Shown here piece after piece: positions 1 through 64,000 of a stretch of 64,000 nucleotides of DNA. Position 1 is the stretch's first letter. Each line of letters begins with the position of its first letter. The stretch spans positions 1,039-65,038 of the IMG/VR virus record IMGVR_UViG_3300037502_000519; one strand, written 5' to 3'. Origin of the DNA: a virus (Duplodnaviria > Caudoviricetes). The notes under the pieces are model-generated. The model was not told the DNA's origin and did no database searches. It worked only from the letters and a program-made list of their open reading frames with translations. A program made the position numbers and the translations under genes.

Positions 1-56
1 CGGATCTTTTGGTAGATCTTTGCCAGCTTGTCCATAGGGATGTCGTCTTCTTGCAT
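1..56 (-). CDS. 5' end of a phage protein (MQEDDIPMDKLAKIYQKIR...), truncated by the window edge
   Basis: ATG at 56 preceded by strong SD AAGGAGAG (63-70); frame open to the window edge. Confidence 0.6.
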   Translation of the reverse strand, partial: MQEDDIPMDKLAKIYQKI

Positions 57-98
57 GTTGAACTCTCCTTTGTGTTTTTTGGTAGTTTGTCAAATATT

Positions 99-1664
99 TT
101 ACTTCTTGTCAAACAGGACTTCTTCGTACAACTTCACCAGCATGTTGTTGTCCTCCACCCGCTCCGCCAAGCGCTTGAACATCTTGCGCTCGATTTCGCT
201 CCCCTGTAGGTGAATGACGGTTACCTTGTCGCTTGTCTGGCCTTTGCGATCGGAACGTGCGCAGCACTGAATGTAGGTCTCTGTCGACATCACTGGCCCC
301 CAGAACACCACCGTGTCAGCGGCAGTCAACGTGACGCCATGCGCTGCGGCCTGGGGCTGTATGACCAGCACACGCGGGTCGGCCTCTTCCTGAAACTGCT
401 TAAAGATACGCGTGCGTTTGGCTGGCGATATGTCGCCGTGGATGACCTCAGCAGAAGTGTTGTGGCTGAGCAGGTGCTCCTGGATCGTGTCGATGCTGTG
501 CCGGTAGGGAGCGAACACCAACACCTTGCGCTGCGTCTCTTCCAAGATCTCCATGAGCACGTTAAGCCTAGCGCTACAGTCAAACGAAATGATCTCGCTG
601 TTGTCTGTGTACGCTGCCCCTGCACTTATCTGCAACAACTTATTGACTTCAGCTGCTGCGTTTATTGCGGTTATCGTCTCGCCTGCGGCTGCGACCACCA
701 TGCGCTCCTTGAGCATGTTGTAGTACTTCTTCTGCTGCGGGGTGAGCGGTACGTCGCGGGTCTCGGTGATGACAGGCGGCAGGTCAAGGCACTGTGCTTT
801 TGTGAACCGTATTGCTGGCTGCAGCGCTGTGTGCACCTTGTCCTGCGCGTCGAGCTTTGGCAACCACTTGAACATCGTGACCTTGTTCATGGTGGCGTCG
901 CGCCATGCCGTGTAGAACTTCGGCACACCAGAGGGGTTGACTAGCTTAGCCAGCCCATACGCATCAAGAGGCGACTGCGATGCCGGGGTACCGGTCATCA
1001 TCCACAGCAGCGAGTCAGGCTTGAGGATCTTGTTCAGCCCTTTCCAGCGCTTAGTCGAGACGTTCTTGTAAGCGTTGGCCTCGTCCACGATGATCAGATC
1101 AAACCGCCCATCGTTCACGATCTCGTCTGCTATGAGGTTGAGTCCGTCGTAGTTTGTTATCACGAACTCGTATGCACCCTGCACCATCTCGATACGGCGT
1201 GCTGCTTGCTGATGGTGGGCAACGATGGCGCTACGGTGGATGATGCTGTTCTGTAGGTCTGCCATCCATGCCGAGTGCATGATTGACACCGGGCAGAGGA
1301 TAAGGCACCGCCGCACACGCTTGGCACGCATGAGATAGTCCGCAGTCCACAGCGCCGCCAGCGTCTTGCCAGTACCCGGCTCAGAGAAAACGAACGCACG
1401 CTTGTGCAACGTGAGAAACGCGGCGGTCTCGACTTGGTGCTTCATGGGCTTGAATCGCCCAGGCCAGTCGTAACGTGCAGTGATCGGGGAGGGGACGTTC
1501 TTTACTCCTAAGTTCTTTAGGACACGAATCTCGTCCAGCCCCCACCGCACTGCAATCTCGTACACCCCATCTTGTTCACCTACAACTGCCGCCTTCGGAA
1601 TGATGCTGTATTTGCTAGGGTCGCGCGTTCGCAAGACGAGCGCCTTGTTATCAACTATCTGCAT
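99..1664 (-). CDS. SNF2-family (SF2) phage helicase
   Basis: Walker A-like EPGTGKT, DEAN box, MMTGTP motif III, HGVTLTAAD and CARSDRKGQ C-terminal helicase motifs. Confidence 0.9.
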   Translation of the reverse strand: MQIVDNKALVLRTRDPSKYSIIPKAAVVGEQDGVYEIAVRWGLDEIRVLKNLGVKNVPSPITARYDWPGRFKPMKHQVETAAFLTLHKRAFVFSEPGTGKTLAALWTADYLMRAKRVRRCLILCPVSIMHSAWMADLQNSIIHRSAIVAHHQQAARRIEMVQGAYEFVITNYDGLNLIADEIVNDGRFDLIIVDEANAYKNVSTKRWKGLNKILKPDSLLWMMTGTPASQSPLDAYGLAKLVNPSGVPKFYTAWRDATMNKVTMFKWLPKLDAQDKVHTALQPAIRFTKAQCLDLPPVITETRDVPLTPQQKKYYNMLKERMVVAAAGETITAINAAAEVNKLLQISAGAAYTDNSEIISFDCSARLNVLMEILEETQRKVLVFAPYRHSIDTIQEHLLSHNTSAEVIHGDISPAKRTRIFKQFQEEADPRVLVIQPQAAAHGVTLTAADTVVFWGPVMSTETYIQCCARSDRKGQTSDKVTVIHLQGSEIERKMFKRLAERVEDNNMLVKLYEEVLFDKK

Positions 1665-1852
1665 ATTTCTCCTTCAGCCGGTAGACTTCTTCAAGTCCCG
1701 CCTTGTTATGTATTAGGTGGTACTCCAAGATACTGGCACGCATTAGCGTGTTGACGATCTTCTTCCACTCGTCGTCTTTGACCTCGCTAGACAACGCCCA
1801 GCCTTTACCAAACCGCAAGTACCACAGGTCCGTCAACTGCTGAATGTTTAGT

Positions 1853-2113
1853 TTATTTCCCGTTGTCACTCTGATTTGCTTTCTTGCTACGGATGCGCAG
1901 GTTGCCCTGCGTTGATTTGCCGCCAGCACGGAGCGGTTTAATGTGGTCGATGTCTTTGCCCTCACGCTTATCGGCCTTACCATTACCGTTCTTGTCAGCG
2001 CCTGTCTTGTCTATTGCACGGCGTGCACGCTGGCGTTCGTGTTGCAAACTGCCGGGGCCAGAAATGCCGAGCTTCAACGCCTGCTGGTATTCTTTTTTGT
2101 AATCTCTTGCCAT
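1853..2113 (-). CDS. Small HNH-like protein
   Basis: DIDHIKPL...GG...NLRI...N pattern; SD GGAG upstream. Confidence 0.65.
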   Translation of the reverse strand: MARDYKKEYQQALKLGISGPGSLQHERQRARRAIDKTGADKNGNGKADKREGKDIDHIKPLRAGGKSTQGNLRIRSKKANQSDNGK

Positions 2114-2122
2114 GATCTGCTC

Positions 2123-2788
2123 CTAGTGTTTGGGGTGAAATTCACATGAGCGGACTGGACACCATCCGCATAACGGCGTTTGGTTTGGATGCCAAACGTT
2201 GTGCTCAAAAGACGCATAAAGTTTTGACACCCGAAGGCGATACTGCCACCACGCCGACTCCACATCATCCCGCGTCATGCGATGTTTGACCATCGTTTCT
2301 TTCACAACAAACAACAGCGCTGAATCTACTTGGCGTATGTGCGGGAAGTGTGCAAACACCATGAGAGACATCAGCACTAACTGGTCACGGTCTGGGTACT
2401 TGTCATTGCCGGTCTTGTAGTCAACGATTCTCGCCGTGAGGTTGTCGTCGTTTACTATCAGTAGGTCAGCAATACCACGCACCCAGACGTTCTCATCTTT
2501 AAAGCCGCAGGGTTTGAGGTCAACCGTCAACCCCATCTCATGCTCCGCGTACTTGCGCCCAGGCTTAGCAACGAGCGCATCTAGCGTTGGCTGTAGAAAG
2601 TCGAACTGCTTGGGCAGCGGTGTGCCCTCCTTCACGAACATCTCTGCGGCGGCGTGTAGTTCTTTACCGTAGCGGATCTGTTCTGTGTCTGGTTGTGGAA
2701 ACTTCTTTAGAACTTTGACTTCGTAGTACCTGCGCCCACACCCTTCAAAGTCCTTCAGACCGCTGTGTGACCAAGTTAGTTTTTGCAT
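2123..2788 (-). CDS. Cas4-like PD-(D/E)XK exonuclease
   Basis: GIADL...IVDYKTG nuclease core; one N-terminal Cys plus C-terminal CxxCxxxxC Fe-S-type cluster. Confidence 0.85.
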   Translation of the reverse strand: MQKLTWSHSGLKDFEGCGRRYYEVKVLKKFPQPDTEQIRYGKELHAAAEMFVKEGTPLPKQFDFLQPTLDALVAKPGRKYAEHEMGLTVDLKPCGFKDENVWVRGIADLLIVNDDNLTARIVDYKTGNDKYPDRDQLVLMSLMVFAHFPHIRQVDSALLFVVKETMVKHRMTRDDVESAWWQYRLRVSKLYASFEHNVWHPNQTPLCGWCPVRSCEFHPKH

Positions 2789-2790
2789 TG

Positions 2791-3090
2791 TCAGAACTTT
2801 ACAGAGTTGATGGCGTTGCTCAGCCGGTGTGAGAAGGCGGTAACAAACTTCTCGTTACGCGTCAGCTTGTGGTCCATATCAGAGAGTATGGCGTGGGTGA
2901 CCTCATGCCAGAACGTCTCCTGCACATCTTCCTTGCGGTACTTCACGTCACGGGTATTGCTGTGGGTTGCAACGTTAATGGTGCTGTTGCGAAAGCTCGT
3001 ACTACCCATAGCGCCGGGTTCATCCATCGTCTTGACCAGATTGACCTCGTACCACGTGTCACCAACTTTGATTTTCTTAGGTAGCTTCAT
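2791..3090 (-). CDS. Small zincin-like (HExxH) protein
   Basis: TFWHEVTHAIL motif; start overlaps the polA stop. Confidence 0.6.
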   Translation of the reverse strand: MKLPKKIKVGDTWYEVNLVKTMDEPGAMGSTSFRNSTINVATHSNTRDVKYRKEDVQETFWHEVTHAILSDMDHKLTRNEKFVTAFSHRLSNAINSVKF

Positions 3091-5051
3091 TTTGCATCTC
3101 CATATCGTTTTGCGGAGTCGATCTCAGCCGCTAGTGGTATCCCCGGCATGTACTTCGGCTCCATGACCATCTGCGCTAAAACCCAAGTTTTAGCGTCCTC
3201 TTCTTCTGTCTCAGGTACAAGACAGACAACCTCGTCGTGAACGGTCAACAAGCACGGGTACCTTTCTTGTATCCGTAGCATGCCGTCCGTCATGACGCAC
3301 CTAGCCACTGCCTGAACAATGTTTTCAGTCAGTTTCCCCCCATATAGCTTCTTATGGGTTGGGCCGTACTCCCACTGCATGCGGCCTTTATCGTCCGCTT
3401 TTCCTAGGATGGGATTATATCGCAGGGCCATACCGCTTGGCAATACGATCCGCTCCTTCTCAAACTGGATGCACTTGTGTGCATACGTATGCCCCTCCAC
3501 CAAACTTCTTTTGATTAAGTTCTGGCAGATCTCCCAGAACTGCACCACGGGCTGTGCGGCGTCCCGGTACTTGTCGATGATCTTCTTGGCAGACACGGCG
3601 TGTACCAACAACTCATCATCGGTACAGGTGTGAGGTATCTCTCTGAGCCGCTTGCCGTTCTCCTCCCACTCCAGAAACTTGGTGATGTACTCTGCGTTCA
3701 CGCCAAGCTGTTTGGCAAACGCTTTGTCGTATCTTGTCGGAGGTGCGCCCAGGAACCCTGTCAACAACTGCGCCGCGAACGATGCCCACCCTAGCCCATA
3801 GCCTGCGCCTAGCAGGGCCGACTTGGCAGACTGACGGAGCGCTGGGTGACTCTCTTTGCTAAGCCCCGGTATGCCGAACATCTGCGCACCGAACATAGCG
3901 TAGGCATCCTGCCCTGACTTAAAGATGTTGAGCAGATCGTCGTAGTCAGCCAGCCACGCCAGCACACGCGGCTCGATCTGTGACAAGTCGCACACCACCA
4001 AGGTGTAGCCTGCCGGTGCCATGATCGCCCTGCGCAGGAACGACCCACGCTTGAGGTTCTGGAGGTTTAGCCCTGACCCCTTGCTGGCAGACCAGCGCCC
4101 TGTATGTGCGCCGTAATAGTTAAGGGGTACCGGTAGCGTGCCGCGTTGTGCAATGTCAAGGAACCGCTGTGCGCGTGTACGTTCCAGTGTTGATTTAACT
4201 GCCAGCCGCGCTTCACAAAGGAGCGCCACATCCTCGTCATCGGCGTTGAGAAGCGCCTGGAATAGTGCATCGTTCTTAGCAAGCGCAAGCGCCTTCTGAC
4301 CCGTGGTCTTACTAATCTTAATCGGCGGCTCAACACCCAACTGGCGTAGCAGTTCGCCAAACTGCGGGTTGCTTGCCAGGACTGCTTCTTCAACACCAAG
4401 ACGTAGAAGAAGTGATTCACGCTTTGTTCTCTCTTCATCGATAGCCGCACTCAACATCTCCTTATCTAGTTCTAGTATCGGGTTGATGAACATCTTGAGC
4501 GTCATGTCTATCAGCCGTAGCTCTTTGGCAGGGTAGCCCTTGATGAGTCTCTTGAAAACTTCTTCGCACAGGAACGTGTCATGCGCACAGTAGTCGGCGA
4601 GTTCTTTCTCTATCTCTGGCGTCAGATCCTCCAGCCCGTCTGTGCTGTGCACGGCTTTGCCCTTGGGCGGCAGGCCGAACTCCTCAGATAGTTTTGCTAG
4701 GCTGTTGCCCACCTCCACACCGCGTAGCGCACGGGCCATAGACAGCGAGTCGAAGATGAAGCACGGCTTCACCCCGTAGACCCACGACAGTATGGCGACA
4801 TCGAACTGTGCGTTGTGCGCCAGCACCGCTGTCTCTGACCAGTCTATTGAGGAGAAGAGGTCTGGCAGTTCGGCGTGGCTGTACCAGCGTGTGTTGTCCT
4901 CGCCGTAGTCTTTAATGCAGGCACCGAACGCCTTGAACTTCTCGTTGCGTACGTACTGTTCGGTGGTTAGTTTGCTGAGCGTGTAGTCTTTACTAGACCA
5001 GCGCGTCTCAAAGTCGATTACTACTATGCGCTTGTATGGCTGCTTTGACAT
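3087..5051 (-). CDS. polA: Family A DNA polymerase with 3'-5' exonuclease domain
   Basis: Exo I DFET, Exo II HNAQFD, Exo III YCAHD; TGRWS; motif A DLSQIEPR; motif B RQSAKSALLGAGYG; motif C VHDE. Confidence 0.95.
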   Translation of the reverse strand: MSKQPYKRIVVIDFETRWSSKDYTLSKLTTEQYVRNEKFKAFGACIKDYGEDNTRWYSHAELPDLFSSIDWSETAVLAHNAQFDVAILSWVYGVKPCFIFDSLSMARALRGVEVGNSLAKLSEEFGLPPKGKAVHSTDGLEDLTPEIEKELADYCAHDTFLCEEVFKRLIKGYPAKELRLIDMTLKMFINPILELDKEMLSAAIDEERTKRESLLLRLGVEEAVLASNPQFGELLRQLGVEPPIKISKTTGQKALALAKNDALFQALLNADDEDVALLCEARLAVKSTLERTRAQRFLDIAQRGTLPVPLNYYGAHTGRWSASKGSGLNLQNLKRGSFLRRAIMAPAGYTLVVCDLSQIEPRVLAWLADYDDLLNIFKSGQDAYAMFGAQMFGIPGLSKESHPALRQSAKSALLGAGYGLGWASFAAQLLTGFLGAPPTRYDKAFAKQLGVNAEYITKFLEWEENGKRLREIPHTCTDDELLVHAVSAKKIIDKYRDAAQPVVQFWEICQNLIKRSLVEGHTYAHKCIQFEKERIVLPSGMALRYNPILGKADDKGRMQWEYGPTHKKLYGGKLTENIVQAVARCVMTDGMLRIQERYPCLLTVHDEVVCLVPETEEEDAKTWVLAQMVMEPKYMPGIPLAAEIDSAKRYGDAK

Positions 5052-5307
5052 ATTCTAGGTTCCCCTCATTAATAACAATGGCAACGCCACCTGCGCGGCG
5101 TATCTTCTCTAGTTCTCGTTCTTGTAGTTCTGTTGTCTTGTTGCTCCCCGCTTTGCACTCGATGGCGAAGAAGCACCCCTGGTAGCAACCTATGATGTCT
5201 GGCACCCCGGCACGACCAAAACCCCCCATGAGGGGGAAGAAATGGTACGCGCCGAGTTCATCCAGAATCGCCTTGACCTTCTTCTTTACCTTGGCCTCCG
5301 GCGTCAT
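5008..5307 (-). CDS. VRR-NUC domain nuclease
   Basis: E..V....L ... GVPDIIG ... IECKA ... LQ ... GG pattern. Confidence 0.9.
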   Translation of the reverse strand: MTPEAKVKKKVKAILDELGAYHFFPLMGGFGRAGVPDIIGCYQGCFFAIECKAGSNKTTELQERELEKIRRAGGVAIVINEGNLEYVKAAIQAHSSNRL

Positions 5308-5316
5308 AGCAGTGCC

Positions 5317-5499
5317 CTACCAATAGAAGTCAGGGGGTCTGGCGTCTGTGCTTTTCCCCACTTCGCCAGTTCGCTGGGGCGAACGCGGGTAAATGGATTC
5401 ACGGGATAGGGCATGGATGCGGTCCAGGAGGGATCGTAGGTACTCGACCTCTCTAGCTCTTTCTTCAAGTCTACGCTGTAGGTTTTTGATAACTTCATC
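5317..5499 (-). CDS. Small hypothetical protein(s); two overlapping frames, real gene uncertain
   Basis: Overlapping ORFs 5304-5534 and 5317-5589 fill the gap in the operon; start not resolved. Confidence 0.3.
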   Translation of the reverse strand, partial: DEVIKNLQRRLEERAREVEYLRSLLDRIHALSRESIYPRSPQRTGEVGKSTDARPPDFYW

Positions 5500-5585
5500 T
5501 TTATCCTCCATTGGGCCGCACGCTTTCTGCCCACACAAGTATGGCGCTGGACGCACGCACGATGTTTTTACTAATGTTCTCGATC

Positions 5586-5921
5586 TCAAGAACGTCTTGT
5601 TCGCTTAGCCTTGGGTTTGCGCACAGGGCTTGCAGTCTTTCTGACGACTGCTTCAGGGTTACTACTGAGTTCGCTGGGTCGTTGATTGCTGTTAATTGCA
5701 TGTAACACCTCCAAGAGTTTTTCAAGATAGTGGATGCCTTTGCTAATTTCCTGCGGGGATTCATCCTTGGCCCCCATGCGCATGATGTACTTCAACGCGC
5801 CACCGCGATAATAACCAATACGTTGATCTTCAGGCCACGTGTCTACAACGTCCCACGGCTCAACGCCCATAGCTTTGTAATGCGTGCCGCCAACTTGTTT
5901 GTCTCTAGCGCTCATGATCAC
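5586..5921 (-). CDS. DUF3310 family protein (T7 gp1.7-like, putative nucleotide kinase)
   Basis: QVGGTHYK...EPWD...GALKYIMR.G.K...KGIHYL signature. Confidence 0.8.
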   Translation of the reverse strand: MIMSARDKQVGGTHYKAMGVEPWDVVDTWPEDQRIGYYRGGALKYIMRMGAKDESPQEISKGIHYLEKLLEVLHAINSNQRPSELSSNPEAVVRKTASPVRKPKAKRTRRS

Positions 5922-6190
5922 TCCTTCACAGGTTGTTTGTTAGCCCACAGATTCACACAGGTCTGCTCCAGATCTAACGACGGTGGGTTCGTCTTTAGTG
6001 CGTCCTTGATGCCCATGTTGTACGCCTGCACAACGTCCTTGGGCATAGTCAACTGGCTGGCATCTGGCTGTGCAGTAAGTTTGTTGTAGACCAGAACAAC
6101 CAACAGCATCACAAACATACCGAACATAGCGCCGATCCAGAAGCGCTCATCGTGATCGCGGTAGAACTTAGTTTCTTGTGTGTGGTTCAT
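5918..6190 (-). CDS. Hypothetical membrane protein
   Basis: One hydrophobic segment FWIGAMFGMFVMLLVVLV; ATGA coupling; SD AAGGAG. Confidence 0.65.
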   Translation of the reverse strand: MNHTQETKFYRDHDERFWIGAMFGMFVMLLVVLVYNKLTAQPDASQLTMPKDVVQAYNMGIKDALKTNPPSLDLEQTCVNLWANKQPVKE

Positions 6191-6528
6191 GCTTTTTCTC
6201 CTTGATAAATTTTAGAATGCCATTTTGTGATGAGCCTTCCATGCACGTTGCGATCATTGGCTCTCACCCATCCTGCACCTTCTATGATGTTTTCTTTTAT
6301 GGCTTGGCGTGGTATGGCACCCCATGCCCTAGTATCTGGTGGGAAGGGTAGATCGGGGTGCGAAAGACGGACTTCTTCTGTGGTAAAAAACTCGTGGGTC
6401 TTTGCATAAGATACGAACGCATCGAACGCTGTTCCTCGCCATGCCAATCCTGCATTATCAGCGGCAACTTCTGCCGCCCTGTGCCCAAGGGCAAGACCTT
6501 CGTGGATTTCTCGTTCTTGGTCGGTCAT
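6187..6528 (-). CDS. Hypothetical phage protein
   Basis: SD AAGGAG; ATGA overlap; RAWGAI...W.S pattern. Confidence 0.7.
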   Translation of the reverse strand: MTDQEREIHEGLALGHRAAEVAADNAGLAWRGTAFDAFVSYAKTHEFFTTEEVRLSHPDLPFPPDTRAWGAIPRQAIKENIIEGAGWVRANDRNVHGRLITKWHSKIYQGEKA

Positions 6529-6743
6529 GTGTTTTTCTCCTTTTCTGCGGTTTCGTAGCCCGCTACAAACCCCTTATGCCATGCTTTATGCCAGCATAGG
6601 CACCACATCTCGTAGTATCCCCGTTGTAGCGGAAATGAAAACTCTGGCTCTTTAAAATACTCCTTTACATCTTTGCGTTTAATAAACGCTTCCCATGCCT
6701 TGTCACGCTCTGGGTTTTTGACTGGTATGTTGTTTAGTTTCAT
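6525..6743 (-). CDS. Small hypothetical protein (modular array), probable start MKLNNIP
   Basis: ATG 6743 behind AAGGAGAAGAATAC; ends EKEKNT*. Confidence 0.65.
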   Translation of the reverse strand: MKLNNIPVKNPERDKAWEAFIKRKDVKEYFKEPEFSFPLQRGYYEMWCLCWHKAWHKGFVAGYETAEKEKNT

Positions 6744-6937
6744 GTATTCTTCTCCTTTAGTTTGGCTTCGATCTGGTCGAACAACTTGCGGGTATAGCCC
6801 TTGATAGGGGTCTCTCCCCACGGGCCGATGATTTCTTTGATCTCCTCGTCGGTCAGACCAACCCATTGTTTGGCGTTCTCTCGTTCACACCCAGACCTCT
6901 TACAAAGACCACCGCAAGACGGGCATTGTCTATCCAT
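6740..6937 (-). CDS. Small Cys-rich protein carrying the WVGLTD...IEAKLKEKNT module
   Basis: CPSCGGLC..SGC N-terminus plus shared C-terminal module. Confidence 0.7.
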   Translation of the reverse strand: MDRQCPSCGGLCKRSGCERENAKQWVGLTDEEIKEIIGPWGETPIKGYTRKLFDQIEAKLKEKNT

Positions 6938-7244
6938 TGTTCCGCTCCTTTAGTTTGGCTTCGATAGCTCGGGCAAACTTCGCAATGTCTTTAGGCAGTG
7001 TCGGCTCCTCTGCTGGGTGGAAAGGCCAGAGTTGCTGATACTCCAGCCAAATTGCCTCATCCGTCAGCCCAACCCATTCACGGTCACGTGCTCTTATAAA
7101 AGCGGCTCGATAGTCGTACAGTTGATGGGTAAGCTGATGGTTTTCATCACGCAATTTCTCCACCACACACAACAAACACTCGCCCTGAAAATCTTCATAG
7201 CCTTGCAAATGATCTTTGTGGCACACGACCGTAATCTTGTTCAT
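6930..7244 (-). CDS. Small protein carrying the WVGLTD...IEAKLKERN module
   Basis: SD AAGGAG; ATGA overlap; shared module. Confidence 0.7.
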   Translation of the reverse strand: MNKITVVCHKDHLQGYEDFQGECLLCVVEKLRDENHQLTHQLYDYRAAFIRARDREWVGLTDEAIWLEYQQLWPFHPAEEPTLPKDIAKFARAIEAKLKERNNG

Positions 7245-7864
7245 GTGTTCTTCTCCTTTAGTTTGGCTTCGATGGCAGGAAAAATGTCAGTCCAAAGCCT
7301 TCCTTCGTAATTTTTTAGCAAATCAACCATCTCACCATCCGTCAGCCCAACCCATTCTTTTGATGGTGCGGGTAAATTAACCCTTGCAAACCTAACGCCA
7401 GCAAGAAAAGCAGCGTAGTTGTCGGACTGCTCTGCCGCAATTTCAACGTCACTTGATTCTGGCTCAAGCCAAAATAATTCTCCAATTTGCTCTGCCGTGT
7501 ACTCAGTAAAATCGTTGCCGCCCCAATGGACAAGTGTTTTTCCAGAGGTAGAAGTAGCCCATACGGTGCAAAGTTCGTCAGTTTCAATACACCTCAAAAG
7601 GTTCCCACGGCGAAGTTTGATAGGCTCATGTCGATCTTTTGCCGTTTCATCGACACGTTCTTGCGATATGTCGCTGGCGTGTACAGGTGCGGTGTAAACA
7701 TTCGTTTCGGAGTAATACAGTTTCCCTGCCATATCCAACCGCACTCTTATTTCTCCGTCTACAAGCCACGCCACAGGCTCTTGCTTCTCTGCCTGCTCTG
7801 CATACTCTGGCGAAGCGCAGACGTAACATTCTTTAGACGTTAATCCATGTTCGCATTTAGGCAT
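7241..7864 (-). CDS. Modular protein (EQAEKQEPV and WVGLTD...IEAKLKEKNT modules), probable start MPKCEH
   Basis: ATG 7864 behind AAGGAGAAGAATCA; shared modules. Confidence 0.7.
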   Translation of the reverse strand: MPKCEHGLTSKECYVCASPEYAEQAEKQEPVAWLVDGEIRVRLDMAGKLYYSETNVYTAPVHASDISQERVDETAKDRHEPIKLRRGNLLRCIETDELCTVWATSTSGKTLVHWGGNDFTEYTAEQIGELFWLEPESSDVEIAAEQSDNYAAFLAGVRFARVNLPAPSKEWVGLTDGEMVDLLKNYEGRLWTDIFPAIEAKLKEKNT

Positions 7865-8183
7865 TGATTCTTCTCCTTGCTCTGAAAATTCCACGCACAT
7901 CAGGGTCGTTAACGCCAACGCACTTGTCACCCACTGAGTACTTGACGACCTTGAACTGCATCTCATGTACCAGACCGCAGTCGCAGCATTTCATGAAGTA
8001 TTGCTCCGGGTCGGGGCAGACCCACTCTGACCAATCGCCCTCCTTCTCAACCTCATGCACGATGAAGTCTTGCGGCAGACCTTCTTGCTTCTCTGCCTGC
8101 TCTAACTTTTGGCGCAACTCATCCCGCTGCGCTCGTATGCACTCGGGTCTGTCGCAGTAGTAACTACAAGTATGTGTGTTCAT
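7857..8183 (-). CDS. Modular Cys-rich protein (HTCSYYC..PEC and EQAEKQE modules, CCDCGLVH domain)
   Basis: ORF track; ATGA overlap; shared modules. Confidence 0.7.
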   Translation of the reverse strand: MNTHTCSYYCDRPECIRAQRDELRQKLEQAEKQEGLPQDFIVHEVEKEGDWSEWVCPDPEQYFMKCCDCGLVHEMQFKVVKYSVGDKCVGVNDPDVRGIFRARRRINA

Positions 8184-8389
8184 TTCTCACCCCTTGCTCT
8201 GATTGCTTTTGCGATTCGGTTGCGCTCTTTGAGACATATTTTTAACGCCGTGTAAGACAACGGCTCACCCGTTCCTTCTTCACACACCTTCGCACACGCC
8301 TCACGCTCCTGCTCAATAGCCCACCTTATTGCGTCTCTAGTGCTGGTGTGACCTTGAATGGCTTGTTCTACGATCTCGTCTGTGCTCAT
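8180..8389 (-). CDS. Small protein carrying the EREACAK...RARGEK module
   Basis: SD; ATGA overlap; module shared with the 8954-9127 ORF. Confidence 0.7.
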   Translation of the reverse strand: MSTDEIVEQAIQGHTSTRDAIRWAIEQEREACAKVCEEGTGEPLSYTALKICLKERNRIAKAIRARGEK

Positions 8390-8703
8390 GTGTTCTTCTC
8401 CTTTATTGCTACTGCGATTAGGTCAAGACATCGCTGTGCAGCGTTAGTAATTGACAGGCCCGATACAATCTCCTGTTGAATTTCAACCTTAGTTAATTGT
8501 CGAGTAATTGAGTGGTCTCCAATCCAAATATGCACACCCGCATACCCCACAGGCTCTTGCTTCTCTGCCTGCTCTATGGCTTGGCGTAGTGCGGTGATGG
8601 CTTCGTCTCCTTGACACCGTGTTTGCGGAATCATGACTCCAGCGGTGTGTTTCCTGTAATCTTCCAAAGCCCTTAATGCTTGCTTCATAGCTGAGATGCT
8701 CAT
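8386..8703 (-). CDS. Modular protein (EQAEKQEPV module, KEKNT end)
   Basis: ORF track; shared modules; ATGA overlap. Confidence 0.7.
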   Translation of the reverse strand: MSISAMKQALRALEDYRKHTAGVMIPQTRCQGDEAITALRQAIEQAEKQEPVGYAGVHIWIGDHSITRQLTKVEIQQEIVSGLSITNAAQRCLDLIAVAIKEKNT

Positions 8704-8939
8704 ATCTCCCTCGCTTTCAGCATTGCGTCTGCAATCTCATAAGACCGAATCGCCAAATAATTGGCCGTCACGTCACGCGATTCAGCTACGCGGTCAAATG
8801 ATTCTGCAAGCCCCTGCATTGCTTTAGCCGCAAAGTAATCACGCAGGGTCATTCCGTCTTGCTCTGGCAGCATCACCTCATAGCAGTTGGTATGACTCAT
8901 TCTAGGAAAAGCGGCGTCGCCAGTTTTCTTGTTGTTCAT
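8700..8939 (-). CDS. Small phage protein (AFP...GMTLRDYFAAKAMQG...AY..ADAML family)
   Basis: Characteristic GMTLRDYFAAKAMQG motif, common in proteobacterial phages. Confidence 0.8.
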   Translation of the reverse strand: MNNKKTGDAAFPRMSHTNCYEVMLPEQDGMTLRDYFAAKAMQGLAESFDRVAESRDVTANYLAIRSYEIADAMLKAREI

Positions 8940-8953
8940 TTCTCACCCCTTGC

Positions 8954-9127
8954 TCACCAATTGTCATTGCGGTGTTGATCGTTATCGCGGTCAAGTTCCT
9001 CAACCAACTTGGCAACCGCCTCTCGCTCTGCTTGTATTACCTGCTCTAGCTTCTGGCGTAACTCATCCCGCTGCGCTCGTACGCACTCAGGTCTCTCGCA
9101 GAAGTAACTACAGGTGTGAATGCTCAT
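8954..9127 (-). CDS. Small modular protein MSIHTCSYFCERPECVRAQRDELRQKLEQVIQAEREAVAKLVEE... (57 aa, not in ORF track)
   Basis: Hand-translated; ATGA overlap at 9124-9127; shares modules with ORFs starting at 8183 and 8389. Confidence 0.65.
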   Translation of the reverse strand: MSIHTCSYFCERPECVRAQRDELRQKLEQVIQAEREAVAKLVEELDRDNDQHRNDNW

Positions 9128-9400
9128 TTCCCTATCCCCTTTCTTATCGCCGCCCCACGGTCGTGGACACCGAACTTGTAGTAAATCCTCGCCATGTGCT
9201 TGCGTAGCGTCTCTACTGTCACCTGCACGATCTCCGCTACCTCATGCGTCTCTAGGCCTATGTTGTACAGATGTAGGATTAGCGCTTGCCTAGGCATGAG
9301 AGGCCACTTCTTCCGGGTCTGATACGTGCCCGGATTCTTCCACAACCTCGGCACCCTGCCCTTCGTTTTTCTGAAGGGATCGTGCCACCTTAGTTTTGTT
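9124..9400 (-). CDS. LuxR-like HTH small protein (start uncertain)
   Basis: GLETHEVAEIVQVTVETLRKHMARIYYKFGVHDR matches the LuxR/GerE C-terminal HTH pattern. Confidence 0.6.
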
Positions 9401-9571
9401 AAACGGATCGTGCCAGTTTCGGTGTTCGTACTTTGGTTCGTAGTAGAGATACGCATTGCTTGATCCTTTCTGCCGCGCCAATGTACCCAAGGCAACCAGA
9501 CGCTCTAACTGTTTACGGGCGGTCCGCTCAGAGATTTTTCTTTTCTTGGCATACTCCTTGATGGTAGTCAT
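9290..9571 (-). CDS. Putative winged-HTH protein
   Basis: TIKEYAKKRKISERTARKQLERLVALG HTH pattern. Confidence 0.55.
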   Translation of the reverse strand: MTTIKEYAKKRKISERTARKQLERLVALGTLARQKGSSNAYLYYEPKYEHRNWHDPFNKTKVARSLQKNEGQGAEVVEESGHVSDPEEVASHA

Positions 9572-9900
9572 GCGCCCTTCCCCCCTTTCGACTTATTCTT
9601 GCAAGGCCAGCGTTCTATCAACATCATGCCCACGAGAATGTCAGCAGGCAGGTTGCGGTTTTCAGCGTTCCTGCGTAGGTAGTCGATTGCCATGTCCTGT
9701 ATCTGCCCTAGCGTGACATTAGACGGTATGCAGTGCGACACACTGTCACCATAGTCTGCAAGGCCAGCCAGATAGCCCAACCCATACATGCGTTTGCTAG
9801 TGCTCTCGCTAAGAAGGTCAGAGTACAGTTCATTGCCGGTGTGGAACCCTGCACTCGCCATCGCTGGTACGAACAACAAACTCAATAGTAGCTTTCTCAT
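9568..9900 (-). CDS. Exported protein resembling the Rap1a/Tai immunity family, probable start MRKLLL
   Basis: Signal peptide; TGNELY...GYLAG..D...CIPSNVTLGQ...YL...PC pattern. Confidence 0.65.
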   Translation of the reverse strand: MRKLLLSLLFVPAMASAGFHTGNELYSDLLSESTSKRMYGLGYLAGLADYGDSVSHCIPSNVTLGQIQDMAIDYLRRNAENRNLPADILVGMMLIERWPCKNKSKGGKGA

Positions 9901-10088
9901 ATGATCCCCTTTACGTATTTGTTCTTGACAGCAACGAAGACCTCCTTTGCCACGCCCTCTTTTATGAGTTCGTTCATCGCATGCAGGGCTGTGCTTTTGT
10001 GGCACGCCATACGTTCTGCGATCTGGGTAACTGTCAAGGGTGTCTTGCGTTGTGCCAAGTAACGTTGCAGTTTCTCTTTTACTGTCAT
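9897..10088 (-). CDS. Small winged-HTH protein
   Basis: PLTVTQIAERMACHKSTALHAMNELIKEG. Confidence 0.65.
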   Translation of the reverse strand: MTVKEKLQRYLAQRKTPLTVTQIAERMACHKSTALHAMNELIKEGVAKEVFVAVKNKYVKGII

Positions 10089-10393
10089 TGTTTAGCGCCC
10101 TCCCATGCTTTGAGAAAGTCCATACCCGCCTGGGTCAGCATGATGAAACACTTGCGCCCGTCGTTGTCCTGCGGGTTCTTGGTTTCTTTGATCCACTTCT
10201 TTGCCTTTAGCGTGGCGATCTTCTTGTGCGTGGTGGCAGGTGTAGAGATCTTGTCATGGTGGCAGGCGTCGATAAGTTTCTGCGTGGGGATCATGCCCTG
10301 GAAATCACTGAGCACATCCAACACCCCTACGCATACAAGGTCAACGCCATGCTGTTGTTGTAAAGCTATTACACGAATCGGTCTCATACTCAC
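10085..10393 (-). CDS. MarR-like winged-HTH protein
   Basis: STPATTHKKIATLKAKKWI...DGR...LTQAG MarR wing motif. Confidence 0.7.
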   Translation of the reverse strand: MSMRPIRVIALQQQHGVDLVCVGVLDVLSDFQGMIPTQKLIDACHHDKISTPATTHKKIATLKAKKWIKETKNPQDNDGRKCFIMLTQAGMDFLKAWEGAKQ

Positions 10394-10396
10394 TCC

Positions 10397-11269
10397 TTAG
10401 AAATTAAAACGGTCTACGATGTCTGCCACCTGGGTGCGGATCTCTGTGCGTGCATCGACCTGCTTGCGCAGATCGTCTGTGTCCACGCTACGCAGGAGCT
10501 TCTCCAACTCCACCCGTGCGGCCTCGATGGTCATGTCATTGGTCACATTCAACGCCTTCAAGGCCTCGCACAACTCCAGCCCACCCTCGATCAACGAGGC
10601 GTGGATGCGCCCCTTCTTCTGCTTACCATTGACCTCCTCTACACGCAACTGCTTGAGCATACGGTCTAGGTGCCCCTTGAGTCGGGCCTTGGCATCTGCC
10701 ATAGCCGCCGACACGCGCTCGTCAGCGAGAGACGACAGCTTCTTCTGTAGCTCGGCCTGCGCCTCGTTGCCCACGTCCACACGGAAGTCACCGGCCTTGG
10801 GCACCGGCATGTAGTTCACACGGAACGAGAACTTACTGGCAACTTCTTGTGGGGCTGGGTACTCGCTACGGTTAAACATGTCGCCCAGCGCCATAGCCTG
10901 CGCTGTGATCAACGAGGGGTAGACCTGCACGAACTCATTGACCATGCCCACGAACTCCTGCTCAAACTGCGTCATGCGCTGATTGAATGTCATAAAGTTC
11001 TTGGTAGGAAGCAGGCGGATGCCAGCGTCAGACCAGGGCAGGGTGTTCTCGTACACATAGGTACGCGCCGCATTAACGTGTTGTTGTATGACCTCCAGTT
11101 CGTTACGACCTGCAAGCAGGTGCTTGTTGACCCGAGCGGCATCCTTCGCCGCCGCACGTTTGTTATGCACAACCTCATCAGTTGCCCCCTTGTCTAACTT
11201 GCGTGCGGTCCACATAGGTGCGCTGAACTCAACCAACATGGCGCAGGTATCAATATTGAATCGGCTCAT
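10397..11269 (-). CDS. Conserved phage protein linked to AAA/vWA modules (DUF3150-like)
   Basis: W.ARKLD...K.LL...TLPW...RLLP...Y..L...LG..F...YP pattern; strong SD. Confidence 0.6.
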   Translation of the reverse strand: MSRFNIDTCAMLVEFSAPMWTARKLDKGATDEVVHNKRAAAKDAARVNKHLLAGRNELEVIQQHVNAARTYVYENTLPWSDAGIRLLPTKNFMTFNQRMTQFEQEFVGMVNEFVQVYPSLITAQAMALGDMFNRSEYPAPQEVASKFSFRVNYMPVPKAGDFRVDVGNEAQAELQKKLSSLADERVSAAMADAKARLKGHLDRMLKQLRVEEVNGKQKKGRIHASLIEGGLELCEALKALNVTNDMTIEAARVELEKLLRSVDTDDLRKQVDARTEIRTQVADIVDRFNF

Positions 11270-11288
11270 AGTTATCTCTCCTTTTTTA

Positions 11289-11744
11289 TTAAGACAAACG
11301 CAGAACTTCTATAGTGTTGTTATCTTCATCGATGGCGGTGAGTGACCCGCCCTTACCAAAGACACGGTTTGCATACGACGATGTGGACGAACTAAGTTCT
11401 GCCGCCAGATATTTACCACCGGGTATGACGACATTCTGTCCGGGCTGAAGCGCATCAATAAACGGGCGCACGTAGGCGGTCAGTTCCCCGTACTGGTACT
11501 TGAGGTTGCGCTTACGCATGTGCTTGACGGGCCTAACTTTTACGCGCAACGACTCACCGTGACTGTGCTCATTGCCATCAGCGTCACGCACAAAGTACTC
11601 ACAGCCCAGACTTGCCAGTACCCCCAACAACTCCGTCAGAGTTTTTTGTTTTAGTACGCTCGCTACTTTCACGCTTTTAATTGCGTCTAAGTTTTCTTTT
11701 GTAGGGGTGCGTTTTGTTTGTGTGAAAAGATTTTGCTGTTGCAT
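11289..11744 (-). CDS. Hypothetical protein, probable start MQQQNLF
   Basis: AAGGAGAACACCATG leader at 11742-11756. Confidence 0.65.
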   Translation of the reverse strand: MQQQNLFTQTKRTPTKENLDAIKSVKVASVLKQKTLTELLGVLASLGCEYFVRDADGNEHSHGESLRVKVRPVKHMRKRNLKYQYGELTAYVRPFIDALQPGQNVVIPGGKYLAAELSSSTSSYANRVFGKGGSLTAIDEDNNTIEVLRLS

Positions 11745-11754
11745 GGTGTTCTCC

Positions 11755-12939
11755 TTAAGAGTAGATGCGCAGGGTTTTGCCGTGCGCGGGTTTGAAATGG
11801 TCATTGTTGATAACGCCCCACAACTCTTTACTGCACACCGATGATGGGCAGGCATCGATGTATCCATCTGTCAGCCATATGGCCCCCGATGGTTTGTACT
11901 GCTTGGACTGCACATGCTGAACAACACACTGCGGAGATGTACCGCCGCCACCCTTCGGCGCCAGTTGTTGTGCGATGGCGTCGTACTGACCCTGCACAAA
12001 CGTCTGCTCACCGCGCACCCGTGTGTCCCACCAGATGATGCGAACCAGCGTGGGGTTGATCTGCTTACAGATGTTGGCGATCTCACCGAAGATCACGGGA
12101 TAGACACCAGCCATTGACCCGGATGTGTCGCAGTTGATGTGGATTTCCCCAGACGCCATGTCAAAGTGCGTGGGCATGATGATGCCGAGCGGCAGAAATC
12201 TACGGTTGGGTGGGTTGTAACGAGAATACTCGTCACCCGAAGAAACTTCTTCCCACCACTCCCGCAACGCGCTACGCCAGTCGGTCTCACGGTTTACACC
12301 AAACCCACTGAGAACATCACACTTGCCATCGGCACCAGCCAGTCGCTTCTGCACCATCTCGCCGTGGTTCATGGCGTCTTGTACTTCTTGGCGCAGTTCA
12401 TCCATATCAGCATCGGCAGGCGCAGGCATGTGCGTATCCAACGTCTGTTGACTCTGGCTTTGACTCTGGTCTTGGTTGTTGCGCAGGAGATCCTGCAACA
12501 CATCGACAAACGACCGCCCGAAATACTTACTATTGACAAGGGGGGCAGGCGATGTGGGGCGCTCAACAAACGAGAACCCTGGGTCGGTCTGCTCGATGAA
12601 CCCATTGACCACATAGTCCATCGCCTTGTTCGACTCGTTGGGATACTTCGCCACGATGTCGGCGTAGTCCAGGCAGTGACGCAGGCCAATGTGTAGCGCC
12701 TCGTGGATGTGCACATAGCGCAACTGCTTGCGTGTCTGTGCCAGGGCGAACGCCTCCCCGTAGAAAATATCCTTGCCATTGGTCGCGGCAGTCGGTATGT
12801 CCTTGACCTCCACGCCGCCCATCATCACTGCACCAGACAACACACTGAACTGTTTGTGATTAAGGATGTCAACGTTCACCGCCGTGATGCGTTGACGCGC
12901 AGTCATACGGTCCCACTGTGTCAGCATTTGGGTCGTCAT
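11755..12939 (-). CDS. DUF2201-type metallopeptidase-vWA fusion
   Basis: PTAATNG, HEALH zincin, AMD..VN; C-terminal DTSGSM MIDAS, GGGGT, LTDGY. Confidence 0.88.
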   Translation of the reverse strand: MTTQMLTQWDRMTARQRITAVNVDILNHKQFSVLSGAVMMGGVEVKDIPTAATNGKDIFYGEAFALAQTRKQLRYVHIHEALHIGLRHCLDYADIVAKYPNESNKAMDYVVNGFIEQTDPGFSFVERPTSPAPLVNSKYFGRSFVDVLQDLLRNNQDQSQSQSQQTLDTHMPAPADADMDELRQEVQDAMNHGEMVQKRLAGADGKCDVLSGFGVNRETDWRSALREWWEEVSSGDEYSRYNPPNRRFLPLGIIMPTHFDMASGEIHINCDTSGSMAGVYPVIFGEIANICKQINPTLVRIIWWDTRVRGEQTFVQGQYDAIAQQLAPKGGGGTSPQCVVQHVQSKQYKPSGAIWLTDGYIDACPSSVCSKELWGVINNDHFKPAHGKTLRIYS

Positions 12940-12941
12940 GA

Positions 12942-14081
12942 TTACGCCTTGAAGAACAGACGGTTGTCGGTCAGCATCTCGCCAAACTTACTGACCGTGG
13001 TGTACAACCCCATCGACTCACTCTTGGACTCGGTCACACGGCGCAGGAACAACGACTGCACCTCCGGCTCAAGCCGTGCGATGTATGTTGTGTAGGCCTC
13101 GGCATCGTCACGCGTGCGTGTCTGGGCAATAGACCGGAACACGATGATCTGTTGTGCGATCTTGTTGCTTGGCACTGGCGCGTAGCCAGGATCGTGGAGC
13201 ACCTCGGCATTGCGTGGCACCTGCGCACCGAACCGTATGAACGACATCAGGAGAGAGGCAAATGCTTTGCCCACTGTGCCAGCAAGCGCTTGTTCAAGAG
13301 TGGTGCTATCGAATCCCCCCAGGGCGTAGGCATCGAGGATGTCAGAGGCCGCATGTAGGGTGCGCGGCGACGCATAGGCGTCTTGGACTTCTTGTGGATT
13401 GTAGATAGACGGGTTGTCTTTTGCTTGGTCTTTGCCTGCATATTTGCCTCCTGGTAGATAGTCAACGAACGAGTCCAACACCTGCGGGTTCTCCTCCACA
13501 CAGGCGATCAGGATGGGGTTCAACCCCACGGGTATGGCAAAGTTATTGATCCACTCCTGGGCCGTAGACTTGCGCATCTTCACCACAAGCAACCTACTAC
13601 GCAGGTGGGCGGCAAGGCTGTCACCTAGACCCTCGATGGCAAGGTTGGTCAGCCCGAACACCACAGACCCCGTGGGCATGAAGAACGTACCGATACGGCG
13701 GTCATACATGATGGGCGCGATCATGTTCTTCACATACTGCGGCACCTTGGCAACCTCATCGAAGCAGACCAGCACAGGGCGCTCGCTGTCCCCGCCACGC
13801 TGGTTGGCAAAGCTCAGACCCATCCGCTCGTTAGGCAACTCACGAGACACCCCCCGCTCACGGTCGATGTCAGGCATGAAGAGCGAACCGTCAGACAACT
13901 GCGTGCAGTCGATGGGCGCGGGCTTGACGAAGTCTTTGAAGAACGGATCGGCGCTGAGCGTTTTGTGTAGCCATGTCTTGCCGGTGCCGTTCTCACCCAT
14001 CACAAGGACGGTGCGCTTGTGGCCCACTGCCTTGATCAGATCGATAACTTGGTCGTGCGATAGGAAGTCTTTTGCATCCAT
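12942..14081 (-). CDS. MoxR-type AAA+ ATPase
   Basis: Walker A GENGTGKT, Walker B VCFDE, sensor N, HLRSR arginine finger, SPRT. Confidence 0.88.
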   Translation of the reverse strand: MDAKDFLSHDQVIDLIKAVGHKRTVLVMGENGTGKTWLHKTLSADPFFKDFVKPAPIDCTQLSDGSLFMPDIDRERGVSRELPNERMGLSFANQRGGDSERPVLVCFDEVAKVPQYVKNMIAPIMYDRRIGTFFMPTGSVVFGLTNLAIEGLGDSLAAHLRSRLLVVKMRKSTAQEWINNFAIPVGLNPILIACVEENPQVLDSFVDYLPGGKYAGKDQAKDNPSIYNPQEVQDAYASPRTLHAASDILDAYALGGFDSTTLEQALAGTVGKAFASLLMSFIRFGAQVPRNAEVLHDPGYAPVPSNKIAQQIIVFRSIAQTRTRDDAEAYTTYIARLEPEVQSLFLRRVTESKSESMGLYTTVSKFGEMLTDNRLFFKA

Positions 14082-14118
14082 GGTGTTCTCCTTTTTAGAT
14101 TAACTGCACTGGTAAAAG

Positions 14119-14147
14119 ATTATAGAACAGAGTAAAACATTTGACAA
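14119..14147 (-). promoter_or_regulatory. sigma70-type promoter for the AAA-vWA operon
   Basis: Minus strand TTGTCA (14147-14142), 17 bp spacer, TATAAT (14124-14119). Confidence 0.7.
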
Positions 14148-14173
14148 GCAATATCTGAAACCTCCTTTCTTAT

Positions 14174-15202
14174 TTACAGTTTGTTGTAGATAGTGTCATC
14201 GTAGGCATAGCCCCCACCGTACGCAGACTCCACCGGCTCACCGAATAACTCAGCGCGTACCAGCATGACGAAGGTCTCTGGGTCGGTGTACGCCATGTCG
14301 TACATCTCGGCCTTGGTCATGTCGTACAGGGTATGGTCGTTACTGGCAGTTTGTTTGTCATACGACTTGTAGAAGGTGGACCACTTGTCCTCCTTGTACT
14401 CCGTCACCGTGGGGTCTCGGTCAGTGGGCAGGTCGTCCCACTCGATAGCAAGGCAGGCGTCGCGTAGGTTGAAAAGGCTGGGCAGGTGTAGCGTCTCAGC
14501 CCCACTGTGCTCGTGGTCGTAGCCGCATGACAGGTTGGTGCACTCGGGGATGATGTCGGTGTAGTTTGCCGTGTCAGTAAACACACCGCTGTCGTCTGGC
14601 AGGTACATGTTGGCCTCGTTCGTATTGAGCGCATCGGCTAGGGCCTGGGCAAAGGCATCGGAACAACACCGTGACCAGCCCTGGTGTGTGATGACATCGG
14701 TTGACCCACGCCTGTCGAACGCAATGGCACGGTTGAACTTGTAGAGAATGTCGCCGTACTTCTTGAAGATATGCGATGACCCCAGACCGCCGCACTCCTC
14801 GGCACGGTGGAAGAAGTAACACCCAGGCACACCGGCGTCGATCATCTCCAGCATGACCCACGCACCAGCCGCATCGTCAGCACCCAGAGGCTCACCGTCG
14901 GTCTTGTAGTAGGTCTGCTTGGTGCGGTCGTACTTGATGCGTTGCTTGCCCTCGTTGCGGTGCACGGTGTCGGTGTGGCAGGAGAAGAGCGTCTTGGGTT
15001 GGCGTCCATCTGCGTGAGGCACCGTGATGACGAGCGCCATGTCGTCAATGTTCAGAGGGTCATACGGCATGATGAACCGCTCGATCCACTGGACCTCAGA
15101 CTTCGACCCGTGTGGGCGCTTATACCTGAGCATCTCGTGCAGTCGTTCGTCGTAGTATTCGGTGGATGTGGGGGTGGTTGTCACTGTGTTTGCCTTTGTC
15201 AT
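14174..15202 (-). CDS. M28/M20-like zinc peptidase
   Basis: CHTDTVH, LGADDAAG, RAEECG, FDRRG, GY..EH metal-ligand motifs. Confidence 0.85.
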   Translation of the reverse strand: MTKANTVTTTPTSTEYYDERLHEMLRYKRPHGSKSEVQWIERFIMPYDPLNIDDMALVITVPHADGRQPKTLFSCHTDTVHRNEGKQRIKYDRTKQTYYKTDGEPLGADDAAGAWVMLEMIDAGVPGCYFFHRAEECGGLGSSHIFKKYGDILYKFNRAIAFDRRGSTDVITHQGWSRCCSDAFAQALADALNTNEANMYLPDDSGVFTDTANYTDIIPECTNLSCGYDHEHSGAETLHLPSLFNLRDACLAIEWDDLPTDRDPTVTEYKEDKWSTFYKSYDKQTASNDHTLYDMTKAEMYDMAYTDPETFVMLVRAELFGEPVESAYGGGYAYDDTIYNKL

Positions 15203-15227
15203 GTTGTTCTCCTAAGTGTGTTGGTGA

Positions 15228-17006
15228 TTAACGCAATGCCTGAAAGGTGGCGTGGTAGAAGTAATGAGTACGGAAGTTGGTCATATAACGGAACGCTCTG
15301 GATGCACCCTCCATGTCACCATACGAACGCACGAGATCCCGCAGGGTAACGAAGCCAACGACACGCTCGTTGCCGTAGTCATCCATGAACCGTGGTGCGT
15401 TGAGATACGCCTCGGCAAATAACTCCGGCATGTCATCACCCCACACGATTGTCTGGTAGGGGAACCCTTCGACAGTATCAGGCGCAACCACTACGACACC
15501 CACCGCACTGTCTGCGTCTGACTCGTGGAAGTACACCTGACCCTCGGCATTGTTGATCACCTCGACGGCGTCATCGGTACGCATCCAATTGCCATTGGGG
15601 TCTTGCACGCACTCATCGATATGCCGATAGTCACCGTCATGCTCGCAGTACACGATGTCGTAGTAGTCAAGGTACTGGTCATGATAGTACTCGCCGTCGG
15701 TCTCACAGAGCACGCATGAGTCGCTCTCGATATGGTCTTCGTTGCCACGCCGTGAGTGTGCCCACAGGTATTGATCAGAACAGCACGAACCGATGCGTAT
15801 GCCGTGGTAGTCAGAGTAGTTCATCTCATCCTCGTCCTCATCTGTGTGACGCCCACACACCTCGCACATGCCACCTATGCGATCCGTCAGCCCGTTGGTA
15901 TTGGTCGCACTGCTCCTGTGCTCACCGTCGGAGTTGGCAACCAGCCAGTACCGCCTGCCATCGATCCTATGTATGCTCACATGCTTGTCATTGCCATCGA
16001 TGTAGGGCATGACATACTGCCCGTCGTCGTGCTCAACCACAAGCAGGCGTGGGTCGTATTGGTACACAGACTCTCGCCGGTAGTCACGCTCCAGCAACAT
16101 ATCGAGCAACGCGTTGGACTCATCACCGTAGACGCGAACGAAGTGCGCCTTGGCAGGATCATCAGGGAACGCAACGATGGCACGCGCCACCACACGGTCG
16201 TCCATCACGCGGTCAGTCAGCCACGCCAGTGCAAAGTCACCAGACGCATAGACCCGCGCTGGATGTATCTCACTGTCGAACGAGTACACATCGCCCTGCA
16301 TACACGAGGCCAGACCACACTCATCCTCACGGATACTGTAGATAGCCTCGAAGTCATCCGCATCCTTGGACATATGGAAGTCCAACTGCTTGACGCCATC
16401 GGCAAGAGAACGGATCTGGTTTTGTGTCAGCGTCTCACCGTAGAACTGTGTGAGGTAGCGTCCGACCTTTGTGCGCACCTGACGGTCACGCTTGCCGTAC
16501 TCAGGCGATGGGGTATAGGCCACCATCGTGGGGTCTTCGGTTGATATGTGTGGGAAGTGCCACCACAGGTGCGGGTTGTCCTTGCCTATCTTGCGTAGCG
16601 TTGCGAGAAACGCAGGGGGTTTGTAGTACTCCGTCACGAAGCGTGCGTTCTCACGCCACACCCAGAACGCAGACTCAGGCATCGCCTCACGCATATACGC
16701 AATGGTGTTAGCGATACGAAACGCCGACCGCTTGTCACTGTCGTCGATGTCGGAGCCAGACTGATACGCCTCGCTGAGTTTGCTTGCGAAGTCATACCCG
16801 TTGAACCTCGGTGCGTCAGCGCCGAACACCGGCTCGCCGTCGACCTGTATTTCGTGGATCAGCTTGCCATTGCCAGGTTCGTTGCGCACACCGCCGTCGT
16901 CGTACAGATTACATATGCGCGTGAGGTGGTAAAGCTCGTCAGTGGTAACGGTTTGCAACACTTGTAGCAAAGCATCTTTGGAATCTATTTTAGACATGAT
17001 GTCCAT
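15228..17006 (-). CDS. Large acidic hypothetical protein with Cys/His-rich repeated C-terminus
   Basis: 592-aa ORF with strong SD; SCM...HP..VY...ARAI...RVYG...PYID core. Confidence 0.8.
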   Translation of the reverse strand: MDIMSKIDSKDALLQVLQTVTTDELYHLTRICNLYDDGGVRNEPGNGKLIHEIQVDGEPVFGADAPRFNGYDFASKLSEAYQSGSDIDDSDKRSAFRIANTIAYMREAMPESAFWVWRENARFVTEYYKPPAFLATLRKIGKDNPHLWWHFPHISTEDPTMVAYTPSPEYGKRDRQVRTKVGRYLTQFYGETLTQNQIRSLADGVKQLDFHMSKDADDFEAIYSIREDECGLASCMQGDVYSFDSEIHPARVYASGDFALAWLTDRVMDDRVVARAIVAFPDDPAKAHFVRVYGDESNALLDMLLERDYRRESVYQYDPRLLVVEHDDGQYVMPYIDGNDKHVSIHRIDGRRYWLVANSDGEHRSSATNTNGLTDRIGGMCEVCGRHTDEDEDEMNYSDYHGIRIGSCCSDQYLWAHSRRGNEDHIESDSCVLCETDGEYYHDQYLDYYDIVYCEHDGDYRHIDECVQDPNGNWMRTDDAVEVINNAEGQVYFHESDADSAVGVVVVAPDTVEGFPYQTIVWGDDMPELFAEAYLNAPRFMDDYGNERVVGFVTLRDLVRSYGDMEGASRAFRYMTNFRTHYFYHATFQALR

Positions 17007-17171
17007 GTTGTTTCTCCTTGTGGTTAGTTTATTAATACGACAGCATCATCAGGATGATGTAGAACAGGCCAAAGGCAAAGGCCAGCCCCATCACCCCCAT
17101 GAAGTCTATGAACATGGCGCGTAACTCCTGCGCCCTGCGGATACGCCTACGGCGTTCGGTTGAGTTGACCC

Positions 17172-17393
17172 TCATTTGATGTCCTTTCTCACAAGTTTGT
17201 CTGCGTCTCTGTAGGCTCTGTCGATGGTGTCAACGACGAACGAGATCAGAAGTTTCTTATCTGCGCCTGCCATCACACCCGCCAGCCCCAGCACCATCGC
17301 CGTGGCTGGCACAACATCGTCAAGGTCTGCACCCTCTAGCGTTGTGTGCAGTTTGTTTACAACATCTAAGTACTCTTCATTGTTTGCGGTCAT
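17172..17393 (-). CDS. Small hypothetical protein, probable start MTANNEE
   Basis: SD GGAGG; ATGA overlap. Confidence 0.55.
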   Translation of the reverse strand: MTANNEEYLDVVNKLHTTLEGADLDDVVPATAMVLGLAGVMAGADKKLLISFVVDTIDRAYRDADKLVRKDIK

Positions 17394-17716
17394 TTCAATT
17401 CCTCCGGTATCTCTACCTCGTCTCCGAGTTTGCTTGCCACATAGCACCGCATGGCGGCGATCAGGGGTGTTGGGCCGTATTGCCTTTGTAGTATCCTGCC
17501 CGCCTCATTGTAGGTTTGAGCAAGCCAAGTTTTATCTGTACCCCAAGGCTCCACCCCAATTCTCTCCCGTTCAATGATCGGTCCACCATGCTCCCACGAG
17601 GTTGATGGGATAAAGAGCACCACTTCCTTGTCTGATTCGTACCAGACTCCGCCGTTACCTTCTATTTCAGACACTGCCCAGTCCAGGGCTGGCCCCTGTA
17701 GTTCACTCGTTTTCAT
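17390..17716 (-). CDS. DUF2591 / NinX-like protein
   Basis: L.G.ALDWAV...PST.W..GGPIIERE.I...GPTPLIAAMRC.V.S..G. Confidence 0.85.
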   Translation of the reverse strand: MKTSELQGPALDWAVSEIEGNGGVWYESDKEVVLFIPSTSWEHGGPIIERERIGVEPWGTDKTWLAQTYNEAGRILQRQYGPTPLIAAMRCYVASKLGDEVEIPEELK

Positions 17717-17814
17717 CTCACACCCCCCACATATTTAAAAGAATCAGCCCACCGCATACGGTGAGCACTAGGAAATAAAACACAAAGATCATCTGTCCCA
17801 TGGTTGTTTCTCCT

Positions 17815-17982
17815 TTACTGTGGTTTCTTTACATACGGCACGAGTGGTGCGCCTTGATATAACTCATGCAAGATCGCCGCAAGCTCCTCGGGATCGTCGG
17901 TCTTGTAGAGCAACTGCTCGTCGGCATACAACTCGTAATAGTCATCATTGGTCCGCTTGATGATCATTTTTTCTACGGTCAT
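17815..17982 (-). CDS. Small hypothetical protein (MTVEKMI...)
   Basis: AAGGAGAAACAACCATG leader. Confidence 0.55.
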   Translation of the reverse strand: MTVEKMIIKRTNDDYYELYADEQLLYKTDDPEELAAILHELYQGAPLVPYVKKPQ

Positions 17983-18075
17983 GGTTGTTTCTCCTTTGGT
18001 TGTGCGGCAGAAGTAGACACTTGAACAGAGCCGCCTGCCGCGTGCGGTCTGTCGGTACAAATTAAGAGCGTGAGG

Positions 18076-18726
18076 TTATGCGGCGCGTTGGTCTGGTTCT
18101 TCGTCTCTGTGCTCAATCGGCACGCGCATGGCTCCGAAAATATCCACGACATACACCTGTTTTGGCGCCGCAATCCTGTAAAACTTTGACAGAATTTCAG
18201 ACGCATCGTCTTCTTTAATTAGTTTTTGCCAGCATACGGGCGCGGCTCGCGCCGTGCGCTTTAGCTCTTTCATCCGTACGAGCATCAATGTCGTTTGCCC
18301 TAAACAAGTTTCTAGGAAGTTTTTTATCTCCGGCGTTGGCGCTTTTTTAAGTCTGCGGTTTATCGTGCGGCTAAGGTTTTTTAGTTCGGATATGACCGGC
18401 ACAAATTGAGGTGCTCTCCGGATACGCAAGGCGCGTATCGCTCCAGCCTTTAACTTTGCCTTGCCGTGTTCAACACGGCTCTTGACTAGCTCCTCGATGA
18501 TGAGCGGATGCACCCCCTCGTTTACGAGCTTCTTTCGGTATTCGCCAGGGGATAGGTCTTTGGAATGCCGCGCGTGCTGTTTGCTACAGGTGTTGCAAAA
18601 CGATCCGACATACTCCATGCGACGCGTAGCGTCGGGGTTTCGGAGCCATGCGCGGGTTTGCGCAAGGGTGGCTACACGGCGGAAATCTTTGGTTTCTTTT
18701 TCAGTTTCACAGTTTGGGCATAGCAT
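18076..18726 (-). CDS. Basic protein with CxxC...CxxC zinc finger, probable start MLCPNC
   Basis: CPNC and CNTC pairs; SD GAGG. Confidence 0.65.
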   Translation of the reverse strand: MLCPNCETEKETKDFRRVATLAQTRAWLRNPDATRRMEYVGSFCNTCSKQHARHSKDLSPGEYRKKLVNEGVHPLIIEELVKSRVEHGKAKLKAGAIRALRIRRAPQFVPVISELKNLSRTINRRLKKAPTPEIKNFLETCLGQTTLMLVRMKELKRTARAAPVCWQKLIKEDDASEILSKFYRIAAPKQVYVVDIFGAMRVPIEHRDEEPDQRAA

Positions 18727-18825
18727 GTGTCTACCTCGTTTAAAAACGCGTCCTGGGATTGTCGCTGTTGTCATGTGTAGGTGGGAGGCCGCGAAACCGC
18801 ACCAGCACTGCATTGTAGTCTTCAG

Positions 18826-19042
18826 TGTCCGAAATGTCCACGAAAAATAACAGAGAAAGCCTCAAAGCCTGAGAATGTTTTTTATTCTTTGTCGGTGTCA
18901 ACTTGTCCACCCCCTCATATATATATATAAAACTATTTAAAAATATAGTTATATAGGACGCTTCGTGGACGCAGGACGGCGGCAAGCCGTTTGCGCGTGT
19001 CCAGGTAGTGCGCCAAAGCACACCAACCCAGGACATTTGTCC
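18826..19042. other. Candidate replication origin
   Basis: AT-rich core at about 18916-18955 flanked by GTCC/GGAC repeats and a GGACATTTGTCC palindrome, in an intergenic gap. Confidence 0.4.
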
Positions 19043-19127
19043 GAGGGTCTTTTTTGACCCCTCCTTACTGCCAGTAAGTTTGTGATACGCAAAGCAAGGA
19101 GGGGGTTTGCTACATCTGTTGCAAAGC

Positions 19128-19295
19128 TCAATCGTCGGCCCCTAGGCGGTGCTCTAAGCCGCTCTTCCAGGTGGGATCTAGGCGGTACTGCTCTTTGAGT
19201 CTCTTCCGCTTGTAGGCCTGAATAGGGGCCTTGCTGGGCTTGTCGGTTTTGACGAGGTTGCGGGTGGTGCGTGAGTCTTTGAAGGTTTTGGACAT
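19128..19295 (-). CDS. Small basic protein MSKTFKDSR... (55 aa, not in ORF track)
   Basis: Hand-translated; AAGGAGATTCAACCATG leader. Confidence 0.55.
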   Translation of the reverse strand: MSKTFKDSRTTRNLVKTDKPSKAPIQAYKRKRLKEQYRLDPTWKSGLEHRLGADD

Positions 19296-19322
19296 GGTTG
19301 AATCTCCTTAGATGGTTGCGAG

Positions 19323-19499
19323 TTAGATCCATTCGCCGTTGATGCGAACGAGTGCGCCGTACTTGGCTTTGTGCTCAGCCTTCAGGCGGTGCAGGGTTTG
19401 GAGGGCTTCGCCAATGTCGGCGTCATTTCCCCAGTGGCTTGCATTGAGGTAGTTAGCATAAGCGGTGGTAATGGCGCGGATAGAGTCTTGGTAGTTCAT
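19323..19499 (-). CDS. Small protein MNYQDSIRAI... (58 aa, not in ORF track)
   Basis: Hand-translated; AGGAGATTCAACCATG leader. Confidence 0.6.
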   Translation of the reverse strand: MNYQDSIRAITTAYANYLNASHWGNDADIGEALQTLHRLKAEHKAKYGALVRINGEWI

Positions 19500-19601
19500 G
19501 GTTGAATCTCCTAGTGGTTTGTTTTGCTACAGGTGTTGCAAAGAGGTTTGGAATAGGCGCGAAGCATCCCGCGCCACTCGTGAGCCGCACAATCTTGTCA
19601 A

Positions 19602-19991
19602 TTACTTGATGCGAGCGAGGAAATCTGCGCGTTGTTTTGCGGTGAGATCCCAAAAGCCTGCTACCAATTCACTGACAGGATCTTTGCGGTTGACATCGCG
19701 CGCACCGCCTCGGTTACTGCGAACGCGTTTGTGATACGGGTCAACCATTCGGCCCCATTGCATCTGCGCGGCGGCGTGCCGCTCGCCTTGCGCATCCTTA
19801 AACTTCCACGCGCCGTCTTTGTTTTGTTCCACCGTGCATGAGTAGGCGAGCGCGTGCTCTTGTGCCAATGCCTCCACGAGTGCGTCAGGTAGTGAACCGT
19901 CTTTGCCTAGATGCTTTGTGATCATGTCGCGTACGGCTGAGCCACTGTTAAGAAAGGTGCGATAGGTCTTGCGCTCTGTTGCGTAGTTCAT
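19602..19991 (-). CDS. First early gene, hypothetical (MNYATERK...)
   Basis: AGGAGAAACAACAATG leader. Confidence 0.7.
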   Translation of the reverse strand: MNYATERKTYRTFLNSGSAVRDMITKHLGKDGSLPDALVEALAQEHALAYSCTVEQNKDGAWKFKDAQGERHAAAQMQWGRMVDPYHKRVRSNRGGARDVNRKDPVSELVAGFWDLTAKQRADFLARIK

Positions 19992-20075
19992 TGTTGTTTC
20001 TCCTAGTAAGTTTGCTACATGTGTTGCAAAGCCAAGCGGCGATGCAGTCATCGGGCCAGCCCCAATGACAACTAC

Positions 20076-20084
20076 ATTCTAACA
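20076..20084 (-). promoter_or_regulatory. Extended -10 promoter for the early operon
   Basis: Minus strand TG-T-TAGAAT, about 85 nt upstream of the first early ATG. Confidence 0.5.
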
Positions 20085-20386
20085 TAATAGGTTTTTTTGC
20101 CCTGGCTCTGCCGAGGCATTTTAGGTTTTTTGCGACCCTACCCCAGGGTGGCCCCCCAATTGTGTGACGGTGCAGCGGCGCGGCAAGAACAGTGTTTCGC
20201 AACCACGCTCCACACTTTGTCAAATTTCTATCCAATACCGCTGCGCAAATCCCCCTTGCCAATCACCGGCAAAAATCCACCCCACCCCCTCGTCCCACGC
20301 TAAATACAGCAAAGGAGGAAACGCCAATGCTAAAAATATTTGTAAAAATAAAAATAGTTATTGTCAAATCTTTGACAAAGTAGCTT

Positions 20387-20429
20387 AAAAAAATCCCCCG
20401 GAGCAGTAGAGGGGGTAGCTCGACGGGGG
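20387..20429 (-). terminator. Intrinsic terminator with no protein gene upstream on this strand
   Basis: CCCCCG-UC-GAGC / GCUC-CGGGGG stem followed by AUUUUUUU. Confidence 0.65.
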
Positions 20430-20488
20430 GAAGACTGAGCGCACTCAGCCGAAGGAGAGACAACATGAAGCCCCTTGCGAGACCACAC
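20387..20488 (-). ncRNA. Candidate small regulatory RNA with anti-SD/anti-AUG seed
   Basis: TTGTAC-16-TATACT promoter (20522-20495); GNRA hairpin; unpaired UCAUGUUGUCUCUCCUUC; second hairpin; GC stem plus U7 terminator. Confidence 0.55.
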
Positions 20489-20546
20489 GCCTAGAGTATA
20501 CACTCACCCCCACTAGGTACAACCCTATGCTTCGGGAGACCCCCGC

Positions 20547-21143
20547 GTGTTAGAACATTTGTTGGAGATCGAGTACGAACCCGAGGTGCTGACTGCACCC
20601 AGAGAATCCTTTACGCCTGAGAAAAAGCTCTCGGCAACAGATCTGCTGCAAGGGCAGATAGAAACGACGGACTGGTTAGAAGAGTTAGGCGCGCGTACGG
20701 ATGAAGAGGTGCTCCAGACAGCGCAAGAGAATCAGGCCCGTGATGCGTTTAAGGCATTGGTGGCAACACCAGCCGAGGCAAAGAACGCGGTGGCGAAAGT
20801 CACTGTACCCCCGGCGGTTAAGAAGCTGGTTGGGATGCTGACCGCCTATGACTGGGCGTTTGTTGAGCAGGCTAAAGAGATCCGGGGTATGGCGGTGGCT
20901 AAGATTTTGGAGGAGACCGACCACCCAGACGCCAGAATCCGTCTAAAGGCGCTAGAGTTGCTAGGCCGCGTGACGGAGGTAGGGCTGTTTACGGACAGGA
21001 TTGAGGTGAAGAAGACAGAATTGTCTGATTCAGAGTTAGACGCCAAGATTAAAGAGAAGCTCCTAGCTATACAGAATACGATTGACGCGCCGAAAGACGA
21101 CGAGAACGTCACAGACGTAGAAGAAAATGAACCGTCTGAGTGA
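20547..21143 (+). CDS. Probable terminase small subunit
   Basis: Immediately upstream of terL; RLKALELLG...VGLFTDR motif. Confidence 0.6.
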   Translation: MLEHLLEIEYEPEVLTAPRESFTPEKKLSATDLLQGQIETTDWLEELGARTDEEVLQTAQENQARDAFKALVATPAEAKNAVAKVTVPPAVKKLVGMLTAYDWAFVEQAKEIRGMAVAKILEETDHPDARIRLKALELLGRVTEVGLFTDRIEVKKTELSDSELDAKIKEKLLAIQNTIDAPKDDENVTDVEENEPSE

Positions 21144-22647
21144 CGCGGAGATCCAGAATCTGCTGGCAGGCATGACGCCACAGCAGAAGTACGAGTTTTT
21201 AGAGGAGTTGGAGGAGCAACAGAGGCGTCTGCGGTTAAAAAACGCCCGTGGGGACATGATTTCCTTTGCCAAGGAGGTCTATCCAGGGTTCAAAGAGGGG
21301 GCACACCACAGGAAACTGGCGAAAATCTTCGCAGATGTGGCCTCGGGTAAGAAAAAACGCGTGATTATCAACATCGCGCCCCGTATGGGTAAGTCAGAGT
21401 TCTCCTCTTACCTGTTTCCTGCATGGTTTCTGGGGCAATACCCAGAGAAGAAGATCATTATGGCGACCCACACGGCGGGGTTGTCGGAGGATTTTGGTAG
21501 GCGGGTACGAAATCTGATCGAGGGGGAGGACTATCGCAATGTATTCCCAGGAACTCTTGTGGCAGATGACCAAAAAGCGGCAGGGAAATGGTCTACATCG
21601 GCTGGCGGTCAGTATTACGCCGTCGGTGTGGGCGGCGCTCTCGCAGGTCGCGGTGCTGATCTCTTTGTTATTGACGATCCTCATTCAGAACAGGACATAA
21701 AGGCGAACTCCAGGGCTACGTTTGATAATGCGTGGTCGTGGTTCCAGACTGGTCCGTTACAGCGTCTGATGCCAGGGGGTGCGATTCTGGTGATTATGAC
21801 GAGGTGGTCGTTGGTGGACCTGACGGGTAGGCTTTTGACGTTTCAGGCGAGAAACCCAGACGCAGATCCGTGGGAGATCGTAGAACTGCCAGCTATATTG
21901 TTTGAGAACACGGAGCGGGAGAAGTCGCTCTGGCCCGAGCAGTGGCCCGTGGAGCAGCTAAAGCAGAAAAAAGCTGCGATGGACCCGAGGTATTGGAACG
22001 CCCAGTATATGCAGCAGCCCACGGCAGACTCGGCTGCGTTTATTAAGAGACAGCATTGGAGAATTTGGGAGCACGACGATCCACCGCCATGCGAGTTTAT
22101 TATTCAGTCCTGGGATACGGCGCACGAAGCCAAGACCACCGCTGACTATACGGCGTGTACAACCTGGGGTGTCTGGTATAACGAGGAAGAGGGTAACAGG
22201 CCAAGTCTGATGTTGCTCGATGCGTTTAAAGACCGGATGGAGTTTCCAGAGTTAAAGGAAGTGGCGTATAAACAGTGGAAAGAATGGAACCCAGACGCGT
22301 TTTTGGTGGAGAAGAAGGCGGCAGGTGCGCCGTTAATACAAGAACTGCGTAGGATGGGGATACCGGTTGATGAGTTCACACCAAGCCGGGGTAATGACAA
22401 GATAGCGCGGGTCAACGCGGTAGCAGATCTTTTTGCAAGCGGGTCGGTCTGGGCACCAGATAGGCGGTGGGCCAGAGATGTGATCGAGGAAGTGGTTGCG
22501 TTCCCAGTCGGGGAGCACGATGACTACGTGGACACGATGACGCAGGCACTGTTACGCTTTAGAAATGGTGGGTTCATTACGTTGCCTAGCGATGAACCAG
22601 ACGAACCCAGATTCTTTAAATCAGGCCGCAGAGCGGCGTATTACTAG
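21127..22647 (+). CDS. terL: Terminase large subunit
   Basis: APRMGKSE Walker A, IDDP Walker B, MTRW, SWDTA nuclease, HDDYVD. Confidence 0.95.
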   Translation: MNRLSDAEIQNLLAGMTPQQKYEFLEELEEQQRRLRLKNARGDMISFAKEVYPGFKEGAHHRKLAKIFADVASGKKKRVIINIAPRMGKSEFSSYLFPAWFLGQYPEKKIIMATHTAGLSEDFGRRVRNLIEGEDYRNVFPGTLVADDQKAAGKWSTSAGGQYYAVGVGGALAGRGADLFVIDDPHSEQDIKANSRATFDNAWSWFQTGPLQRLMPGGAILVIMTRWSLVDLTGRLLTFQARNPDADPWEIVELPAILFENTEREKSLWPEQWPVEQLKQKKAAMDPRYWNAQYMQQPTADSAAFIKRQHWRIWEHDDPPPCEFIIQSWDTAHEAKTTADYTACTTWGVWYNEEEGNRPSLMLLDAFKDRMEFPELKEVAYKQWKEWNPDAFLVEKKAAGAPLIQELRRMGIPVDEFTPSRGNDKIARVNAVADLFASGSVWAPDRRWARDVIEEVVAFPVGEHDDYVDTMTQALLRFRNGGFITLPSDEPDEPRFFKSGRRAAYY

Positions 22648-22655
22648 GAGCCATT

Positions 22656-25145
22656 ATGGCGGTCGAGAAAAGTCTGTACCAAGCCCCCCGTGGGATTATC
22701 GAAGACGTAGAAGATACGTTGGGCGAACCGGATATTGAGATTGAGATCGAAGACCCGGAAGAAGTAAAGATCCGCGCTGGTGGTCTGGAGATTGAAATCG
22801 AGCCAGAAGAAGAGGCAGATTTTTATACCAATCTGGCAGAAGAGATTAGTGAAGATGACCTTCAGCTTATTGGTAGTGAACTGCTAGAAGATATTAAAAG
22901 TGACCTCGACTCCCGCAAAGACTGGGAGAAGACGTACAAAGAAGGTCTGACGCTGCTTGGGTTGCAGTACGAGGAAAGAACAGAACCGTGGGACGGCGCG
23001 TGTGGCGTGTTCCACCCCATGATTACAGAAGCCGTTGTGCGCTTCCAGTCCGAAACAATCATGGAGACATTCCCTGCCCAGGGACCGGTGAAGACAAAGA
23101 TTCTGGGTAAAGAGACGCGGGAGAAAGAAGATGCTGCCGCGCGGGTCAAACACGACATGAACTACGAGTTAACCGAGCGCATGCCGGAGTTTCGTACCGA
23201 GCACGAGCGGATGTTGTGGAACCTGCCAGCTACCGGGTCTGCGTTTAAGAAGGTGTATTACGATCCGTCGCTCCAGCGTCAGACATCGATCTTTGTGCCT
23301 GCCGAAGATGTGATCGTGCCCTACGGCGCGGCGTCTCTAAATACTGCGGAGCGTGCGACGCACCGTATGTATAAGACCAAAAATGAGATTCGCAAGCTCC
23401 AGGTGGCTGGGTTCTATCGGGACATCGAGCTTGGCGATCCGCCGAAAACAAAGAACGAGATACAAGAGAAGAAAGACAAAGAGACTGGCATCAACAGTCT
23501 GAACGATGATCGGTTCCTGCTGTATGAATCCCACGTCAACTTGGATCTGGAAGGGTACGAAGACGAGGAAGATGGCGAGCCGACAGGCATAGCCATACCG
23601 TATGTAGTCACAATACTGGCGCATACAGGCGATGTATTGTCCATACGGCGTAACTTCTACGAAGATGACGAGACAAAAGAGAAGCGCGATCACTTCGTTC
23701 ACTACGTCTACATCCCTGGGTTTGGGTTCTATGGGTTCGGTCTCTTCCACCTGATTGGTGGATTTGCCAAGTCGGCAACGTCGATCATTCGGCAGTTGGT
23801 GGACGCCGGTACGTTATCGAACCTTCCTGGTGGTCTGAAGGCTAGGGGCTTGCGGATCAAAGGCGACGACACGCCGATTGCTCCGGGCGAGTTCCGAGAT
23901 GTAGATATTGGTTCTGGTGCGCTGCGGGATAACATTCTGCCCCTGCCGTACAAGGAGCCGAGTGCCACGTTGTATCAGTTGCTTGGCACAATTGTGGAAG
24001 AAGGCCGACGGTTTGCCGCAACGGCAGACATGAAGATCTCCGACATGAGTGCGCAGGCACCGGTCGGTACGACGCTTGCCCTCTTGGAGCGCATGCTCAA
24101 GGTGATGTCGGCTGTTCAGGCGCGCGTGCACTACGCGTTCAAGCAAGAGTTGCAGTTGTTGGCAAACATCATCCGTGACTACACCGACGATACGTATGAC
24201 TACGACCCGGTAGAAGGCACGCGGCAGGCGAAGAAGGCTGACTACGACATGGTGGAGATTATCCCCGTGTCAGACCCCAATGCCGCCACGATGTCTCAGC
24301 GGGTTGTGCAGTATCAAGCAGTGATCCAGTTGTCACAGACTGCGCCACAGATCTACAACCTGCCCGAGTTGCATCGCCAGATGTTAGAAGTGCTGGGGAT
24401 CAAGAACGCTGCCAAGCTGGTGCCGGTGGAAGATGATCAGAAACCCACAGATCCTGTCACGGAGAACATGGAAGTGATGAAGGGCAAACCTGTGAAGGCG
24501 TTCATATATCAGGACCACGATGCCCACATCGCCGTACATACTGCTGCACTGCAAGATCCACAGATGGCAGCGCTCATGGGGCAGAACCCCAAGGCACAGA
24601 TGATGTTTGCTGCGATGCAAGCACATATTGCCGAGCACGCAGGGTTCGCATATCGCCGTCAGATCGAAGAGCAGTTGGGTATACCGTTGCCCTCGCCTGA
24701 AGATGAGATGCCCAAAGAGCTTGAGTTGCAGGTCTCGCGTCTTACGGCAGAAGCCGCCAAGCGTGTGTTGGCAAACAACCAGGCTAAAGCTGCGCAGCAA
24801 CAAGCCCAACAGCAGGCACAAGATCCGCTCATCCAGATGCAGCAGCAAGAGTTGGCGCTTAAACAGGCAGAAATCCAACGCAAAGCCCAGAAAGATATGG
24901 TCGATGCGCAGACAAAACAGGCAGAACTTGCGATTAAAGAGAAGGAACTCATCGTCAACGCCACGGCAAAAGTCGATGAGATGGAGCTTAAAAACCGTGA
25001 ACTCTTGGCGCGTACAGCCCAAGCTGTTGACGAGCTATCGTTAAAAGGCGAGCTAGAAGGTATGAAGCTCGGTACATCTGTCGCACAAAGCCGTGCGCAA
25101 ATGCGTCAACAAAGCAGTAAACCCCAAGGAGGTAACACCCAGTGA
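22656..25145 (+). CDS. Portal protein (P22-like)
   Basis: Follows terL; 829 aa; GSAFKKVYYD and FYGFG motifs; Q-rich coiled-coil C-terminus. Confidence 0.85.
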   Translation: MAVEKSLYQAPRGIIEDVEDTLGEPDIEIEIEDPEEVKIRAGGLEIEIEPEEEADFYTNLAEEISEDDLQLIGSELLEDIKSDLDSRKDWEKTYKEGLTLLGLQYEERTEPWDGACGVFHPMITEAVVRFQSETIMETFPAQGPVKTKILGKETREKEDAAARVKHDMNYELTERMPEFRTEHERMLWNLPATGSAFKKVYYDPSLQRQTSIFVPAEDVIVPYGAASLNTAERATHRMYKTKNEIRKLQVAGFYRDIELGDPPKTKNEIQEKKDKETGINSLNDDRFLLYESHVNLDLEGYEDEEDGEPTGIAIPYVVTILAHTGDVLSIRRNFYEDDETKEKRDHFVHYVYIPGFGFYGFGLFHLIGGFAKSATSIIRQLVDAGTLSNLPGGLKARGLRIKGDDTPIAPGEFRDVDIGSGALRDNILPLPYKEPSATLYQLLGTIVEEGRRFAATADMKISDMSAQAPVGTTLALLERMLKVMSAVQARVHYAFKQELQLLANIIRDYTDDTYDYDPVEGTRQAKKADYDMVEIIPVSDPNAATMSQRVVQYQAVIQLSQTAPQIYNLPELHRQMLEVLGIKNAAKLVPVEDDQKPTDPVTENMEVMKGKPVKAFIYQDHDAHIAVHTAALQDPQMAALMGQNPKAQMMFAAMQAHIAEHAGFAYRRQIEEQLGIPLPSPEDEMPKELELQVSRLTAEAAKRVLANNQAKAAQQQAQQQAQDPLIQMQQQELALKQAEIQRKAQKDMVDAQTKQAELAIKEKELIVNATAKVDEMELKNRELLARTAQAVDELSLKGELEGMKLGTSVAQSRAQMRQQSSKPQGGNTQ

Positions 25146-25336
25146 TAGAAGCCTTCGCAGAACATCTGCGCAAACGTATCCGTGAGGATATGAACAACTA
25201 CGCCGACGATCTCGCCGGTGGAGCGTGCCAAAGTTTTGAGCAGTACCAAAAACTCTGTGGTGTTATTCAAGGTCTAGCCATTGCAGAGTCCTATCTTTTA
25301 GACCTTGCCAAGAAAGTTGAGGAAGCAAATGACTGA
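25142..25336 (+). CDS. Small conserved head-module protein
   Basis: SD GGAGG; Y...CG.I.GL motif; lies between portal and GroES. Confidence 0.7.
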   Translation: MIEAFAEHLRKRIREDMNNYADDLAGGACQSFEQYQKLCGVIQGLAIAESYLLDLAKKVEEAND

Positions 25337-25691
25337 AGAAGCACAAGAACCGCAAGCAACCCAGTTACCCAAACCAAGAGGTTGGAAGTTGTTATGCGCG
25401 ATACCGGAAGTTGAAGACAAGTTCTCAGGAACCGACCTTCTAAAACCGGATTCGGTAACAAAGATAGAAGAGCACAGTACGACCGTGCTGTTTGTGGTGG
25501 ATGTAGGCGACGATGCCTACGCAGATGCAGCTAAGTTTCCTAACGGCCCGTGGTGTAAGAAGGGTGACTTTGTGTTAGTTAGGGCTTACTCTGGAACTCG
25601 TTTCAAAATTCACGGCAGAGAGTTCCGCTTGATTAATGACGATCAGGTAGAAGCCGTTGTTGAAGATCCACGTGGCTATACACGCGCTTAA
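25329..25691 (+). CDS. groES: GroES-like co-chaperonin
   Basis: P.G..LL...VV.VG..AY...K.GD.V....Y.GT......E..LI.DD.V.AVV Cpn10 pattern. Confidence 0.8.
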   Translation: MTEEAQEPQATQLPKPRGWKLLCAIPEVEDKFSGTDLLKPDSVTKIEEHSTTVLFVVDVGDDAYADAAKFPNGPWCKKGDFVLVRAYSGTRFKIHGREFRLINDDQVEAVVEDPRGYTRA

Positions 25692-25703
25692 TAGGAGCTA
25701 GAA

Positions 25704-26651
25704 ATGCCAGAAGCATATAAATTTCCCGATGAACAAGAGCAGCAAGGGCAGGACGAAGAAGTAGAAGTTCGTACCGAAGAAGACGATATTGAGCTAGAGG
25801 TTGTAGACGATACGCCGGAAGAAGATCGGGGCCGTAAGCCTCTTGATCGTGATGTCAATGATCCGACCGATGAAGAAGTTGCGGAATATAGCGACAAGGT
25901 TCAGAAGCGGATGCGTGAATTAACCCACGCACGGCACGACGAGAGACGGGCGAAAGAAGCCGCTTTAAGAGAAAGAGAAGAAGCAGCGCGTGTTGCTGAG
26001 CAGTTATTGGCAGAAAACAAGCGTCTGCGTGACCAGTTCCAGGCAGGGGCCGAGACATATACAAAAGTGGTTCAGTCTCAGGCTGATATGGAACTGCAAA
26101 TGGCTCGGCAGAAACTAAAAGCGGCGCAGGAGTCTTACGACACTGATGCGATTATTGCAGCGCAAGAAGAGTTGGCTGCGGCAAAATATCGTTCTGAAGC
26201 GGCAAAGGCATATCGCCCTCCCGCTTTACAACAACCAGAAAAAGAGGTATATGTAACACCTACGCAGCAACAACCTGCTGTTCAACTGACTGATACCGAT
26301 ATTAAATGGCAAGCGCGGAATCAGTGGTTTGGGCAGGATGATGAGATGACCGCTCTCGCGTATGCTGTGCATAAGAAGTTGGTCACAAACGGTGTCCGTG
26401 CAGGAACACCTGAATATTACGAGCGGGTAGACGCTCGCATGCGTGAAGTGTTTCCCGATTTTTTCGGTGAGACGAAGAAGGAAACGAGAGAAGTTAAACG
26501 TCCGGCAACCGTTGTTGCTGCTCCTACCCGTACTGCGGCTAAGAAAACGCAAGTTACGTTGACTAAATCGCAAGAAGCGATTGCTCGACGGCTTGGTCTT
26601 ACCAATAAACAGTATGCAACCGAAGTATTAAAACTTAACTCGGAGTCCTAA
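25704..26651 (+). CDS. Probable capsid scaffolding protein
   Basis: Acidic N-terminus, coiled coil, W...N.WF motif; lies upstream of the capsid gene. Confidence 0.7.
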   Translation: MPEAYKFPDEQEQQGQDEEVEVRTEEDDIELEVVDDTPEEDRGRKPLDRDVNDPTDEEVAEYSDKVQKRMRELTHARHDERRAKEAALREREEAARVAEQLLAENKRLRDQFQAGAETYTKVVQSQADMELQMARQKLKAAQESYDTDAIIAAQEELAAAKYRSEAAKAYRPPALQQPEKEVYVTPTQQQPAVQLTDTDIKWQARNQWFGQDDEMTALAYAVHKKLVTNGVRAGTPEYYERVDARMREVFPDFFGETKKETREVKRPATVVAAPTRTAAKKTQVTLTKSQEAIARRLGLTNKQYATEVLKLNSES

Positions 26652-26652
26652 T

Positions 26653-27126
26653 ATGTCTGAACGAATTAGTCGTGACGGTACGCAAGAGCGTACGCCTAGA
26701 AACCTTCAAACACGTGAGAGTGCTGCCCGTATGGTCTATCAGCCTGCGAGCACGCTTCCAGAGCCAACTCCACAACCCGGATGGCGGTTTAAGTGGGTTG
26801 GCATAGAACTTTTGGGCCAGGCAACTCCCCAGAACGTATCCAAACGGACACGGGAAGGATGGGAGCCTGTACGCGCAGAAGATCACCCCGAGCTACAGCT
26901 CGCTGGCAACAAAAATGGTAACGTTGAACTCGGTGGTTTGATGCTATGCAAGATGCCGCAGGAGTTGGCAGATTCGCGTAACAACTACTATCAAGGTCAA
27001 AACAAGGCGCAGATGGAGGCTGTGGATAACAACTTCCTGCGAAACAATGACCCGCGCATGCCCCTGTTTAGCGAGAAGAAAAGCTCGACGACCAGAGGTG
27101 TTGGGTTTGGGTCTGGTTCTAAATAA
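26653..27126 (+). CDS. Conserved head-module hypothetical protein
   Basis: W...N......EGWEPV...GGL.LCK pattern; position in operon. Confidence 0.7.
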   Translation: MSERISRDGTQERTPRNLQTRESAARMVYQPASTLPEPTPQPGWRFKWVGIELLGQATPQNVSKRTREGWEPVRAEDHPELQLAGNKNGNVELGGLMLCKMPQELADSRNNYYQGQNKAQMEAVDNNFLRNNDPRMPLFSEKKSSTTRGVGFGSGSK

Positions 27127-27145
27127 CTTTTATTGAGAGGTTAAT

Positions 27146-27802
27146 ATGGCATATCCTGCTGTTTCAGCCCCTTACGGGCTAATCCCGATCAATTTGATCG
27201 GCGGTCAGGTGTTTGCTGGTGCAACTCGCCTAATTCCTATCGCTTCTAACTATGACACTTCCATTTTTTATGGTGATGTCGTGCGTATTAGCAGCGACGG
27301 CGTTCTGGTGAAAGAAACCGGTACCACCACCATCACTGCCACCGGTATTGTCGGTGTTTTCTTGGGTTGCACGTACACGAACCCCAACACCAAACAACCC
27401 CTGTTTTCCCAATACTATCCCGCCAACACGGTTGCGTCGGATATTCAGGCTTATGTAGCTGACGATCCTGACCAGTTGTTCAAAGTGGCTATCTGCTCGT
27501 CTGGTACCACTATTGGCACCGTTGGTCGTACGGCTGTTGGTCAGAACACCGCCCTCATTCAGAACTCTGGTAGCACAACTACCGGTAACTCTGGTGTGGC
27601 TGCGGATGATTCCACCTCGGCTGTTGCGTCTCGCCCCCTTCGCATTGTCGATGTGGTGCCTGCAACTGCTACTGGCGCTGATGCGTTCACTGAAGTTATT
27701 GTTAAGTGGAACGCCCCGTACGTCGCTACTACGTTTGTCGATCCCGACTACATTAGTACTGTGACCGGCGGACATCAGTATCTCAACCCGACTGGCGTAT
27801 AA
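27146..27802 (+). CDS. Probable capsid decoration / minor capsid protein
   Basis: Directly before MCP; PYGL.P, IF.GD.V, GVFLGC and V.DDP motifs. Confidence 0.6.
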   Translation: MAYPAVSAPYGLIPINLIGGQVFAGATRLIPIASNYDTSIFYGDVVRISSDGVLVKETGTTTITATGIVGVFLGCTYTNPNTKQPLFSQYYPANTVASDIQAYVADDPDQLFKVAICSSGTTIGTVGRTAVGQNTALIQNSGSTTTGNSGVAADDSTSAVASRPLRIVDVVPATATGADAFTEVIVKWNAPYVATTFVDPDYISTVTGGHQYLNPTGV

Positions 27803-27814
27803 GGAGCAAACTAA

Positions 27815-28723
27815 ATGGCTATTTCACGCGCCCAACTACTCAAGGAACTCCTGCCCGGTCTGAACGCATTGTTCGGTCTTGAATATGCTCGTTATGGCGA
27901 AGAGCATAAGGAGATTTACGAAACCGAAACCTCCGAGCGTTCGTTTGAAGAGGAAACCAAACTGTCTGGCTTCTCCGCCGCCCCGGTGAAGAACGAAGGC
28001 AGTGCGATTGCCTACGATAACGCGCAAGAGGCTTTTACATCGCGCTACACGCACGAGACCATTGCCCTTGGCTTCTCCGTTACGGAAGAGGCCATCGAGG
28101 ACAACCTGTACGACAGCCTGTCGTCCCGGTATACCAAGGCTCTGGCCCGTGCTATGGCGTACACCAAGCAAGTCAAGGCTGCTTCGGTTCTGAACAACGG
28201 CTTTAGCTCGTCCTACCCCGGTGGTGACGGTGTTGCCCTGTTCGATACCCAGCACCCCCTGATTTCTGGTGGTGTAAACTCCAACGAGCCTGCTACTCCG
28301 GCTGACCTGAACGAGACTTCTCTTGAAGCCGCCGTTATTCAGATCGCCGCGTGGACGGATGAGCGTGGTCTCCTGATCGCTGCTCGCCCCCGCAAGCTGA
28401 TTATTCCTCCTGCGCTGCAATTCGTTGCAACCCGTCTGTTGGAAACGGAACTCCGTACCGCTACGGCTGACAACGACATTAACGCCATTCGGAATAATGG
28501 CTCGATCCCCGAGGGTTATGCCATTAACCACTTCCTGACCGACCCGGATGCCTGGTTCCTCACCACGGACGTTCCTAACGGTCTGAAGCACTTTGTGCGT
28601 ACGCCGATGCAGACGTCAATGGATGGTGACTTCGATACAGGCAACGTACGTTACAAAGCTCGTGAGCGGTACAGCTTTGGCTGGAGTGACCCTCTCGGTA
28701 TGTTTGGATCTCCTGGCGCTTAA
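27815..28723 (+). CDS. Major capsid protein
   Basis: Strong SD AAGGAG; MAISRAQL.KEL.PGLNALFG...YKARERYSFG.SD pattern; followed by a terminator. Confidence 0.88.
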   Translation: MAISRAQLLKELLPGLNALFGLEYARYGEEHKEIYETETSERSFEEETKLSGFSAAPVKNEGSAIAYDNAQEAFTSRYTHETIALGFSVTEEAIEDNLYDSLSSRYTKALARAMAYTKQVKAASVLNNGFSSSYPGGDGVALFDTQHPLISGGVNSNEPATPADLNETSLEAAVIQIAAWTDERGLLIAARPRKLIIPPALQFVATRLLETELRTATADNDINAIRNNGSIPEGYAINHFLTDPDAWFLTTDVPNGLKHFVRTPMQTSMDGDFDTGNVRYKARERYSFGWSDPLGMFGSPGA

Positions 28724-28755
28724 GCCTTATAAATCAAGCCTTTGGGCTAGATTGG

Positions 28756-28780
28756 AACCCCGCCTTGCGCGGGGTTTTTT
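28756..28780 (+). terminator. Intrinsic terminator after MCP
   Basis: AACCCCGC-CTTGC-GCGGGGTT followed by a T run. Confidence 0.85.
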
Positions 28781-28822
28781 ATTGTTGTATGATTTCCCGT
28801 ATCGTAACCAAAGGAGGAAATC

Positions 28823-29431
28823 ATGGAGTATCCAAAGAACCGCGCAGAGGCAAAAGCACAAGGTGCAACGCACTACTTCACAGGCTTGCCATGCTCTAGG
28901 GGGCATATAGCCTTACGCAAAACCAAGGGTGTATGCGTTGAGTGCATGAAGGAAGACTGGGTAGTAGATAACGAGAAGCGTAAGGAGAAGCCGAAGTCTG
29001 AAGCGGCTAGGGCCGCAGGGAGACGCTACTACCAGAAGAATCGTGAGGCTGTTATTGCGCGCGCGGCAGCTAGACCTTCTGAAGAAAGACAAAAAGCGCG
29101 GAACAGACATAAAGCCGCCAACCCAGAACTTTACAAAGCGCTAACCAGCGTGCGTAAACGGCGTCATAGAAACGCCACACCGTCTTGGGTCGGTGCTGCT
29201 GAGAAAAAAGCTATTCGCCAGCTATACCTAGAAGCGCAGAGACTTACCAGACTTACTGGCGAACGCTACGTGGTGGACCACATTTACCCGTTAATCAGCG
29301 AAGAGGTTTGTGGGCTACACGTTTTAAAGAATTTGCGGGTGATGACGCAAGCCGAAAACTTAGCCAAGTCCAACAAAATGCCGGATCTGCTAGAGACGTG
29401 GAAACACCTTGACGCCCCCACAAATACCTGA
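28823..29431 (+). CDS. Free-standing HNH endonuclease
   Basis: YFTG.PC..GH...CVEC N-terminal domain; VDHIYPL...CGLH...NL......N..K.N. Confidence 0.85.
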   Translation: MEYPKNRAEAKAQGATHYFTGLPCSRGHIALRKTKGVCVECMKEDWVVDNEKRKEKPKSEAARAAGRRYYQKNREAVIARAAARPSEERQKARNRHKAANPELYKALTSVRKRRHRNATPSWVGAAEKKAIRQLYLEAQRLTRLTGERYVVDHIYPLISEEVCGLHVLKNLRVMTQAENLAKSNKMPDLLETWKHLDAPTNT

Positions 29432-29437
29432 TACAAA
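29409..29437 (+). promoter_or_regulatory. sigma70-type promoter
   Basis: TTGACG, 17 bp spacer, TACAAA with TG extended -10. Confidence 0.5.
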
Positions 29438-29443
29438 GAGAAC

Positions 29444-29532
29444 AAGTCTAGGATTTTTACTCATATCGACTGACCTAGCAGACTTAGTAGAGACGATATG
29501 GGGATGTGCTACTACACAAGGAGTCTCTAATG
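29444..29532 (+). ncRNA. Candidate structured 5' leader RNA (double pseudoknot)
   Basis: 9-bp stem 29460-68/29494-502; CUAGG/CCUAG and UAGUAG/CUACUA cross-pairings. Confidence 0.55.
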
Positions 29533-29949
29533 GCACGTACGACCTTTAATGGCCCAGTCGTATCCCAAAACGGGTTTATTGACGGGCACCAAGTTGAATC
29601 CGCCAACGCAATTAACGCAACTGCTACTGCCACACCGGCTCAAGTTGCTTCTGGCTACATCACTTCTACTTCTGCTTCGGCAACCACTATTACGCTTCCC
29701 ACAGGTACGGATCTTGGTAGCGCTATCGGTGCAACTAAAGGTACGGTTCTTGACCTTTACATCGACAACACTGGTGGATCAAGCACGGTAACTATTGCGG
29801 TAAACACCAATGCTATTCTTTCTACCGCCGCTGCTGACACCGCTGGTTCGTTTGGTGATCTGACAGTTGCGTCCGGTGCTACTGGCCTTGCGCGTTACAC
29901 GCTGATGTTCTCTAGCCCCACGGCATACGTCTTCACGCGTACCGCTTAA
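29530..29949 (+). CDS. Probable virion structural protein (MARTTFNGPV...)
   Basis: SD AAGGAG before ATG 29530; T/A/S-rich. Confidence 0.7.
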   Translation: MARTTFNGPVVSQNGFIDGHQVESANAINATATATPAQVASGYITSTSASATTITLPTGTDLGSAIGATKGTVLDLYIDNTGGSSTVTIAVNTNAILSTAAADTAGSFGDLTVASGATGLARYTLMFSSPTAYVFTRTA

Positions 29950-29962
29950 TTAGGAGGCTCAA

Positions 29963-30274
29963 ATGCCTACTATGCAATATGACGTACTAGCGACTAAGCC
30001 GCTAGAGTCAACCGGTAACTTTTTAGACCAAAACAACAATGCCATTCAACGGTCGCGGATTAAGACTATCTATGCTGTTAATGGCGCTAGTGCTGGGTCT
30101 GTGGTTATTCGTGAAGGCGGTGCTAGTGGAAAAATCCTTATAACGGTCAATACCGCTGCTAGTACAACCGCTGGTTACACGATTATCCCGATGCCCGGCG
30201 AAGGTATTCTGTGCGAGTCTGGTCTGCACGGTACTGTCACCAACACCACTTCGATGACTCTGATCTATGGCTAA
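29963..30274 (+). CDS. Hypothetical structural protein
   Basis: SD AGGAGG; PGEGILC motif. Confidence 0.65.
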   Translation: MPTMQYDVLATKPLESTGNFLDQNNNAIQRSRIKTIYAVNGASAGSVVIREGGASGKILITVNTAASTTAGYTIIPMPGEGILCESGLHGTVTNTTSMTLIYG

Positions 30275-30521
30275 GACTCCAGCATGGCAGCGTAAAGAGG
30301 GCAAGAACCCTAAAGGGGGTCTTAACGCCAAGGGCCGAGCTTCTTATAACGCTGCCAACCCTGGAAAGCCGGGGTTAAAAGCCCCGCAGCCTGAAGGCGG
30401 TCCTAGGCGGGATTCGTTCTGTGCCCGTATGAAAGGCATGAAGAAGAAGCTGACATCTGCCAAGACAGCTAAAGATCCGAACTCTCGTATCAATAAATCG
30501 TTGAGAGCATGGAACTGCTAA
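30267..30521 (+). CDS. Small basic conserved phage protein (DUF6321-like)
   Basis: AW.RKEGK...GGLN.KGR...SFCARM...DPNSR....L..W.C. Confidence 0.75.
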   Translation: MAKTPAWQRKEGKNPKGGLNAKGRASYNAANPGKPGLKAPQPEGGPRRDSFCARMKGMKKKLTSAKTAKDPNSRINKSLRAWNC

Positions 30522-30767
30522 ATGGAGATGATGCTTTGGAACGTCGTGTTGAGCGCGATAGTGGCGGTTATGGGTATGCTGCTTAAGGGCAAGTTCGATG
30601 AACTACAGCGGATCAGCATTTTGCTGAACCGTACGCGGGAAGAAGTGGCGCGGGAGCACATTACCCGCGCAGAAGTACGGGCCGATCTGGATAAGATTCG
30701 GGAACATTTTGATGATGGGTTCAAGCGTCTGGAAGCCAAGATAGACGCGTTAGGCCAACGTAATTAG
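30522..30767 (+). CDS. Small membrane-anchored coiled-coil protein
   Basis: N-terminal hydrophobic helix; LLN.TREE...RLE.KID. Confidence 0.65.
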   Translation: MEMMLWNVVLSAIVAVMGMLLKGKFDELQRISILLNRTREEVAREHITRAEVRADLDKIREHFDDGFKRLEAKIDALGQRN

Positions 30768-30781
30768 GAAAAGGAACTGCT

Positions 30782-30943
30782 ATGAAAAAGATGACTGGTA
30801 TGGGTGCCACCAAGATGGGCGCTGTTAAGACTGCCGCCCCGAGCCGTGACGGTGTTGCTACCAAAGGCAAAACCAAGGGCAAGATGATCGCCATGATGAA
30901 TGGCGGTATGCCGAAGACCAAGATGACCAAGGCTAAGTGCTAA
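30782..30943 (+). CDS. Small K/M/G-rich peptide (53 aa, not in ORF track)
   Basis: Hand-translated MKKMTGMG...DGVATKGKTKG...MNGG...; SD AAGGA. Confidence 0.6.
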   Translation: MKKMTGMGATKMGAVKTAAPSRDGVATKGKTKGKMIAMMNGGMPKTKMTKAKC

Positions 30944-31228
30944 ATGTTGCCGAGTCGCGGGATGGGCGCAGTGCGCTCATCCAAAATGCCAAAAGCTAAA
31001 ACGGGACGCCGTAAAGATGGTGACACGTTTCAGACGTTCAAAGATGGCGGCGAGACTAAATCGCGTGTCAATGAAGCAGGCACTTATACGAAGCCTTCAA
31101 TGCGTAAGCGTCTTTTTGAACAGGTTAAGGCAGCGGCTACACATGGCACCAAAGCTGGTCAGTGGTCAGCACGCAAGGCGCAACTCCTGGCTAAGAAGTA
31201 TCGAGCCGCCGGAGGTGGGTATAAGTGA
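30944..31228 (+). CDS. Basic protein resembling the N-terminal half of DUF5872
   Basis: YTKP..RKR....K.....G...GQWSARKAQLLA..Y...GGGY. Confidence 0.7.
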   Translation: MLPSRGMGAVRSSKMPKAKTGRRKDGDTFQTFKDGGETKSRVNEAGTYTKPSMRKRLFEQVKAAATHGTKAGQWSARKAQLLAKKYRAAGGGYK

Positions 31229-31327
31229 TTTCTCCGCCCGTGTACGACCCCAAACGGGACGGCAATGTGTTTTCGTGGGTTTTAAAAGCTGCACAGGTGT
31301 TCCGGGAGCGGAGAAAGACTGAAGTAG

Positions 31328-31567
31328 ATGCCACTAAAGAAGCCGCAGCAGAGCTTAAAAGACTGGACCAGCCAAAAGTGGAGAACTAAAAGTGGGAAAC
31401 CGTCTTCCGTTACTGGCGAACGTTACCTCCCAGAGAAGGCGATCAACGCACTATCTCCAGCTGAGTATGCAGCGACGACTAGAGCGAAAAGAACTGGTAA
31501 AGCTGCTGGAAAACAATTTGTTAAACAACCAAAGTCAGTTGCAGCAAAGACAGCGAGGTTTCGATAA
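31328..31567 (+). CDS. Basic protein resembling the C-terminal half of DUF5872
   Basis: Q.SLK.WT.QKW.TKSG...GERYLP..A...L. Confidence 0.7.
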   Translation: MPLKKPQQSLKDWTSQKWRTKSGKPSSVTGERYLPEKAINALSPAEYAATTRAKRTGKAAGKQFVKQPKSVAAKTARFR

Positions 31568-31827
31568 TGGCGAAGACATTTCCAGATCTGAATAAAGACG
31601 GCGAAGTCACCAAGGCCGACGTGCTAATGGGACGTGGGGTTGTTGAGAAAAAGGCTGGCGGATGGATACAAAAGGCGATCAAAAAACCCGGCGCTTTACG
31701 AAAATCGCTTGGTGTGAAAAAAGGCGAAACAATCCCAGAAAAGAAATTAGTCGCCGCCTCCAAGAAGCCTGGAAAACTAGGCCAACGTGCGCGTCTTGCC
31801 CGTACGCTAAAAGGGATGAGTAAGTGA
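31567..31827 (+). CDS. Small basic protein with EF-hand-like DxNxDG loop
   Basis: DLNKDGEVTKAD; WIQ.AIK.PGAL...RARLA.TL. Confidence 0.65.
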   Translation: MAKTFPDLNKDGEVTKADVLMGRGVVEKKAGGWIQKAIKKPGALRKSLGVKKGETIPEKKLVAASKKPGKLGQRARLARTLKGMSK

Positions 31828-32543
31828 CAACCTCTGGCACCGCCACCTTCAACCTCGATCTTAACGAGCTTGTAGAAGAAGCGTTTGAGCGCTGTGGCGC
31901 AGAGTTGCGTACGGGCTATGACCTTCGTACGGCGCGGCGCAGCATGAACCTGCTGTTTGCCGATTGGGCAAACCGAGGTATCAATCTGTGGACGGTAGAG
32001 CAGGGCCAGATCGTTCTGGTGCCTGGGCAAGCCACTTACGCGCTTCCCGTGGACACGGTGGATCTTTTAGAGCATGTGATCCGTACACAAGCCGGTAGCG
32101 TGCCCAATCAGGCGGATCTGACGATTACGCGGATCAGTGTCTCGACCTACGCTACGATCCCTAACAAGCTGGCACAGGGCAGGCCCATCCAGGTCTGGAT
32201 CAACCGGCAGAGCGGTGCTACGACCCCCACAGGCGTCAACGCGCCTACGATCAATGTCTGGCCTACCCCTGATACTTCGACGACCTATACGTTCGTTTAC
32301 TGGCGTATGCGGCGTATCCAAGATGCTGGGGCTGGCGGGGTGCACACCCAAGATATTCCGTTCCGTTTTCTTAACTGCTTGACAGCAGGGCTTGCGTACT
32401 ACCTAGCGTTAAAAATTCCTGAAGCATACAACCGTCTGGCTGACCTAAAGGTTATGTATGACGAGGCGTGGGAGTTGGCGGCAGGTGAGGATCGTGAGAA
32501 GGCGGCGGACAGGCTTGTTCCCCGCAGAATGTATATAACGTGA
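31824..32543 (+). CDS. Head-tail adaptor / tail tubular-A-like protein
   Basis: EEAFER.G...ARRS.NL....WANRG.NLW; GRP; WP.PD; GLAYY. Confidence 0.65.
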   Translation: MTTSGTATFNLDLNELVEEAFERCGAELRTGYDLRTARRSMNLLFADWANRGINLWTVEQGQIVLVPGQATYALPVDTVDLLEHVIRTQAGSVPNQADLTITRISVSTYATIPNKLAQGRPIQVWINRQSGATTPTGVNAPTINVWPTPDTSTTYTFVYWRMRRIQDAGAGGVHTQDIPFRFLNCLTAGLAYYLALKIPEAYNRLADLKVMYDEAWELAAGEDREKAADRLVPRRMYIT

Positions 32544-32544
32544 T

Positions 32545-32967
32545 ATGGGTAACAGGTTTGCGTCAGGCAAGATTGCGATCTCGGAGTGTGATCGCTGTGG
32601 GTTTCAGTACCGCCTGAAAGAGTTACGAACGCTCATAATCAAGACAAAGAACGTCAATCTGCTGGTCTGCCGTGAATGTTGGGAAGAAGATCAGCCGCAG
32701 TTGCAGTTAGGGATGTACCCTGTAGATGACCCGCAAGGGCTGCGTAATCCGCGTCCTGATACAACGTATATAACGGCGGGTACCACAGGGTTACAAGTAA
32801 CGTCAGGGGCGGGTCCATTAGGTGACGGGACACCCTCTGGGGGTAGTAGAATTATCCAATGGGGTTGGGCACCGGTGGGTGGCTCTCGGGCCAACGATGA
32901 TGGGCTGACACCAAACAATCTAGCGCTGAGCATCACGCTTGGCGCTGTAACTGTAGCGACTGTATAG
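32545..32967 (+). CDS. Conserved hypothetical protein (CxxC...CxxC)
   Basis: CDRCGF...VC.EC...PQ...DPQ.L..PRPD. Confidence 0.7.
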   Translation: MGNRFASGKIAISECDRCGFQYRLKELRTLIIKTKNVNLLVCRECWEEDQPQLQLGMYPVDDPQGLRNPRPDTTYITAGTTGLQVTSGAGPLGDGTPSGGSRIIQWGWAPVGGSRANDDGLTPNNLALSITLGAVTVATV

Positions 32968-32975
32968 GAGGTTGT

Positions 32976-33149
32976 ATGAAAGACGCAGCTAAGAAGGCGG
33001 TTCACAAGCACGAGAAAACCATGCACCCCGGCAAGCCCCTGACAAAGCTCAAAAAGGGCGGTTCGCCTATGGAGTCTATGCTGGAGAAGAAGATGGGCAA
33101 GGGCATGGCGAAAGTCATGATGCAGAAAAAAGCTGGAAGGGGTCGATAA
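32976..33149 (+). CDS. Small K/M-rich peptide (57 aa, not in ORF track)
   Basis: SD AGGAGG; MKDAAKKAVHKHEK...KLKKGG... Confidence 0.6.
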   Translation: MKDAAKKAVHKHEKTMHPGKPLTKLKKGGSPMESMLEKKMGKGMAKVMMQKKAGRGR

Positions 33150-33289
33150 TGCAGACGAAACAACCTAAACCGGTTCCGGTTCCCAATACCTGCGGGTATC
33201 CCAACAACGTGCCTAATACGCAGACCGTGCGTACGCGTGGCTGTGGCGCTGCAACAAAAGGCTGCAACTCTAGCAAGAAGCTGGGATAA
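33149..33289 (+). CDS. Small peptide with RGxGAATKG motif (46 aa, not in ORF track)
   Basis: TAATG coupling to the upstream ORF; abuts the next gene. Confidence 0.6.
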   Translation: MQTKQPKPVPVPNTCGYPNNVPNTQTVRTRGCGAATKGCNSSKKLG

Positions 33290-34006
33290 ATGAACTACGC
33301 AACTCTGTTTGAGACGATTAAGGGGTATGTCGAAAATGACTTCCCCAATACACAGTACTCAGATTCGTCTGGTACTTTGGTTAATTACACGTCTAAAGAA
33401 CAGATTGACACCTTCATCCAGCAAGCTGAGCAGCGGATCTACAACAGCGTTCAGTTTCCTTCGATACGGAAAAACGTAACTGGCACGACATATCCGTCTA
33501 ACCCATATCTATCCTCACCTCTTGATTTTTTAGCCGTGTATTCGTTAGCTGTTATCGACGGTAGTGGTAACTACGAATATTTGCTAAACAAAGACGTTAA
33601 CTTTTTACGCGCTGCTTATCCAAACCCTACGTCAACAGGTATTCCTAAGTATTACGCGCTATTTGGCCCTACAACGACTAACACTTCTCCGCCCGTCATA
33701 ACAAACGAGTTGAGTTTTATGTTGGCTCCTACGCCAGATACCGCGTATACGGTGGAGCTTCACTATTACTACTACCCAGAGTCGATTGTTACGGCTAATA
33801 CGACATGGCTTGGAGATAATTTTGACTCCGCGTTGTTATACGGCGCACTGATCGAAGCCTACACATTTATGAAGGGTGAGGCTGATGTTATTGCTGGGTA
33901 CAACAAGCGCTACGAAGAGGCGATGAATCTGGCTAAACGCCTTGGTGATGGCATGGAGCGTCAGGACGCGTATCGTTCTGGGCAGGTAAGGTATCCGGTG
34001 AGATAA
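33290..34006 (+). CDS. Second head-tail connector-like protein
   Basis: MNY..L...I..Y.E...FI..AE.RI; G.PKYYA; APTPD..Y..EL.Y; LLYG.L.EA. Confidence 0.65.
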   Translation: MNYATLFETIKGYVENDFPNTQYSDSSGTLVNYTSKEQIDTFIQQAEQRIYNSVQFPSIRKNVTGTTYPSNPYLSSPLDFLAVYSLAVIDGSGNYEYLLNKDVNFLRAAYPNPTSTGIPKYYALFGPTTTNTSPPVITNELSFMLAPTPDTAYTVELHYYYYPESIVTANTTWLGDNFDSALLYGALIEAYTFMKGEADVIAGYNKRYEEAMNLAKRLGDGMERQDAYRSGQVRYPVR

Positions 34007-34417
34007 ATGGCGTTTACTGGCAACTACACTTGCAACTCTTTTAAGAACGGTCTTTTAGAGGGCGCGTTTAATTTTGACTCGGGTACTTTCCGTATCGCGC
34101 TCTATAACAATACAGCAACGCTAAATGCTGATACTAGCGCCTACACCACAACAGGTGAGGTTGTTGCTTCTGGATATACGGCTGGTGGTCAAATACTGAC
34201 GCCAACCCAAAGCATTTCAAACGGCGTGGCTTTTGTGTCGTTTGGTTCAGTGTCGTGGTCTGGGGCGTTTACCGCAAGGGGCGCATTGATCTACAAGGCA
34301 GGTGACAACGGGGCTATTTGTGTTTTAGATTTTGGTTCAGATAAGACCTCGACTACGACATTCACGGTGACATTCCCTACAGCATCCAGCACGGATGCGT
34401 TAATTCGACTTTCGTAA
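34007..34417 (+). CDS. Conserved tail-module protein
   Basis: SFK..LL....F....F.IALY; GYTAGG; ARGALIY; LDFG.DK. Confidence 0.65.
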   Translation: MAFTGNYTCNSFKNGLLEGAFNFDSGTFRIALYNNTATLNADTSAYTTTGEVVASGYTAGGQILTPTQSISNGVAFVSFGSVSWSGAFTARGALIYKAGDNGAICVLDFGSDKTSTTTFTVTFPTASSTDALIRLS

Positions 34418-34428
34418 AGGAGTTTAAG

Positions 34429-35004
34429 ATGCAAGTTAAAGCTAAAAGCACTGACCTAGTTGCTGGGTCTGTCGCCGCAAATAAAGGTTTTGGCGAAGGC
34501 GCTGCTGGCGGTGGCGTGTTTCATTTCAAGTGCTATGACAAAGATGGCAACCTGAAGTGGGAAGACACGGCTAAAAACCTCGTGGTCAATACCGGTCTGC
34601 AAGACATGAACACCAAGTATTTTAAGGGCGTTACTTACACAGCCGCTTGGTATATTGGTCTTGTAAGCAATTCCGGGTTTAGCGCATATGCGGCTGGTGA
34701 CACCCTTGCTTCTCACGCTGGCTGGACTGAGACTACAGCATATTCTGGCGGTAACCGGGCAACAGCTACGTTTGGTACTGCGACAACGGCTGATCCGTCA
34801 GTTATCAATAACTCTGGTTCTCCCGCTGCATTTAGCATCACAGGTACGGTAACGGTAAAAGGCGCTTTCCTTTGCAACGTACAAGACAACACAAATAATA
34901 CGGGCCTTCTGTTCTCTGTCTCCAACTTTACTGGTGGAGATCGGTCTGTAGTGAACGGTGACACGTTGAACGTAACCTATGAATTCAGCCTTGATGCTGC
35001 TTAA
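34429..35004 (+). CDS. Tail-module structural protein
   Basis: KW.D...NLVVN.G; GD.LNVTY; strong SD. Confidence 0.65.
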   Translation: MQVKAKSTDLVAGSVAANKGFGEGAAGGGVFHFKCYDKDGNLKWEDTAKNLVVNTGLQDMNTKYFKGVTYTAAWYIGLVSNSGFSAYAAGDTLASHAGWTETTAYSGGNRATATFGTATTADPSVINNSGSPAAFSITGTVTVKGAFLCNVQDNTNNTGLLFSVSNFTGGDRSVVNGDTLNVTYEFSLDAA

Positions 35005-35014
35005 AGGATAAAAA

Positions 35015-35194
35015 ATGGCTACGACATTTACAAAGAATCAGACTGTCCGTCTTAAAGTCACGGTTCCGCAGGGGCCAATTGATGCTCTTCGTATGGATGA
35101 GAACGGTACGGTTTTTTATCGTGTTTCTTGGGTTGACGCCGATGGCAATACACAGTCACGGTGGTTTGCTGAGAGCGAATTAGAAACCGTCTAG
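35015..35194 (+). CDS. Small protein MATTFTKNQTV... (59 aa, not in ORF track)
   Basis: Hand-translated; SD AAGGA. Confidence 0.6.
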   Translation: MATTFTKNQTVRLKVTVPQGPIDALRMDENGTVFYRVSWVDADGNTQSRWFAESELETV

Positions 35195-35203
35195 AGGTAA
35201 TAC

Positions 35204-36232
35204 TTGTTTGGGTACGCTACTTTTGCCGAAGCACCATTTGCCGCTCTTGCAGAGGCAGGGAACATTTTCTCAGTTTCTATTGCGGAATCAAGCACTCTAG
35301 CAGATACCGTTTCTAGTTCTATTTTTATTTCTAGTTTACTTTCTGAGTCTATAACTGCTGCTGATAGTGTTTCTGAAAATGTTATACGTTCTGGCTTAAT
35401 CGCAGAAACAGTTACTATTTTAGACTCAACAGATAGTGTTATTAATGTTCTAGTTAGTACCACAGAATCAGTTAGCGCATCAGATTCTGTAAGTGGGGAA
35501 TTTATATTTGCAAATTCTATATCAGAAACTGTTTCAGCTTTTGACGCAGTATCCCCATCAGGACAATTTGGTATTACTGTAGCTGAAAGTGCTGTTGGCG
35601 CAGACAGTACCATATCTATAGCAGTTTTTAATTCTACCGCTACAGAAACTGTTTCTATACTAGAACAAAACAACGCAGTTTTAACTGCGGTAGCGACAGT
35701 ACAAGAAACTACAACCGCTCAAGAATTTACATTTGTAGTAGCCACTAGAGTAGGGGCGATAACAGAAACGGTAACAGCGGTTGATGCTTTTGGTTCAATT
35801 TTGACTGCTGTGGCTAGTATTTCTGAAACAGCTACCGGGTCAGACGCTGTAAGCATGACTTTAGTCGTAGGCGGGTTAATTAACGAGTCTTCTACAGGTT
35901 CTGATTCGTTAGTTGCACAGGTAGATTTTGCTGTGTCTATAACAGAGTCCGGTACCGCCTTAGATTCTGTTACATCGATTTTGACCGCTGTAGCTTCCGT
36001 ATCTGAGTCAAGTTTTGCAGCGGATAGCGTAAGTTCTCTTGGCGTGTTTAACAGCAGTGTTGCTGAAATAGTTACTGTTTCTGATGAATTTGCTAAACGC
36101 CTTTTATGGGAAATAATTGACACGTATGAAGCTGGATCTTGGACTAATATAAATACAAGTACGACTTCTTCATGGTCACAAATTAATACGTATCAGCCTA
36201 CAAACTGGCAAAATATTAAGACCGTAAACTAA
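35204..36232 (+). CDS. S/T/A/V-rich repeat protein with ~20-aa period, probable fibre
   Basis: MFG...FAE.PFA N-terminus; repeated (I/V)xE(S/T)xxxxD units. Confidence 0.7.
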   Translation: MFGYATFAEAPFAALAEAGNIFSVSIAESSTLADTVSSSIFISSLLSESITAADSVSENVIRSGLIAETVTILDSTDSVINVLVSTTESVSASDSVSGEFIFANSISETVSAFDAVSPSGQFGITVAESAVGADSTISIAVFNSTATETVSILEQNNAVLTAVATVQETTTAQEFTFVVATRVGAITETVTAVDAFGSILTAVASISETATGSDAVSMTLVVGGLINESSTGSDSLVAQVDFAVSITESGTALDSVTSILTAVASVSESSFAADSVSSLGVFNSSVAEIVTVSDEFAKRLLWEIIDTYEAGSWTNINTSTTSSWSQINTYQPTNWQNIKTVN

Positions 36233-36241
36233 GGGGCAATT

Positions 36242-36973
36242 ATGGCGCTTGTAGTTAAGGATAGAGTCAAAGAGACGACAACCACGACCAGCACTGGAAC
36301 ATATACGCTTGCCGGGGCCGTAACGGGATTTCAGGCTTTTTCGGTGATTGGCGATGGCAACACAACCTACTACTCCATAACAAACGGAACAGACTGGGAA
36401 GTTGGTATCGGAACCTATACGGCTTCTGGTACGACCCTCAGCCGAGACACAATCTTAGAGTCTTCAAACTCTGGTAATGCTGTCAACTGGGGTGCTGGGA
36501 CCAAGGATATTTTTGTCACCTATCCGGCAGAACGGTCTATGTACGTTAATGGCACAACGATCACACCTGCTATATCGGCTAGGCTTGGGTTTGCCAATCT
36601 TGCCCAAGGATCTGCTCTCTCCGTGTTAGGTGTTACGGGCAACGCTACAGCAGACGTAGCCAGCATTGCGGCAGGCACAGACCATCAAGTTCTTCGCCGT
36701 TCAGGTACTTCTTTAGCGTTTGGTGCGGTCAACCTTGCTCAATCAACAGCGATTACGGGAACTTTGCCCGTTGGAAATGGTGGTACAGGAGCAACAACAC
36801 TCACAGCAAACAACGTAATATTGGGCAACGGCACCTCGGCTGTTCAGTTTGTGGCCCCAGGTACAAATGGGAACGTACTGACTTCAAATGGTACAACGTG
36901 GACGAGTGCAGCACCCGCAGCGGCTGGCGCAAGTAAAGCGCAAGCAGTAATGTACGCAATGATCTTTGGATAG
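36242..36973 (+). CDS. Tail fibre-like protein
   Basis: MALV..DRVKETT...WEVG.GT...LSR; GTLPV.NGGTGAT; G.VLTSNG motifs. Confidence 0.7.
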   Translation: MALVVKDRVKETTTTTSTGTYTLAGAVTGFQAFSVIGDGNTTYYSITNGTDWEVGIGTYTASGTTLSRDTILESSNSGNAVNWGAGTKDIFVTYPAERSMYVNGTTITPAISARLGFANLAQGSALSVLGVTGNATADVASIAAGTDHQVLRRSGTSLAFGAVNLAQSTAITGTLPVGNGGTGATTLTANNVILGNGTSAVQFVAPGTNGNVLTSNGTTWTSAAPAAAGASKAQAVMYAMIFG

Positions 36974-36982
36974 GAGTTTTAA

Positions 36983-37357
36983 ATGGCAGCGCCAAATATT
37001 GCAAGCCCAACGACTATTACCGGCAAAACAGCGGTGGTCGATCTAAGCACAACAAATGCCACGGCTGTAGTAAGCAATGCTGCAAGCTCCGGCAAAGTTT
37101 TTAAGATTAACTCTCTGTACGTGTCTAACGTAGATGGCTCTAACGCCGCAGATATTACCGTCAGTCTGTATTCACAAGATGACATAGGTGGGACGGCAAC
37201 TCAGATCATAAGTACCGGGACTGTACCTGCTGACGCTACGTTGGTAGTGATTGACAAAGATAGCTACATCTACCTTGAAGAAGACAAATCTATCGGGGCC
37301 ACCGCATCAGCGGCTAGTGATCTTAAAGTGGTCTGCTCGTATGAGGAAATAAGCTAA
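36983..37357 (+). CDS. Tail fibre-associated protein
   Basis: MA.PNI...N.DG...VPADA.L......YLEE...SYEEI. Confidence 0.65.
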   Translation: MAAPNIASPTTITGKTAVVDLSTTNATAVVSNAASSGKVFKINSLYVSNVDGSNAADITVSLYSQDDIGGTATQIISTGTVPADATLVVIDKDSYIYLEEDKSIGATASAASDLKVVCSYEEIS

Positions 37358-39012
37358 TGAGCATCCGTGACAACGGAAGTGTTTTAGGCAAACAAAACAC
37401 ACCGACAGCTTTAGTAGCAAGCGGTATATGGTCGATGAGTGCGTTGTATTACGCTATGCAAAGCGGTGTGTGGCCTGGTAAGGGATATACAGTTGTTCAA
37501 ACCTTTACCGCATCTGGCACATGGACTTGCCCTACTGGTGTCTCTAATGTTGAATACCTTGTTGTTGCTGGAGGCGGTGGTGGCGGTGCTGGTGCTGGTG
37601 GCGGAGGAGGTGCTGGAGGTTTTAGAACTGGTACTGGTTTTTCGGTTACAGCGGGTACTGATTACACAATCACGGTAGGTGCTGGAGGCGCTTCAGTTAC
37701 ACCGAACACCGCTGGTAATAATGGATCAAATTCTGTATTTTCAACAATAACTGCTAATGGTGGCGGTGGTGGAGGAACTTATTCTCCTTCCACTGCTGGT
37801 AAAAACGGCGGCTCTGGTGGTGGCGGTGCTGGTGAATCAGGGTCTGCTGGTGGTTCTGGAAACACACCTTCTACAAGTCCGTCTCAAGGAAGTAATGGTG
37901 GTGCTGGTTTGGCAGGCAGCGGTGGCGGCGGTGGCGGTGGTGGTGGTGCTACTTCTGCTGGAGCAACAGCGACTAGCGCAACTGGCGGTGCTGGTGGTTC
38001 TGGTACAGCATCTTCTATATCAGGGACATCAGTAACATATGCAGGAGGCGGTGGTGGTGGCTCTTCTTCTGGTGCTGGGGGTGCTGGAGGCAGTGGAGGA
38101 GGAGGTACTGGTGGTTCTGGCTCTGGAGACGGAGTTGCAGGTACAGTAAACACTGGAGGCGGAGGCGGTGGTGGATGGGCAGACGCAGCAGGAGTAGATA
38201 GTGGGGCCGGTGGTTCAGGTATCGTAATACTTAAATACTCGGCTCCAAACCAGAGCGTATTTGTGTTTAAGTCTTCTGCCAAGTGGACTTGCCCGACAGG
38301 GGTAAGTTCTGTTGACTACCTTGTTGTTGCTGGAGGTGGTGGTGGTGGAGGGGCTTCAGGCGGCGGTGGTGGTCGTGGTGGTGGCGGTGCAGGAGGATAC
38401 AGAACAGGAACAAGTTTTGCTGTTAGCGCAGGTACTGAATACACAATAACGGTAGGCGGCGGCGGTGCTGGTGGCCCAGCATCAGAAGCTAATGGTGTAA
38501 AAGGATCTGATTCAGTCTTTAGCACAATAACATCTACTGGTGGTGGTCTTGGAAACGGTTACGTTTCTCCTTACACGGGAGGCTCTGGTGGATCTGGTGG
38601 TGGGTCATCACAAGGTGATCTAAGTAATGGTGGCGCTGGAAACACACCAAATACCTCTCCAAGTCAAGGAAATAATGGCGGTGCTGGAGGATCTGCTTCT
38701 GGTGGCGGCGGTGGAGGGGCTAGTGCAACAGGAAGTGCTGGAAGCGGAAGCAACGGCGGCAACGGTGGCAATGGTACAGCCTCATCAATTACAGGAACTT
38801 CTGTAACTAGAGCAGGTGGTGGTGGTGGCGCAGGCTATTCAACAGGTACAGATGGTACAGGCGGTACAGGGGGTGGTGGTGATGGTAAACATTCCACAGG
38901 AAGCGCAACCGCTGGAACTGCAAATACCGGTGGTGGCGGTGGTGGTGGCGGTCAAGGATTAGCTGGTGCTGCCGGTGGCTCTGGAATCGTAATTATTAAG
39001 ACAAATCAATAA
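37357..39012 (+). CDS. Glycine-rich protein with two tandem Gly-rich domains
   Basis: Two copies of WTCPTGVS.V.YLVVAGGGGG...GGSGIVI. Confidence 0.8.
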   Translation: MSIRDNGSVLGKQNTPTALVASGIWSMSALYYAMQSGVWPGKGYTVVQTFTASGTWTCPTGVSNVEYLVVAGGGGGGAGAGGGGGAGGFRTGTGFSVTAGTDYTITVGAGGASVTPNTAGNNGSNSVFSTITANGGGGGGTYSPSTAGKNGGSGGGGAGESGSAGGSGNTPSTSPSQGSNGGAGLAGSGGGGGGGGGATSAGATATSATGGAGGSGTASSISGTSVTYAGGGGGGSSSGAGGAGGSGGGGTGGSGSGDGVAGTVNTGGGGGGGWADAAGVDSGAGGSGIVILKYSAPNQSVFVFKSSAKWTCPTGVSSVDYLVVAGGGGGGGASGGGGGRGGGGAGGYRTGTSFAVSAGTEYTITVGGGGAGGPASEANGVKGSDSVFSTITSTGGGLGNGYVSPYTGGSGGSGGGSSQGDLSNGGAGNTPNTSPSQGNNGGAGGSASGGGGGGASATGSAGSGSNGGNGGNGTASSITGTSVTRAGGGGGAGYSTGTDGTGGTGGGGDGKHSTGSATAGTANTGGGGGGGGQGLAGAAGGSGIVIIKTNQ

Positions 39013-39275
39013 TGGACACAAAAATCTATAGACTTGTTGGGCTGGACATGGCAATGCACTTACTTCGTCCTGGTGCTAAATGGGAATGGACAGGCGGTAT
39101 TGGTTTTACTCGGTGGGAAGATCCTAGACCGCAGCCCACAAAAGAAGAAATTGATCAGACCATAGACAAGATCAAAGCCTTTGAAGATTCTATCAACACC
39201 CTCTGGTTGCCTGAACAGATTGAAGAGATCACAGGCCAACAAAAGATAATTGAGGAAGCAATTGCAAATTCATAA
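39012..39275 (+). CDS. Small hypothetical protein
   Basis: TAATG coupling; LRPGAKWE...W.D.RP.P. Confidence 0.6.
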   Translation: MDTKIYRLVGLDMAMHLLRPGAKWEWTGGIGFTRWEDPRPQPTKEEIDQTIDKIKAFEDSINTLWLPEQIEEITGQQKIIEEAIANS

Positions 39276-39861
39276 TCTGTTTCCAACAGCGTTAGGTATG
39301 TTTGATCTTGGGCGAGACTTTACCCATACAGAGATTGCGTTTATCAAAAACCAAGAGAAGCGCAATAACATGGGTAACACGACGAGCGCAGATAACACGA
39401 TCCTGAAGAATCCTGAATTAAAGGGCGTAAAGGATTTTATAGAGCAGTCTATAGCCGAGTATTTCAAGTCAGTCTATGCACCTAAGAATGAGACTACCCT
39501 ACGCATCACGCAGTCTTGGTGCAACTACACCGAGCCAGGACAGTTTCACCATAAACACGCTCACCCTAACAGCTTCATCTCTGGTGTTCTGTACCCCCAG
39601 GCCGACAAAGAGACGGACAAGATTTACTTCTACCGTGATGGGTATCAGCAGCTAAAGACACCGACAAAAGACTGGAACGTGTATAACTCTGAGTCTTGGT
39701 GGATGGAAGCATATACTGGTAGGTTATTTATATTTCCATCCAATCTAGTTCATATGGTTGAAACAGTGCATGGTAAAGATACACGGATCTCGCTGTCGTT
39801 TAACACCTTTCCTGTAGGTAATTTTGGTGATCGTGAATCTTTAACAGGTTTAGATTTTTAA
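39250..39861 (+). CDS. 2OG-Fe(II) oxygenase-like protein (TIGR02466-like)
   Basis: SWCN...HxH PNS.ISGV.Y...L.IFPS.L.H.V...RISLSFN. Confidence 0.8.
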   Translation: MRKQLQIHNLFPTALGMFDLGRDFTHTEIAFIKNQEKRNNMGNTTSADNTILKNPELKGVKDFIEQSIAEYFKSVYAPKNETTLRITQSWCNYTEPGQFHHKHAHPNSFISGVLYPQADKETDKIYFYRDGYQQLKTPTKDWNVYNSESWWMEAYTGRLFIFPSNLVHMVETVHGKDTRISLSFNTFPVGNFGDRESLTGLDF

Positions 39862-39870
39862 AGGATAGAC

Positions 39871-40239
39871 ATGGCTCATTTTGCACGTATTGACGAAAAC
39901 AATATCGTCACCCAGGTTATCGTTGTCGATAACAAAGACTGTTCAGATGCCGCTGGCGTTGAGAAAGAATACATTGGCGCTGCCTTTTGTGAGCGTTTAT
40001 TTAGGGGAACCTGGAAACAGACCAGCTACAACGGCAACCTCCGCAAGAACTATGCTGGTATCGGGTATACATACGATGCCAACTTGGATGCGTTCGTACC
40101 GCCCAAACCCTTCCCGTCCTGGGTCTTAAATGAGACAATTGCTAACTGGCAAGCCCCTGTAGAGATGCCTAATGACGGCGGTCAATATTTGTGGGATGAA
40201 GCCACAACCTCTTGGGTAGCTACCAATCAACCGGAGTAA
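39871..40239 (+). CDS. Conserved protein that accompanies Gly-rich tail proteins
   Basis: MAHFA...W.QTSYN...RKNYAGIG..YD...DAF..PKP..SW. Confidence 0.7.
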   Translation: MAHFARIDENNIVTQVIVVDNKDCSDAAGVEKEYIGAAFCERLFRGTWKQTSYNGNLRKNYAGIGYTYDANLDAFVPPKPFPSWVLNETIANWQAPVEMPNDGGQYLWDEATTSWVATNQPE

Positions 40240-40242
40240 ATC

Positions 40243-41985
40243 ATGGCAAGTACGTACAGCCCACTTAAGATCGAACTCATTGGCACTGGCGAACAGGCTG
40301 GTACCTGGGGAACGACGACCAACACAAACCTAGGCACTGCGCTGGAAGAAGCCATCACAGGTCGGGCTACGGCTACGTTTCCATCAGATGCCAACTACAC
40401 GCTAACCTATACCGACAGTAATAGCTCACAGGTCTTTCGGAATCTGGTTCTCAACGTTACGTCTTCTGGCAATCTTTCTGCCACACGGGATCTGATTATC
40501 CCTGCTATTGAGAAACAGTACATTGTAGAAAACAACACATCTGGTAGTCAGAGCATCCGGGTTAAGACCTCTGCTGGTAACGGTGTCACGATCCCAAACG
40601 GGCGTGTTGCTAATGTGTTTTGCGATGGTACAAACACACGGTTTGCTGATGACTACGTTGCGTTAAATGCTGGTACTGTTGGGTTACCAAGCCTAACTAC
40701 GACTTCTGACACCGACACCGGTCTGTACTTCCCAGCCGCTAACCAAGTAGCGTTAACAGCAAACGGTACCCAGGTATTGCGGGTTAGTCACAATGGTACT
40801 ACGGGGGCTACAACAGCTACCGGGGACGTTTCTATAAGTGGGTCTGTAACAAGTGTTCTAAAAATTACTGACGGAAGTGTAAGCGCACCGGCTCTCGCTG
40901 CGGCGTCTGATACCAACACCGGGATTTATTTTCCTTCAGATCTTGATACAAACGTAGCTATTTCTTTAAACGGCGAAAAAGCATTTGAGATTGAAAGTCT
41001 TGTGTATCTTGGTGAAACAATCATGGGGTCGCAAACGTTTGGTTTGTTGGCTTCAGCCCCAGACGAAAAGGGGCTAATTACGTGCGGTCGATATGACAGC
41101 GTGTATGGAGGTTCGGCGTACAACACTTCTGGGGGCGCAACGTTCATGGCCCTCCAGATCGAAGACACCGAAAAGATGCGTATCCAATCTAACGGAGATG
41201 TGGGTGTTGGTCTAACAAACCCAACATCAAGGATGCACATTTTTAACTCTGGCGCTGATGCTTTTTATAATTCCACAAGCAACTCTATATCTTGTTCACT
41301 TGGTGCAAGCAACGCCGGTCAGGTGTTATTTACAGGTGCGCCGTCGTCAAATATGGCGATTGGTACCACAAACGAAAAAGCCTTAAGTTTTGCCACAAAT
41401 GGAACTGTTAGGATAAATATAAGTTCTGCCGGAAGTGTGGCAATTGCTACAAGTACATCTGCTACTGAACGTTTTATTGTTAACGGACTTGGATCTACAT
41501 CATCTACGTCTGCCGCATGGATTCGGAATAGCAGTGTTACTGAACTGTTTCGTGTGCGAGATGATGGTGTTTTTTACACTGGAGCGGCTGCTCTTTCTCC
41601 CTACAACAACACCACAGGTTCGGCTGCAAACGTGTTTGTTGGTGCAAGCGGGGATTTGTACCGTTCTACATCTTCTATCCGATACAAAAAAGATGTCACG
41701 GACTACGATAAGGGTTTAAACGTGGTAATGGCGTTGCGCCCGGTTTACTACAAAGATAATCGCACAGATGAAAATAAAGTCGCTGGTGATCAAACTTACG
41801 CTGGTCTAATAGCAGAAGAAATTCACGCCGCTGGTTTGCAAGAATTTGTGCAGTACAACGCTAAAAATGAACCAGATGCGTTGTCGTATGGGAATATGGT
41901 TGCGCTGCTTATCAAGGCCATACAGGAACTAAAGGCAGAACTAGACGCTGTTAAGGCCGAGCTTGCGGCTATGAAAGGTAATTAA
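40243..41985 (+). CDS. Tail fibre with C-terminal intramolecular chaperone (peptidase S74-like) domain
   Basis: MASTYS...GE..GTWG..TN N-terminus; SS.RYKKD...LRPV...GLIAEE...Y......LIKAIQEL. Confidence 0.8.
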   Translation: MASTYSPLKIELIGTGEQAGTWGTTTNTNLGTALEEAITGRATATFPSDANYTLTYTDSNSSQVFRNLVLNVTSSGNLSATRDLIIPAIEKQYIVENNTSGSQSIRVKTSAGNGVTIPNGRVANVFCDGTNTRFADDYVALNAGTVGLPSLTTTSDTDTGLYFPAANQVALTANGTQVLRVSHNGTTGATTATGDVSISGSVTSVLKITDGSVSAPALAAASDTNTGIYFPSDLDTNVAISLNGEKAFEIESLVYLGETIMGSQTFGLLASAPDEKGLITCGRYDSVYGGSAYNTSGGATFMALQIEDTEKMRIQSNGDVGVGLTNPTSRMHIFNSGADAFYNSTSNSISCSLGASNAGQVLFTGAPSSNMAIGTTNEKALSFATNGTVRINISSAGSVAIATSTSATERFIVNGLGSTSSTSAAWIRNSSVTELFRVRDDGVFYTGAAALSPYNNTTGSAANVFVGASGDLYRSTSSIRYKKDVTDYDKGLNVVMALRPVYYKDNRTDENKVAGDQTYAGLIAEEIHAAGLQEFVQYNAKNEPDALSYGNMVALLIKAIQELKAELDAVKAELAAMKGN

Positions 41986-41986
41986 C

Positions 41987-42313
41987 ATGGCGATCCAATA
42001 CCGCTGGGAGTTTCCTAGCCTTGGCGTGACATACCATGAAGGTATGCTGACTAATGTCATATCGACCTCGTACTTCAATCTGATTGCTGAAGAAGACGGC
42101 GTGTCTGTTTATGTGCCTGGGTCGATAAACTTAGCTGCGCCAAACCCGGCGTCTTTTACGCCCTACGATCAGGTAACGCAAGAACAAGTGCAAGCCTGGA
42201 CAGAAGAGGCTATTGGCCCAGCAAAAGTGACCATATACAAAGAGAAATTGGCTGCTCAGCTACAACAAAAGATAAATCCGACTAGCGGGTCTATGACGCC
42301 TCCGTGGGGGTAA
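41987..42313 (+). CDS. Tail fibre-associated small protein
   Basis: F.PY..VT...V..W...PW pattern; follows the fibre gene. Confidence 0.6.
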   Translation: MAIQYRWEFPSLGVTYHEGMLTNVISTSYFNLIAEEDGVSVYVPGSINLAAPNPASFTPYDQVTQEQVQAWTEEAIGPAKVTIYKEKLAAQLQQKINPTSGSMTPPWG

Positions 42314-42332
42314 AAGATGAACAGGGAACGCT

Positions 42333-42800
42333 ATGCTATTAGAACTTGCAGCCGCCAATGCGGCCTTTGCAGTTATTAAGGAAGCGGTTGCCAACTCTGG
42401 GGAGATCATTCAGGCAGGCAAAGCAGTCTTTGAATACTTCGACAACAAGTCAAAGATTCAACAAAAGGTAGCAGAAACACCGGATCACAAGCGCTCAGAC
42501 CTAGAAGAGTTTTTTGCGCTAGAAGAGTTAAAGAAGCAGGAGCAGGAACTAAAAGAGATGTTTATCTACCAGGGTCGCCCTGGGTTGTGGGATGACTGGC
42601 AAAAGTTTCAGGTGCAGGCCAGGCATCGACGAGAAGAAGCAGCACGGGAAGAAGCTCGGTTAGCGCAGGAAAAGAAGGCGCGACGTAACAGGATATTTGA
42701 GCAGATTCTTCTTGGATTCTGGTTGTTTATGGCAGGGTCGATATTTTTAGGTATGTTGATTGGGGCCATCTGGTTGTACACAATCAGGGGCAAGTTTTGA
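42333..42800 (+). CDS. Coiled-coil protein with C-terminal transmembrane helix
   Basis: ELAAANAAF.VIK...GR.GLW.DW..F; hydrophobic C-terminus. Confidence 0.65.
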   Translation: MLLELAAANAAFAVIKEAVANSGEIIQAGKAVFEYFDNKSKIQQKVAETPDHKRSDLEEFFALEELKKQEQELKEMFIYQGRPGLWDDWQKFQVQARHRREEAAREEARLAQEKKARRNRIFEQILLGFWLFMAGSIFLGMLIGAIWLYTIRGKF

Positions 42801-43075
42801 CAGACAAGCGACGGTTCTGGGCGATTCTCAAGGGTACGAAGATGAAATACACCGCAGAAGAGATTCAAACGATGGTCTGGGCCATAGTGGTCATAGGCGT
42901 CCTCTCCCTGCTGGTTATCTCCACCGTTGGGATCATTTTGAGCGTTTTGTTTGTAGACCACGATCTAACCCAAATGGCGCCCATAGACCAGAAGTTTCTT
43001 GAGATCTTGAAGGAAATTATGCTGGTGGCTATTGGCGTGATCTCCGGTGTTGCCAGTACGAAGATAGGAAAATAA
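42797..43075 (+). CDS. Small two-TM membrane protein in the lysis region
   Basis: Two hydrophobic segments; start may be the ATG at 42842. Confidence 0.55.
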   Translation: MTDKRRFWAILKGTKMKYTAEEIQTMVWAIVVIGVLSLLVISTVGIILSVLFVDHDLTQMAPIDQKFLEILKEIMLVAIGVISGVASTKIGK

Positions 43076-43473
43076 TGTTACCCATCGCCGCTCTTCTATC
43101 CATCGGGGAAAAGGTTCTTGATAAGGTCATCCCCGACCCTGCCGCCAAAGCAGAAGCACAGGCCAAACTCATGGAGATGGCCCAGAAGGGTGAACTTGCC
43201 CAGTTAAACGCCGACATGAACGAGCAAGACAACCTGACAGAACGAGCCAAGGCAGATATGGCGTCCGACTCCTGGTTGTCTAAGAACATCCGACCCATGA
43301 CCTTGATCTTTATTCTGGTGGTTTATACCGTCTTTGCCATGATGTCTGCCTACGGATACAACGCCAATGAGTCTTATGTAACCCTGCTTGGGCAGTGGGG
43401 GATGCTGATTATGAGCTTCTACTTTGGTGGTCGGACTCTTGAGAAGATCTTGGCTATGAAAGGTAAGCAATGA
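43075..43473 (+). CDS. Holin (3TM, GTA-holin-like)
   Basis: DSWLSKNIRP...YFGGRT.EK; adjacent to endolysin. Confidence 0.75.
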   Translation: MLPIAALLSIGEKVLDKVIPDPAAKAEAQAKLMEMAQKGELAQLNADMNEQDNLTERAKADMASDSWLSKNIRPMTLIFILVVYTVFAMMSAYGYNANESYVTLLGQWGMLIMSFYFGGRTLEKILAMKGKQ

Positions 43474-43937
43474 CCCAACTGACCAAGAACTTTTCCCTTG
43501 CCGAGATGGTTAAGTCTGAGACTGCCTTGCGGCACGGCATGGAGAATAACCCCGGCCCGGACGAACTTAACAATCTTTTAGTGCTTTGCGCCAATGTTCT
43601 CCAGCCTATCCGTGACCACTACCAGAAGGGTGTGAAGGTCAACTCGGGCTATCGCTCGCCGGATGTAAATGCTAAAGTTGGGGGGTCAAGAACCTCAGAC
43701 CATACGCGGGGTATGGCGGCTGACATAGAGATCCCAGGGGTGCCAAATGCAGATCTTGCTTCTTATATACGAGACAATCTTCAGTTCACTCAACTCATTC
43801 TTGAATTTTATACTCCTGGTGTACCTGATTCTGGTTGGGTTCATGTTAGTTATGATGGCGAAAATCTAAAGAAGCAGGTGCTAACTGCCACAAGAAAAGA
43901 TGGCAAGACTGTCTACCTACCAGGATTGGTTGCCTAA
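43470..43937 (+). CDS. Endolysin, peptidase M15A family
   Basis: SGYRS...N..VGG...S.H..G.AADI...WVHVSY. Confidence 0.88.
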   Translation: MTQLTKNFSLAEMVKSETALRHGMENNPGPDELNNLLVLCANVLQPIRDHYQKGVKVNSGYRSPDVNAKVGGSRTSDHTRGMAADIEIPGVPNADLASYIRDNLQFTQLILEFYTPGVPDSGWVHVSYDGENLKKQVLTATRKDGKTVYLPGLVA

Positions 43938-46076
43938 ATGTCCTTCATAAAACTAATATTCAAGCCCGGTATAAACCGAGATACAACCAACTATGCTAAC
44001 GAGGGTGGTTGGTATGAGTGCGACAAGGTTAGGTTTTATTCTGGTTATCCACAAAAGCTAGGTGGTTGGATTAAGTATGCCCCCGAACCTTTTATCGGCG
44101 TCTGCCGCCAGATGTGGAATTGGTTTACGTCTTATACAGACGATCTGTTAGCAATTGGTACGGATAAAAAGCTTTACATTGAGACCGGCGCACAGTTTTA
44201 CGACATTACGCCCATCCGTACAACACTGACTACGCCTGCTACCGATAACTGCATAGAGACTGGGTTTACTGGTACCGGCAGTATTACAGGTGATGTATTA
44301 ACAATATCAGCGGTTACTTCTGGCGCTCTTGCTATTGGTAGTGTGATAACGACCGGCGCTGCGGCAGGTACAACTGTTGTTCAGTTTTTAACAGGTCTGG
44401 GCGGTACAGGTACATATGAAGTAAGTATTTCTCAGACTGTAGGCTCTACTACTATTGCTGTGGCTGCATCCACCACAGTTACATTTGGCATTACGGCGCA
44501 TGGCTGTTTGGTCGGTGATTACATAACTGTTTCTGGCGTTACCGGCGATGTAGGTGATGTACCAGATGCTGACCTCAATAAAGAACTTGTAGTCACGCAG
44601 GTCATAGATGCTAACAACTTTACCGTTGTGGTCGATAACGCTTCCACTTCTGTTGCTACGGGCGGCGGCACGGCAATAACAATCGTTTGCCAGATCCACA
44701 CGGGCTTTACAGAACAAACCGCTGGCTACGGTTGGGGTACCGGTGGGTGGGGTGATGAACCTTGGAGCCTTTCGTCTGCTCAGCCGGTCTATCTACCGCA
44801 ACGGGATTGGTACTTTGACAACTTTAACAACGATCTCGTTGCTAATATCCGTGCTAATACAGCCGGGACTGGCGCTGCCATCGGTGGGCCTATCTATTAT
44901 TGGGAACGCGGCACTAACGTAAGCCCGACTACTGCGCTGGGAACCCCTGCCGTTTTATTGTCTTCTTTGTCTGGCGCTGATTCTGTACCGGAAGAGGCCA
45001 GCCAGATTCTTGTTTCTCAGAATGACAAGCACTTATTGGCGTTTGGTTGCACTCCATATTACGTTTCCCCCGACCCAAAACCTGCGTTTGATCCTCTTCT
45101 CATCCGTTGGGCGAGTCAAGATGAGCCGCAATATTGGAACCCGCTAGGTACGACGCCTAATAGTTTGCCTAGTTCTGCTGGTTTCTTACGTGTATCCCGT
45201 GGCTCACGGATCATACGGGCTATCCCCACCCGCCAAGAGACAGTAGTTTTTACCGACACGCACGTTTATTCGTTGCAGTTCTTAGGTACTACAGAAGTCT
45301 TTGGTCTACAAGAACTCTCTGACAGCATTTCAATCATATCGCCCCGTGCGCCTACGTCTGTTAATAACGTGGTGTTCTGGATGGGTACGGATAAGTTTTA
45401 CATGTACGATGGTCGGGTACAGGTACTCCCCTGCACTATTCGTGAGTACATCTTTAAAGACATCAACCTTAATCAAGCCGAACAGATTATTTCTGGCACT
45501 AATGAAAGCTACAACGAGGTCTGGTGGTATTACTGTAGTGCTGACTCAAATGCTATTGATCGTTATGCTGTCTACAACTACCTAGAAGGGATTTGGTATT
45601 ACGGCACTCTTGAGCGCACGGCGTGGTTGGATAAAGCATCTTCTGGTAAACCCTTGGCTACTGAATACGCCGCAGATACAGGGCTTTCCTATCTCTATCA
45701 ACACGAGACCGGAGTAGATGCTGACGGTGCGCCGATGGAGACATTTATCCAGTCTTCAGACTTTGACATCGGTGACGGCGAGAAATTCATGCTTACCCGC
45801 CGTATGATCCCGGACATCAACTTTGTGTCTTCAACGGCAGCGAATCCAGAGATAGATCTCACGGTGCGCCCAAGAAACTGGCCTGGGTCAAACTTTACCA
45901 ACGACCCATCTGACACCCAGCGGGTTATCCAGACCTCGGTCAGCCAATACACAAATCAGATTTTCATTCGGGCACGGGCTAGACAGTTGGCAATTAAGGT
46001 TGCCTCGGACGATCTAGGTGTGTTCTGGCAGTTGGGTGCCTTGCGTCTGGATGCTAGAGAGGATGGTAAACAGTAA
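43938..46076 (+). CDS. Tail / DNA-stabilisation protein (P22 gp10 or tail tubular-B-like)
   Basis: 712-aa beta-rich; PGIN, IRW..QD, FWMG...FY.YDG, EVWW.Y, RARARQ. Confidence 0.7.
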
Positions 46077-46750
46077 TGGGGATGATCAAGTTTAAGTCCC
46101 CTGCCCTACCGCTCCCCCGTGAGTTGTATAACCGGCAGTATTTTGATCAGTTCATTCGCGTACTAACTCTTTACTTCAACCAGCTAGACTCCACTACCCC
46201 GCTAGAGGCAGAATACTTTTTAGGTGGTGGCTGGGCGTTAACAAACCCACACATCGCCGCATCTGACAGCACAGACCAGATTGCTGGGGGCAACAATACG
46301 CCTACGGTCGTTAACTGGAATACACTGGACTCTGGGTTTGGTTGGACTTTAGCCGCACCGGGTACTGCTACAGCAGAGTACGCTGGGGTGTACAAAATTA
46401 CGTTTAGTTTGCAATTCATCAATACCGCTAATGCTGTTCATTACGCTACCGTGTGGTTGAAGGTTAACGGCAGTGATGTAGCTAATTCAGCCACAATCTT
46501 CACAGTACCGGCTCGTAAAAGTTCTAGCCCTGGTGAAGAAGGGTACTTGGCGGCGTATTCAGAAATAACGTTTACGGTAAATGCTGGAGACGATATTGAG
46601 CTTTACTGGGCTACAGACTTAGCGGGTAATCCAACTACACCGACTGATGGGGTGTATATCTTCCACGATGCCGCACAGACTAGCCCTTACGCCCGACCCG
46701 CCATACCGTCAGCCATAGGGTCGATTACTTTTGTGTCGGCTATTCCCTGA
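46076..46750 (+). CDS. Virion protein with C1q/BclA-like beta domain
   Basis: P.LP....Y......Q....L.LYFNQLD; GVY.I.FSLQ...W...NG...GD.IEL.W. Confidence 0.6.
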   Translation: MGMIKFKSPALPLPRELYNRQYFDQFIRVLTLYFNQLDSTTPLEAEYFLGGGWALTNPHIAASDSTDQIAGGNNTPTVVNWNTLDSGFGWTLAAPGTATAEYAGVYKITFSLQFINTANAVHYATVWLKVNGSDVANSATIFTVPARKSSSPGEEGYLAAYSEITFTVNAGDDIELYWATDLAGNPTTPTDGVYIFHDAAQTSPYARPAIPSAIGSITFVSAIP

Positions 46751-46777
46751 ACCTTGATTAAACCTTAAAATACTGCT

Positions 46778-48472
46778 ATGAACGGACTCCCAGCCATTGC
46801 CAGCAATCTTGCCTCCTACGGTCGCAACGGCGACTCGATGCTCGTCCACATGACCCCAGGAGAAGTCAATGGCCTCCAAGCCCTAGCGCTTGCGCATGGT
46901 GGGTCACTTAGCATTAACCCTGATACTGGGTTAGTAGAAGCTAACTTCTTAAAACGTATTCTCCCCGCGCTGGCTGGGGCTGCATTAACAATCGGATCTG
47001 GTGGCGTAATTAACCCATTTACCGCTGGCATGATCGTTGGCGGGGTAGAAACTGCGCGTACCGGTGATATTGGCAAGGGCTTTCTGGCTGGCTTGGGTGC
47101 GTATGGTGGCGCGGGTCTGGGTGCTGGGGTAAGCGCGGCTGGCGCAACGGCTGCACCTACTACAGCGGTACCCGCTGTAGATCCGACTGTAGCGGCGGCA
47201 CAAACTGGTACGGAAGCGACCATAGCCTCTCAACCTGCCGCTAGTTACGCAGGCGGCAATCTTGCTGGCACCACTACCACAACCGCTGCTACAGCACCGA
47301 CATCGTCTGTTGGGGCTAACTTTGCACAAGCAGGTCGTGGTTTTGAGGCTCTGGGTACAGAAACGGGCCGCACGGCTTTTATCGGCACACCAGCCCAAGC
47401 AGCAACACCTACTACAGCGGCTGCACCGTCAACGGGGGTGGGTGGGTATTCTGGGCTTGCTAAGTCCACGATGGCTGCGGCTGCACCGGCTATGATTGAA
47501 GAACCCGCTCCCCCACCAGCGCCAGAAGATCCATACGCCAACTACAAAGGCCCGGTTAAACCTTCTGAGCGTGCAATCATGTACCCAGATGATGACCGTC
47601 GTCGCCGTGGCGTTACAAGTGAGTTTACGTACTTCACCCCGTCTAACCCCATCCCCTACGCTGATGGTGGTGCGGTGTCGCCCCAGGCACAGGTTATGCA
47701 GAACATCGCCAACGTGCAGCAGATGGCAGGTATCCCAGCGTTAGGGGCACCGTTCATGGGCACACCTCCTGCGGCAGCGCCTGCTGCCCCCCGTGAAGGG
47801 TTAGTCTACAACCCCATCCCCACCAACCGCACTGAGATGATCTATAACCCCGTGGCGTATAAAAACGTAGCCATCCCTGCACGGGAGTCCGGGTATGGGT
47901 TTAAACCCATTGAAGTCACAGGTATGCCAGATGATTTAGATGAGCTATACCAAGATGGAAACGTGTTTGCACGGATGGCAAGAAAAATGATGCCTGGTGG
48001 GGGCAATATACCTGGCCCACGCGTGCAGTACGAATATGATGCTATAACACAGACATTGCGCCCTACACAAGCGTATCTTGACGCTATCGAAGCACGTCGC
48101 CAAGAAAAAGCCGCAGAAGAAGCAGCCGCCGCTGATGCTGCGGCAGCAAGCACTTCTATGGGTGGATTTAACCAAGGCGGTTCAGTCCCCACGCTAGAAG
48201 AAGGTGGGTTTGTGCTCACCAAAAAAGCTGTCGATGGGCTGGGTAAAGGCAACAACAAGAAGGGCCAGAAAGCCGCCCAGGCTGGTCTAGGCGCTATCCC
48301 CATCAAAGGTAAAGGTACCGGTACCAGCGATTCGATCCGCACCACCATTGCAGGCAGACAACCCGCGCTGGTCTCTAACGGCGAAGCCTATGTCCCCGCT
48401 AGGAAGGTAAAAGAAAACGGCGGTGCCAAGGCGTTCTATGCGCTGATGCGTCGTGCTGAGAAAGCCGCGTAG
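46778..48472 (+). CDS. Internal virion (ejection-type) protein
   Basis: GR.GD..LVH..P.E...INP.TGL.EA; G.GTGTSDSI...S.GE..V; A/G-rich. Confidence 0.6.
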   Translation: MNGLPAIASNLASYGRNGDSMLVHMTPGEVNGLQALALAHGGSLSINPDTGLVEANFLKRILPALAGAALTIGSGGVINPFTAGMIVGGVETARTGDIGKGFLAGLGAYGGAGLGAGVSAAGATAAPTTAVPAVDPTVAAAQTGTEATIASQPAASYAGGNLAGTTTTTAATAPTSSVGANFAQAGRGFEALGTETGRTAFIGTPAQAATPTTAAAPSTGVGGYSGLAKSTMAAAAPAMIEEPAPPPAPEDPYANYKGPVKPSERAIMYPDDDRRRRGVTSEFTYFTPSNPIPYADGGAVSPQAQVMQNIANVQQMAGIPALGAPFMGTPPAAAPAAPREGLVYNPIPTNRTEMIYNPVAYKNVAIPARESGYGFKPIEVTGMPDDLDELYQDGNVFARMARKMMPGGGNIPGPRVQYEYDAITQTLRPTQAYLDAIEARRQEKAAEEAAAADAAAASTSMGGFNQGGSVPTLEEGGFVLTKKAVDGLGKGNNKKGQKAAQAGLGAIPIKGKGTGTSDSIRTTIAGRQPALVSNGEAYVPARKVKENGGAKAFYALMRRAEKAA

Positions 48473-49371
48473 TGGAACTACAGATAAACACGTTGTGGAT
48501 TGAGAGACTTTTAAAGAAGCCTTTCCACAAGCACTGTCTGTTGGGTGATAAGCGGTTTTTTGACCCCTACTACTTTCCTGTTGCTAAAGAACTGGAAAAT
48601 AACTTTGCAGTAGTACAGGCTGAACTTAAAGAAATTCTAAAGCGTTACGATGACTTTGCGCCGTTTCAAAGTATTTCGCCAGATCAAACGTATATCTCTA
48701 ACGATGACAAGTGGCGAATGTTCTTTTTTAAAGCGGCTGGCGTAAATTTTGGGCGTAATCAAGATTTTGCTCCTGAGACGTTTAAGATTCTGAATAAGCA
48801 CAAAGATGTCATATCTGCGTACATTTCTGTTCTAGGACCAAAAAAGATGTTGATGCCCCATGAAGGTCCGTGGTCTGGCATCCTGCGTATGCACTTAGGA
48901 GTTGTTATCCCAGGTGATAGACAGTGCACATTGGTAAACGGCGGCGAAAAATACCATTGGCAAGAAGGTAAGACGGTTTTGTTTGACGATACCTATGAGC
49001 ACATTGCCGTAAACGAGACAGATACAATCCGTGCAATACTGTTTTTAGATGTAATGCGCCCGTTGCCCCAACCCTGGAAGTTCATAAATTGGGCAGTGTT
49101 GCGTACGTCTGTTCTGTTTCCATATATTTGGGTACCGTACTTTCGACATAAACGCTGGGAAAAGAAATTTTACGGAGAAGGCAAATGCAATGCACTATGG
49201 TCCCCCGCGACTTTGTTCATCAAGTTTGGGAACAAGTTAAAGAGTATCTTGCGGGGGCTGCGGAATACACTCATGGGCGTTACGATGTGGATGACATCTA
49301 TGATGCAATCATGGACTACGACCACACGCTTTGGGTTGCGTTTACCGAACAAGGGATCAAAGGGGCCGTAG
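48472..49371 (+). CDS. Aspartyl/asparaginyl beta-hydroxylase (AspH/LpxO-like 2OG oxygenase)
   Basis: PHEGP..G.LR.HLG...W.EG....FDDTYEH.A.N......R..LF.D..RP. Confidence 0.85.
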   Translation: MELQINTLWIERLLKKPFHKHCLLGDKRFFDPYYFPVAKELENNFAVVQAELKEILKRYDDFAPFQSISPDQTYISNDDKWRMFFFKAAGVNFGRNQDFAPETFKILNKHKDVISAYISVLGPKKMLMPHEGPWSGILRMHLGVVIPGDRQCTLVNGGEKYHWQEGKTVLFDDTYEHIAVNETDTIRAILFLDVMRPLPQPWKFINWAVLRTSVLFPYIWVPYFRHKRWEKKFYGEGKCNALWSPATLFIKFGNKLKSILRGLRNTLMGVTMWMTSMMQSWTTTTRFGLRLPNKGSKGP

Positions 49372-49616
49372 TAACAAACATCATGCACTATCCAAAGAAG
49401 AAGTATTTGGTTATGGTTTTTTGTGGTGGAGTTGAACTAGATACGTGGAAAGACCCGATGCTTAAATTGCTACAGCATTACGCACATGACACACAATGTG
49501 ATGGGGTTGAAGCCACAGCGCGGTTAGGATGGACAAAAATTTTTAGGAACGATGGGCATGTTCCTTTGTGGCAAACTTTTCAGTTACCTGCGGCTGACGC
49601 AGGGTTAGGGGCATAA
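49185..49616 (+). CDS. Conserved virion-module protein (acetyltransferase-like fold)
   Basis: SD GGAG; LWV...GA.VT....YP...GG......W...C..VE...R.GW. Confidence 0.65.
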   Translation: MQCTMVPRDFVHQVWEQVKEYLAGAAEYTHGRYDVDDIYDAIMDYDHTLWVAFTEQGIKGAVVTNIMHYPKKKYLVMVFCGGVELDTWKDPMLKLLQHYAHDTQCDGVEATARLGWTKIFRNDGHVPLWQTFQLPAADAGLGA

Positions 49617-49617
49617 A

Positions 49618-50820
49618 ATGGGTAAAGGTGGCGGCGGCGGAGCGCCTGCGCAACAAACAGTAACGCAGACTAACCTACCAGAATACGCACGTCCGTATTT
49701 TGAAAATCTCCTTGAGCGTGCGCAGGCTGAATCGTATCGTGGCTACACGCCGTACGAAGGCGAGCGGTTGCAAGGCTTTACGCCAGCGCAGCTTGCTGTT
49801 CAACAAGAAACAATGGGGATGCAGACACCCGGTCAATACGGGGTCGGTACCGGCTTAGCCGGATCTGGGGGGATAGGTTCCCTGGCTATGGGCCAACAAG
49901 CCGCACAGACTGGTATGGGTGGTCTAGGGTACGGTGCTATGGGGGCCGGATACGGTGCGCAGGGTGCTGGTATGGGGCAGGAAGGCGCTATGTACGGCGG
50001 TATGGGTGCAGGGATTGGCGCACAGGCTGCAAACATTGGTACAGATTATTTCGGGGCGGCAACCAGTCCCGCTGCCATCCAAGCCCTAGCATCGCCATAT
50101 ATGCAGGGTGTTGTAGATATTCAGCAACGTAAAGCCATTGACGCGCAACGGCAAGCTCAATTAGGTGCAAACCTTGGTGCCGCACGCACGGGTACATATG
50201 GTGGTGCTCGACAGGCGGTACTACAAGGCACACGTGAAGCAGGGCTGCGTCAGCAGCTTGGTGACATCCAAGCGCAGGGGCTACAGTCTGCCTACGATCA
50301 GGCTATGAAAAGCCTACAGTTTGGTTCCGAACTTGGGTTGCGGGGGTACCAGACGGGTATTCAAGGTGCACAGACAGGTATTGCTGGATCTCAGGCTGGT
50401 ATGGAAGGTGCGCGGGTGGGTATCCAAGGCGCACAGGCGGGGATGCAAGGAATTCAGACGGGTTTACAAGGACTCCAAACGGGACTTCAGGGCGCACAGC
50501 AAGCCACGCAAGCTGGCACTGCCCTGGCTAATATTGGTACAGCAGAACAAGAGTCTAACCTTCGTCGCCTGCAAGCGCAGTCTGCGGTGGGTGCCGAACA
50601 GCGTGCGCTGGAGCAACAGATTCTTGACCAACAGTATGCAGACTTCTTGCGTCAGCGCGACTATCCGATGGAACAGCTTGGGTACTACAGTAACCTGATG
50701 CGTGGTATGCCGATCCAGTTGGGTTCGACTGCTACAACATATCAACAACCGCCATCTGCTTTATCACAGGTTGGTGGTGCAGGACTAAGCCTGTTGGCAC
50801 TTCAAAAGTTATTGGGGTAA
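49618..50820 (+). CDS. DNA pilot / ejection-type protein with G/Q heptad repeats
   Basis: MG.GGGG...LPEY..PY; SPY.Q.V; G.YGG.RQ; Y..F..Q..YP. Confidence 0.6.
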   Translation: MGKGGGGGAPAQQTVTQTNLPEYARPYFENLLERAQAESYRGYTPYEGERLQGFTPAQLAVQQETMGMQTPGQYGVGTGLAGSGGIGSLAMGQQAAQTGMGGLGYGAMGAGYGAQGAGMGQEGAMYGGMGAGIGAQAANIGTDYFGAATSPAAIQALASPYMQGVVDIQQRKAIDAQRQAQLGANLGAARTGTYGGARQAVLQGTREAGLRQQLGDIQAQGLQSAYDQAMKSLQFGSELGLRGYQTGIQGAQTGIAGSQAGMEGARVGIQGAQAGMQGIQTGLQGLQTGLQGAQQATQAGTALANIGTAEQESNLRRLQAQSAVGAEQRALEQQILDQQYADFLRQRDYPMEQLGYYSNLMRGMPIQLGSTATTYQQPPSALSQVGGAGLSLLALQKLLG

Positions 50821-50823
50821 ATC

Positions 50824-52458
50824 ATGGGTCCAAACATAATTCAGCAAGAAAACCGTATGCGTCGTATTGAGGACGATGCTTTAGTTCAGAAACTTAGGCA
50901 AATGACCCAAATGGGGCAGGTTGGTACCCTAGATTATCTGATGACTGCCGGTGAGATCCAGTCACGCAAAGATGCGCGTGCAAAGGCTGCGGTAGGGCAA
51001 GGTAACCCCACACCTGTTATTGCTGACTTGTTGACCGGTGGCGCTATGCCTCCGCAGATGCCGATGCTGCCCGAGAACGCTGGTGGTGTCGCTGCCCTCC
51101 CCGCTCCCAACATGGACAACGTGGCTGAGATGGCGGCTGGTGGACTGGTGGCGTTTGAAAAAGGTGGGATAACGCTGTCTGACGTTATGCGGCAAGCTAC
51201 TATGGACGAGCGTCGTTACTATCAACAGACAGGGCAGCTACCTAGTCGCCTTCAACAAATGCTTCGCGGAGAAACCGAACCTCCTGCTGCGCCCACCGGT
51301 CCCGGTAGGCAGACGTCATTTGTGGATGGCCTAGATCTACCCCCCGCACGGTTCTCGGATACGCAGCGGTTTTATCCTGGGATAGCGCCGCTTGTACAGC
51401 GGCAGCAAAATGAACCAACGTTTACACCATCCGTTACAGGCATGCCAACTGGCACCGCTGATTTTCGCGCACAGATGCGGCAAGCCGACAATGCAGGGTT
51501 AGCTGCGTTAGCTCAACAGGCAGGCCCACAACAAGCGGGAGCACAGCAGGCTGGAGCGCAACAAGGACAACCGCAAGTACAGCCAGCAGGTGTTGCACCT
51601 GGTATGGCGGCTGTACCGCCACTCAGCGTTAGTGGAGCGCTTGACCAAGGTGTTGCAGCGGCAAAAGGACTTATGGGAGAAGCGCCCAAAGTTCCTGAAA
51701 AAGCGAGTCTTGAAGACATCAAGAAAGCCTACACAGACGAGCAGCAGCTTTTCAAGGACTTAGGTATTGCCGACCCGACGCAGATGCGGCGTGATCAACT
51801 AGAAAAAGAGATCGCAAGCGCTAAATCTGACAAAGAACAAGCAGGGTGGATGCGGCTTGCCGAGTTTGGTTTTAACTGGGCGTCGCAGAACGGACCCGCA
51901 TTACAGGCAGCGGCAAAAGCAGGTGCAGCAGTTATGCCGGGGCTAATGTCTGATCTTAAAGACCTTCGTAAAGTTGAACGTGACCAGCAGAAAGAACTGG
52001 CGGGTATTGCCGCGCTGGATGCCCAGTCTAAACGTGATATGACTGCCAAAGCCAGAGATCGGTTAAATTCTGAGCGCGCACGGGCAGAAGATCGTCTTGA
52101 TAACTACAACAAACAACTTGCTACTATTGGCGCTTCTCTTGGCGGTCAGGCATTAAACAGTCAGACCCAGAGGGATATTGCAAATCTGCAAGCATCTACG
52201 CAACGTGATATTGCCGGTATGCAAGCCAGTGCGCTTAAAGACGAGCGTGAGTTGGCCCGTAAAGATGCCCGTGCCAAAGTGGCGTTGGAATCCGCAGAAG
52301 AAGCTGCACGAGACATTACAGATCCGACTGAGAAATCGCAGGCAATTAAGCGATACTTCCGTGAGTTCTACTCAGCCGCATATGGAGGCGGTGCTACGGC
52401 GGCACCTAGGGCACAGGGTAAAGTTGTTAACGGAGTCTACGTACCGGCAGGTAATTAA
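50824..52458 (+). CDS. Internal virion protein
   Basis: A/Q-rich helical; MAAGGLVAFEKGG motif; precedes the giant protein. Confidence 0.6.
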   Translation: MGPNIIQQENRMRRIEDDALVQKLRQMTQMGQVGTLDYLMTAGEIQSRKDARAKAAVGQGNPTPVIADLLTGGAMPPQMPMLPENAGGVAALPAPNMDNVAEMAAGGLVAFEKGGITLSDVMRQATMDERRYYQQTGQLPSRLQQMLRGETEPPAAPTGPGRQTSFVDGLDLPPARFSDTQRFYPGIAPLVQRQQNEPTFTPSVTGMPTGTADFRAQMRQADNAGLAALAQQAGPQQAGAQQAGAQQGQPQVQPAGVAPGMAAVPPLSVSGALDQGVAAAKGLMGEAPKVPEKASLEDIKKAYTDEQQLFKDLGIADPTQMRRDQLEKEIASAKSDKEQAGWMRLAEFGFNWASQNGPALQAAAKAGAAVMPGLMSDLKDLRKVERDQQKELAGIAALDAQSKRDMTAKARDRLNSERARAEDRLDNYNKQLATIGASLGGQALNSQTQRDIANLQASTQRDIAGMQASALKDERELARKDARAKVALESAEEAARDITDPTEKSQAIKRYFREFYSAAYGGGATAAPRAQGKVVNGVYVPAGN

Positions 52459-55400
52459 ATGCGCACAATTCAAGTTCCTGGCTACGGCCCAGTTAAGTTC
52501 CCGGAAAGCATGTCAGATGAGGAAATTGCGCTTGCAATTGAAGAAGACATACTGCCGAACATAAAACCGCCCAAGGAAGGTATTGGGGCTGCGTTTACCG
52601 GTGGCCTAAAGCGGATGGCGTCAACAGCGGGTACTGGCCTAGAAGCGCTACTGTCCCCTGAAGAAGCAGCTAAACAAGGTCTTGCTAGATCTGAAGCCAT
52701 TGGACGAGAGTACGCCCCCGGTGCTAGTTTAGATGCGGTAAAGAAAGCATACGCTGAACGTGGGCTGCTAGGTGGTGCTGGTGAAGTTATTAGTCAGATC
52801 CCCACTGCCCTGGCTGAGCAGGTTCCGCAGATTGCTGCCACGTTAGGTAGCGCCAAGCTCGGCGCTATGGCTGGTACGGCGGTCATGCCTGGTGTTGGTA
52901 CGCTCATCGGCGGTGGTATTGGTGCTGTTGCGCCATCCCTGTTACAGCTTTTTGGTTCCAACATTGAGCGTCAAGCCGCAGAAGGTGCGCCTGAGATTTC
53001 TCGTGGGGCTGCTGCCGCTGCTGCTATTCCTGGTGCCGCGCTTGAAGCCGCATCAACTTTTGTGCCGTTGGGCAAATCTATAGTAGGGAAACTACTAGGG
53101 CCAGCCGCAGAAGAGTACTTTAAACGTGGGGCAACGGAAGCCACCGAAGCGGTGGCCCAAGAAAGCCTGAAGAAAGTTTTAGCAAAAGGCGCGGCAGTCG
53201 GTGCTGCCGTAGAGATCCCCACAGAGATTACCCAGCAGATGCTAGAGCGTCTACAAGCGGGACTACCCCTTACTACTGATGATGCGTTAGCAGAATACGG
53301 TGAAGCCGCGTATGGCGCTGGGCTTGTGGGCGCTCCGTTTGGTGCGGCTGGTCGTGCAGGCCAGCGGTCTATTGCTCGTGGCGAGATTGAGGCAGAAGAA
53401 GAGAAGGTTAGGTCAGAAGCGCTTGCCCGTGAAGCCGAAGAAGAAAAAGCACGGCTCGTATCGCCGGAGTACCGGCAAGAGTTGAACGCCCAGATGGTAG
53501 AGAAGAAAGACCAACTTCGGCAGTTGGAAGCGCTTCTTAAAGACAAGACCGTAGACGAAGACGTACGGACAGAAGCCAAAGATACTGCAAAGACGTTGCG
53601 CAGAGAGCTTGGTGAACTCGACGCAAAGATGAAAGCGTCGATGAAAGAAGCCGGTATAGCCCCGACTATGGAAGGCACGCTGGCACGTAAACAGCGTGTA
53701 GAAGCCCAAGAACAAACCGTCACAGACGAGTTTGGCAATATTGTCAAGGTTAAAGGCAAACCCATTACCGCAGAAGAAGAGGCGGAAGGGTACGAGCGGC
53801 AATCCGAAGCTGTGCTTGCAGACTTTAGGGAGCGTGAAGAAGCCCTTGAGCGTTTACGGGAGAAGGAACGCCAAGAAAAAATCAAGAAAGACGAAGAACT
53901 CCAGGCTGGCGTAAAGACTTTCTTACAACAAACAGAGGAGATGGCGGAACTAGAACCCGGCGCTGCTGTTGCTACCCGTGAGTTGGCAGAAAAAAGGCGT
54001 ACAGAAAAAGATCAAGCCGCCGCCCAAGAGATGACGCTGAATCGTATCCAGCTTGTTCTGGATAAGTTTGGTTTACGCGCTGCTGGTGTGCCGCAAGAAC
54101 AGCGTCTGGACATTGAAAACAAGATAAACGAAGGCCGGGTAGACCGGACTGTTACTAACGTACTTGGAATAAAAGGTTTAGGTGGGCGTACTGTCTCGGC
54201 GACTGATGCACTGCCAAACATTCAAACGCGTATCCAAGAGTTAGAAGACCGGCGGCAAAAAGCGATTACCACCAAAGACCCGTTGATGTTGGATAACGGA
54301 CAGCTTACGGACAAAGGGTATGACCTTGTTGCAACAGAAGCAAAACTCAACGAGCTTCGCCGTTTACAGACTGTTGCGCAGTCCCAGGCCCCCACAGAAA
54401 CGCCTACTGAAACCGGTATGGTTGGGCAGTTAGAAGCTGCTACCCAGGCCAAGGCAGAGGCTTTGGCAGTACCAGAAGCGCAGGGGCTACCCAAGTCAGC
54501 CTACGCAGGTCGTATAGATGGCGCTAACAAAGCGGCGGGGCGTGCGTTTACCGACCTTCTGTCCTATATGGACGACTACAGAGCCGGTCGGTTCTTTGGC
54601 GAGGGCGCTGCTCCTGGGCAGCTTGGGCTGGCAAGTTCTACGCGTGAGGGTTTACTGACCCAATCTAATGAGATGCGTAAGAACGTTGTTGACGCAGTGA
54701 TCCAAGAAGCCGCGCTCATGCGTGGACAGCAGGGTTTACGCCCTCTTACCCGTGACGAAGCCATTGGCCTTGGTGTTAGGGTTGATGAGATTCTGCAAGA
54801 GATCATTACGCGCAGTACCGCGTTACCCAGCCGCGCGTCTCTAAAAGAAGTCACGATCTCCCCTGCACAGATGCGGGGTACAGAGATCATTAAGTCTGCC
54901 AAAACTGCTTTGGTTGACCCGCGCCCCCTGGCTGAGCGCCAGTTTGGCAACCCACGCCGTGCTATTGAGGTGCTTGCAGAGGCCATTAAACAGGCAAAAG
55001 AGCAGACCGTAGCGGAAGGCAAACGCACTGTTCGGGCTGAGCGCCCAGTTCTGCGTCAACAATTCCAGGGGTACCAGCCAGCAGAAAGCCGGTTTGCCCA
55101 GGGCGACCGTCTTGTAGATCAAATTGCCCAGATTCTTCGTACGGCTGATGCCGATTCTGCATTTGCTAAGACGCTTGATGATGCGGCAACCCTGATTGCT
55201 AACGAAGATGTGAACCCCACATTTTTAAATACCGTAGATGAACAGGTGGGCCGCATCCTACGTGGCACCGATAAGCCTGATGATTCTGCTGCGCTGATTG
55301 CCGACATCCAAAAAGACATGGACCAGCAGCGTGCGCTACGTGCGTATGTTGAAGATACTGGTGCCCAGGCCGAGATGTTCCCTGAGACAAAAGGCACCAT

Positions 55401-58400
55401 ACGCGCCACCCCCGCGCAGTTCCAGCGTTTGCAGAAGTCTGCCAAGGTCGAGAAAGAACGCGCTGCGATTGCCCGAGAAAAGGGTGCGGCGGCACAAACA
55501 CGCAAGGCGATGATTGAGGCTAAGCGTGAGGTTGACAAAGAAGCTGCGGCAATGGATGACAAGATCGCAGACAAAGAGCGGTCGATTCTGAAGAAGATTA
55601 ATGACGCCATTCTTGAGATGGCAGGCCCAGAAACAAAGGGCAGCTTTAGCGCCAAACAAGAAGAAGTGACGCGTGCACTACAGTTCTTGACCCGTGATGA
55701 GTCTGCTACGGCTGCTAAGTTAGCCGCTGCTGACAAAGACATCCAGGCAGAAATCAACGAACTGAACAAGATGCGTGAGCGTGCTGCGCAATCAAAGCGT
55801 GGGTCGTTAGATCAGCGTGTTGCTGCCACCAACATACAGAAGCAGCGCGGCATGATTGCCAAGGCCAAAGCCGCCCTTAAAGACGCTAAAGAAAAGTCTG
55901 ACAAGGTCAAGCGTGAGCGTGAGGAAATGATCCAACGCGGCGCGCGGCTGGAAGGCCAGCGGTTTATCAAGAAATCACGGGAAGAGCTACTAAAAGAATT
56001 GCTTGCCGCTAGGAAAGCTAAGAAACCTGGCGAAAAGATTAAGCGCCCATCGTTGTACAAAATTGTTCCCATAAAGAACCAGGCCGATTTAGAAGAAGAA
56101 CTTCGGCAACAACACCTAGATGAGATCAAAGGTCGGCGGGCGCGTGCAATGTCTCCTGGCGAAGTTATGCTCAAGACGCGGACGGAAGAAGAACAGGCCC
56201 GTCGAGAAGCACGCGATGCTACCACTCGCCTAAACAAGTTTACAAAAGACGTACAGTCCGGCAAAGAACCGCAGGATTTTGCTAAGTACAAAGAACTTAG
56301 TCAGGCTGTGGACCGTGCACGCGCTAAGTTAAAAGACCTGCGCGACAACATCAAGCTGATGAAGGCGGTGGACTACGATCCAGATAACGTCCCGCGTAAC
56401 GCCCCGATCCGCACAACAAAAGGCCCGGTAAAAGAAACTGAACGGCGCTACACAACCGACCAGATCTTTGACCTCATGGGTGAGCGTGGGCGGATGACAG
56501 GCGGCAAGTCGTACTCTGTCGATGATGTGCCTGACTTGCGTGTGGGGGATACAGAACCGACTGGTGAGATTGACGTTGCTGCGGCTAAAAAGTATCTGGC
56601 AGACGTCAAGAAAAAGGCCACAGAACGCGGGATAAAGTTTAACTACTACCCGCTAACCGAAGTGTTGCCGCCCCAGATCCGGCAGGCCATTGAGGCGCTG
56701 GGACCATACGCCAAGTACGCTAAAGGCGGCGTCATGCCCAATGGTGAAGTCTTTGTTATCATCGACGGGCATAGCACGCTGAAAGAACTAGAAGGCACCG
56801 TTGCACACGAGCTTATCGGGCACGTTGGCTTTGAAGGTTTTGTTGGCGAGCAGGGCATGAAAGATCTTCTTAAGAAGGTCGAAAATGCTTTTGGCAGCGT
56901 GTTTAAGATGGCGGATGCTATCGGCGTTGGGCGTCAGGCAGAAGACGCCGCAGTTGCTTTGTGGAAAATTGGCGCTGACAACGACCGTGCAAAACTGCAA
57001 GCGCTACGCGAAGCCATTGCCTACACGATGGAGAAGCGGGTTGACCAGTCGTTCTTAGAAAAAGCTAAGCGCTGGATGCAGGAGCTTGTTGGCGCGTTCC
57101 GGTCTGCGTTGAAGAAGCTGGGGTTAGCTGACACGTCTAAGATGACGACGTCCGACTTGTTCTACCTGATGAAACAGGCAGACGCTAACTTCAAAGCCAA
57201 CAAGCCTATCGCTACGTTTACCCCTGATGGGTATGCGTCGTTTAGCGTTAAAAATGTTGACAACAAAGGCATAGCATCCCTGATTGCCCAGCGTGGTACG
57301 GCGTTTGATAAAGCCAAATCTTTCGGCATGGGTATCACCGGCTTGCCGGGGCGTGTGCGTTTCCTAGATCGGTTTGCGGCTTTGGATGCCCTCGTCAAAC
57401 AAGGCGTGACAAGGGGGATCATCTCCTCCCTAAAAGCAATGGACGTCATGTACTTCAACCGCATGGCAGACCAGCGTAACAACTTTGTTGCCCAGTTTGC
57501 TACAAGTGGGGTTGGCAAGATCACCAGCAAAAACGGTGAGCTTATGTATGATGGCGGTGAAGGGCCGGGTCTGCGTGATGTATCTGCGGCGCTTGCTAAA
57601 TCTGGTCTGCCGTCTGACAAAGTGGAAGCTGAATTTACCTCCTACTTGGTTGCCCTCCGTGCAGATCGGGTTGGCGTTAACAAGCTGGACTTTACGGGTA
57701 AGCGCGTTACTGAGAAAGAAGTTAAAGAGACGATTGCCAAATACTCTGGCAGCGACCCCGCCAGCCTAGCGTTCAAAGAAGCACGGAAACTGTACCAGCA
57801 GTACAACGACAACTTGGTAGATTTTGTGGTCTCATCTGGCGCTCTGTCTGCGGAAAAGGGTGCGGAACTAAAGAGCTACAAAGACTACGTTCCGTTCTAC
57901 CGTAAGCGTGGCAATGAAGTCACGATGGAGATCCTAGGTGAAGGCTTCATCCGTATTGGCGACCTGAAGAACCAGCCCTACCTACAAGAACTGGTCGGTG
58001 GCAAGACAGAAATCCTGCCGGTGTTCACCAGTGCGCTGACCAACACGTCGACTTTGGTAGATATGGCGCTGAAGAATATGGCTACGCGCAACACCGCGTA
58101 CGTCATGCAGGATCTTGGCATTGCCCGAGTCTACGAAAAAGCTGGCAACGCCAGCCCTAACGTCCTTCGGTTTAAGCGCAATGGGAAAGAGTTCCACGCC
58201 ACCATAGACACCGAGGCTATGGAGAAGTTGTTTGGCGACATTCCCGTCGAGTCGGTTATCCAGGGGCTAGAAGGCACGAAGGCGGTTGTCAACGCAGGCG
58301 TGAAGCTGTTGGGTTTGCCTGCCAACTGGCTGCGCAAGTTCGTCACACGTGACCCCCGCTACGCAATTCGTCAGATCTTCCGGGATTCTATGGCGGCAGT

Positions 58401-59799
58401 TATGACCACAGGCGCTGACTTTGTGCCGGTGGTACAGACGCTAAAAGATATGTCCACCATGAAGAAGACGGGCGCAATGGAGACATTGCAGAAACGTGGC
58501 GTTTTGGGTGGGCAGGTTATCGTTGGTGCCACCGACGATATGAGTAAGATCATGCAGCAGCTTGCGTCTGGTAAACCTGGTTGGGATATGGCGATGGCGA
58601 AGCTCGATGAGTTCGCCATGATGGGTGACGCGGCAACGCGTGTCTCTATGTACAACTCGTTCTTAAAACAGGGGTTGTCGGAGCGCGAAGCAACGTTTGC
58701 CACGCTGGAAGCCATGAACTTTAGCCGCCGTGGTACGTCACCCACCGTGCTGTACGCCAACACCTTGATACCGTTCTTTAACGCTGGCTTGCAGGGCTTG
58801 GATGTTATGTACCGGGCCTTTAAGGGCGACATGCCTGCTAGTGAGCGGTTGAAGGTAAAGCAGAAATTGCTTGCCCGTGGCGGCATGATGGCGCTCTTGA
58901 CCCTTGCATACGCCGCCATGATGGACGATGACGAGACGTACGAGAACGCAAACCCAGAAGAGCGCTATGGCAACTGGTTTGTACCTACGCCGTTTGGCAC
59001 GTTCCGGGTACCGATTCCGTTTGATCTCGGCCTAATCTTCAAGGCGTTGCCAGAAGGCGTCTATCGCGCTATGTTTACTGACGACAAGGCGTCTGATGTT
59101 GCTGGTGCATTGAAGTCTCTTGCCGCACGCAGTATCCCTATCGACATTCCGACGGCTATAAAACCGGCAATAGAACTAGCGCTCAACAAGTCGTTCTTTA
59201 TGGACCGCCCAATTGTTGACCCCAGTATGGAAGGCATAGACGCACAGTATCAAGTTAAGCCCAAGACGCCGGAGATCATTAAGCTGTTTGGGCAGATTGG
59301 GTTGTCGCCTGTGCAGGTGGAGTACGCCCTGCGCGGCTATACGGGTAGTTTGTTAGTCAGTACGCTCAGGTTATTTGACCCTGTGTTGGGCGGTGAGCTT
59401 GTGAAGCCGGGCCAGAAGTTGCCAGACTTCCCGATTCTTGGCGGTCTGTTCCAGCCCAAGGATGCCACGGGCATCATCAACTCTGCCTACGAGACTGCCA
59501 AACAGATACAAAACGCCCAACGTACGTATGCTAGGTTAAAGATCGAAGACCCGGATGAAGCGAAAGCCTTCTACGCCGAGAGCCGGTCTGATATAGAAGG
59601 CGCACGGGCGGCTGGTCGGTTCCGTCAGAGAATGGGTGAGTTCACCAAGGAAGAGCGGCTAGTCCGGGCACAGCGTAGTCTGACCAATGACGAGAAGGCC
59701 GAGCGCCTAGATAAGATTCGGCAGCGGAAAATCGACTACGCCAAAGACTTCAAGAAGCGGATGGACGAAAGAAGAGAACGCCCAGCCGCCCTTGCCTGA
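52459..59799 (+). CDS. Giant internal virion / polyvalent-type protein with zincin (HExxxH) and LPD38-like C-terminus
   Basis: 2446 aa; AHELIGHVG; YVPFYR; NFSRRG...IPFFNA; RVPIPF..G; KP.IE...N.SFF..RPI. Confidence 0.75.
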   Translation: MRTIQVPGYGPVKFPESMSDEEIALAIEEDILPNIKPPKEGIGAAFTGGLKRMASTAGTGLEALLSPEEAAKQGLARSEAIGREYAPGASLDAVKKAYAERGLLGGAGEVISQIPTALAEQVPQIAATLGSAKLGAMAGTAVMPGVGTLIGGGIGAVAPSLLQLFGSNIERQAAEGAPEISRGAAAAAAIPGAALEAASTFVPLGKSIVGKLLGPAAEEYFKRGATEATEAVAQESLKKVLAKGAAVGAAVEIPTEITQQMLERLQAGLPLTTDDALAEYGEAAYGAGLVGAPFGAAGRAGQRSIARGEIEAEEEKVRSEALAREAEEEKARLVSPEYRQELNAQMVEKKDQLRQLEALLKDKTVDEDVRTEAKDTAKTLRRELGELDAKMKASMKEAGIAPTMEGTLARKQRVEAQEQTVTDEFGNIVKVKGKPITAEEEAEGYERQSEAVLADFREREEALERLREKERQEKIKKDEELQAGVKTFLQQTEEMAELEPGAAVATRELAEKRRTEKDQAAAQEMTLNRIQLVLDKFGLRAAGVPQEQRLDIENKINEGRVDRTVTNVLGIKGLGGRTVSATDALPNIQTRIQELEDRRQKAITTKDPLMLDNGQLTDKGYDLVATEAKLNELRRLQTVAQSQAPTETPTETGMVGQLEAATQAKAEALAVPEAQGLPKSAYAGRIDGANKAAGRAFTDLLSYMDDYRAGRFFGEGAAPGQLGLASSTREGLLTQSNEMRKNVVDAVIQEAALMRGQQGLRPLTRDEAIGLGVRVDEILQEIITRSTALPSRASLKEVTISPAQMRGTEIIKSAKTALVDPRPLAERQFGNPRRAIEVLAEAIKQAKEQTVAEGKRTVRAERPVLRQQFQGYQPAESRFAQGDRLVDQIAQILRTADADSAFAKTLDDAATLIANEDVNPTFLNTVDEQVGRILRGTDKPDDSAALIADIQKDMDQQRALRAYVEDTGAQAEMFPETKGTIRATPAQFQRLQKSAKVEKERAAIAREKGAAAQTRKAMIEAKREVDKEAAAMDDKIADKERSILKKINDAILEMAGPETKGSFSAKQEEVTRALQFLTRDESATAAKLAAADKDIQAEINELNKMRERAAQSKRGSLDQRVAATNIQKQRGMIAKAKAALKDAKEKSDKVKREREEMIQRGARLEGQRFIKKSREELLKELLAARKAKKPGEKIKRPSLYKIVPIKNQADLEEELRQQHLDEIKGRRARAMSPGEVMLKTRTEEEQARREARDATTRLNKFTKDVQSGKEPQDFAKYKELSQAVDRARAKLKDLRDNIKLMKAVDYDPDNVPRNAPIRTTKGPVKETERRYTTDQIFDLMGERGRMTGGKSYSVDDVPDLRVGDTEPTGEIDVAAAKKYLADVKKKATERGIKFNYYPLTEVLPPQIRQAIEALGPYAKYAKGGVMPNGEVFVIIDGHSTLKELEGTVAHELIGHVGFEGFVGEQGMKDLLKKVENAFGSVFKMADAIGVGRQAEDAAVALWKIGADNDRAKLQALREAIAYTMEKRVDQSFLEKAKRWMQELVGAFRSALKKLGLADTSKMTTSDLFYLMKQADANFKANKPIATFTPDGYASFSVKNVDNKGIASLIAQRGTAFDKAKSFGMGITGLPGRVRFLDRFAALDALVKQGVTRGIISSLKAMDVMYFNRMADQRNNFVAQFATSGVGKITSKNGELMYDGGEGPGLRDVSAALAKSGLPSDKVEAEFTSYLVALRADRVGVNKLDFTGKRVTEKEVKETIAKYSGSDPASLAFKEARKLYQQYNDNLVDFVVSSGALSAEKGAELKSYKDYVPFYRKRGNEVTMEILGEGFIRIGDLKNQPYLQELVGGKTEILPVFTSALTNTSTLVDMALKNMATRNTAYVMQDLGIARVYEKAGNASPNVLRFKRNGKEFHATIDTEAMEKLFGDIPVESVIQGLEGTKAVVNAGVKLLGLPANWLRKFVTRDPRYAIRQIFRDSMAAVMTTGADFVPVVQTLKDMSTMKKTGAMETLQKRGVLGGQVIVGATDDMSKIMQQLASGKPGWDMAMAKLDEFAMMGDAATRVSMYNSFLKQGLSEREATFATLEAMNFSRRGTSPTVLYANTLIPFFNAGLQGLDVMYRAFKGDMPASERLKVKQKLLARGGMMALLTLAYAAMMDDDETYENANPEERYGNWFVPTPFGTFRVPIPFDLGLIFKALPEGVYRAMFTDDKASDVAGALKSLAARSIPIDIPTAIKPAIELALNKSFFMDRPIVDPSMEGIDAQYQVKPKTPEIIKLFGQIGLSPVQVEYALRGYTGSLLVSTLRLFDPVLGGELVKPGQKLPDFPILGGLFQPKDATGIINSAYETAKQIQNAQRTYARLKIEDPDEAKAFYAESRSDIEGARAAGRFRQRMGEFTKEERLVRAQRSLTNDEKAERLDKIRQRKIDYAKDFKKRMDERRERPAALA

Positions 59800-59968
59800 C
59801 GCCTACTAGCGCTTTGGCATCCAGTACACGGTTGCCTAGCGCGGCGTTCAGGCCAGCCATTCTGACCTTTTCTGTGTCGAGGCAGGGGATAAAAAACCCC
59901 TGACCTCTATGCAGCTTTGTCCAGGGGAACAGGGTCTTCTTCAACTTTCCGTGAGATCCGCATCGCAT
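59750..59968 (-). CDS. Small hypothetical protein
   Basis: FPW..L..GQGFFIPCLD motif; follows the primase gene. Confidence 0.55.
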   Translation of the reverse strand: MRCGSHGKLKKTLFPWTKLHRGQGFFIPCLDTEKVRMAGLNAALGNRVLDAKALVGVRQGRLGVLFFRPSAS

Positions 59969-62786
59969 TGACCCGCATCTGTGGGCCTTTGGTCTTGCTC
60001 ATAAGATCTTTCTTGCTGTAGGAGATGTGGTACATCAACTCCATCTGCTTTCTGAAGTCCGCGTACCCAAAGCTCATACTGGAGCAGTACTTCTTCAGCA
60101 GTTGCTCCTCGATGTAGAAGTCCACATGCCCTGGGGTCACGCCGTGCTCCACCCGCCCTGCGATCTCACTACGCGTGATGCTCTGGTCAATGATGCCGTT
60201 CTCGCCAATCGATGCGGCTAACGCCCCGTCAAGAGCTTTCACCACAACAAACTTGCCATAGAACTCCCGGACGTACGAGTTCAGCACATCCTCCGCTGTC
60301 CGTACATTGTCCTTCACCAGCTTGCGTGCGCTGTCCACCATGTCTTTCAAGACCGCGATGATGTTCTTTATAGGGTATTCCACTAGCCCAGCCTTGGCGG
60401 CGAGCATGGCACCGGCAACCAGCGCCGTACATCCTGCGTGCCAGTAGCGCTCGTCGTCTTTGAACTTGAACTCTGCCTTGACCTTCTTGTGCACGTTGCG
60501 CACAAGCTCTTTGACTTCTTCTAAGTTGTCTACAAGATACTGTACATAGATCGGACCAGCCACACCGTAGTTCTGCTTGATCAACTCCACAGACTCTAGT
60601 TCGTCTGGTTCCCAGGATATGACGTTGTTAAGGGTTAACTCTAATACCCGGCGGATCTCCCCTTCCGATGAGTGCTTGCGTGCGCCTGTGAGGTAGTCCA
60701 TCACGTGCGTGTTGGAGGACAGGAGCGCCATCGATTTCCAGTAGGTGTTGTTCTCCCGCTCTTTGTTGGCACCAGACTCCATCCGCTCCTTGCCCTGGCC
60801 TTCTGACACGTCGAAGATGAACCCAGGCATCCACTCAAAGTCTTTGCGGTTCTTGCTGGTGATCTCGTCAGATATGAGCGGCAGGCTGTGTAGCAGACCT
60901 AGGCGCTGTTGCATGGCGACATCTGAGGTGGACTTGTTGACCCGGTATTGTGTGGGGTGACCCCATACTGAAGACGCTAGTTCTAGCGTTAGGGTTTTCC
61001 CTGTACCAGACTCCGTAGATCCCAGGTGGAACGTGATGCCGTCATAGCCCGTGAACCGCATCAACGGTGTGCCGAAACCCACCAGACTCAGGGACAGCAC
61101 TTCGTACAACTGCTTGTTGATAAGTGCCGTGACGACTTTGCGCCAGTTATCCAAGCTACCGGAGGGGGTGCAGACCTTGTTGATATTGACTAGGTGCCGC
61201 ATCGGGACGTGGCGTGGTTGCTGTCCCGCCGAGAAGATGCTCTCGGCATATACGAAGGTGTCGTCCTTCTGCCAGCCGTAGTTGTCTGGCACCTTTACTG
61301 CACGCTGTGCGACCGACGCTTCTTCTACACAAGACCGTACATATTCAAAAAGGTTCTTGTCATTCCACCCACCAGCCGCAAGGATATTCTGCTCGGCTAG
61401 ATTCTTCAGCGTCTCGTCCTTCGACACCACCGCGCGCTGGTTCAGCGTGATCTCAAACGCTCCCTCTGGACGTGTTGCCAGCATGTGAACGATGTGTTCA
61501 CCTTTGTGCTGGAGGATGTTTACTACAAACAAACTATACGGAAGGATCATGACCTGCTTGTTGGTCTCGTTCCCGTCTGCGTCTTCTACCTTCGTGTCTC
61601 TGAACACCGCTCCGTTCTTGCCATAGGAGAAACCCCTAGGTGCGGCTGGACGGTGGATCGTCTTTTGAGCCTGCGTTGGTGTGGCGTCATCTGTCAGTTC
61701 CAGGGCGATTTCTTTTGCCGCCGTCTCCGTGATGATCTGCCTGCCCAGCGCTAGGGGGTTCGTGATCTTGCTGAAGTGTGGGCAGTTGGTGCAGATACCA
61801 GGGTTTTCACTGTCGAACTTTAGGCATGGGTACGGGCCTTTGATCTCCCGTAGTTTCTGCGTCATGCGTTCGGGTTCGTAGGGATGCAGCTTGCTCAACC
61901 AGATCGCCGCTTTGCCCCCGTCATCGCACTTCTGGGCTATAGACAACCACCCACGCCATATCGGCTCCATGCCGTCGTTCTCAGCGTTCTCGATGTAGTG
62001 CTCAAGTTGGGCGCACCCTGTGCCCTGTTGCGTTCTCTCTAAGATGTTTTTGAATAACGTACTACTGTTTTCTATTAACTTCTTTACCGTGCTGTTTTCT
62101 ACAGCCTTGGGTCGCTTACCCGGCAGATTGACCGTGGTCGTCTCGTAGGTCGGTACTACCAACTTACTTTTAATAAACTGGTCGATCTCAAAGAGCGTGA
62201 ATGCTTTACTCGCTACGGTGTGGACCTCGACCAGACGGGGGGTATCTTTCTTGTAGTTGTACGTACCCGGTACGCGCAGGACACGCGCGGCGTCTGCCGT
62301 GCAGTTGTTGTCGATGATGAGATTCTCTTGGGCGCACAGGCGCTTGAAGTTCTCTGCCACCGGCTTCCACTGGTCGATAGAAACGTCTTCATCAAAAGGC
62401 CAGTAGATGTGCCACCCGCCGCCAGACGACAAGATGTAGGGCTGGCCTAGATCCGCCATGCCCGTCTTCTGCATGAACTCGTTGAACGCTTGCAGGGCGA
62501 TGTCCTGCGAGGCGTAGCATGTCACCCCCTTCGACACTAGATCAATGTCCATGAACAACGACTTCATGTACATGGCATTGCTGGCGTAGCGATTTTCGTT
62601 TGTCTTGTAGGTCGCTAGGCCAAAGTACGCATTGGACTTCTGTTTAGACATGCGGTCGGCAACAGCCGGTATGTCCGCGATGTCGGTTACAAAAACGTGC
62701 TCCTTCTTCGGTGTGGTGAACTCCGCCACACAGTAGTAATTACCAGAAGACGGGAGCACCGCCGCAAGAAAATCAAGCGGTTGCAT
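59907..62786 (-). CDS. Primase-helicase (AEP/RepB-like primase, Cys cluster, DUF927-type P-loop domain)
   Basis: FMDID, SSGGGWHIYW, RVLRVPGT.N; C...PYPC...C..CPH; ESGTGKT; SDE. Confidence 0.88.
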   Translation of the reverse strand: MQPLDFLAAVLPSSGNYYCVAEFTTPKKEHVFVTDIADIPAVADRMSKQKSNAYFGLATYKTNENRYASNAMYMKSLFMDIDLVSKGVTCYASQDIALQAFNEFMQKTGMADLGQPYILSSGGGWHIYWPFDEDVSIDQWKPVAENFKRLCAQENLIIDNNCTADAARVLRVPGTYNYKKDTPRLVEVHTVASKAFTLFEIDQFIKSKLVVPTYETTTVNLPGKRPKAVENSTVKKLIENSSTLFKNILERTQQGTGCAQLEHYIENAENDGMEPIWRGWLSIAQKCDDGGKAAIWLSKLHPYEPERMTQKLREIKGPYPCLKFDSENPGICTNCPHFSKITNPLALGRQIITETAAKEIALELTDDATPTQAQKTIHRPAAPRGFSYGKNGAVFRDTKVEDADGNETNKQVMILPYSLFVVNILQHKGEHIVHMLATRPEGAFEITLNQRAVVSKDETLKNLAEQNILAAGGWNDKNLFEYVRSCVEEASVAQRAVKVPDNYGWQKDDTFVYAESIFSAGQQPRHVPMRHLVNINKVCTPSGSLDNWRKVVTALINKQLYEVLSLSLVGFGTPLMRFTGYDGITFHLGSTESGTGKTLTLELASSVWGHPTQYRVNKSTSDVAMQQRLGLLHSLPLISDEITSKNRKDFEWMPGFIFDVSEGQGKERMESGANKERENNTYWKSMALLSSNTHVMDYLTGARKHSSEGEIRRVLELTLNNVISWEPDELESVELIKQNYGVAGPIYVQYLVDNLEEVKELVRNVHKKVKAEFKFKDDERYWHAGCTALVAGAMLAAKAGLVEYPIKNIIAVLKDMVDSARKLVKDNVRTAEDVLNSYVREFYGKFVVVKALDGALAASIGENGIIDQSITRSEIAGRVEHGVTPGHVDFYIEEQLLKKYCSSMSFGYADFRKQMELMYHISYSKKDLMSKTKGPQMRVNAMRISRKVEEDPVPLDKAA

Positions 62787-62801
62787 AGACCCCCCTCTGG
62801 T

Positions 62802-62957
62802 TTATTTTTTGGTTTCTGCCAGCTTCTCTAGCGCTTCTTCGTACCGCGCCAAGAGATCTTCCTGCCAAGTTTTTGGCAAGTTATTTGTGATAAGTATCTG
62901 GTAGCAAGTCCGGGCGAACTCTGCATCGGTCAGAGTTTTAGGTTGAATGTCGTACAT
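62802..62957 (-). CDS. Small protein MYDIQPKTLTDAEF... (51 aa, not in ORF track)
   Basis: Hand-translated; SD GGAGG; fills the gap between HTH and primase genes. Confidence 0.55.
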   Translation of the reverse strand: MYDIQPKTLTDAEFARTCYQILITNNLPKTWQEDLLARYEEALEKLAETKK

Positions 62958-63211
62958 AGAATCCTCCACGCGTCATCAGTTTGAGACGTTTTTTTCAGCA
63001 CTTCGACAATTTTGCTAACACGCTCCTGATACGCAGGGGTGACCTCTGTTGCTCCTGTAAACCAGTTGTATACAGTCTGCCGTGTGGCACCAGTTAGCGT
63101 TGCGATGCGCTGCATCGAAATGTCCCGTACGACAGACCAGCGCCCAAGGTCAGTGCCCAGGGACGGCTGTGTCTTTCCTACGAGGGTTTTTATTTTTTCA
63201 GAGTAGGGCAT
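62930..63211 (-). CDS. Cro/XRE-like HTH regulator, probable start MPYSEK
   Basis: ISMQRIATLTGATRQTVYNWFTG HTH. Confidence 0.75.
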   Translation of the reverse strand: MPYSEKIKTLVGKTQPSLGTDLGRWSVVRDISMQRIATLTGATRQTVYNWFTGATEVTPAYQERVSKIVEVLKKTSQTDDAWRILCTTFNLKL

Positions 63212-63220
63212 AGGTAGAGG

Positions 63221-63309
63221 TGGGGTACTAGCACAGGATTCATTTGCACCTTTTGCCAAAGGATACAGGCTATTTAACGTCGCCGAGCCGACGCCTGTAC
63301 GTTCCCCCA
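63221..63309 (-). ncRNA. Candidate structured RNA with bulged-G (loop E) motif
   Basis: UGGGG-GAAC-GUACAGG ... CCUGUGC-UAGUA-CCCCA enclosing two hairpins. Confidence 0.5.
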
Positions 63310-63315
63310 AGTTGA

Positions 63316-64000
63316 TTAATCGTCAGTGTCCCAATCCGCTACGACAGAGGATAACTTACTCTTTTTAGGAGCGGTAGCCTTTTCCTCTTTACGAACCTCG
63401 GGTTCTTCAACTTCTTCCTCCTCCGGCTCGGCCTTGGGCTTGGCTTTGGCCTTCGCGGCTGGGGGTTTACCCTCAAGCGCTACGGGGGGAGCGGTTACCT
63501 TGTCGGTCTGCGCTACGGTCATGGTGATCGCCTTGGTGGCGTCATCTGTCTGGCCCTGCCGCACACAGGTCTCGTGCTCGTCGTCCGTAAGCCAGCGCAT
63601 AGGCTTGAAGAACAACTTTGGCGACTGTGCCTTGGTGTCGAACTTCATCCGCGTCACGACCATATCAGGCCCAATGTTCTGGGCAATCAGCCAGCGTGAA
63701 TACGCCTGCAACGGGCGGTTGTCGCCCTCTTCCTTACCAAAGATCGACTGCGCTGGCAGGGTAAGCTGAAGCACGTCGCCCTCGATGTCGTTTGCCAGCA
63801 CCACAGCAACACGCTGAGAGAAACGGCAAGCACGGGATTCGCCACTACCAGAACCCTTGACGTTTTGTGGGCATGTAGCGCACGTGTCGGACTGCTTGCT
63901 CGTAGCAGTGGGATCGGGCTTGTCGCCATCGGCAGACCAGCAATCAGGACCAGCCGGGGTATCGGGGTCGTACGCCTTCATGTAGAACGTGCGGCTGATC
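63316..64000 (-). CDS. Probable ssDNA-binding / recombination protein, 5' end outside the window
   Basis: P.CWS.DG..P...C..CP.N..GS....RACR; acidic tail ending DWDTDD. Confidence 0.6.
   Translation of the reverse strand, partial: ISRTFYMKAYDPDTPAGPDCWSADGDKPDPTATSKQSDTCATCPQNVKGSGSGESRACRFSQRVAVVLANDIEGDVLQLTLPAQSIFGKEEGDNRPLQAYSRWLIAQNIGPDMVVTRMKFDTKAQSPKLFFKPMRWLTDDEHETCVRQGQTDDATKAITMTVAQTDKVTAPPVALEGKPPAAKAKAKPKAEPEEEEVEEPEVRKEEKATAPKKSKLSSVVADWDTDD

Follow-up and report, generated by a model that had tools for sequence, protein, structure and literature searches.

Small early genes of an uncultured phage are mosaics punctuated by short DNA blocks shared among phage lineages

Introduction

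Hyperplastic regions of T4-type phages carry promoter-early stem-loop (PeSL) cassettes. PeSLs are intergenic units of promoter and terminator, and mini-circles form when adjacent repeats undergo exchange (Arbiol et al. 2010, PMC2839356; Comeau et al. 2014, PMC4122927). A second system is the gp38 adhesin of T-even phages, in which glycine-rich motifs lie between hypervariable segments and exchanges fall within or near the motifs (Trojet et al. 2011, PMC3157838, citing Tetart 1996/1998).

It has long been debated whether short conserved linkers guide phage mosaicism or whether joins are made at random and then sorted by selection. Lambdoid phages have short, conserved boundary sequences at gene boundaries, proposed as the crossover points that make their genomes mosaic. 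These "boundary" or "linker" sequences, and relaxed homologous recombination by phage recombinases, are reportedly treated by Susskind and Botstein, Clark et al., Martinsohn et al. and De Paepe et al.

Here we analyse an array of small genes (6525-9127) in a window of 64,000 nucleotides, the whole stretch of DNA studied, from an uncultured lake or groundwater phage that is lytic and has a ~65-kb genome. A preliminary description had presented these genes as built in varying combinations from common DNA and peptide modules. Our analysis supports this: the genes are mosaics whose segments come from a very large phage protein pool that has no name.

Results

The array lies on the minus strand in a long, translationally coupled early/middle operon read leftward. 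Its genes are upstream of the DNA polymerase in this replication-side operon, and no structural-protein families were found among them; a tail-fibre adhesin identity was rejected on these two grounds. Comparison by blastn with 80 polymerase-related loci delimited a hyperplastic stretch at ~6045-10200 (minus strand), the flanks of which are kept in relatives. Homology extends along the polymerase side up to 6045 and appears again at 10199-11320, whilst the interior matches only as short islands of 27-55 nt, at the blocks described below. Some of these pieces are 94-100% identical in phages whose polymerase protein is only ~70% identical. We found 0 sigma-70-like promoters in 5000-11500 (5.4 expected), and terminator-like sites were at chance level (8 vs 6.4 expected). 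ATGA overlaps occur at most gene junctions of the array, which together with the lack of promoter-like sites indicates that translation signals are carried by the junction blocks.

Six recombinase or reverse transcriptase families (Phage_integrase, RecT, ERF, AAA_24, Rad52 and RVT_1) were searched for in the phage genome and none was found; only a PD-(D/E)XK nuclease and a SNF2 helicase were present alongside these absences. The PF00589 search of the 65-kb genome gave no match, its control being positive in 14/14 genomes. An ORF labelled "HNH endonuclease" by PHROGs was rejected as such, being a DUF2201 metallopeptidase/VWA protein by Pfam.

The repeats first reported within the array were all reproduced. 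The two copies of module A (8097-8174 and 9041-9118) agree at 69/78 positions, and exact copies were recovered for B (29/29, with a partial copy of 21/21), C (22/22, with a third copy of 15/16) and E (23/23). The copies of D agree at 32/33 positions, with partial copies of 21/21 and 20/20. A repeat search recovers the same families: D1/D3 (five junction copies), D2 (91 nt, 87%), D4, D5 and D9. There are 53 repeated 16-mers in 6525-9127, whereas 500 shuffles averaged 0.006 and never exceeded 3. Only 5/43 intervals of the same size elsewhere in the genome hold any repeated 16-mer, and the highest count, 11, belongs to a glycine-rich fibre gene. Of the junction 18-mer AAGGAGAAGAACACATGA there are four copies at no more than one mismatch, all inside the array (0.03 expected), and of the E junction two (0.01 expected). 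Modules are reused, with the content claimed, in eight of the nine genes g2-g10, g3 being the exception.

Upstream of the array, g1 (9124..9495, minus strand, as are all genes and junctions below) encodes a LuxR/GerE-type HTH protein (PF00196, 9.1e-08); its tail AAIRKGIGK-stop and the next ATG form an E-like junction. Gene g2 (57 aa, 8954..9127) consists of block A (HTCSYFCERPEC...RQKLEQ, 9041-9118) and a decayed F-G domain, with an in-frame TGA followed by ARGEK-stop; L436 has an intact A+F-G counterpart. The first copy of the E junction (GAGCAAGGGGTGAGAAATGAACA, 8933..8955) sits past this TGA and is therefore untranslated, and it gives g3 its SD and start. The original reading of g2 as "A-E" is thus right for A, whilst E lies beyond the translated gene. 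Gene g3 (79 aa, 8700..8939) is the only one without shared blocks (phrog_2201, 2.1e-21), and in L440 it comes after an intact F-G gene.

Gene g4 (105 aa, 8386..8703) runs from block N (MSISAMKQAL) through a variable segment, B (8544-8575) and a further variable segment to a D'-type junction (8386-8403). In g5 (69 aa, 8180..8389), block F (EREACAKVCE, 8279-8308), matched at 32/32 nt by L020 and L040, is followed by a variable middle and the G/E junction AIRARGEK-stop (8177-8199); no Pfam family was found on its 96 homologues. Block A (8097-8174), partial B (8083-8103) and a Cys-rich payload make up g6 (108 aa, 7857..8183), and L447 also has a g5-like gene next to a g6-like one. The longest, g7 (207 aa from MPKCEHG, 7241..7864), carries B (7768-7799), a beta segment, block H (APVHASDISQERVDETAKDRHE, 7623-7689) and a payload, after which come C (7337-7354) and the D junction (7241-7273).

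In g8 (104 aa, 6930..7244) a Cys-rich N-terminal part leads into C (7059-7076), after which come a variable middle and a block D ending in KERNNG-stop (6939-6965); most matches of g8 span residues 55-104 only. Gene g9 (65 aa, 6740..6937) joins a CxxC knuckle to the C-D domain in its commonest form (WVGLTDEEIKEIIGPWGETPIKGYTRKLFDQIEAKLKEKNT, then stop); it has at least 999 matching proteins, with no precomputed Pfam domains on them, and a predicted helix-loop-helix structure (pLDDT 65.7). The conserved gene g10 (72 aa, 6525..6743) shares only its tail, AEKEKNT-stop, which is a D'-type junction (6525-6542); matches in 10 loci span residues 4-66 (up to 71) of the 72 and end before the C-terminus. 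Finally, g11 (113 aa, 6187..6528; phrog_27658) closes the variable stretch, beyond which lies the conserved block on the polymerase side; the X3 strain lacks this gene (depth 0 at 6206-6406).

Short conserved blocks recur through the pool, at least eight in all: N (MSIEAMKQALEALE), B (RQAIxxAEKQEPVAW), H (APVHASDISQERVDETAK), C ((PLYTxPPQR)WVGLTDEE), D (ARAIEAKLKEKNT, then stop), F (EREACAKVCE), G/E (AIRARGEK-stop) and A (HTCSYxCxRPEC...). Three of them, N, F and H, were additional to those first listed. The archetypal order is N, variable, B, variable, LYT-C, variable, D; another is F, variable, G. D and E are gene junctions, in which the same ~30 nt encode the protein tail, the SD of the next gene and an overlapping stop/start (ATGA), whilst the other blocks lie in frame within genes. 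This threefold role had been proposed for D and was confirmed, and an exchange at D therefore preserves both frame and translation. C and D had been listed as separate modules; the repeats are real, but they are the two ends of one C-terminal mini-domain, for which there is no family name. This C-D domain occurs in 5,503 cluster representatives, nearly always C-terminal. Its protein sequence is ~95% identical beside unrelated N-termini.

Searches for a known identity returned no Pfam match for g2 and g4-g9, even at E up to 10, and no named family for the C-D and F-G domains in Pfam, PHROGs, solved structures or the ESM Atlas. The best score was 0.75, to an unnamed cluster, and there were no fold matches at E <= 0.001. 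The Ead/Ea22-like proteins of lambdoid phages have a coiled coil followed by "...PVAW...LYTxP" segments; membership of g2 and g4-g9 is unsupported by the Pfam search. A role of these domains in host take-over or counter-defence would be a guess.

Exact 18-22-nt cores of the blocks occur in many viral-contig stretches: at least 128 for D, at least 121 for C, 94 for B and 93 for E (an 18-nt core), counts in which many loci come from related phages and a few habitats and are not independent samples. The DNA flanking shared cores is unrelated on both sides: mean pairwise identity drops to the chance level of 0.26-0.29 within 0-12 nt in one direction and 24-36 nt in the other. The exact 20-mer of block A was found in only one other contig, so A is not a widespread DNA joint. 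Amongst 19 carriers at least 90% complete, nine have a TerL homologue (50-74% identity) and ten have none. The blocks had been attributed to a system of this phage; they belong instead to a pool common to hundreds of contigs, including phages with unrelated terminases.

Reassortment was counted over 87 D junctions. In 22 pairs with a homologous downstream gene the upstream gene was unrelated in 17; in 20 pairs with a homologous N-terminal part the downstream gene was unrelated in 16 and the middle in all 20. The metagenome data are Logan contigs and unitigs, and as assemblies may misjoin phages at shared blocks, long-range reassortment of this kind may be inflated.

Relatives 96-97% identical to the phage differ in both gene order and gene content, which refutes a fixed arrangement. 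G031 is 96.6% identical over 9144-8553 and divergence begins 13 nt into B; identity returns sharply at H (98.5%). Its g5 order is permuted relative to g2-g3-g4. G034 is 97% identical over 11500-9139 and has other cassettes thereafter, the identity ending just upstream of the g2 start. Compared with L349 and L400, g7 is 80-100% identical for ~160 nt after B and at chance level before it. Breakpoints had been expected within the modules, and most of those mapped do lie inside B, H and the E- or D-type junctions; those at 6045/6052, 10199 and 7466 lie outside blocks. The 6045/6052 breakpoint is inside g12, and the contig of the X3 strain stops at 6052. At 7466, a 156-nt indel is joined at the 6-nt microhomology TGAGCC. 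This was the single microhomology indel seen; the joints are 18-35-nt near-identical blocks, not the microhomologies first suggested.

The blocks are thus conserved as DNA in unrelated contexts and phage lineages, and near-identical relatives have breakpoints inside them. Their silent sites, too, are conserved beyond expectation, as had been suggested. In loci chosen via a different block, the probability of the same codon was 0.63-0.83 in blocks against 0.30-0.43 expected. Within the window, codons are the same at 8/8 positions in D (3.5 expected), 9/9 in B (3.9) and 17/23 in A (9.3). For the g9-type domain, 15 codon-unbiased copies gave 0.70 in block C (0.29 expected) and 0.53 in the equally conserved middle (0.38 expected), whilst the silent sites of block D were no more conserved than the middle, SD codons excepted.

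Taken together, these results suggest that the blocks are probably joints of short-homology recombination, resembling PeSLs and gp38 motifs but coding and in frame. We infer that the pattern is caused by recombination acting at the blocks and not by selection among randomly made joins, and any assignment of enzymes is likewise inferred. Although the exchange was first proposed to be recombinase-independent, and the six phage families are absent from the genome, host enzymes may act. Counted against the recombination reading were the absence of these phage families, the non-block breakpoints, the protein and ribosome-site constraint, the non-independent loci, possible misjoining of assemblies at shared blocks and the narrow spread of block A.

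An explanation by selection on the protein framework only is unlikely. Under it, the blocks would be what one protein family cannot do without for structure or function (helix caps, strand ends and a C-terminal helix), variable segments would be replaced by illegitimate random joining, and selection would keep the joins with an intact framework, making the blocks a consequence of shuffling. The strong protein constraint on the C-D domain, the freedom of silent sites in the g9-type middle, the one indel at a 6-nt microhomology and the failure to find a phage recombinase in six families all fit this account. With random codon choice the peptides alone still retain much block DNA, and protein and ribosome-site constraints account for part of block conservation. 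However, block silent sites are far more uniform than codon usage would give and more uniform than those of the equally conserved middle, the 96-97%-identical relatives break inside blocks and not beside them, and E is conserved even where untranslated (g2/g3).

Blocks C and D are imperfect inverted repeats. Over 136 elements they form a mean of 11.2 of 14 proposed pairs, against 9.4 with background-usage codons and 1.7-7.0 with a slid register; the duplex has an energy of -10.3 kcal/mol, compared with -6.5 to -6.9 when the partner is shuffled, and the C:D stem is in the minimum-energy fold of 4/5 elements. An unlikely idea is that the blocks form a community-wide, in-frame "joint code", in which block DNA identity would itself be selected or self-maintaining and the C:D inverted repeat would promote exchange of the enclosed segment, for example by hairpin-induced template switching in replication. 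If true, phages with unrelated backbones would build early proteins from interchangeable segments, as in exon shuffling without introns, and would swap whole genes without loss of translational coupling.

It is improbable that the blocks are instead RNA signals, with D and E as shared translation-initiation or coupling operators and the C:D stem enclosing a variable segment and ending by the SD. In its favour, besides the pairing above, D and E have AAGGAG or AAGGGG, a fixed spacer, ATG and an overlapping TGA, and G always uses the rare Arg codon AGG. By contrast, covariation is absent (11.1 pairs with D permuted among elements), whole-element folding z-scores are unremarkable (-2.4 to +1.4), F-G and N-B show little or no complementarity, the structure was picked after inspection of the sequences, and an RNA role leaves the unrelated flanks unexplained.

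A dedicated enzymatic cassette or diversification system acting on the blocks, whether integron-like, DGR-like or driven by a homing nuclease, is disfavoured as very improbable: a gene 3' end with complementary conserved ends and a variable-length centre gives C-D a superficial likeness to attC, and gene order is permuted among close relatives, but neither a tyrosine integrase nor a reverse transcriptase was found in the genome, the "HNH" ORF is no such nuclease, and the blocks occur in phages with unrelated backbones. Diversity-generating retroelements (DGRs) pair a reverse transcriptase with a template/variable repeat pair and change A positions only. This type was rejected, as RVT_1 had no match and the variable segments differ in length and are unalignable.

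Metagenome depth was examined for the bin 7211-7411, which holds blocks C and D. Summed contig depth in four runs was 646, 5122, 549 and 610, and that of the phage's own flanks in the same runs 129, 9, 35 and 0. Many different continuations begin exactly at block edges (7241, 7276, 7082, 8276 and 8308), in keeping with a community pool. An assembly chimera, stitched at repeats shared with more abundant phages, is very improbable: breaks in the unitigs of the likely source run do occur at 6913-6942, 7248-7268, 8279-8308 and 8560-8589, with many alternative continuations, but X1 depth is even (108.6-131.3) across eight listed unique pieces of array and flanks, within-genome repeats are exact over 29 nt at most, below usual assembly k-mers, several joints are spanned in the same order by independent contigs (G031 for g2-g3-g4N and g5-E-A, G034 through g1), and X2 contigs span 7770-8104 and 8597-8999 with 0-2 differences.

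Discussion

Such shuffling would be an evolutionary process common to a community of phages rather than the work of an apparatus dedicated to this one. In the recombination reading, short-homology (homologous) recombination would act at the blocks between co-infecting phages, and also between copies within one genome. At D and E the units exchanged would be whole genes, at B, C, F and H parts of genes, in either case leaving frame and translational coupling unbroken. Repeated exchange and gene conversion may keep the blocks uniform down to silent sites, helped by protein-framework and ribosome-site constraints.

The locus is part of a very large natural data set on whether mosaicism is guided, with at least eight blocks, thousands of proteins and hundreds of contigs in several lineages, as well as near-identical relatives that differ by exchanges ending inside blocks. 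As the blocks are in frame within genes and sit at tail/SD/ATGA junctions, they show how expression can survive the swapping of genes and of protein segments. The analysis also defines two widespread early-protein domains without a family name, WVGLTD...IEAKLKEKN and EREACAKVCE...AIRARG, and the N-B-LYT framework as a further recurring arrangement.

Amongst known systems, integrons are superficially similar in being arrays of one-gene units without their own promoters, with a 3' element of complementary conserved ends and variable centre. Here, however, there is no integrase (PF00589, 65-kb genome), the element is translated, core-site order and consensus appear not to fit attC, and complementarity is modest and without covariation. 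Ead/Ea22-like proteins share small size, mosaic structure, a non-essential early character and similar-looking short motifs. The D and E junctions fit the crossover-point idea put forward for lambdoid linkers, but the unit here is ~30 nt long, does three jobs (tail, SD and ATGA overlap) and occurs in more than 100 contigs; comparable blocks also lie within genes, and no Rad52, RecT or ERF was found in the genome.

The gp38 adhesin has a comparable architecture: conserved motifs in fixed order alternate with hypervariable segments, each with a limited palette, and recombination occurs at or near the motifs. It is one virion host-recognition protein, whereas the array comprises many tandem small early proteins, has blocks at gene junctions too, and draws on a pool common to phages with unrelated terminases. 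PeSLs share short conserved repeats amongst small non-essential or accessory early genes of a hyperplastic region, with indels and replacements between close relatives ending at repeats and unrelated genes exchanged through them. At this locus the likeness includes the breakpoints in B, H and the E-like junction, with the exceptions at 6045/6052, 10199 and 7466. The phage, however, is not T4-like, and a PeSL is a sigma-70-like promoter and stem-loop between genes, whereas the blocks here are coding or SD/start sequences, and 0 promoter-like sites were found in 5000-11500. Being coding and in frame, or SD plus stop/start, they thus allow sub-genic protein segments to be swapped, besides genes.

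The array and its blocks

The array is formed by consecutive small genes on the minus strand: g1 (9124-9495), encoding a LuxR-type HTH protein, g2 (8954-9127), g3 (8700-8939), g4 (8386-8703), g5 (8180-8389), g6 (7857-8183), g7 (7241-7864), g8 (6930-7244), g9 (6740-6937), g10 (6525-6743) and g11 (6187-6528). Nearly all neighbours are joined by overlaps of 4 or 8 nt. The preliminary description held these genes to be combinations of shared modules, and every repeat it listed was present at exactly the identity it gave (A 69/78, B 29/29, C 22/22, D 32/33 and E 23/23 nt). Independent repeat finding recovered the same families. The array region contained 53 repeated 16-mers, whereas 500 shuffles averaged 0.006, and only 5 of 43 equal-sized windows elsewhere in the genome held any. 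The D junction 18-mer (IEAKL tail) occurred in four copies with at most one mismatch (0.03 expected) and the E junction (AIRARGEK tail) in two (0.01 expected), all of them in the array. Peptide motifs A (HTCSY), B (QEPVAW), C (WVGLTDEE), D, F (EREACAKVCE) and G (AIRARGEK) were also confined to the array within the window. The combinatorial description is essentially right, and the pattern is well beyond chance.

Block E acts as a gene tail, as described, except at g2/g3, where it sits after the in-frame TGA of g2 and is therefore untranslated. An intact, ancestor-like form of g2 occurs in viral locus L436 (A, then EREACAKL..., then AIRARGEK and stop). C and D had been listed as separate modules; both are present but everywhere lie about 90 nt apart and jointly make up one C-terminal domain.

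We also considered assembly artefacts. In the likely source run, Logan unitigs are interrupted at the blocks, indicating that short-k assembly graphs are tangled there. Depth in that run was even (108.6-131.3) over the eight listed unique pieces, and the longest exact repeats within the genome are 29 nt. Several joints were spanned independently and in the same order by the close relatives G031 and G034 and by contigs of a second metagenome run, X2. We consider the array to be real and not an assembly product, whilst some long-range combinations in other contigs could be chimeras.

The phage and its genome

The window takes in 64,000 bases of an IMG/VR virus record that is 65,038 bases long and rated complete by CheckV. 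Its minus strand carries genes for an SNF2 helicase, a PD-(D/E)XK nuclease, a family-A DNA polymerase and a DUF927 primase, and its plus strand carries terminase, portal and fibre genes. Searches found no tRNA in the window and no integrase in the phage genome. The closest cultured polymerase, from Pseudomonas phage KPP25, is 32% identical, followed by Rhizobium phages at 31%, and cultured phages matched the array in five records, only as pieces of 37-75 nt. We read the phage as uncultured and lytic. A scan of genome contigs for the C block gave 88 matches, against a chance level that we estimate at about 70 for 17 specified bases in some 600 Gb. A genuine C-D domain was present in 16 of 80 such loci by a strict test and in about six more by eye. 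All were MAG contigs, around ten bearing the label Burkholderiales, Comamonadaceae or betaproteobacterium, and because this signal is too weak the host is left unnamed.

Several other features of the genome were recorded. At 9568-9900 (minus strand), inside the hyperplastic stretch, a protein of 110 aa whose N-terminus resembles a signal peptide matches the Rap1a type VI secretion immunity family (PF18602, 4.8e-15; phrog_3870, 1.3e-17); its gene would be a phage-borne immunity-like one. The conserved cluster adjoining the array at 10397-14081 (minus strand) encodes a DUF3150 protein, a 192-aa ORF, a DUF2201 metallopeptidase/VWA protein (annotated 'HNH endonuclease' in PHROGs) and an ATPase (phrog_1297). 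The sole other repeat-rich place in the genome is 37357-39012 (plus strand), where DNA containing dozens of GGX-type repeats encodes a glycine-rich protein of 551 aa; this protein matches phrog_2295 and, more weakly, a tail-fibre-assembly family.

Blocks in polymerase-related loci

The window was compared with 80 loci carrying a related polymerase (67-99% protein identity). Homology was kept on the polymerase side up to 6045 and resumed at 10199-11320. Between 6045 and 10199 only islands of 27-55 nt matched, coinciding with the blocks: C at 7049-7082, D at 7241-7288, E at 8179-8208, B at 8554-8592 and the further block F at 8277-8308. Over 32 nt the F island was fully identical (100%) in L020 and L040, two loci whose polymerases share only 71-72% protein identity with that of the window and are saturated at silent sites (same-codon fraction 0.41-0.44). 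Six peptide motifs occurred 76 times in the 80 loci, always on the polymerase strand and in 75 of 76 cases upstream of the polymerase. Most protein matches to g7, g8 and g9 in these relatives covered only the last 43 or so residues and most of those to g5 only the last 42 or so, whilst homologues of g10 ended before its C-terminal end.

A wider pool of block-bearing genes

The module proteins had no family in Pfam, PHROGs, the ESM Atlas or a PDB fold search. The AlphaFold model of g9 is a helix-loop-helix of moderate confidence (pLDDT 65.7), so the fold search with g9 carries little weight. At least 999 homologues of g9 were found among proteins of 35-114 aa, with no Pfam domain on any of them; when aligned, their last 43 residues were about 95% identical and their N-terminal parts unrelated. 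A profile of the C-D domain retrieved 5,503 cluster representatives (clustering at 50% identity), 292 of them at E <= 1e-10, and among the best 150 the domain was nearly always C-terminal, in proteins of 61-288 aa. Two archetypes recur. The first reads MSIEAMKQALEALE, variable, ITALRQAIAEAEKQEPVAW, variable, PLYTxPPQRxWVGLTDEE, variable, ARAIEAKLKEKNT and stop; the second reads ...ERFAxLVxxxEREACAKVCE, variable, CAKAIRARGEK and stop. In both, the ATG of the next gene falls within or just after the tail. An acidic DDDDIQxY(K/R/Q)(K/R)P immediately precedes WVGLTD in L099/L218, L106/L223, L120, L133/L244, L237 and L570; it is absent from the genes of the window and resembles the acidic tip at the C-terminal end of SSB. 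We found no relevant paper on the block peptide motifs among open-access PMC papers and bioRxiv preprints.

Exact DNA cores were found in stretches of viral contigs for D (at least 128), C (at least 121), B (94) and E (93), and at most 80 loci per scan were available for comparison. Block A was rejected as a widespread DNA joint, its 20-mer core occurring in only one other contig. With about 70-86 instances measured per core, mean pairwise identity fell to the chance level (0.26-0.29) within 0-12 nt on one flank and within 24-36 nt on the opposite flank. In 19 carrier records with a completeness of 90% or more, a related TerL-type terminase (50-74% identity) was present in nine and absent from ten; thus the blocks cross phage lineages. 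In four metagenome runs from two studies, summed contig depth over the 200-nt bin with blocks C and D was 646, 5122, 549 and 610, against 129, 9, 35 and 0, respectively, over the phage's own flanks. Many distinct continuations in these runs began exactly at the block edges 7241, 7276, 7082, 8276 and 8308. The array is not a diversification system private to this phage, the joints being common to an entire community of phages.

Exchange at block boundaries

Among 87 D junctions, 22 pairs had a homologous downstream gene, and in 17 of these the upstream gene was unrelated. Conversely, 20 pairs shared an N-terminal part; the downstream gene was unrelated in 16 of them and the middle in all 20. 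At block B, g7 shared 80-100% identity with L349 and L400 over the 160 nt or so that follow the block and was at chance level before it, and g4 matched the same loci only over 20-40 nt before B. At block F, the three genes g5, L447 and L442 showed N-term1 joined to either middle-a or middle-b, and N-term2 joined to middle-a.

The close relatives gave a similar picture. Over 9144-8553, which spans g2, g3 and the g4 N-terminus, G031 matched the window at 96.6% identity; it departed 13 nt into block B and, after a different 33-aa segment, rejoined sharply at block H in g7 (7689-7623, 98.5%) and then at 7466-7239 (96%). A simple B-by-B deletion relating the two was rejected on account of that segment and the return at H. 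Gene order also differed, with the g5 homologue before g2 in G031 and after g4 in the window. G034 was 97% identical over 11500-9139 and then carried other cassettes, the break lying in the E-like g1/g2 junction. A 156-nt indel in g7 relative to G031 (comparison locus L609, 96-98% identical), bounded by the 6-nt TGAGCC (7461-7466 and 7623-7628, minus strand), was the sole microhomology-type join seen. The breaks at 6045/6052 and 10199 lie outside the listed blocks; for gaps in contig cover in runs X2-X4, absence was counted only where a contig continues into unlike sequence (X3 at 6052). Recombination at the blocks is the probable cause of the overall pattern.

Conservation at silent sites

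In paired copies within the window, identical residues used the same codon at 8 of 8 positions in D (3.5 expected), 9 of 9 in B (3.9) and 17 of 23 in A (9.3). Across contigs, where each block was measured in loci picked via a different block, the probability of the same codon was 0.77 for C (0.30 expected), 0.76 for F (0.39), 0.63 for N, the AMKQAL-type block (0.34), 0.73 for D (0.43) and 0.83 for LYTxP (0.35), and a separate cross-contig measurement agreed. The conservation of D is partly explained by its SD codons, AAG GAG.

A rival explanation is that segments were joined at random and selection on the framework kept the blocks. Here the g9-type domain is informative. In 15 distinct copies retrieved with codon-degenerate patterns, same-codon use was 0.70 against 0.29 expected in C, 0.53 against 0.38 in the middle and 0.58 against 0.42 in D. 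The middle is as conserved in protein as block C, so the excess in C indicates a DNA-level effect beyond protein constraint, which is clearest for C and comes from phylogenetically non-independent instances. We regard framework selection after random joining as unlikely.

Translation, transcription and C:D complementarity

Translation signals are carried by the junction blocks. No sigma-70-like promoter match was found in the 6.5 kb of 5000-11500, against 5.4 ± 2.5 in shuffles, and terminator-like sites there were at chance level; the array is therefore probably transcribed as one long message. The lack of promoter matches points to either a long operon with read-through transcription or promoters of a non-sigma-70 type. 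Among small genes upstream, at 16952-20030, a 20-nt near-palindrome, TTTGCTACAGGTGTTGCAAA, occurs in five copies and an SD/start motif, AAAGGAGAAACAACCATG, in six copies on the minus strand; the near-palindrome may be an operator or phage promoter site.

In the window, C (7329-7360) and D (7241-7273) form imperfect inverted repeats. In 136 elements from the fetched loci, a mean of 11.2 of 14 proposed pairs formed in a structure chosen after inspection of the sequences, with 13-14 in 50 elements. The same peptides with background codon usage gave 9.4 ± 0.09 pairs and slid registers 1.7-7.0, and the preferred synonymous codons in C and D were mostly those that pair. Duplex energy was -10.3 kcal/mol, compared with roughly -6.7 when the partner was shuffled, and the stem appeared in four of five folded elements, L236 being left out because of wrong coordinates. 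The stem could be a coupling hairpin, an aid to template switching or chance in one ancestral sequence.

For D and E, RNA signals certainly play a part. That they are the main reason for the DNA conservation is nevertheless improbable: the complementarity of C and D is genuine at sequence level, yet the stem does not covary, since permuting partners among elements still gave 11.1 pairs, and F-G and N-B showed little complementarity. Readings as a DGR, an integron or a homing-nuclease system were rejected, the first two because neither a reverse transcriptase nor an integrase was found.

Mechanism and comparison with known systems

If recombination does act at the blocks, exchange inside D or E would swap the downstream gene and keep the SD, its spacing and the ATGA coupling, and exchange inside B, C, F or H would swap a protein segment in frame. 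RecT, ERF, Sak4-type ATPase and Rad52 were also not recognisable in the phage genome; the genome does encode the PD-(D/E)XK nuclease and the SNF2 helicase. Exchange might be carried out by host RecA or by an annealing protein that escaped recognition, or might arise from template switching; the recombinase-independent route of the preliminary description would be a further possibility.

The boundary sequences of lambdoid phages are an older idea that the array fits, although this phage is not lambdoid. Modular shuffling is also known for the PeSL (promoter-early stem-loop) cassettes of T4-type phages, as described in two papers (PMC2839356, PMC4122927). The shuffling process is alike, but the blocks here are not promoter/terminator units and the phage is not T4-like. 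The T-even adhesin gp38 combines conserved motifs with hypervariable segments and undergoes exchanges within or near the motifs (PMC3157838); the array has the same design, but its proteins are not adhesins. The array thus belongs to none of these systems. Its mechanism is best seen as a coding, in-frame form of the phage recombination joint, new as such and common to an entire community of phages.

Follow-up and report, generated by a model that had tools for sequence, protein, structure and literature searches.

An uncultured phage carries, between its early and late genes, a non-coding RNA gene of about 100 bases on the minus strand, which probably represents a new family of phage small RNAs that block the translation start sites of early genes. 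The gene sits just upstream of terS in the 64,000-nt stretch of phage DNA analyzed here (the window), and the unit is kept in more than 100 related phage contigs. The element is conserved, it is structured as an RNA of the minus strand, and its complementarity to mRNA leaders is biased toward early genes.

Architecture of the small-RNA gene

Read on the minus strand, the unit opens with a promoter-like pair of hexamers, a -35-like TTGTAC (20517-20522) and, after a 16-nt spacer, the -10 element TATACT (20500-20495). Transcription would start at about 20488, about 7 nt past TATACT. Hairpin 1 comes next, with the core GGUCUC-GCAA-GGGGCU (20469-20484) that has a GNRA loop and three G-U pairs and is lengthened by a weak lower stem to about 20491-20462. 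The stretch UCAUGUUGUCUCUCCUUC (20468-20451), proposed as a seed in the initial annotation, includes the single-stranded CU box CUCUCCUU (20452-20459; family consensus UUCUCCU(U/C)) and leads into hairpin 2, GGCUGAG-UGCG-CUCAGUC (20433-20450). An intrinsic terminator (20387-20430), found by both folding and a terminator scan, closes the unit with a GC-rich stem at 20430-20395 and U7 at 20393-20387. RNAfold recovers all three hairpins and leaves the box and GUCUCUCCUUC unpaired. The promoter, hairpins, unpaired seed, and terminator with its U7 that had been read earlier from the window are all present on this strand, as is the strand specificity noted for the G-U pairs of hairpin 1, whose plus-strand equivalents are C-A mismatches.

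The small-RNA promoter is conserved in position across units. Its consensus match in the window is weak, with three of six bases at -35, which is why a simple promoter scan did not flag TTGTAC-16-TATACT; the terminator was flagged. The window unit folds with a minimum free energy of -40.7 kcal/mol (z = -2.18), and since 6 of 200 shuffled sequences fold equally well, the fold of this single sequence is modestly unusual. That figure is what speaks for chance, that is, for an intergenic stretch that merely resembles a promoter, hairpins, and a terminator; an origin of this kind is scarcely credible given the conserved layout and the covariation found in the related contigs.

Conservation in related phages

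MAFFT alignments of the units are inconsistent with the structure, and RNAalifold on a 44-sequence alignment finds just three terminator pairs. For this reason, the covariance model used here, R1, was built from a two-sequence alignment of distant relatives with a hand-written structure, and Infernal aligned the remaining units. R1 yields 64 matches at E ≤ 1 in 85 sources. It matches once in each of 60 of 80 terL-related IMG/VR loci, all syntenic and all on the minus strand, and once in the whole record of each of five relatives (5/5). Hairpins and box are kept at these 60 loci, which bears out the conservation upstream of terS that the initial annotation had suggested looking for. R1 also confirmed 53 of 79 further contigs chosen by a motif scan; because the scan pattern is expected, by a rough estimate, to give several hundred chance matches in such a collection, only the R1-confirmed loci among the 79 listed are counted.

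A T run follows 56 of the 57 distinct units, and the terminators are long and GC-rich with U6-U9 tails. The element of the window itself does not reach the E = 1 threshold with R1 (its near-twin, L002, scores E = 0.82), and its place in the family is therefore supported by synteny, by the motifs it shares, and by a chain of intermediates. With promoter motif, covarying hairpins, CU box, and terminator kept in 60 of 80 relatives, the element very probably is a small RNA gene in its own right on the minus strand.

A search of Rfam 15 with positions 19500-21500 (both strands, E ≤ 10) returned no family match, only two weak, unrelated hits elsewhere; blastn of 19900-20700 against 50,697 phage records returned no match, and a literature search found no description of this RNA element. 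The nearest cultured relatives by terL (47-53% identity) are Pelagibacter phages HTVC027P and HTVC023P, phage DSL-LC04, phage 023Pt_psg01, Synechococcus phage MinM2, and Planktothrix phages. R1 has no match in four terL-upstream regions from cultured relatives, in which the gene order upstream of terL is also unlike that of the window. The terL relatives in genome bins are nine MAG contigs assigned to unrelated phyla, a distribution that fits mis-binned phage DNA.

Covariation and strand of the structure

All three hairpins covary, which was one of the checks named in the initial annotation. Across units, 21 of 22 base pairs are changed on both sides, a count drawn from related, non-independent sequences and from an alignment fitted to the model. 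Paired cells amount to 92.5%, versus 66.6% in shuffles and 40-54% with slid partners, and the covariation score is 0.476 versus 0.144, a value reached by none of 500 shuffles. Two-sided changes affect 9/9 pairs of helix 1 (89.5% of cells paired), 5/5 of helix 2 (87.1%), and 7/8 of helix 3, the terminator (97.2%). When hairpin arms are exchanged between relatives, stability is roughly halved.

Several features tie the structure to the minus strand. Of 49 distinct units, 41 fold more stably as the minus-strand RNA (mean -36.4 versus -31.4 kcal/mol), G-U pairs number 175/1323 on the minus strand and 53/1167 on the plus strand, and the U run exists on the minus strand only. Among 48 units, the loop of hairpin 1 is GCAA 22 times and GAAA twice; GAAA loops, which replace GCAA in three units, preserve the GNRA class and not the plus-strand TTGC, which again assigns the structure to the minus strand.

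If the conserved features worked on the plus strand or as DNA, they would form a ribosome-binding site serving a mini-ORF (MKPLARPHA) ahead of terS, an alternative already raised in the initial annotation, or protein-binding or packaging sites beside the terminase genes. On the plus strand, AAGGAGAGACAACATG is indeed a textbook initiation region, and an ATG stands 3-10 nt after the box complement (mostly 4-6 nt) in 24 of 57 distinct units, against a roughly estimated 12% by chance. The 10-nt palindrome at the -10 elements, moreover, is more conserved than is usual for a -10 and could bind a dimeric regulator. The nine-codon ORF itself is not conserved: 33 of the 57 units have no ATG at that position, and the peptides of the others vary in length and sequence. 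A 67-aa minus-strand ORF starts at the same non-conserved ATG and reads through the terminator, and neither strand of the unit holds a conserved ORF in the 57 distinct units. No plus-strand promoter is flagged upstream by the promoter scan, and the stems change sequence but keep pairing, which points to an RNA structure and not to a fixed protein site. Set beside the folding energies, the G-U pairs, and the U run, these observations make a plus-strand or DNA function very unlikely. A packaging site was rejected because near-complete related contigs do not have their ends at the unit.

The CU box and early-gene leaders

No part of the RNA is more conserved than the CU box, which has a variable hairpin on either side. 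In the 44-sequence MAFFT alignment, its T-C-C never varies and TCTCCT is conserved to at least 90%, and the box 7-mer is present with at most one mismatch in 47 of 49 distinct units. Some clades carry variant boxes: UUUUCCUUU (loci L057, L058, and L063), UCUCCA (L056, L071, and L078), CAUCCUU (L040), and UUCCCUU (L051). It is wholly unpaired in 22 of 47 full-length minimum free energy folds; otherwise, mostly just its first one or two bases pair. Family-wide conservation is limited to the box UCUCCU(U/C). The seed proposed earlier therefore stands in part, since the single-stranded box is conserved, whereas the CAU portion is lineage-specific and partly buried in the lower stem of hairpin 1. 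The window box CUCUCCUU carries C where GGAGAA leaders would need U, and it matches its own GGAGAA leaders at one base fewer than a box of the family consensus would.

The box is complementary to the Shine-Dalgarno type specific to minus-strand replication-module genes in the window and in four relatives' genomes, where early (minus-strand replication-module) and late (virion) genes are assigned from gene content only and gene starts come from a crude ORF rule. The window holds 15 occurrences of TTCTCCTT versus 1.58 expected, and the sense-strand AAGGAGAA lies ahead of 12 minus-strand (early) genes and one late gene, so the leader matches reported in the initial annotation are real. In plus-strand coordinates of TTCTCCTT, the early leaders lie at 1667, 6196, 6535, 6750, 7251, 7871, 8396, 11749, 14086, 17012, 17808, and 17989. 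The best-matching one is AAGGAGAAACAACATG (17003-17020, minus strand), which precedes a 592-aa gene (15228-17006): with at most three mismatches, the seed 17-mer hits itself and 17004-17020 only (0.18 expected), and a repeat search returns a six-copy 18-nt leader family, D2, at 17003, 17799, 17980, 19293, 19497, and 19989.

The base after GGAG at gene starts is A in 11/11 early genes versus 2/13 late genes. AGGAGA is found in 11/38 early versus 0/46 late start regions of the window, and the corresponding figures are 8/37 and 0/37 in relative G004, 11/40 and 1/26 in G003, and 5/33 and 2/33 in G002. G001 has UUUUCCUUU as its box and AAAGGAA in its leaders, the latter at 7/27 early and 1/30 late starts. 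The claimed bias of the complementarity toward minus-strand genes thus holds in the window and in all four relatives. With a generic 16S tail, early and late starts show no difference in pairing energy. Seed-leader duplex energy, taken over all starts, is not significantly different between the two classes either (p = 0.15-0.38); only when measured as an excess over the 16S control does the early-late contrast reach significance (p = 0.027). Seeds with shuffled flanks equal the real seed on early leaders in 0, 0, 15, 2, and 0 of 200 cases in the five genomes, and on late leaders in 9, 82, 137, 19, and 119 of 200. The box flanks add early-specific complementarity in four of the five genomes. 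As for co-evolution of seed and leaders, the concerted change in G001 agrees with it, but a phage's own seed is the best of the five in just two of five genomes.

This weak co-evolution, together with the shortness of the conserved part (6-8 nt), leaves some room for a real RNA with a different job, to which the evidence for a conserved, structured RNA applies equally. Such an RNA could pair with host mRNAs, or its CU box and U-rich 3′ end could bind a protein such as an RNA chaperone, ribosomal protein S1, or a phage RNA-binding protein, or could titrate it, and the likeness to early leaders would be secondary. It is an improbable account, as the complement of the box is strongly enriched at each phage's early, and not late, starts in five genomes, the flanks contribute complementarity specific to early genes, and the G001 lineage altered box and leaders jointly.

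Several observations go against pairing. An anti-Shine-Dalgarno-like sequence of any kind matches strong Shine-Dalgarno leaders, part of the extended seed lies inside the stem of hairpin 1, and duplication of a leader cassette (family D2), rather than selection for pairing, could explain why the leaders are uniform.

Two further pairings were considered and rejected. The complement of the terminator loop is present in the primase leader, as the initial annotation had stated, but the loop differs in every relative, and the match is therefore taken as chance. Duplexes of the small RNA with the terS leader have unremarkable energies (-10.5 and -12.7 kcal/mol).

Promoters at the early-late junction

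The -10 elements of both strands are contained in a pseudo-palindromic 10-mer, AGTATACACT (20495-20504), of which the window has a single exact copy. Within it, the minus-strand TATACT (20500-20495) and a plus-strand TACACT (20499-20504) overlap by 2 bp. The latter belongs to a divergent promoter-like site (20475-20504, plus strand) that faces the late (terS) operon and consists of TTGCGA (20475-20480), 18 nt, and TACACT; the overlapping TTGCGA-18-TACACT of the initial annotation is confirmed in the sequence. Its -35 hexamer is the DNA of the hairpin 1 loop, and the TTGTAC of the small-RNA promoter falls within the loop of a plus-strand hairpin of the terS leader. That leader (20514-20549, plus strand) comprises the hairpin TAGG-TACAAC-CCTA (20514-20527), a GGGAGA Shine-Dalgarno sequence, and a GTG start at 20547. 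Judged by eye and uncounted, its hairpin stems vary among relatives and retain pairing.

The motif AGT(A/G)TA(C/T)ACT is also found upstream of terS in relatives. A script located the 10-nt core in 35 of 57 distinct units, a minimum figure, since it missed units in which hairpin 1 carries long inserts. Where the core was located, a TTG precedes the -10 by 15-19 nt in 33/35 units on the minus strand, in 31/35 on the plus strand, and in 30/35 on both. In sequence, the two divergent promoter-like sites and their shared pseudo-symmetric -10 core match the layout of a bidirectional promoter.

A separate, near-consensus promoter (20339-20377, minus strand) faces the early genes, with TTGACA (20367-20362), 17 nt, and TACAAA (20344-20339). 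It is placed just 3′ of the small-RNA terminator, which separates the two promoters. Its TTGACA is one arm of the palindrome TGTCAAATCTTTGACA (20362-20377); palindrome-like sites number three in the window versus 0.17 expected. A T(T/A)(G/T)ACA hexamer follows the U run within 75 nt in 42 of 48 units, and the palindrome is present in 33 of 48.

This arrangement bears on whether the unit is a promoter-proximal leader, either a nut/put-like antitermination cassette or the by-product of a symmetric bidirectional promoter with the terminator as an insulator. Hairpin 1, with its GNRA loop next to a single-stranded box, resembles N-binding hairpins; the order of promoter, two hairpins, and terminator, directed at the early genes, also suits a leader. 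A by-product would agree with the -10 palindrome serving both strands in 30/35 units, with bidirectional promoters being common in bacteria (PMC12825309 and PMC10268837), and with short terminated phage transcripts such as StxS (PMC7547250). In such a case, as for StxS, a short terminated RNA might be made although it is not what the unit chiefly serves. Yet the early genes have their own promoter after the terminator in 42 of 48 units and need no read-through, so dependence of the operon on terminator read-through, which marks antitermination, is not what is found, and the terminators are long and GC-rich with U6-U9 tails. A pure by-product, for its part, would not be expected to retain two covarying hairpins and a nearly invariant box, and the hairpin sequences vary freely whereas the box complements leaders. 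A leader function is accordingly considered unlikely.

Proposed function

The reading preferred here, to which we give somewhat less than an even chance, is that of a free-standing small RNA gene of about 100 nt on the minus strand whose box pairs in trans with early leaders and shuts early translation. Transcription would be driven from the -10 that shares its pseudo-palindromic core with the divergent terS promoter. At its 5′ end, the RNA would fold into a hairpin capped by a GNRA loop; the CU-rich box (UCUCCUU) would follow, left exposed, and then hairpin 2 and a strong intrinsic terminator. The exposed box and a few bases 5′ of it would then pair in trans with (A)AGGAGA(A)-type Shine-Dalgarno leaders, which mark replication-module (early) and not virion (late) genes, and in the best cases, the pairing would extend to the AUG. 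Ribosome binding would be blocked and translation of early genes shut down. The RNA promoter mirrors the late promoter, and the RNA may therefore be made together with the late genes. In that case, it would do as an RNA what the T4 proteins RegA and RegB do when they silence early messages at their initiation regions. We infer its transcription, its timing, its pairing in the cell, and its repression of early genes from these sequence features.

A broader and more doubtful reading holds that a large clade of uncultured, probably freshwater, phages splits translation by Shine-Dalgarno "flavor", with (A)AGGAGA(A) in early leaders and other variants in late ones. The small RNA would mimic the anti-Shine-Dalgarno tail of the ribosome, with a preference for the early flavor, and silence a dozen or more early messages at the early-to-late switch; made from the mirror image of the late promoter, it would be an RNA-only equivalent of T4 RegA/RegB.

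Very little is known about regulatory RNAs in virulent phages. The phage small RNAs described so far are mostly prophage-derived and act on host genes (PMC12197685). If the preferred reading is true, a widespread RNA family (more than 100 contigs) would turn a single antisense RNA on an entire class of early-gene leaders, and the uniformity of these leaders would be explained. The family supplies a covariance model for annotating these abundant uncultured phages and may provide a compact natural model for shutting off many genes through their ribosome-binding sites.

Comparison with known systems

Bacterial small RNAs with C- or CU-rich seeds, such as RsaE/RoxS, mask Shine-Dalgarno sequences. 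The phage RNA shares with them an exposed pyrimidine-rich anti-Shine-Dalgarno motif, several (here candidate) targets, and an intrinsic terminator. RsaE/RoxS are host-encoded, however, with motifs that are often in loops and repeated, and there is no homology (no match in Rfam).

T4 RegB is an endoribonuclease that cuts inside the Shine-Dalgarno motif of early messages. Its counterpart, the translational repressor RegA, is a competitor of the ribosome on about 30 mRNAs, where its sites overlap the AUG or lie just 5′ of it (PMC3014915). The likeness is that a virulent phage silences a set of early messages post-transcriptionally through their translation initiation regions, a function that is predicted for the present family. 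The T4 regulators are proteins, in contrast to an antisense RNA, and bear no sequence or structural relation to it.

StxS and the short PR′ transcript of lambdoid phages exemplify a short RNA that an intrinsic terminator ends directly after a phage promoter and that acts in trans as a regulator (PMC7547250). The present RNA would likewise be short and terminated soon after its promoter. StxS arises as a by-product when Q antiterminates the late operon, and its targets are rpoS and stx1, whereas the RNA described here points in the direction opposite to the late operon and has a separate promoter beyond its terminator.

In prokaryotic bidirectional promoters, a pseudo-symmetric sequence can engage RNA polymerase in either direction (PMC12825309). 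Similarly, both strands of the phage unit read TA(C/T)AC(T) from one 10-nt core. The predicted sites differ in that their hexamers share just 2 bp, with either -35 placed in the loop of a hairpin that the opposite transcript would form.

Processing of a longer transcript gives rise to c4, an antisense RNA of phages P1 and P7. Short exposed stretches of c4 pair with the ribosome-binding region of a phage mRNA and block its translation (PMC12197685). It is likewise a small phage-encoded RNA acting against the ribosome-binding region of phage mRNA, with pairing predicted in the present case. While c4 serves temperate-phage immunity and has one operon as its target, the RNA described here has its own promoter and terminator, a generic anti-Shine-Dalgarno box, and a dozen candidate targets.

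Genomic setting and fold of the element

The source IMG/VR virus record comprises 65,038 bases and is rated 100% complete, with the window spanning its bases 1039-65038. Minus-strand genes occupy 1-20051 and 59907-64000 and encode, among other products, a family A DNA polymerase and a DUF927 primase-like protein; the plus-strand genes (20547-59799) begin with terS, terL, and portal. The replication module is termed early and the virion module late, both assigned from gene content. The small RNA element (20387-20522) sits in the 500-bp region where the modules diverge. The late operon ends in a 2446-aa ORF (52459-59799), just ahead of the point of module convergence.

Direct reading of both strands located every feature that the initial annotation had described for the candidate RNA, each at the coordinates given there. 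RNAfold yields three hairpins with GUCUCUCCUUC left unpaired and an energy of -40.7 kcal/mol (z = -2.18) that is equalled by 6/200 shuffles; taken alone, this single-sequence fold is weak evidence. A consensus promoter/terminator scan flagged the terminator of the unit and missed the small RNA promoter. No Rfam family fits the element (19500-21500, both strands, E ≤ 10), and a nucleotide search of phage GenBank records with 19900-20700 returned no match.

Conservation and covariation in related phages

A terL search of IMG/VR returned at least 599 stretches, from which the best 80 loci (72-99% identity) were kept. Blastn-detectable similarity to the intergenic region of the window occurs in only 10 of these best 80, and the 14 closest retain the layout upstream of terS with different hairpin sequences. 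Units were anchored on a conserved 10-mer, AGT(A/G)TA(C/T)ACT (20495-20504 in the window), and obtained from 53 loci, 49 being distinct. Each folds into a short 5′ tail, hairpin 1, a UCUCCU box, hairpin 2, and a terminator that is GC-rich and carries U6-U9. GCAA frequently closes hairpin 1, which in some units accommodates an extra hairpin. In L055, L059, L074, L049, and L064, hairpin 1 contains a structured insert of 30-100 nt, with no change to the rest of the unit (box, hairpin 2, terminator).

Because MAFFT alignments of the units disagree with the structure, a covariance model was seeded with two distant relatives (L065 and L076) and a hand-written structure of 22 pairs. Run against 85 sources at E ≤ 1, it returned 64 matches, of which 60 occur singly at the syntenic site in 60/80 best relatives, every one on the minus strand. 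The remaining four mark lower-scoring second sites in four related loci, ~280 nt beyond the first. The element of the window itself is absent from the matches at E ≤ 1, and L002, its twin by terL (99%), scores E = 0.82. The regions upstream of terL in four cultured phages gave no match at E ≤ 1, and the whole records of five relatives gave one each. A motif scan of IMG/VR found at least 118 stretches with 79 newly listed loci, some on contigs already in the relatives set; the model confirmed 53/79.

In the model-derived alignment, 92.5% of cells are paired (66.6% in shuffles, 40-54% with slid partners), 21/22 pairs show changes on both sides, and the covariation score is 0.476 versus 0.144, attained by 0/500 shuffles, figures that are generous, given the relatedness of the sequences and an alignment that had been fitted to the model. 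Swapping arms between relatives, a test free of alignment, weakens hairpin 1 from -11.7 to -5.9 kcal/mol, hairpin 2 from -5.6 to -2.3, and the terminator from -16.5 to -10.6.

In 41/49 units, the minus-strand RNA folds more stably than the complementary RNA does (Wilcoxon p = 1.5e-7), G-U pairs amount to 175/1323 in minus-strand folds versus 53/1167 in plus-strand folds of the 49 distinct units, and the U run lies on the minus strand. A plus-strand ORF, MKPLARPHA, was rejected as a conserved feature, with an ATG at its start position in 24/57 distinct units and peptides varying in length and sequence. Since this ATG exceeds chance frequency and is ideally spaced from the Shine-Dalgarno sequence, the RNA may be read, in many lineages, as mirroring the entire initiation region.

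The element is very probably a genuine RNA gene and represents a real, conserved family of small RNAs, not described before, in a clade of uncultured phages; the literature searched contained no description of it. Relatives by terL also occur in genome bins labelled Elusimicrobia, Phycisphaerales, Rhodocyclaceae, Terrimicrobiaceae, Chitinophagales, Burkholderiaceae, Kaiserbacteria, and Gammaproteobacteria (L216-L224). These are most likely mis-binned phage contigs, which makes the labels useless as a host guide.

Promoters around the element

The 10-mer is a pseudo-palindrome, perfect in many relatives (AGTGTACACT), and therefore provides a TA(C/T)AC(T) -10 on both strands. On the minus strand, 33/35 units carry a TTG 15-19 nt upstream; on the plus strand 31/35 do, and 30/35 have one on both strands. 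Each -35 falls within the loop of the hairpin opening the opposite transcript. On these grounds, mirror-image promoters seem to drive the small RNA and the late operon, from which we infer that the two would be co-expressed.

A near-consensus promoter follows 10-25 nt past the terminator, its TTGACA forming one arm of a palindrome (hexamer in 42/48 units, palindrome in 33/48). The early genes thus own a promoter, from which the terminator separates the RNA. This arrangement conflicts with the possible reading of the element as a nut/put-type leader.

TGTCAAA-NN-TTTGACA-like sites occur at 88-103, 14131-14146, and 20362-20377 of the window (3 versus 0.17 expected) and may be operators overlapping early promoters. 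The AT-rich early promoter overlaps an 18-codon plus-strand ORF (MLKIFVKIKIVIVKSLTK) at 20310-20384 that is preceded by a strong AAGGAGG site. Mirrored on the other strand, this ORF gives the inferred early transcript a second CU-rich, anti-SD-like stretch (UUUCCUCCUUUG) at its 5′ end. The RBS and ATG of the ORF are present in the close relatives L002, L005/L006, L009, L011, and L012 and absent in more distant ones. Some relatives, namely L041 (2940-3040, minus strand) and, as weaker covariance-model hits, L036, L038, and L044, have an additional promoter (TATAAT preceded by TG). Between it and the ribosome-binding site of the first early gene, immediately before the latter, comes a short hairpin that resembles a terminator, with a U run. 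This arrangement looks like an attenuator-like leader.

Complementarity of the box to early leaders

The family box complement, AAGGAGAA, occurs in sense 12 times in early and once in late regions of the window, against an overall expectation of 1.58 copies for the 8-mer. An A follows GGAG in 11/11 early versus 2/13 late cases in the window (Fisher p = 3e-5) and in 104/162 versus 26/89 across all loci (p = 1e-7), the late sample representing few gene families. AGGAGA is found in early versus late start regions at 11/38 versus 0/46 (window), 8/37 versus 0/37 (relative genome G004), 11/40 versus 1/26 (G003), and 5/33 versus 2/33 (G002); in G001, with box UUUUCCUUU, AAAGGAA occurs in 7/27 versus 1/30. 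Generic 16S tail pairing is equal for early and late starts in the window, and the early bias is therefore one of Shine-Dalgarno flavour, not strength. When the box core was kept and its flanks were shuffled (200 shuffles per genome, five genomes), 0, 0, 15, 2, and 0 shuffles performed as well as the real seed on early leaders versus 9, 82, 137, 19, and 119 on late ones.

Several observations count against the pairing model. Taken over all starts, duplex energy shows no significant early-late difference (p = 0.15-0.38), and significance is reached only by the excess over the 16S control (p = 0.027). In only 2/5 genomes does a phage's own seed rank first among the five, the gene starts used are crude, the leader family described below may have multiplied by duplication, the box of the window fits its GGAGAA leaders one base less well than the consensus box does, and the extended seed lies partly within the hairpin 1 stem. 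In the proposed mechanism, the box would pair with early-type Shine-Dalgarno leaders of putative targets and thereby mask their ribosome-binding sites, the likeliest mode of action, though at somewhat under even chances.

Six minus-strand 18-nt leaders, (A/T)AGGAGA-N2-CAAC-(C/A)ATG, emerged from a repeat search (17003-17020, 17799-17816, 17980-17997, 19293-19310, 19497-19514, and 19989-20006). They are uniform in both spacer and Shine-Dalgarno sequence. An imperfect 20-bp palindrome, TTTGCTACA-NN-TGTTGCAAA, has five copies, one inverted, in the first 3 kb of the early module (16951-16973, 18579-18601, 19105-19127, 19522-19544, and 20010-20032); these may be operators or RNA hairpins. The copy at 20011-20030 lies immediately upstream of leader CTAGGAGAAACAACAATG, whose start at ~19991 seems a likelier beginning of the first early gene than does the ATG at 20051.

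Comparison with known systems

The closest functional parallels of the proposed small RNA would be two T4 proteins, RegB, which acts at the Shine-Dalgarno motif, and RegA. The latter competes with ribosomes at ~30 initiation regions (PMC3014915). Further parallels would be the P1/P7 c4 RNA (PMC12197685) and StxS (PMC7547250), and the paired small RNA and terS promoters resemble bacterial bidirectional promoters (PMC12825309, PMC10268837).

Follow-up and report, generated by a model that had tools for sequence, protein, structure and literature searches.

The window, by which we mean the whole stretch of DNA analysed here, comprises 64 kb out of a 65,038-bp record of an uncultured virus. It carries a portal gene (22656-25145; phrog_1216) and, downstream of it, the gene of a Mu gpT-like major capsid protein (MCP; 27815..28723, plus strand), which was assigned by Pfam matches to Phage_capsid_4 (1.5e-14) and Mu-like_gpT (1.1e-10); a PDB sequence search with the MCP returned no match. 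The capsid gene is followed by a terminator-like hairpin with a T run (28754..28778, plus strand; 10 pairs, 6 of them G-C), and behind this lies an HNH/endonuclease VII-like homing endonuclease gene on the same strand (28823..29431; phrog_1035, 4.4e-16, and phrog_26577). After a gap of 98 nt, a further plus-strand gene (29530..29949) encodes a 139-aa protein starting with MARTTFNGPV. The RNA leader described below occupies this gap, downstream of a plus-strand promoter (29409..29437) with a -35 box TTGACG (29409-14), a 17-nt spacer and a -10 box TACAAA (29432-37). Further along, at 30267-30521, the window encodes an 84-aa DUF6321 protein (1.3e-19), whose PHROGs matches fall at the C-termini of far longer proteins.

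Pfam and PDB sequence searches with the 139-aa protein returned no match. Its homologue in phage DSL-LC04 is annotated as a cement protein, and an AF2 model (mean pLDDT 66, with residues 1-22 disordered) gave as its best PDB fold match the capsid spike of Pseudomonas phage Pa223 (9ny6_C; E 3.5e-4, TMq 0.47). Judged from this model, it is reasonable to regard the product as a virion surface protein of a cement- or spike-like kind. Metagenome proteins included 3,993 relatives of the window's version.

The first-pass annotation had placed a compact double-pseudoknot RNA leader between the promoter and the ribosome-binding site (RBS) of this virion gene. Direct reading of the plus strand located every helix that it had drawn at the positions given for it. 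P1 consists of 9 bp, including one U-G pair, between CUCAUAUCG (29460-68) and CGAUAUGGG (29494-502). P2 pairs CUG (29470-72) with CAG (29479-81); between its strands stand an A and then the loop CCUAG (29474-78), which can pair with CUAGG (29448-52) as PK1. The junction block at 29482-29493 is made up of ACU, the strand UAGUAG (29485-90) and AGA. UAGUAG forms PK2 with CUACUA (29509-14), and this partner is the entire loop of P3, a hairpin of UGUG (29505-08) and CACA (29515-18). The Shine-Dalgarno (SD) sequence AAGGAG (29518-23) abuts P3 and is followed on its 3' side by the AUG of the surface-protein gene at 29530. In the proposed fold, as read from the sequence, the SD stays single-stranded and outside both pseudoknots. 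Nested folding, which is blind to pseudoknots, gave a minimum free energy of -21.9 kcal/mol (z = -0.97). Equally good folds arose from 38 of 200 shuffled sequences, and the folding energy carries no signal.

The element is widespread among uncultured phages. Its 23-nt core occurs exactly in at least 119 IMG/VR contigs, whose flanks show 75 distinct variants among the matches listed. Three variant scans, in each of which one core position was forced to change while its pairing partner was left unconstrained, added 57, 18 and 9 elements (84 in total), giving 203 contigs as a lower bound. A blastn search of 50,697 GenBank phage records matched phage DSL-LC04 (OR003939) alone, the three other matches having E values of 0.8 or more. 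The capsid-gene region of this phage is 68.6% identical to the window at the nucleotide level. Its element lies between the capsid terminator and the 'cement protein' gene with no endonuclease gene in the interval, and its 25-nt core is identical to that of the window while P1 differs by two double changes. Among 185,579 species genomes, the element was present in two MAG contigs alone (1,485 and 1,164 nt), and these revealed neither a host nor a prophage. The element model R1 detected no element in Pag-Yong1, HTVC027P, 023Pt_psg01, CRP-901 or QDWS535. Each of 100 loci contained exactly one copy, as does the window. In the contigs of RNA run X19, three short contigs covered 29454-29517; the depth of DNA runs peaks there too, because relatives share the core, and this coverage is no sign of expression, of transcript ends or of cleavage.

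In 115 of 120 loci the element is preceded by an MCP homologue, and the remaining five hold 146 nt or less of upstream sequence. GC hairpins equivalent to the capsid terminator precede the element in most relatives. On the 3' side, 92 of 100 distinct loci have their first GGA or GAG, taken as the SD, 0-4 nt after P3, and 97 of 98 have the AUG 6-15 nt after it. The downstream ORF was readable in 86 of 100 loci. These ORFs, of 62-246 aa, fall into at least eight mutually unalignable clusters, and what they have in common is an N-terminal arm of about 16-19 residues of the MAxTTFxGPV type, represented in one cluster by MAxSTTQSIW. From this pattern, the conserved arm looks like an anchor on which the exposed domain has been exchanged.

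To assess conservation and covariation of the helices, we aligned 100 loci to the element model, which gave 95 distinct rows; this set includes the window and omits 10 of 109 distinct loci (L009, L015, L036, L058, L068, L086, L110, L116, L195 and L199). Alignment A1 omits L020, L039 and L096. Across the 95 rows, 97.7% of pairing cells were paired as against 87.5% in shuffles, a value reached by 0 of 500 shuffles, with the caveat that cell counts are inflated by relatedness among the sequences. Sliding the helix partners against each other dropped pairing to 14-50% in the same rows. P1 showed two-sided changes at 9/9 pairs (64 canonical sequences; 95 rows). In the 95 rows, PK1 showed them at 3/5 pairs with 100% of cells paired, PK2 at 2/6 pairs with 98.9% of cells paired, and P3 at 3/4 pairs; within the 64 canonical sequences, P3 changed from GUG/CAC to GCG/CGC in five. 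P2 (CUG/CAG) did not vary across the 95 rows.

The variant scans extended this pattern to the pseudoknots and to P2. The unconstrained partner carried the matching change in 55/55 hairpin-bearing loci for PK2, in 17/17 with upstream sequence for PK1 and in 9/9 for P2. The PK2 scan retrieved 59 loci with an altered third base of UAGUAG, of which two were coding-sequence false positives. The P3 hairpin was present in 54 of these variant loci and in one more that ends at the contig end, and all 55 loops were exact complements of the altered strand; the combinations were UAUUAG/CUAAUA (27), UAAUAG/CUAUUA (25) and UUAUAG/CUAUAA (2). Two further loci depart from the scheme. L134 (3863-3941) has no P3, and its UUACAC pairs with GUGUAG, a partner that overlaps the SD; L145 (4665-4753) has AACCCA as its PK2 strand, and the sole visible partner is a UGGG at the start codon, which is not a clear one. 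The PK1 scan gave 20 loci with an altered third loop base, 18 of them elements. In the 17 of these with upstream sequence the 5' strand matched in every case (CUGGG with CCCAG in 14 loci, CCGAG with CUCGG in three). The loose P2-variant pattern matched 70 loci, of which 61 were false positives in coding sequence and nine were elements; P2 reads CCG/CGG in all nine, but one of them, L271, has PK1 changed on one side only and is a counter-example. L144, L160, L188 and L193 were likewise coding-sequence false positives of loose patterns. Independent covariation events are few: PK1 shows two variant types, PK2 three and P2 a single one.

Taken together, all five helices show compensating changes upstream of homologous genes, and the leader drawn in the first-pass annotation is borne out as a conserved structure. 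Within the helices, G-U pairs outnumber A-C mismatches by 50 to 7, which indicates selection on the plus-strand RNA. A nested core helix suggested by RNAalifold was rejected: it showed no two-sided change, was broken in 25 and 11 of the 95 rows, and the variants that break it leave both pseudoknots intact.

The unpaired junction proved even less tolerant of change. Among IMG/VR contigs, none had a changed middle base of ACU in an otherwise canonical core, and none had a changed middle base of AGA, as against at least 119 canonical loci. By this comparison of sequences, the two junction positions tested, both unpaired, vary less than the bases in the helices. The first-pass annotation had also drawn a mutually exclusive helix, UAGAGAC (29488-94) with GUCUCUA (29523-29), that would cover the spacer between SD and AUG. 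This helix exists in the window, but six or more of its Watson-Crick pairs could form in only 1 of the 95 relatives; it is private to the window, and the switch that it implied is therefore unsupported.

The promoter proved real and conserved. In agreement with the TTGACG-17-TACAAA reading of the window, 21 of 100 distinct loci carry a TTGACR-N16-18-TAnAMM sequence at a distance of 5-11 nt from PK1 on its 5' side, among them loci without an inserted ORF (L196, L198, L200 and L207). A simple promoter scan of 28500-30500 found none, its rule demanding a T at the final -10 position; TACAAA lacks this T and was missed, and the promoter was called from its conservation instead. The pattern TTGACN17-19TANAAW occurred twice in the window against 0.71 expected, and 17 of 100 shuffles reached two, so that the promoter is not significant from the window alone. 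The other loci carry different upstream sequences. A TAnnnT box stands exactly 6-8 nt before PK1 in 50/100 and at 9-11 nt in 10/100, a GC hairpin without a -10 box ends 4-11 nt before PK1 in 14/100, and the arrangement is unclear in 5/100. In 37 of the 50 loci with the box at 6-8 nt (class A), a TTG-containing -35-like box lies 16-18 nt further up, within the terminator loop.

From these positions, the transcript of the window would start near 29444, about 4 nt 5' of PK1, and in 71/100 loci the predicted start coincides with PK1 or lies no more than a few bases from it. The terminator loop reads TTGCAA, TTACAA or TTGAAA in many relatives (e.g. L001:3419-3456), and such loops stand 16-18 nt before the TAnnnT box, itself 7 nt before the RNA. 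Terminator and next promoter thus appear, from their sequences, to be overlaid in many relatives. The 14/100 hairpin loci without a -10 box point to read-through from the capsid gene, in which case the 5' strand of PK1 would be internal to the message. The only other promoter-like site of the form TTGACA-N17-TACAAA in the window lies on the minus strand at 20339-20367 and adjoins 20387-20522. A duplex between the element and 20387-20522 scored -59.4 against a 1st percentile of -58.6 for random windows, but this duplex is long and filled with loops, and we draw no conclusion from it.

Genes of two unrelated families of homing endonucleases have inserted between the capsid terminator and the leader promoter, which marks this interval as an insertion hotspot. 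HNH/endonuclease VII-like insertions occur in the window and in L006, L017, L018, L028, L098 and L197 (2710-3315), and GIY-YIG insertions with NUMOD3 in L117 (3874-4854) and L191 (4034-4768), with a weak GIY-YIG match in L194 (4096-4869). In 8 of 120 loci an endonuclease homologue separates the MCP gene from the element, and 112 have none; the inserted gene at 28823..29431 does not belong to the RNA element. The inserted ORFs all terminate within the promoter, their tail ..LDT.. corresponding to TTGACA. The invariant RNA core may be the cleavage target of these endonucleases, and compensated core variants might be escape alleles.

We then compared the element with described RNA classes. The first-pass annotation had been unable to match it to hammerhead, twister, pistol, HDV or familiar riboswitch consensus sequences, and this held: Rfam 15 returned no family match, and a search of 28800-30200 of the window at E <=10 yielded noise alone (Alpha_RBS, RF00140, at 12.3 bits and E 6.4 against a cut-off of 38). 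Models of hammerhead, twister, twister-sister, pistol, hatchet and HDV-like ribozymes did not match the element, nor did the Rfam riboswitch models, and the sole alternative helix proposed is the one found in 1/95 relatives. The model of the Mu-gpT-DE motif, RF03012, had no match in the same interval at E <=10, and none in L001, L129, L134, L155 and L197 at E <=1. The same search detected RF03012 in Roseobacter phage CRP-901 (L125:2499-2551) at 72.3 bits against a gathering cut-off of 49, which makes the negative result on this element meaningful. Neither this element nor RF03012 was found in Pag-Yong1, HTVC027P, 023Pt_psg01 or QDWS535.

The Mu-gpT-DE of CRP-901 nevertheless occupies the same slot, between the terminator of the homologous capsid gene and the homologous next gene. 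The order there is terminator, TTGTTGTACTGT, 7 nt, a 53-nt motif ending in GGAGAUCAACAUG, and a gene starting MATSTFSGPIK. As here, a TTGTTGTA-type box lies 7 nt upstream of the motif, and the 3' end reads GGAG...AUG. Mu-gpT-DE is described as lying directly downstream of a Mu gpT-like capsid gene, which is also the position of this element, and the 3' end of its model consensus runs into the SD and AUG, as the element does. The two share the string ACUGAC..UAGC..AGAC, and common descent is possible. In marked contrast, Mu-gpT-DE measures 53 nt and is a single bulged hairpin in Rfam, whereas this element spans about 80 nt and comprises five helices, two of which are pseudoknots. Given the different size and architecture and the lack of an RF03012 score, we do not count the element as a member of that family but as a separate variant within an already known niche. 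Of the novelty first claimed for it, the part concerning the fold, which Rfam does not match, stands, while the niche was already occupied by the described Mu-gpT-DE.

The main text of Weinberg 2017 (PMC5737381) does not contain 'gpT', and the accessible part of PMC10611076 does not mention this RNA. According to the accessible part of PMC10690425, its supplements hold 8,495 IMG/VR candidates, and this element may be among these unnamed ones. Its core strings were absent from phage paper text, and other string matches resembled primers or unrelated sequence. Rfam types Mu-gpT-DE as 'sRNA' of unknown function; ending in an SD and a start codon, the CRP-901 copy looks like an mRNA leader and not a free sRNA. 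The element of the window is best described as a member of a widespread, uncatalogued family of mRNA leaders of about 80 nt.

Compact pseudoknots 5' of an RBS are known from the leaders of T4 gene 32, the E. coli alpha operon (S4) and rpsO (S15), and such pseudoknotted operators act via protein binding, 30S docking or both. The present leader differs from them in that the controlled gene encodes a virion surface protein and not a nucleic-acid-binding one, and in that the alpha-operon model stays well below its cut-off here. The leader very probably sets the amount of surface protein produced, and we think that it would do so as a cis-acting fold beside the RBS that controls translation or stability of the surface-gene message. 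With the SD free and no conserved fold to cover it, no on/off mechanism is visible.

The reading that we prefer, to which we give a probability of roughly 45%, is that a fold at the edge of the RBS is recognised by a conserved partner and doses a protein needed in capsid-matched amounts, with the 5' end of the message hidden from decay as a by-product. In this mechanism, the leader would be transcribed from its own promoter, TTGACG-17-TACAAA, with a start near 29444. P1 would close the junction, the P2 loop would pair with the extreme 5' end through PK1, and the junction strand would pair with the whole P3 loop through PK2, leaving P3 to end at the SD. The resulting rigid, sequence-specific body would sit against the RBS on its 5' side, would act in cis and post-transcriptionally, and would be recognised either by the 30S platform or by a conserved phage protein, so that translation is set for the surface protein. 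Within this scheme the helices, their conservation and position, and the promoter, dedicated and conserved in most lineages, are observed, while we infer where transcription starts, what recognises the fold, whether the effect is positive or negative, and that the 5' end is shielded. With regard to the partner, no match was found for a phage S21, and none for phage RegA, though in the latter case the control was likewise without a match anywhere.

The same fold could instead serve purely as a constitutive protector, in which the knot buries the transcript 5' end and blocks decay by RppH and RNase E or by RNase J-type enzymes, with no partner involved. The xrRNAs of flaviviruses and plant viruses have one pseudoknot that ties the 5' end into the core and a second that joins the junction to a 3' hairpin loop, and in eukaryotic viruses xrRNAs block 5'-end-dependent decay. 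Here, too, the 5' end is pseudoknotted, a likeness drawn from sequence alone and in a bacterial system, and no Rfam xrRNA model matches. PK1 uses the first predicted transcript bases in 71/100 loci (classes A and B), the SD is free with no conserved switch, and a demanding three-dimensional fold alone could explain the invariant junction bases. Yet a simple 5' hairpin would suffice for protection, the constant spacing of 0-4 nt to the SD would not be needed, and in the 14/100 loci without a promoter the 5' strand of PK1 is internal. We therefore regard protection as the sole function as possible but unlikely. A related and quite doubtful proposal, read from the invariance of the sequence, is that the junction within the two covarying pseudoknots forms an active site and not a docking surface, which would make the element either a new small catalytic phage RNA that cleaves itself at its 5' edge and so releases the surface-protein message, or an xrRNA-like, decay-resistant one.

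Invariant unpaired bases between covarying helices, in a compact pseudoknotted fold with the SD adjoining, are also what a riboswitch would show, with the junction binding a small molecule or ion and altering initiation at the neighbouring RBS. Small H-type pseudoknot leaders of this kind are known as preQ1-II, SAM-II/V and guanidine-III, and their 3' strand reaches the RBS. Unlike in SD-sequestering riboswitches, however, the SD lies outside the pseudoknot here, save in the P3-less L134. Neither an expression platform nor an alternative fold has been conserved, no Rfam riboswitch matches, and a ligand is implausible, since a virion surface gene is the sole controlled gene and suggests no obvious metabolite signal. 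Such a role is improbable.

About equally improbable is a self-cleaving ribozyme of a new class, which would cut at or near the 5' edge and split the capsid message from the downstream one. A double pseudoknot with an invariant core would suit it, as would the irrelevance of the upstream context, which may be terminator, promoter or homing-endonuclease gene, and the terminator hairpin that abuts the element in 14 loci. Against it, a promoter already sets the 5' end in 71/100 loci, the Rfam ribozyme models have no match at E <=10, and the helix order, as we read the topology, is unlike that of HDV. A put-like nascent-RNA antiterminator, modifying RNA polymerase as it enters the post-capsid operon, would fit an element that has a promoter directly upstream and a long same-strand run of late genes downstream, but it does not explain why the element keeps so constant a contact with the SD and AUG of a single gene, and nothing in Rfam matches, and we consider it very improbable. 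That the core is conserved merely as DNA, a homing-endonuclease or recombination target in which RNA pairing is incidental, is scarcely credible despite the two unrelated endonuclease families at one upstream site, given the compensating changes in five helices, the 50 G-U against 7 A-C pairs, P1 strands that are hypervariable though they flank the core nearer the insertion site, and the 112/120 loci without an endonuclease.

If dosing by an RBS-edge fold is correct, a lineage of abundant uncultured phages would set the amount of a capsid-surface protein through a dedicated promoter and a rigid, doubly knotted leader, while the outer domain of the dosed protein is swapped freely among at least eight unrelated versions. 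With Mu-gpT-DE in the same slot, an orphan Rfam motif would gain a testable job as a leader. Small and self-contained at about 80 nt, with natural compensatory variants for each helix and an invariant junction, the RNA is suited to structure determination; it is equally suited to ribosome- or protein-binding assays and could be used as a portable RBS insulator. The locus is also an example of two unrelated homing-endonuclease families that invade beside an invariant RNA-coding site.
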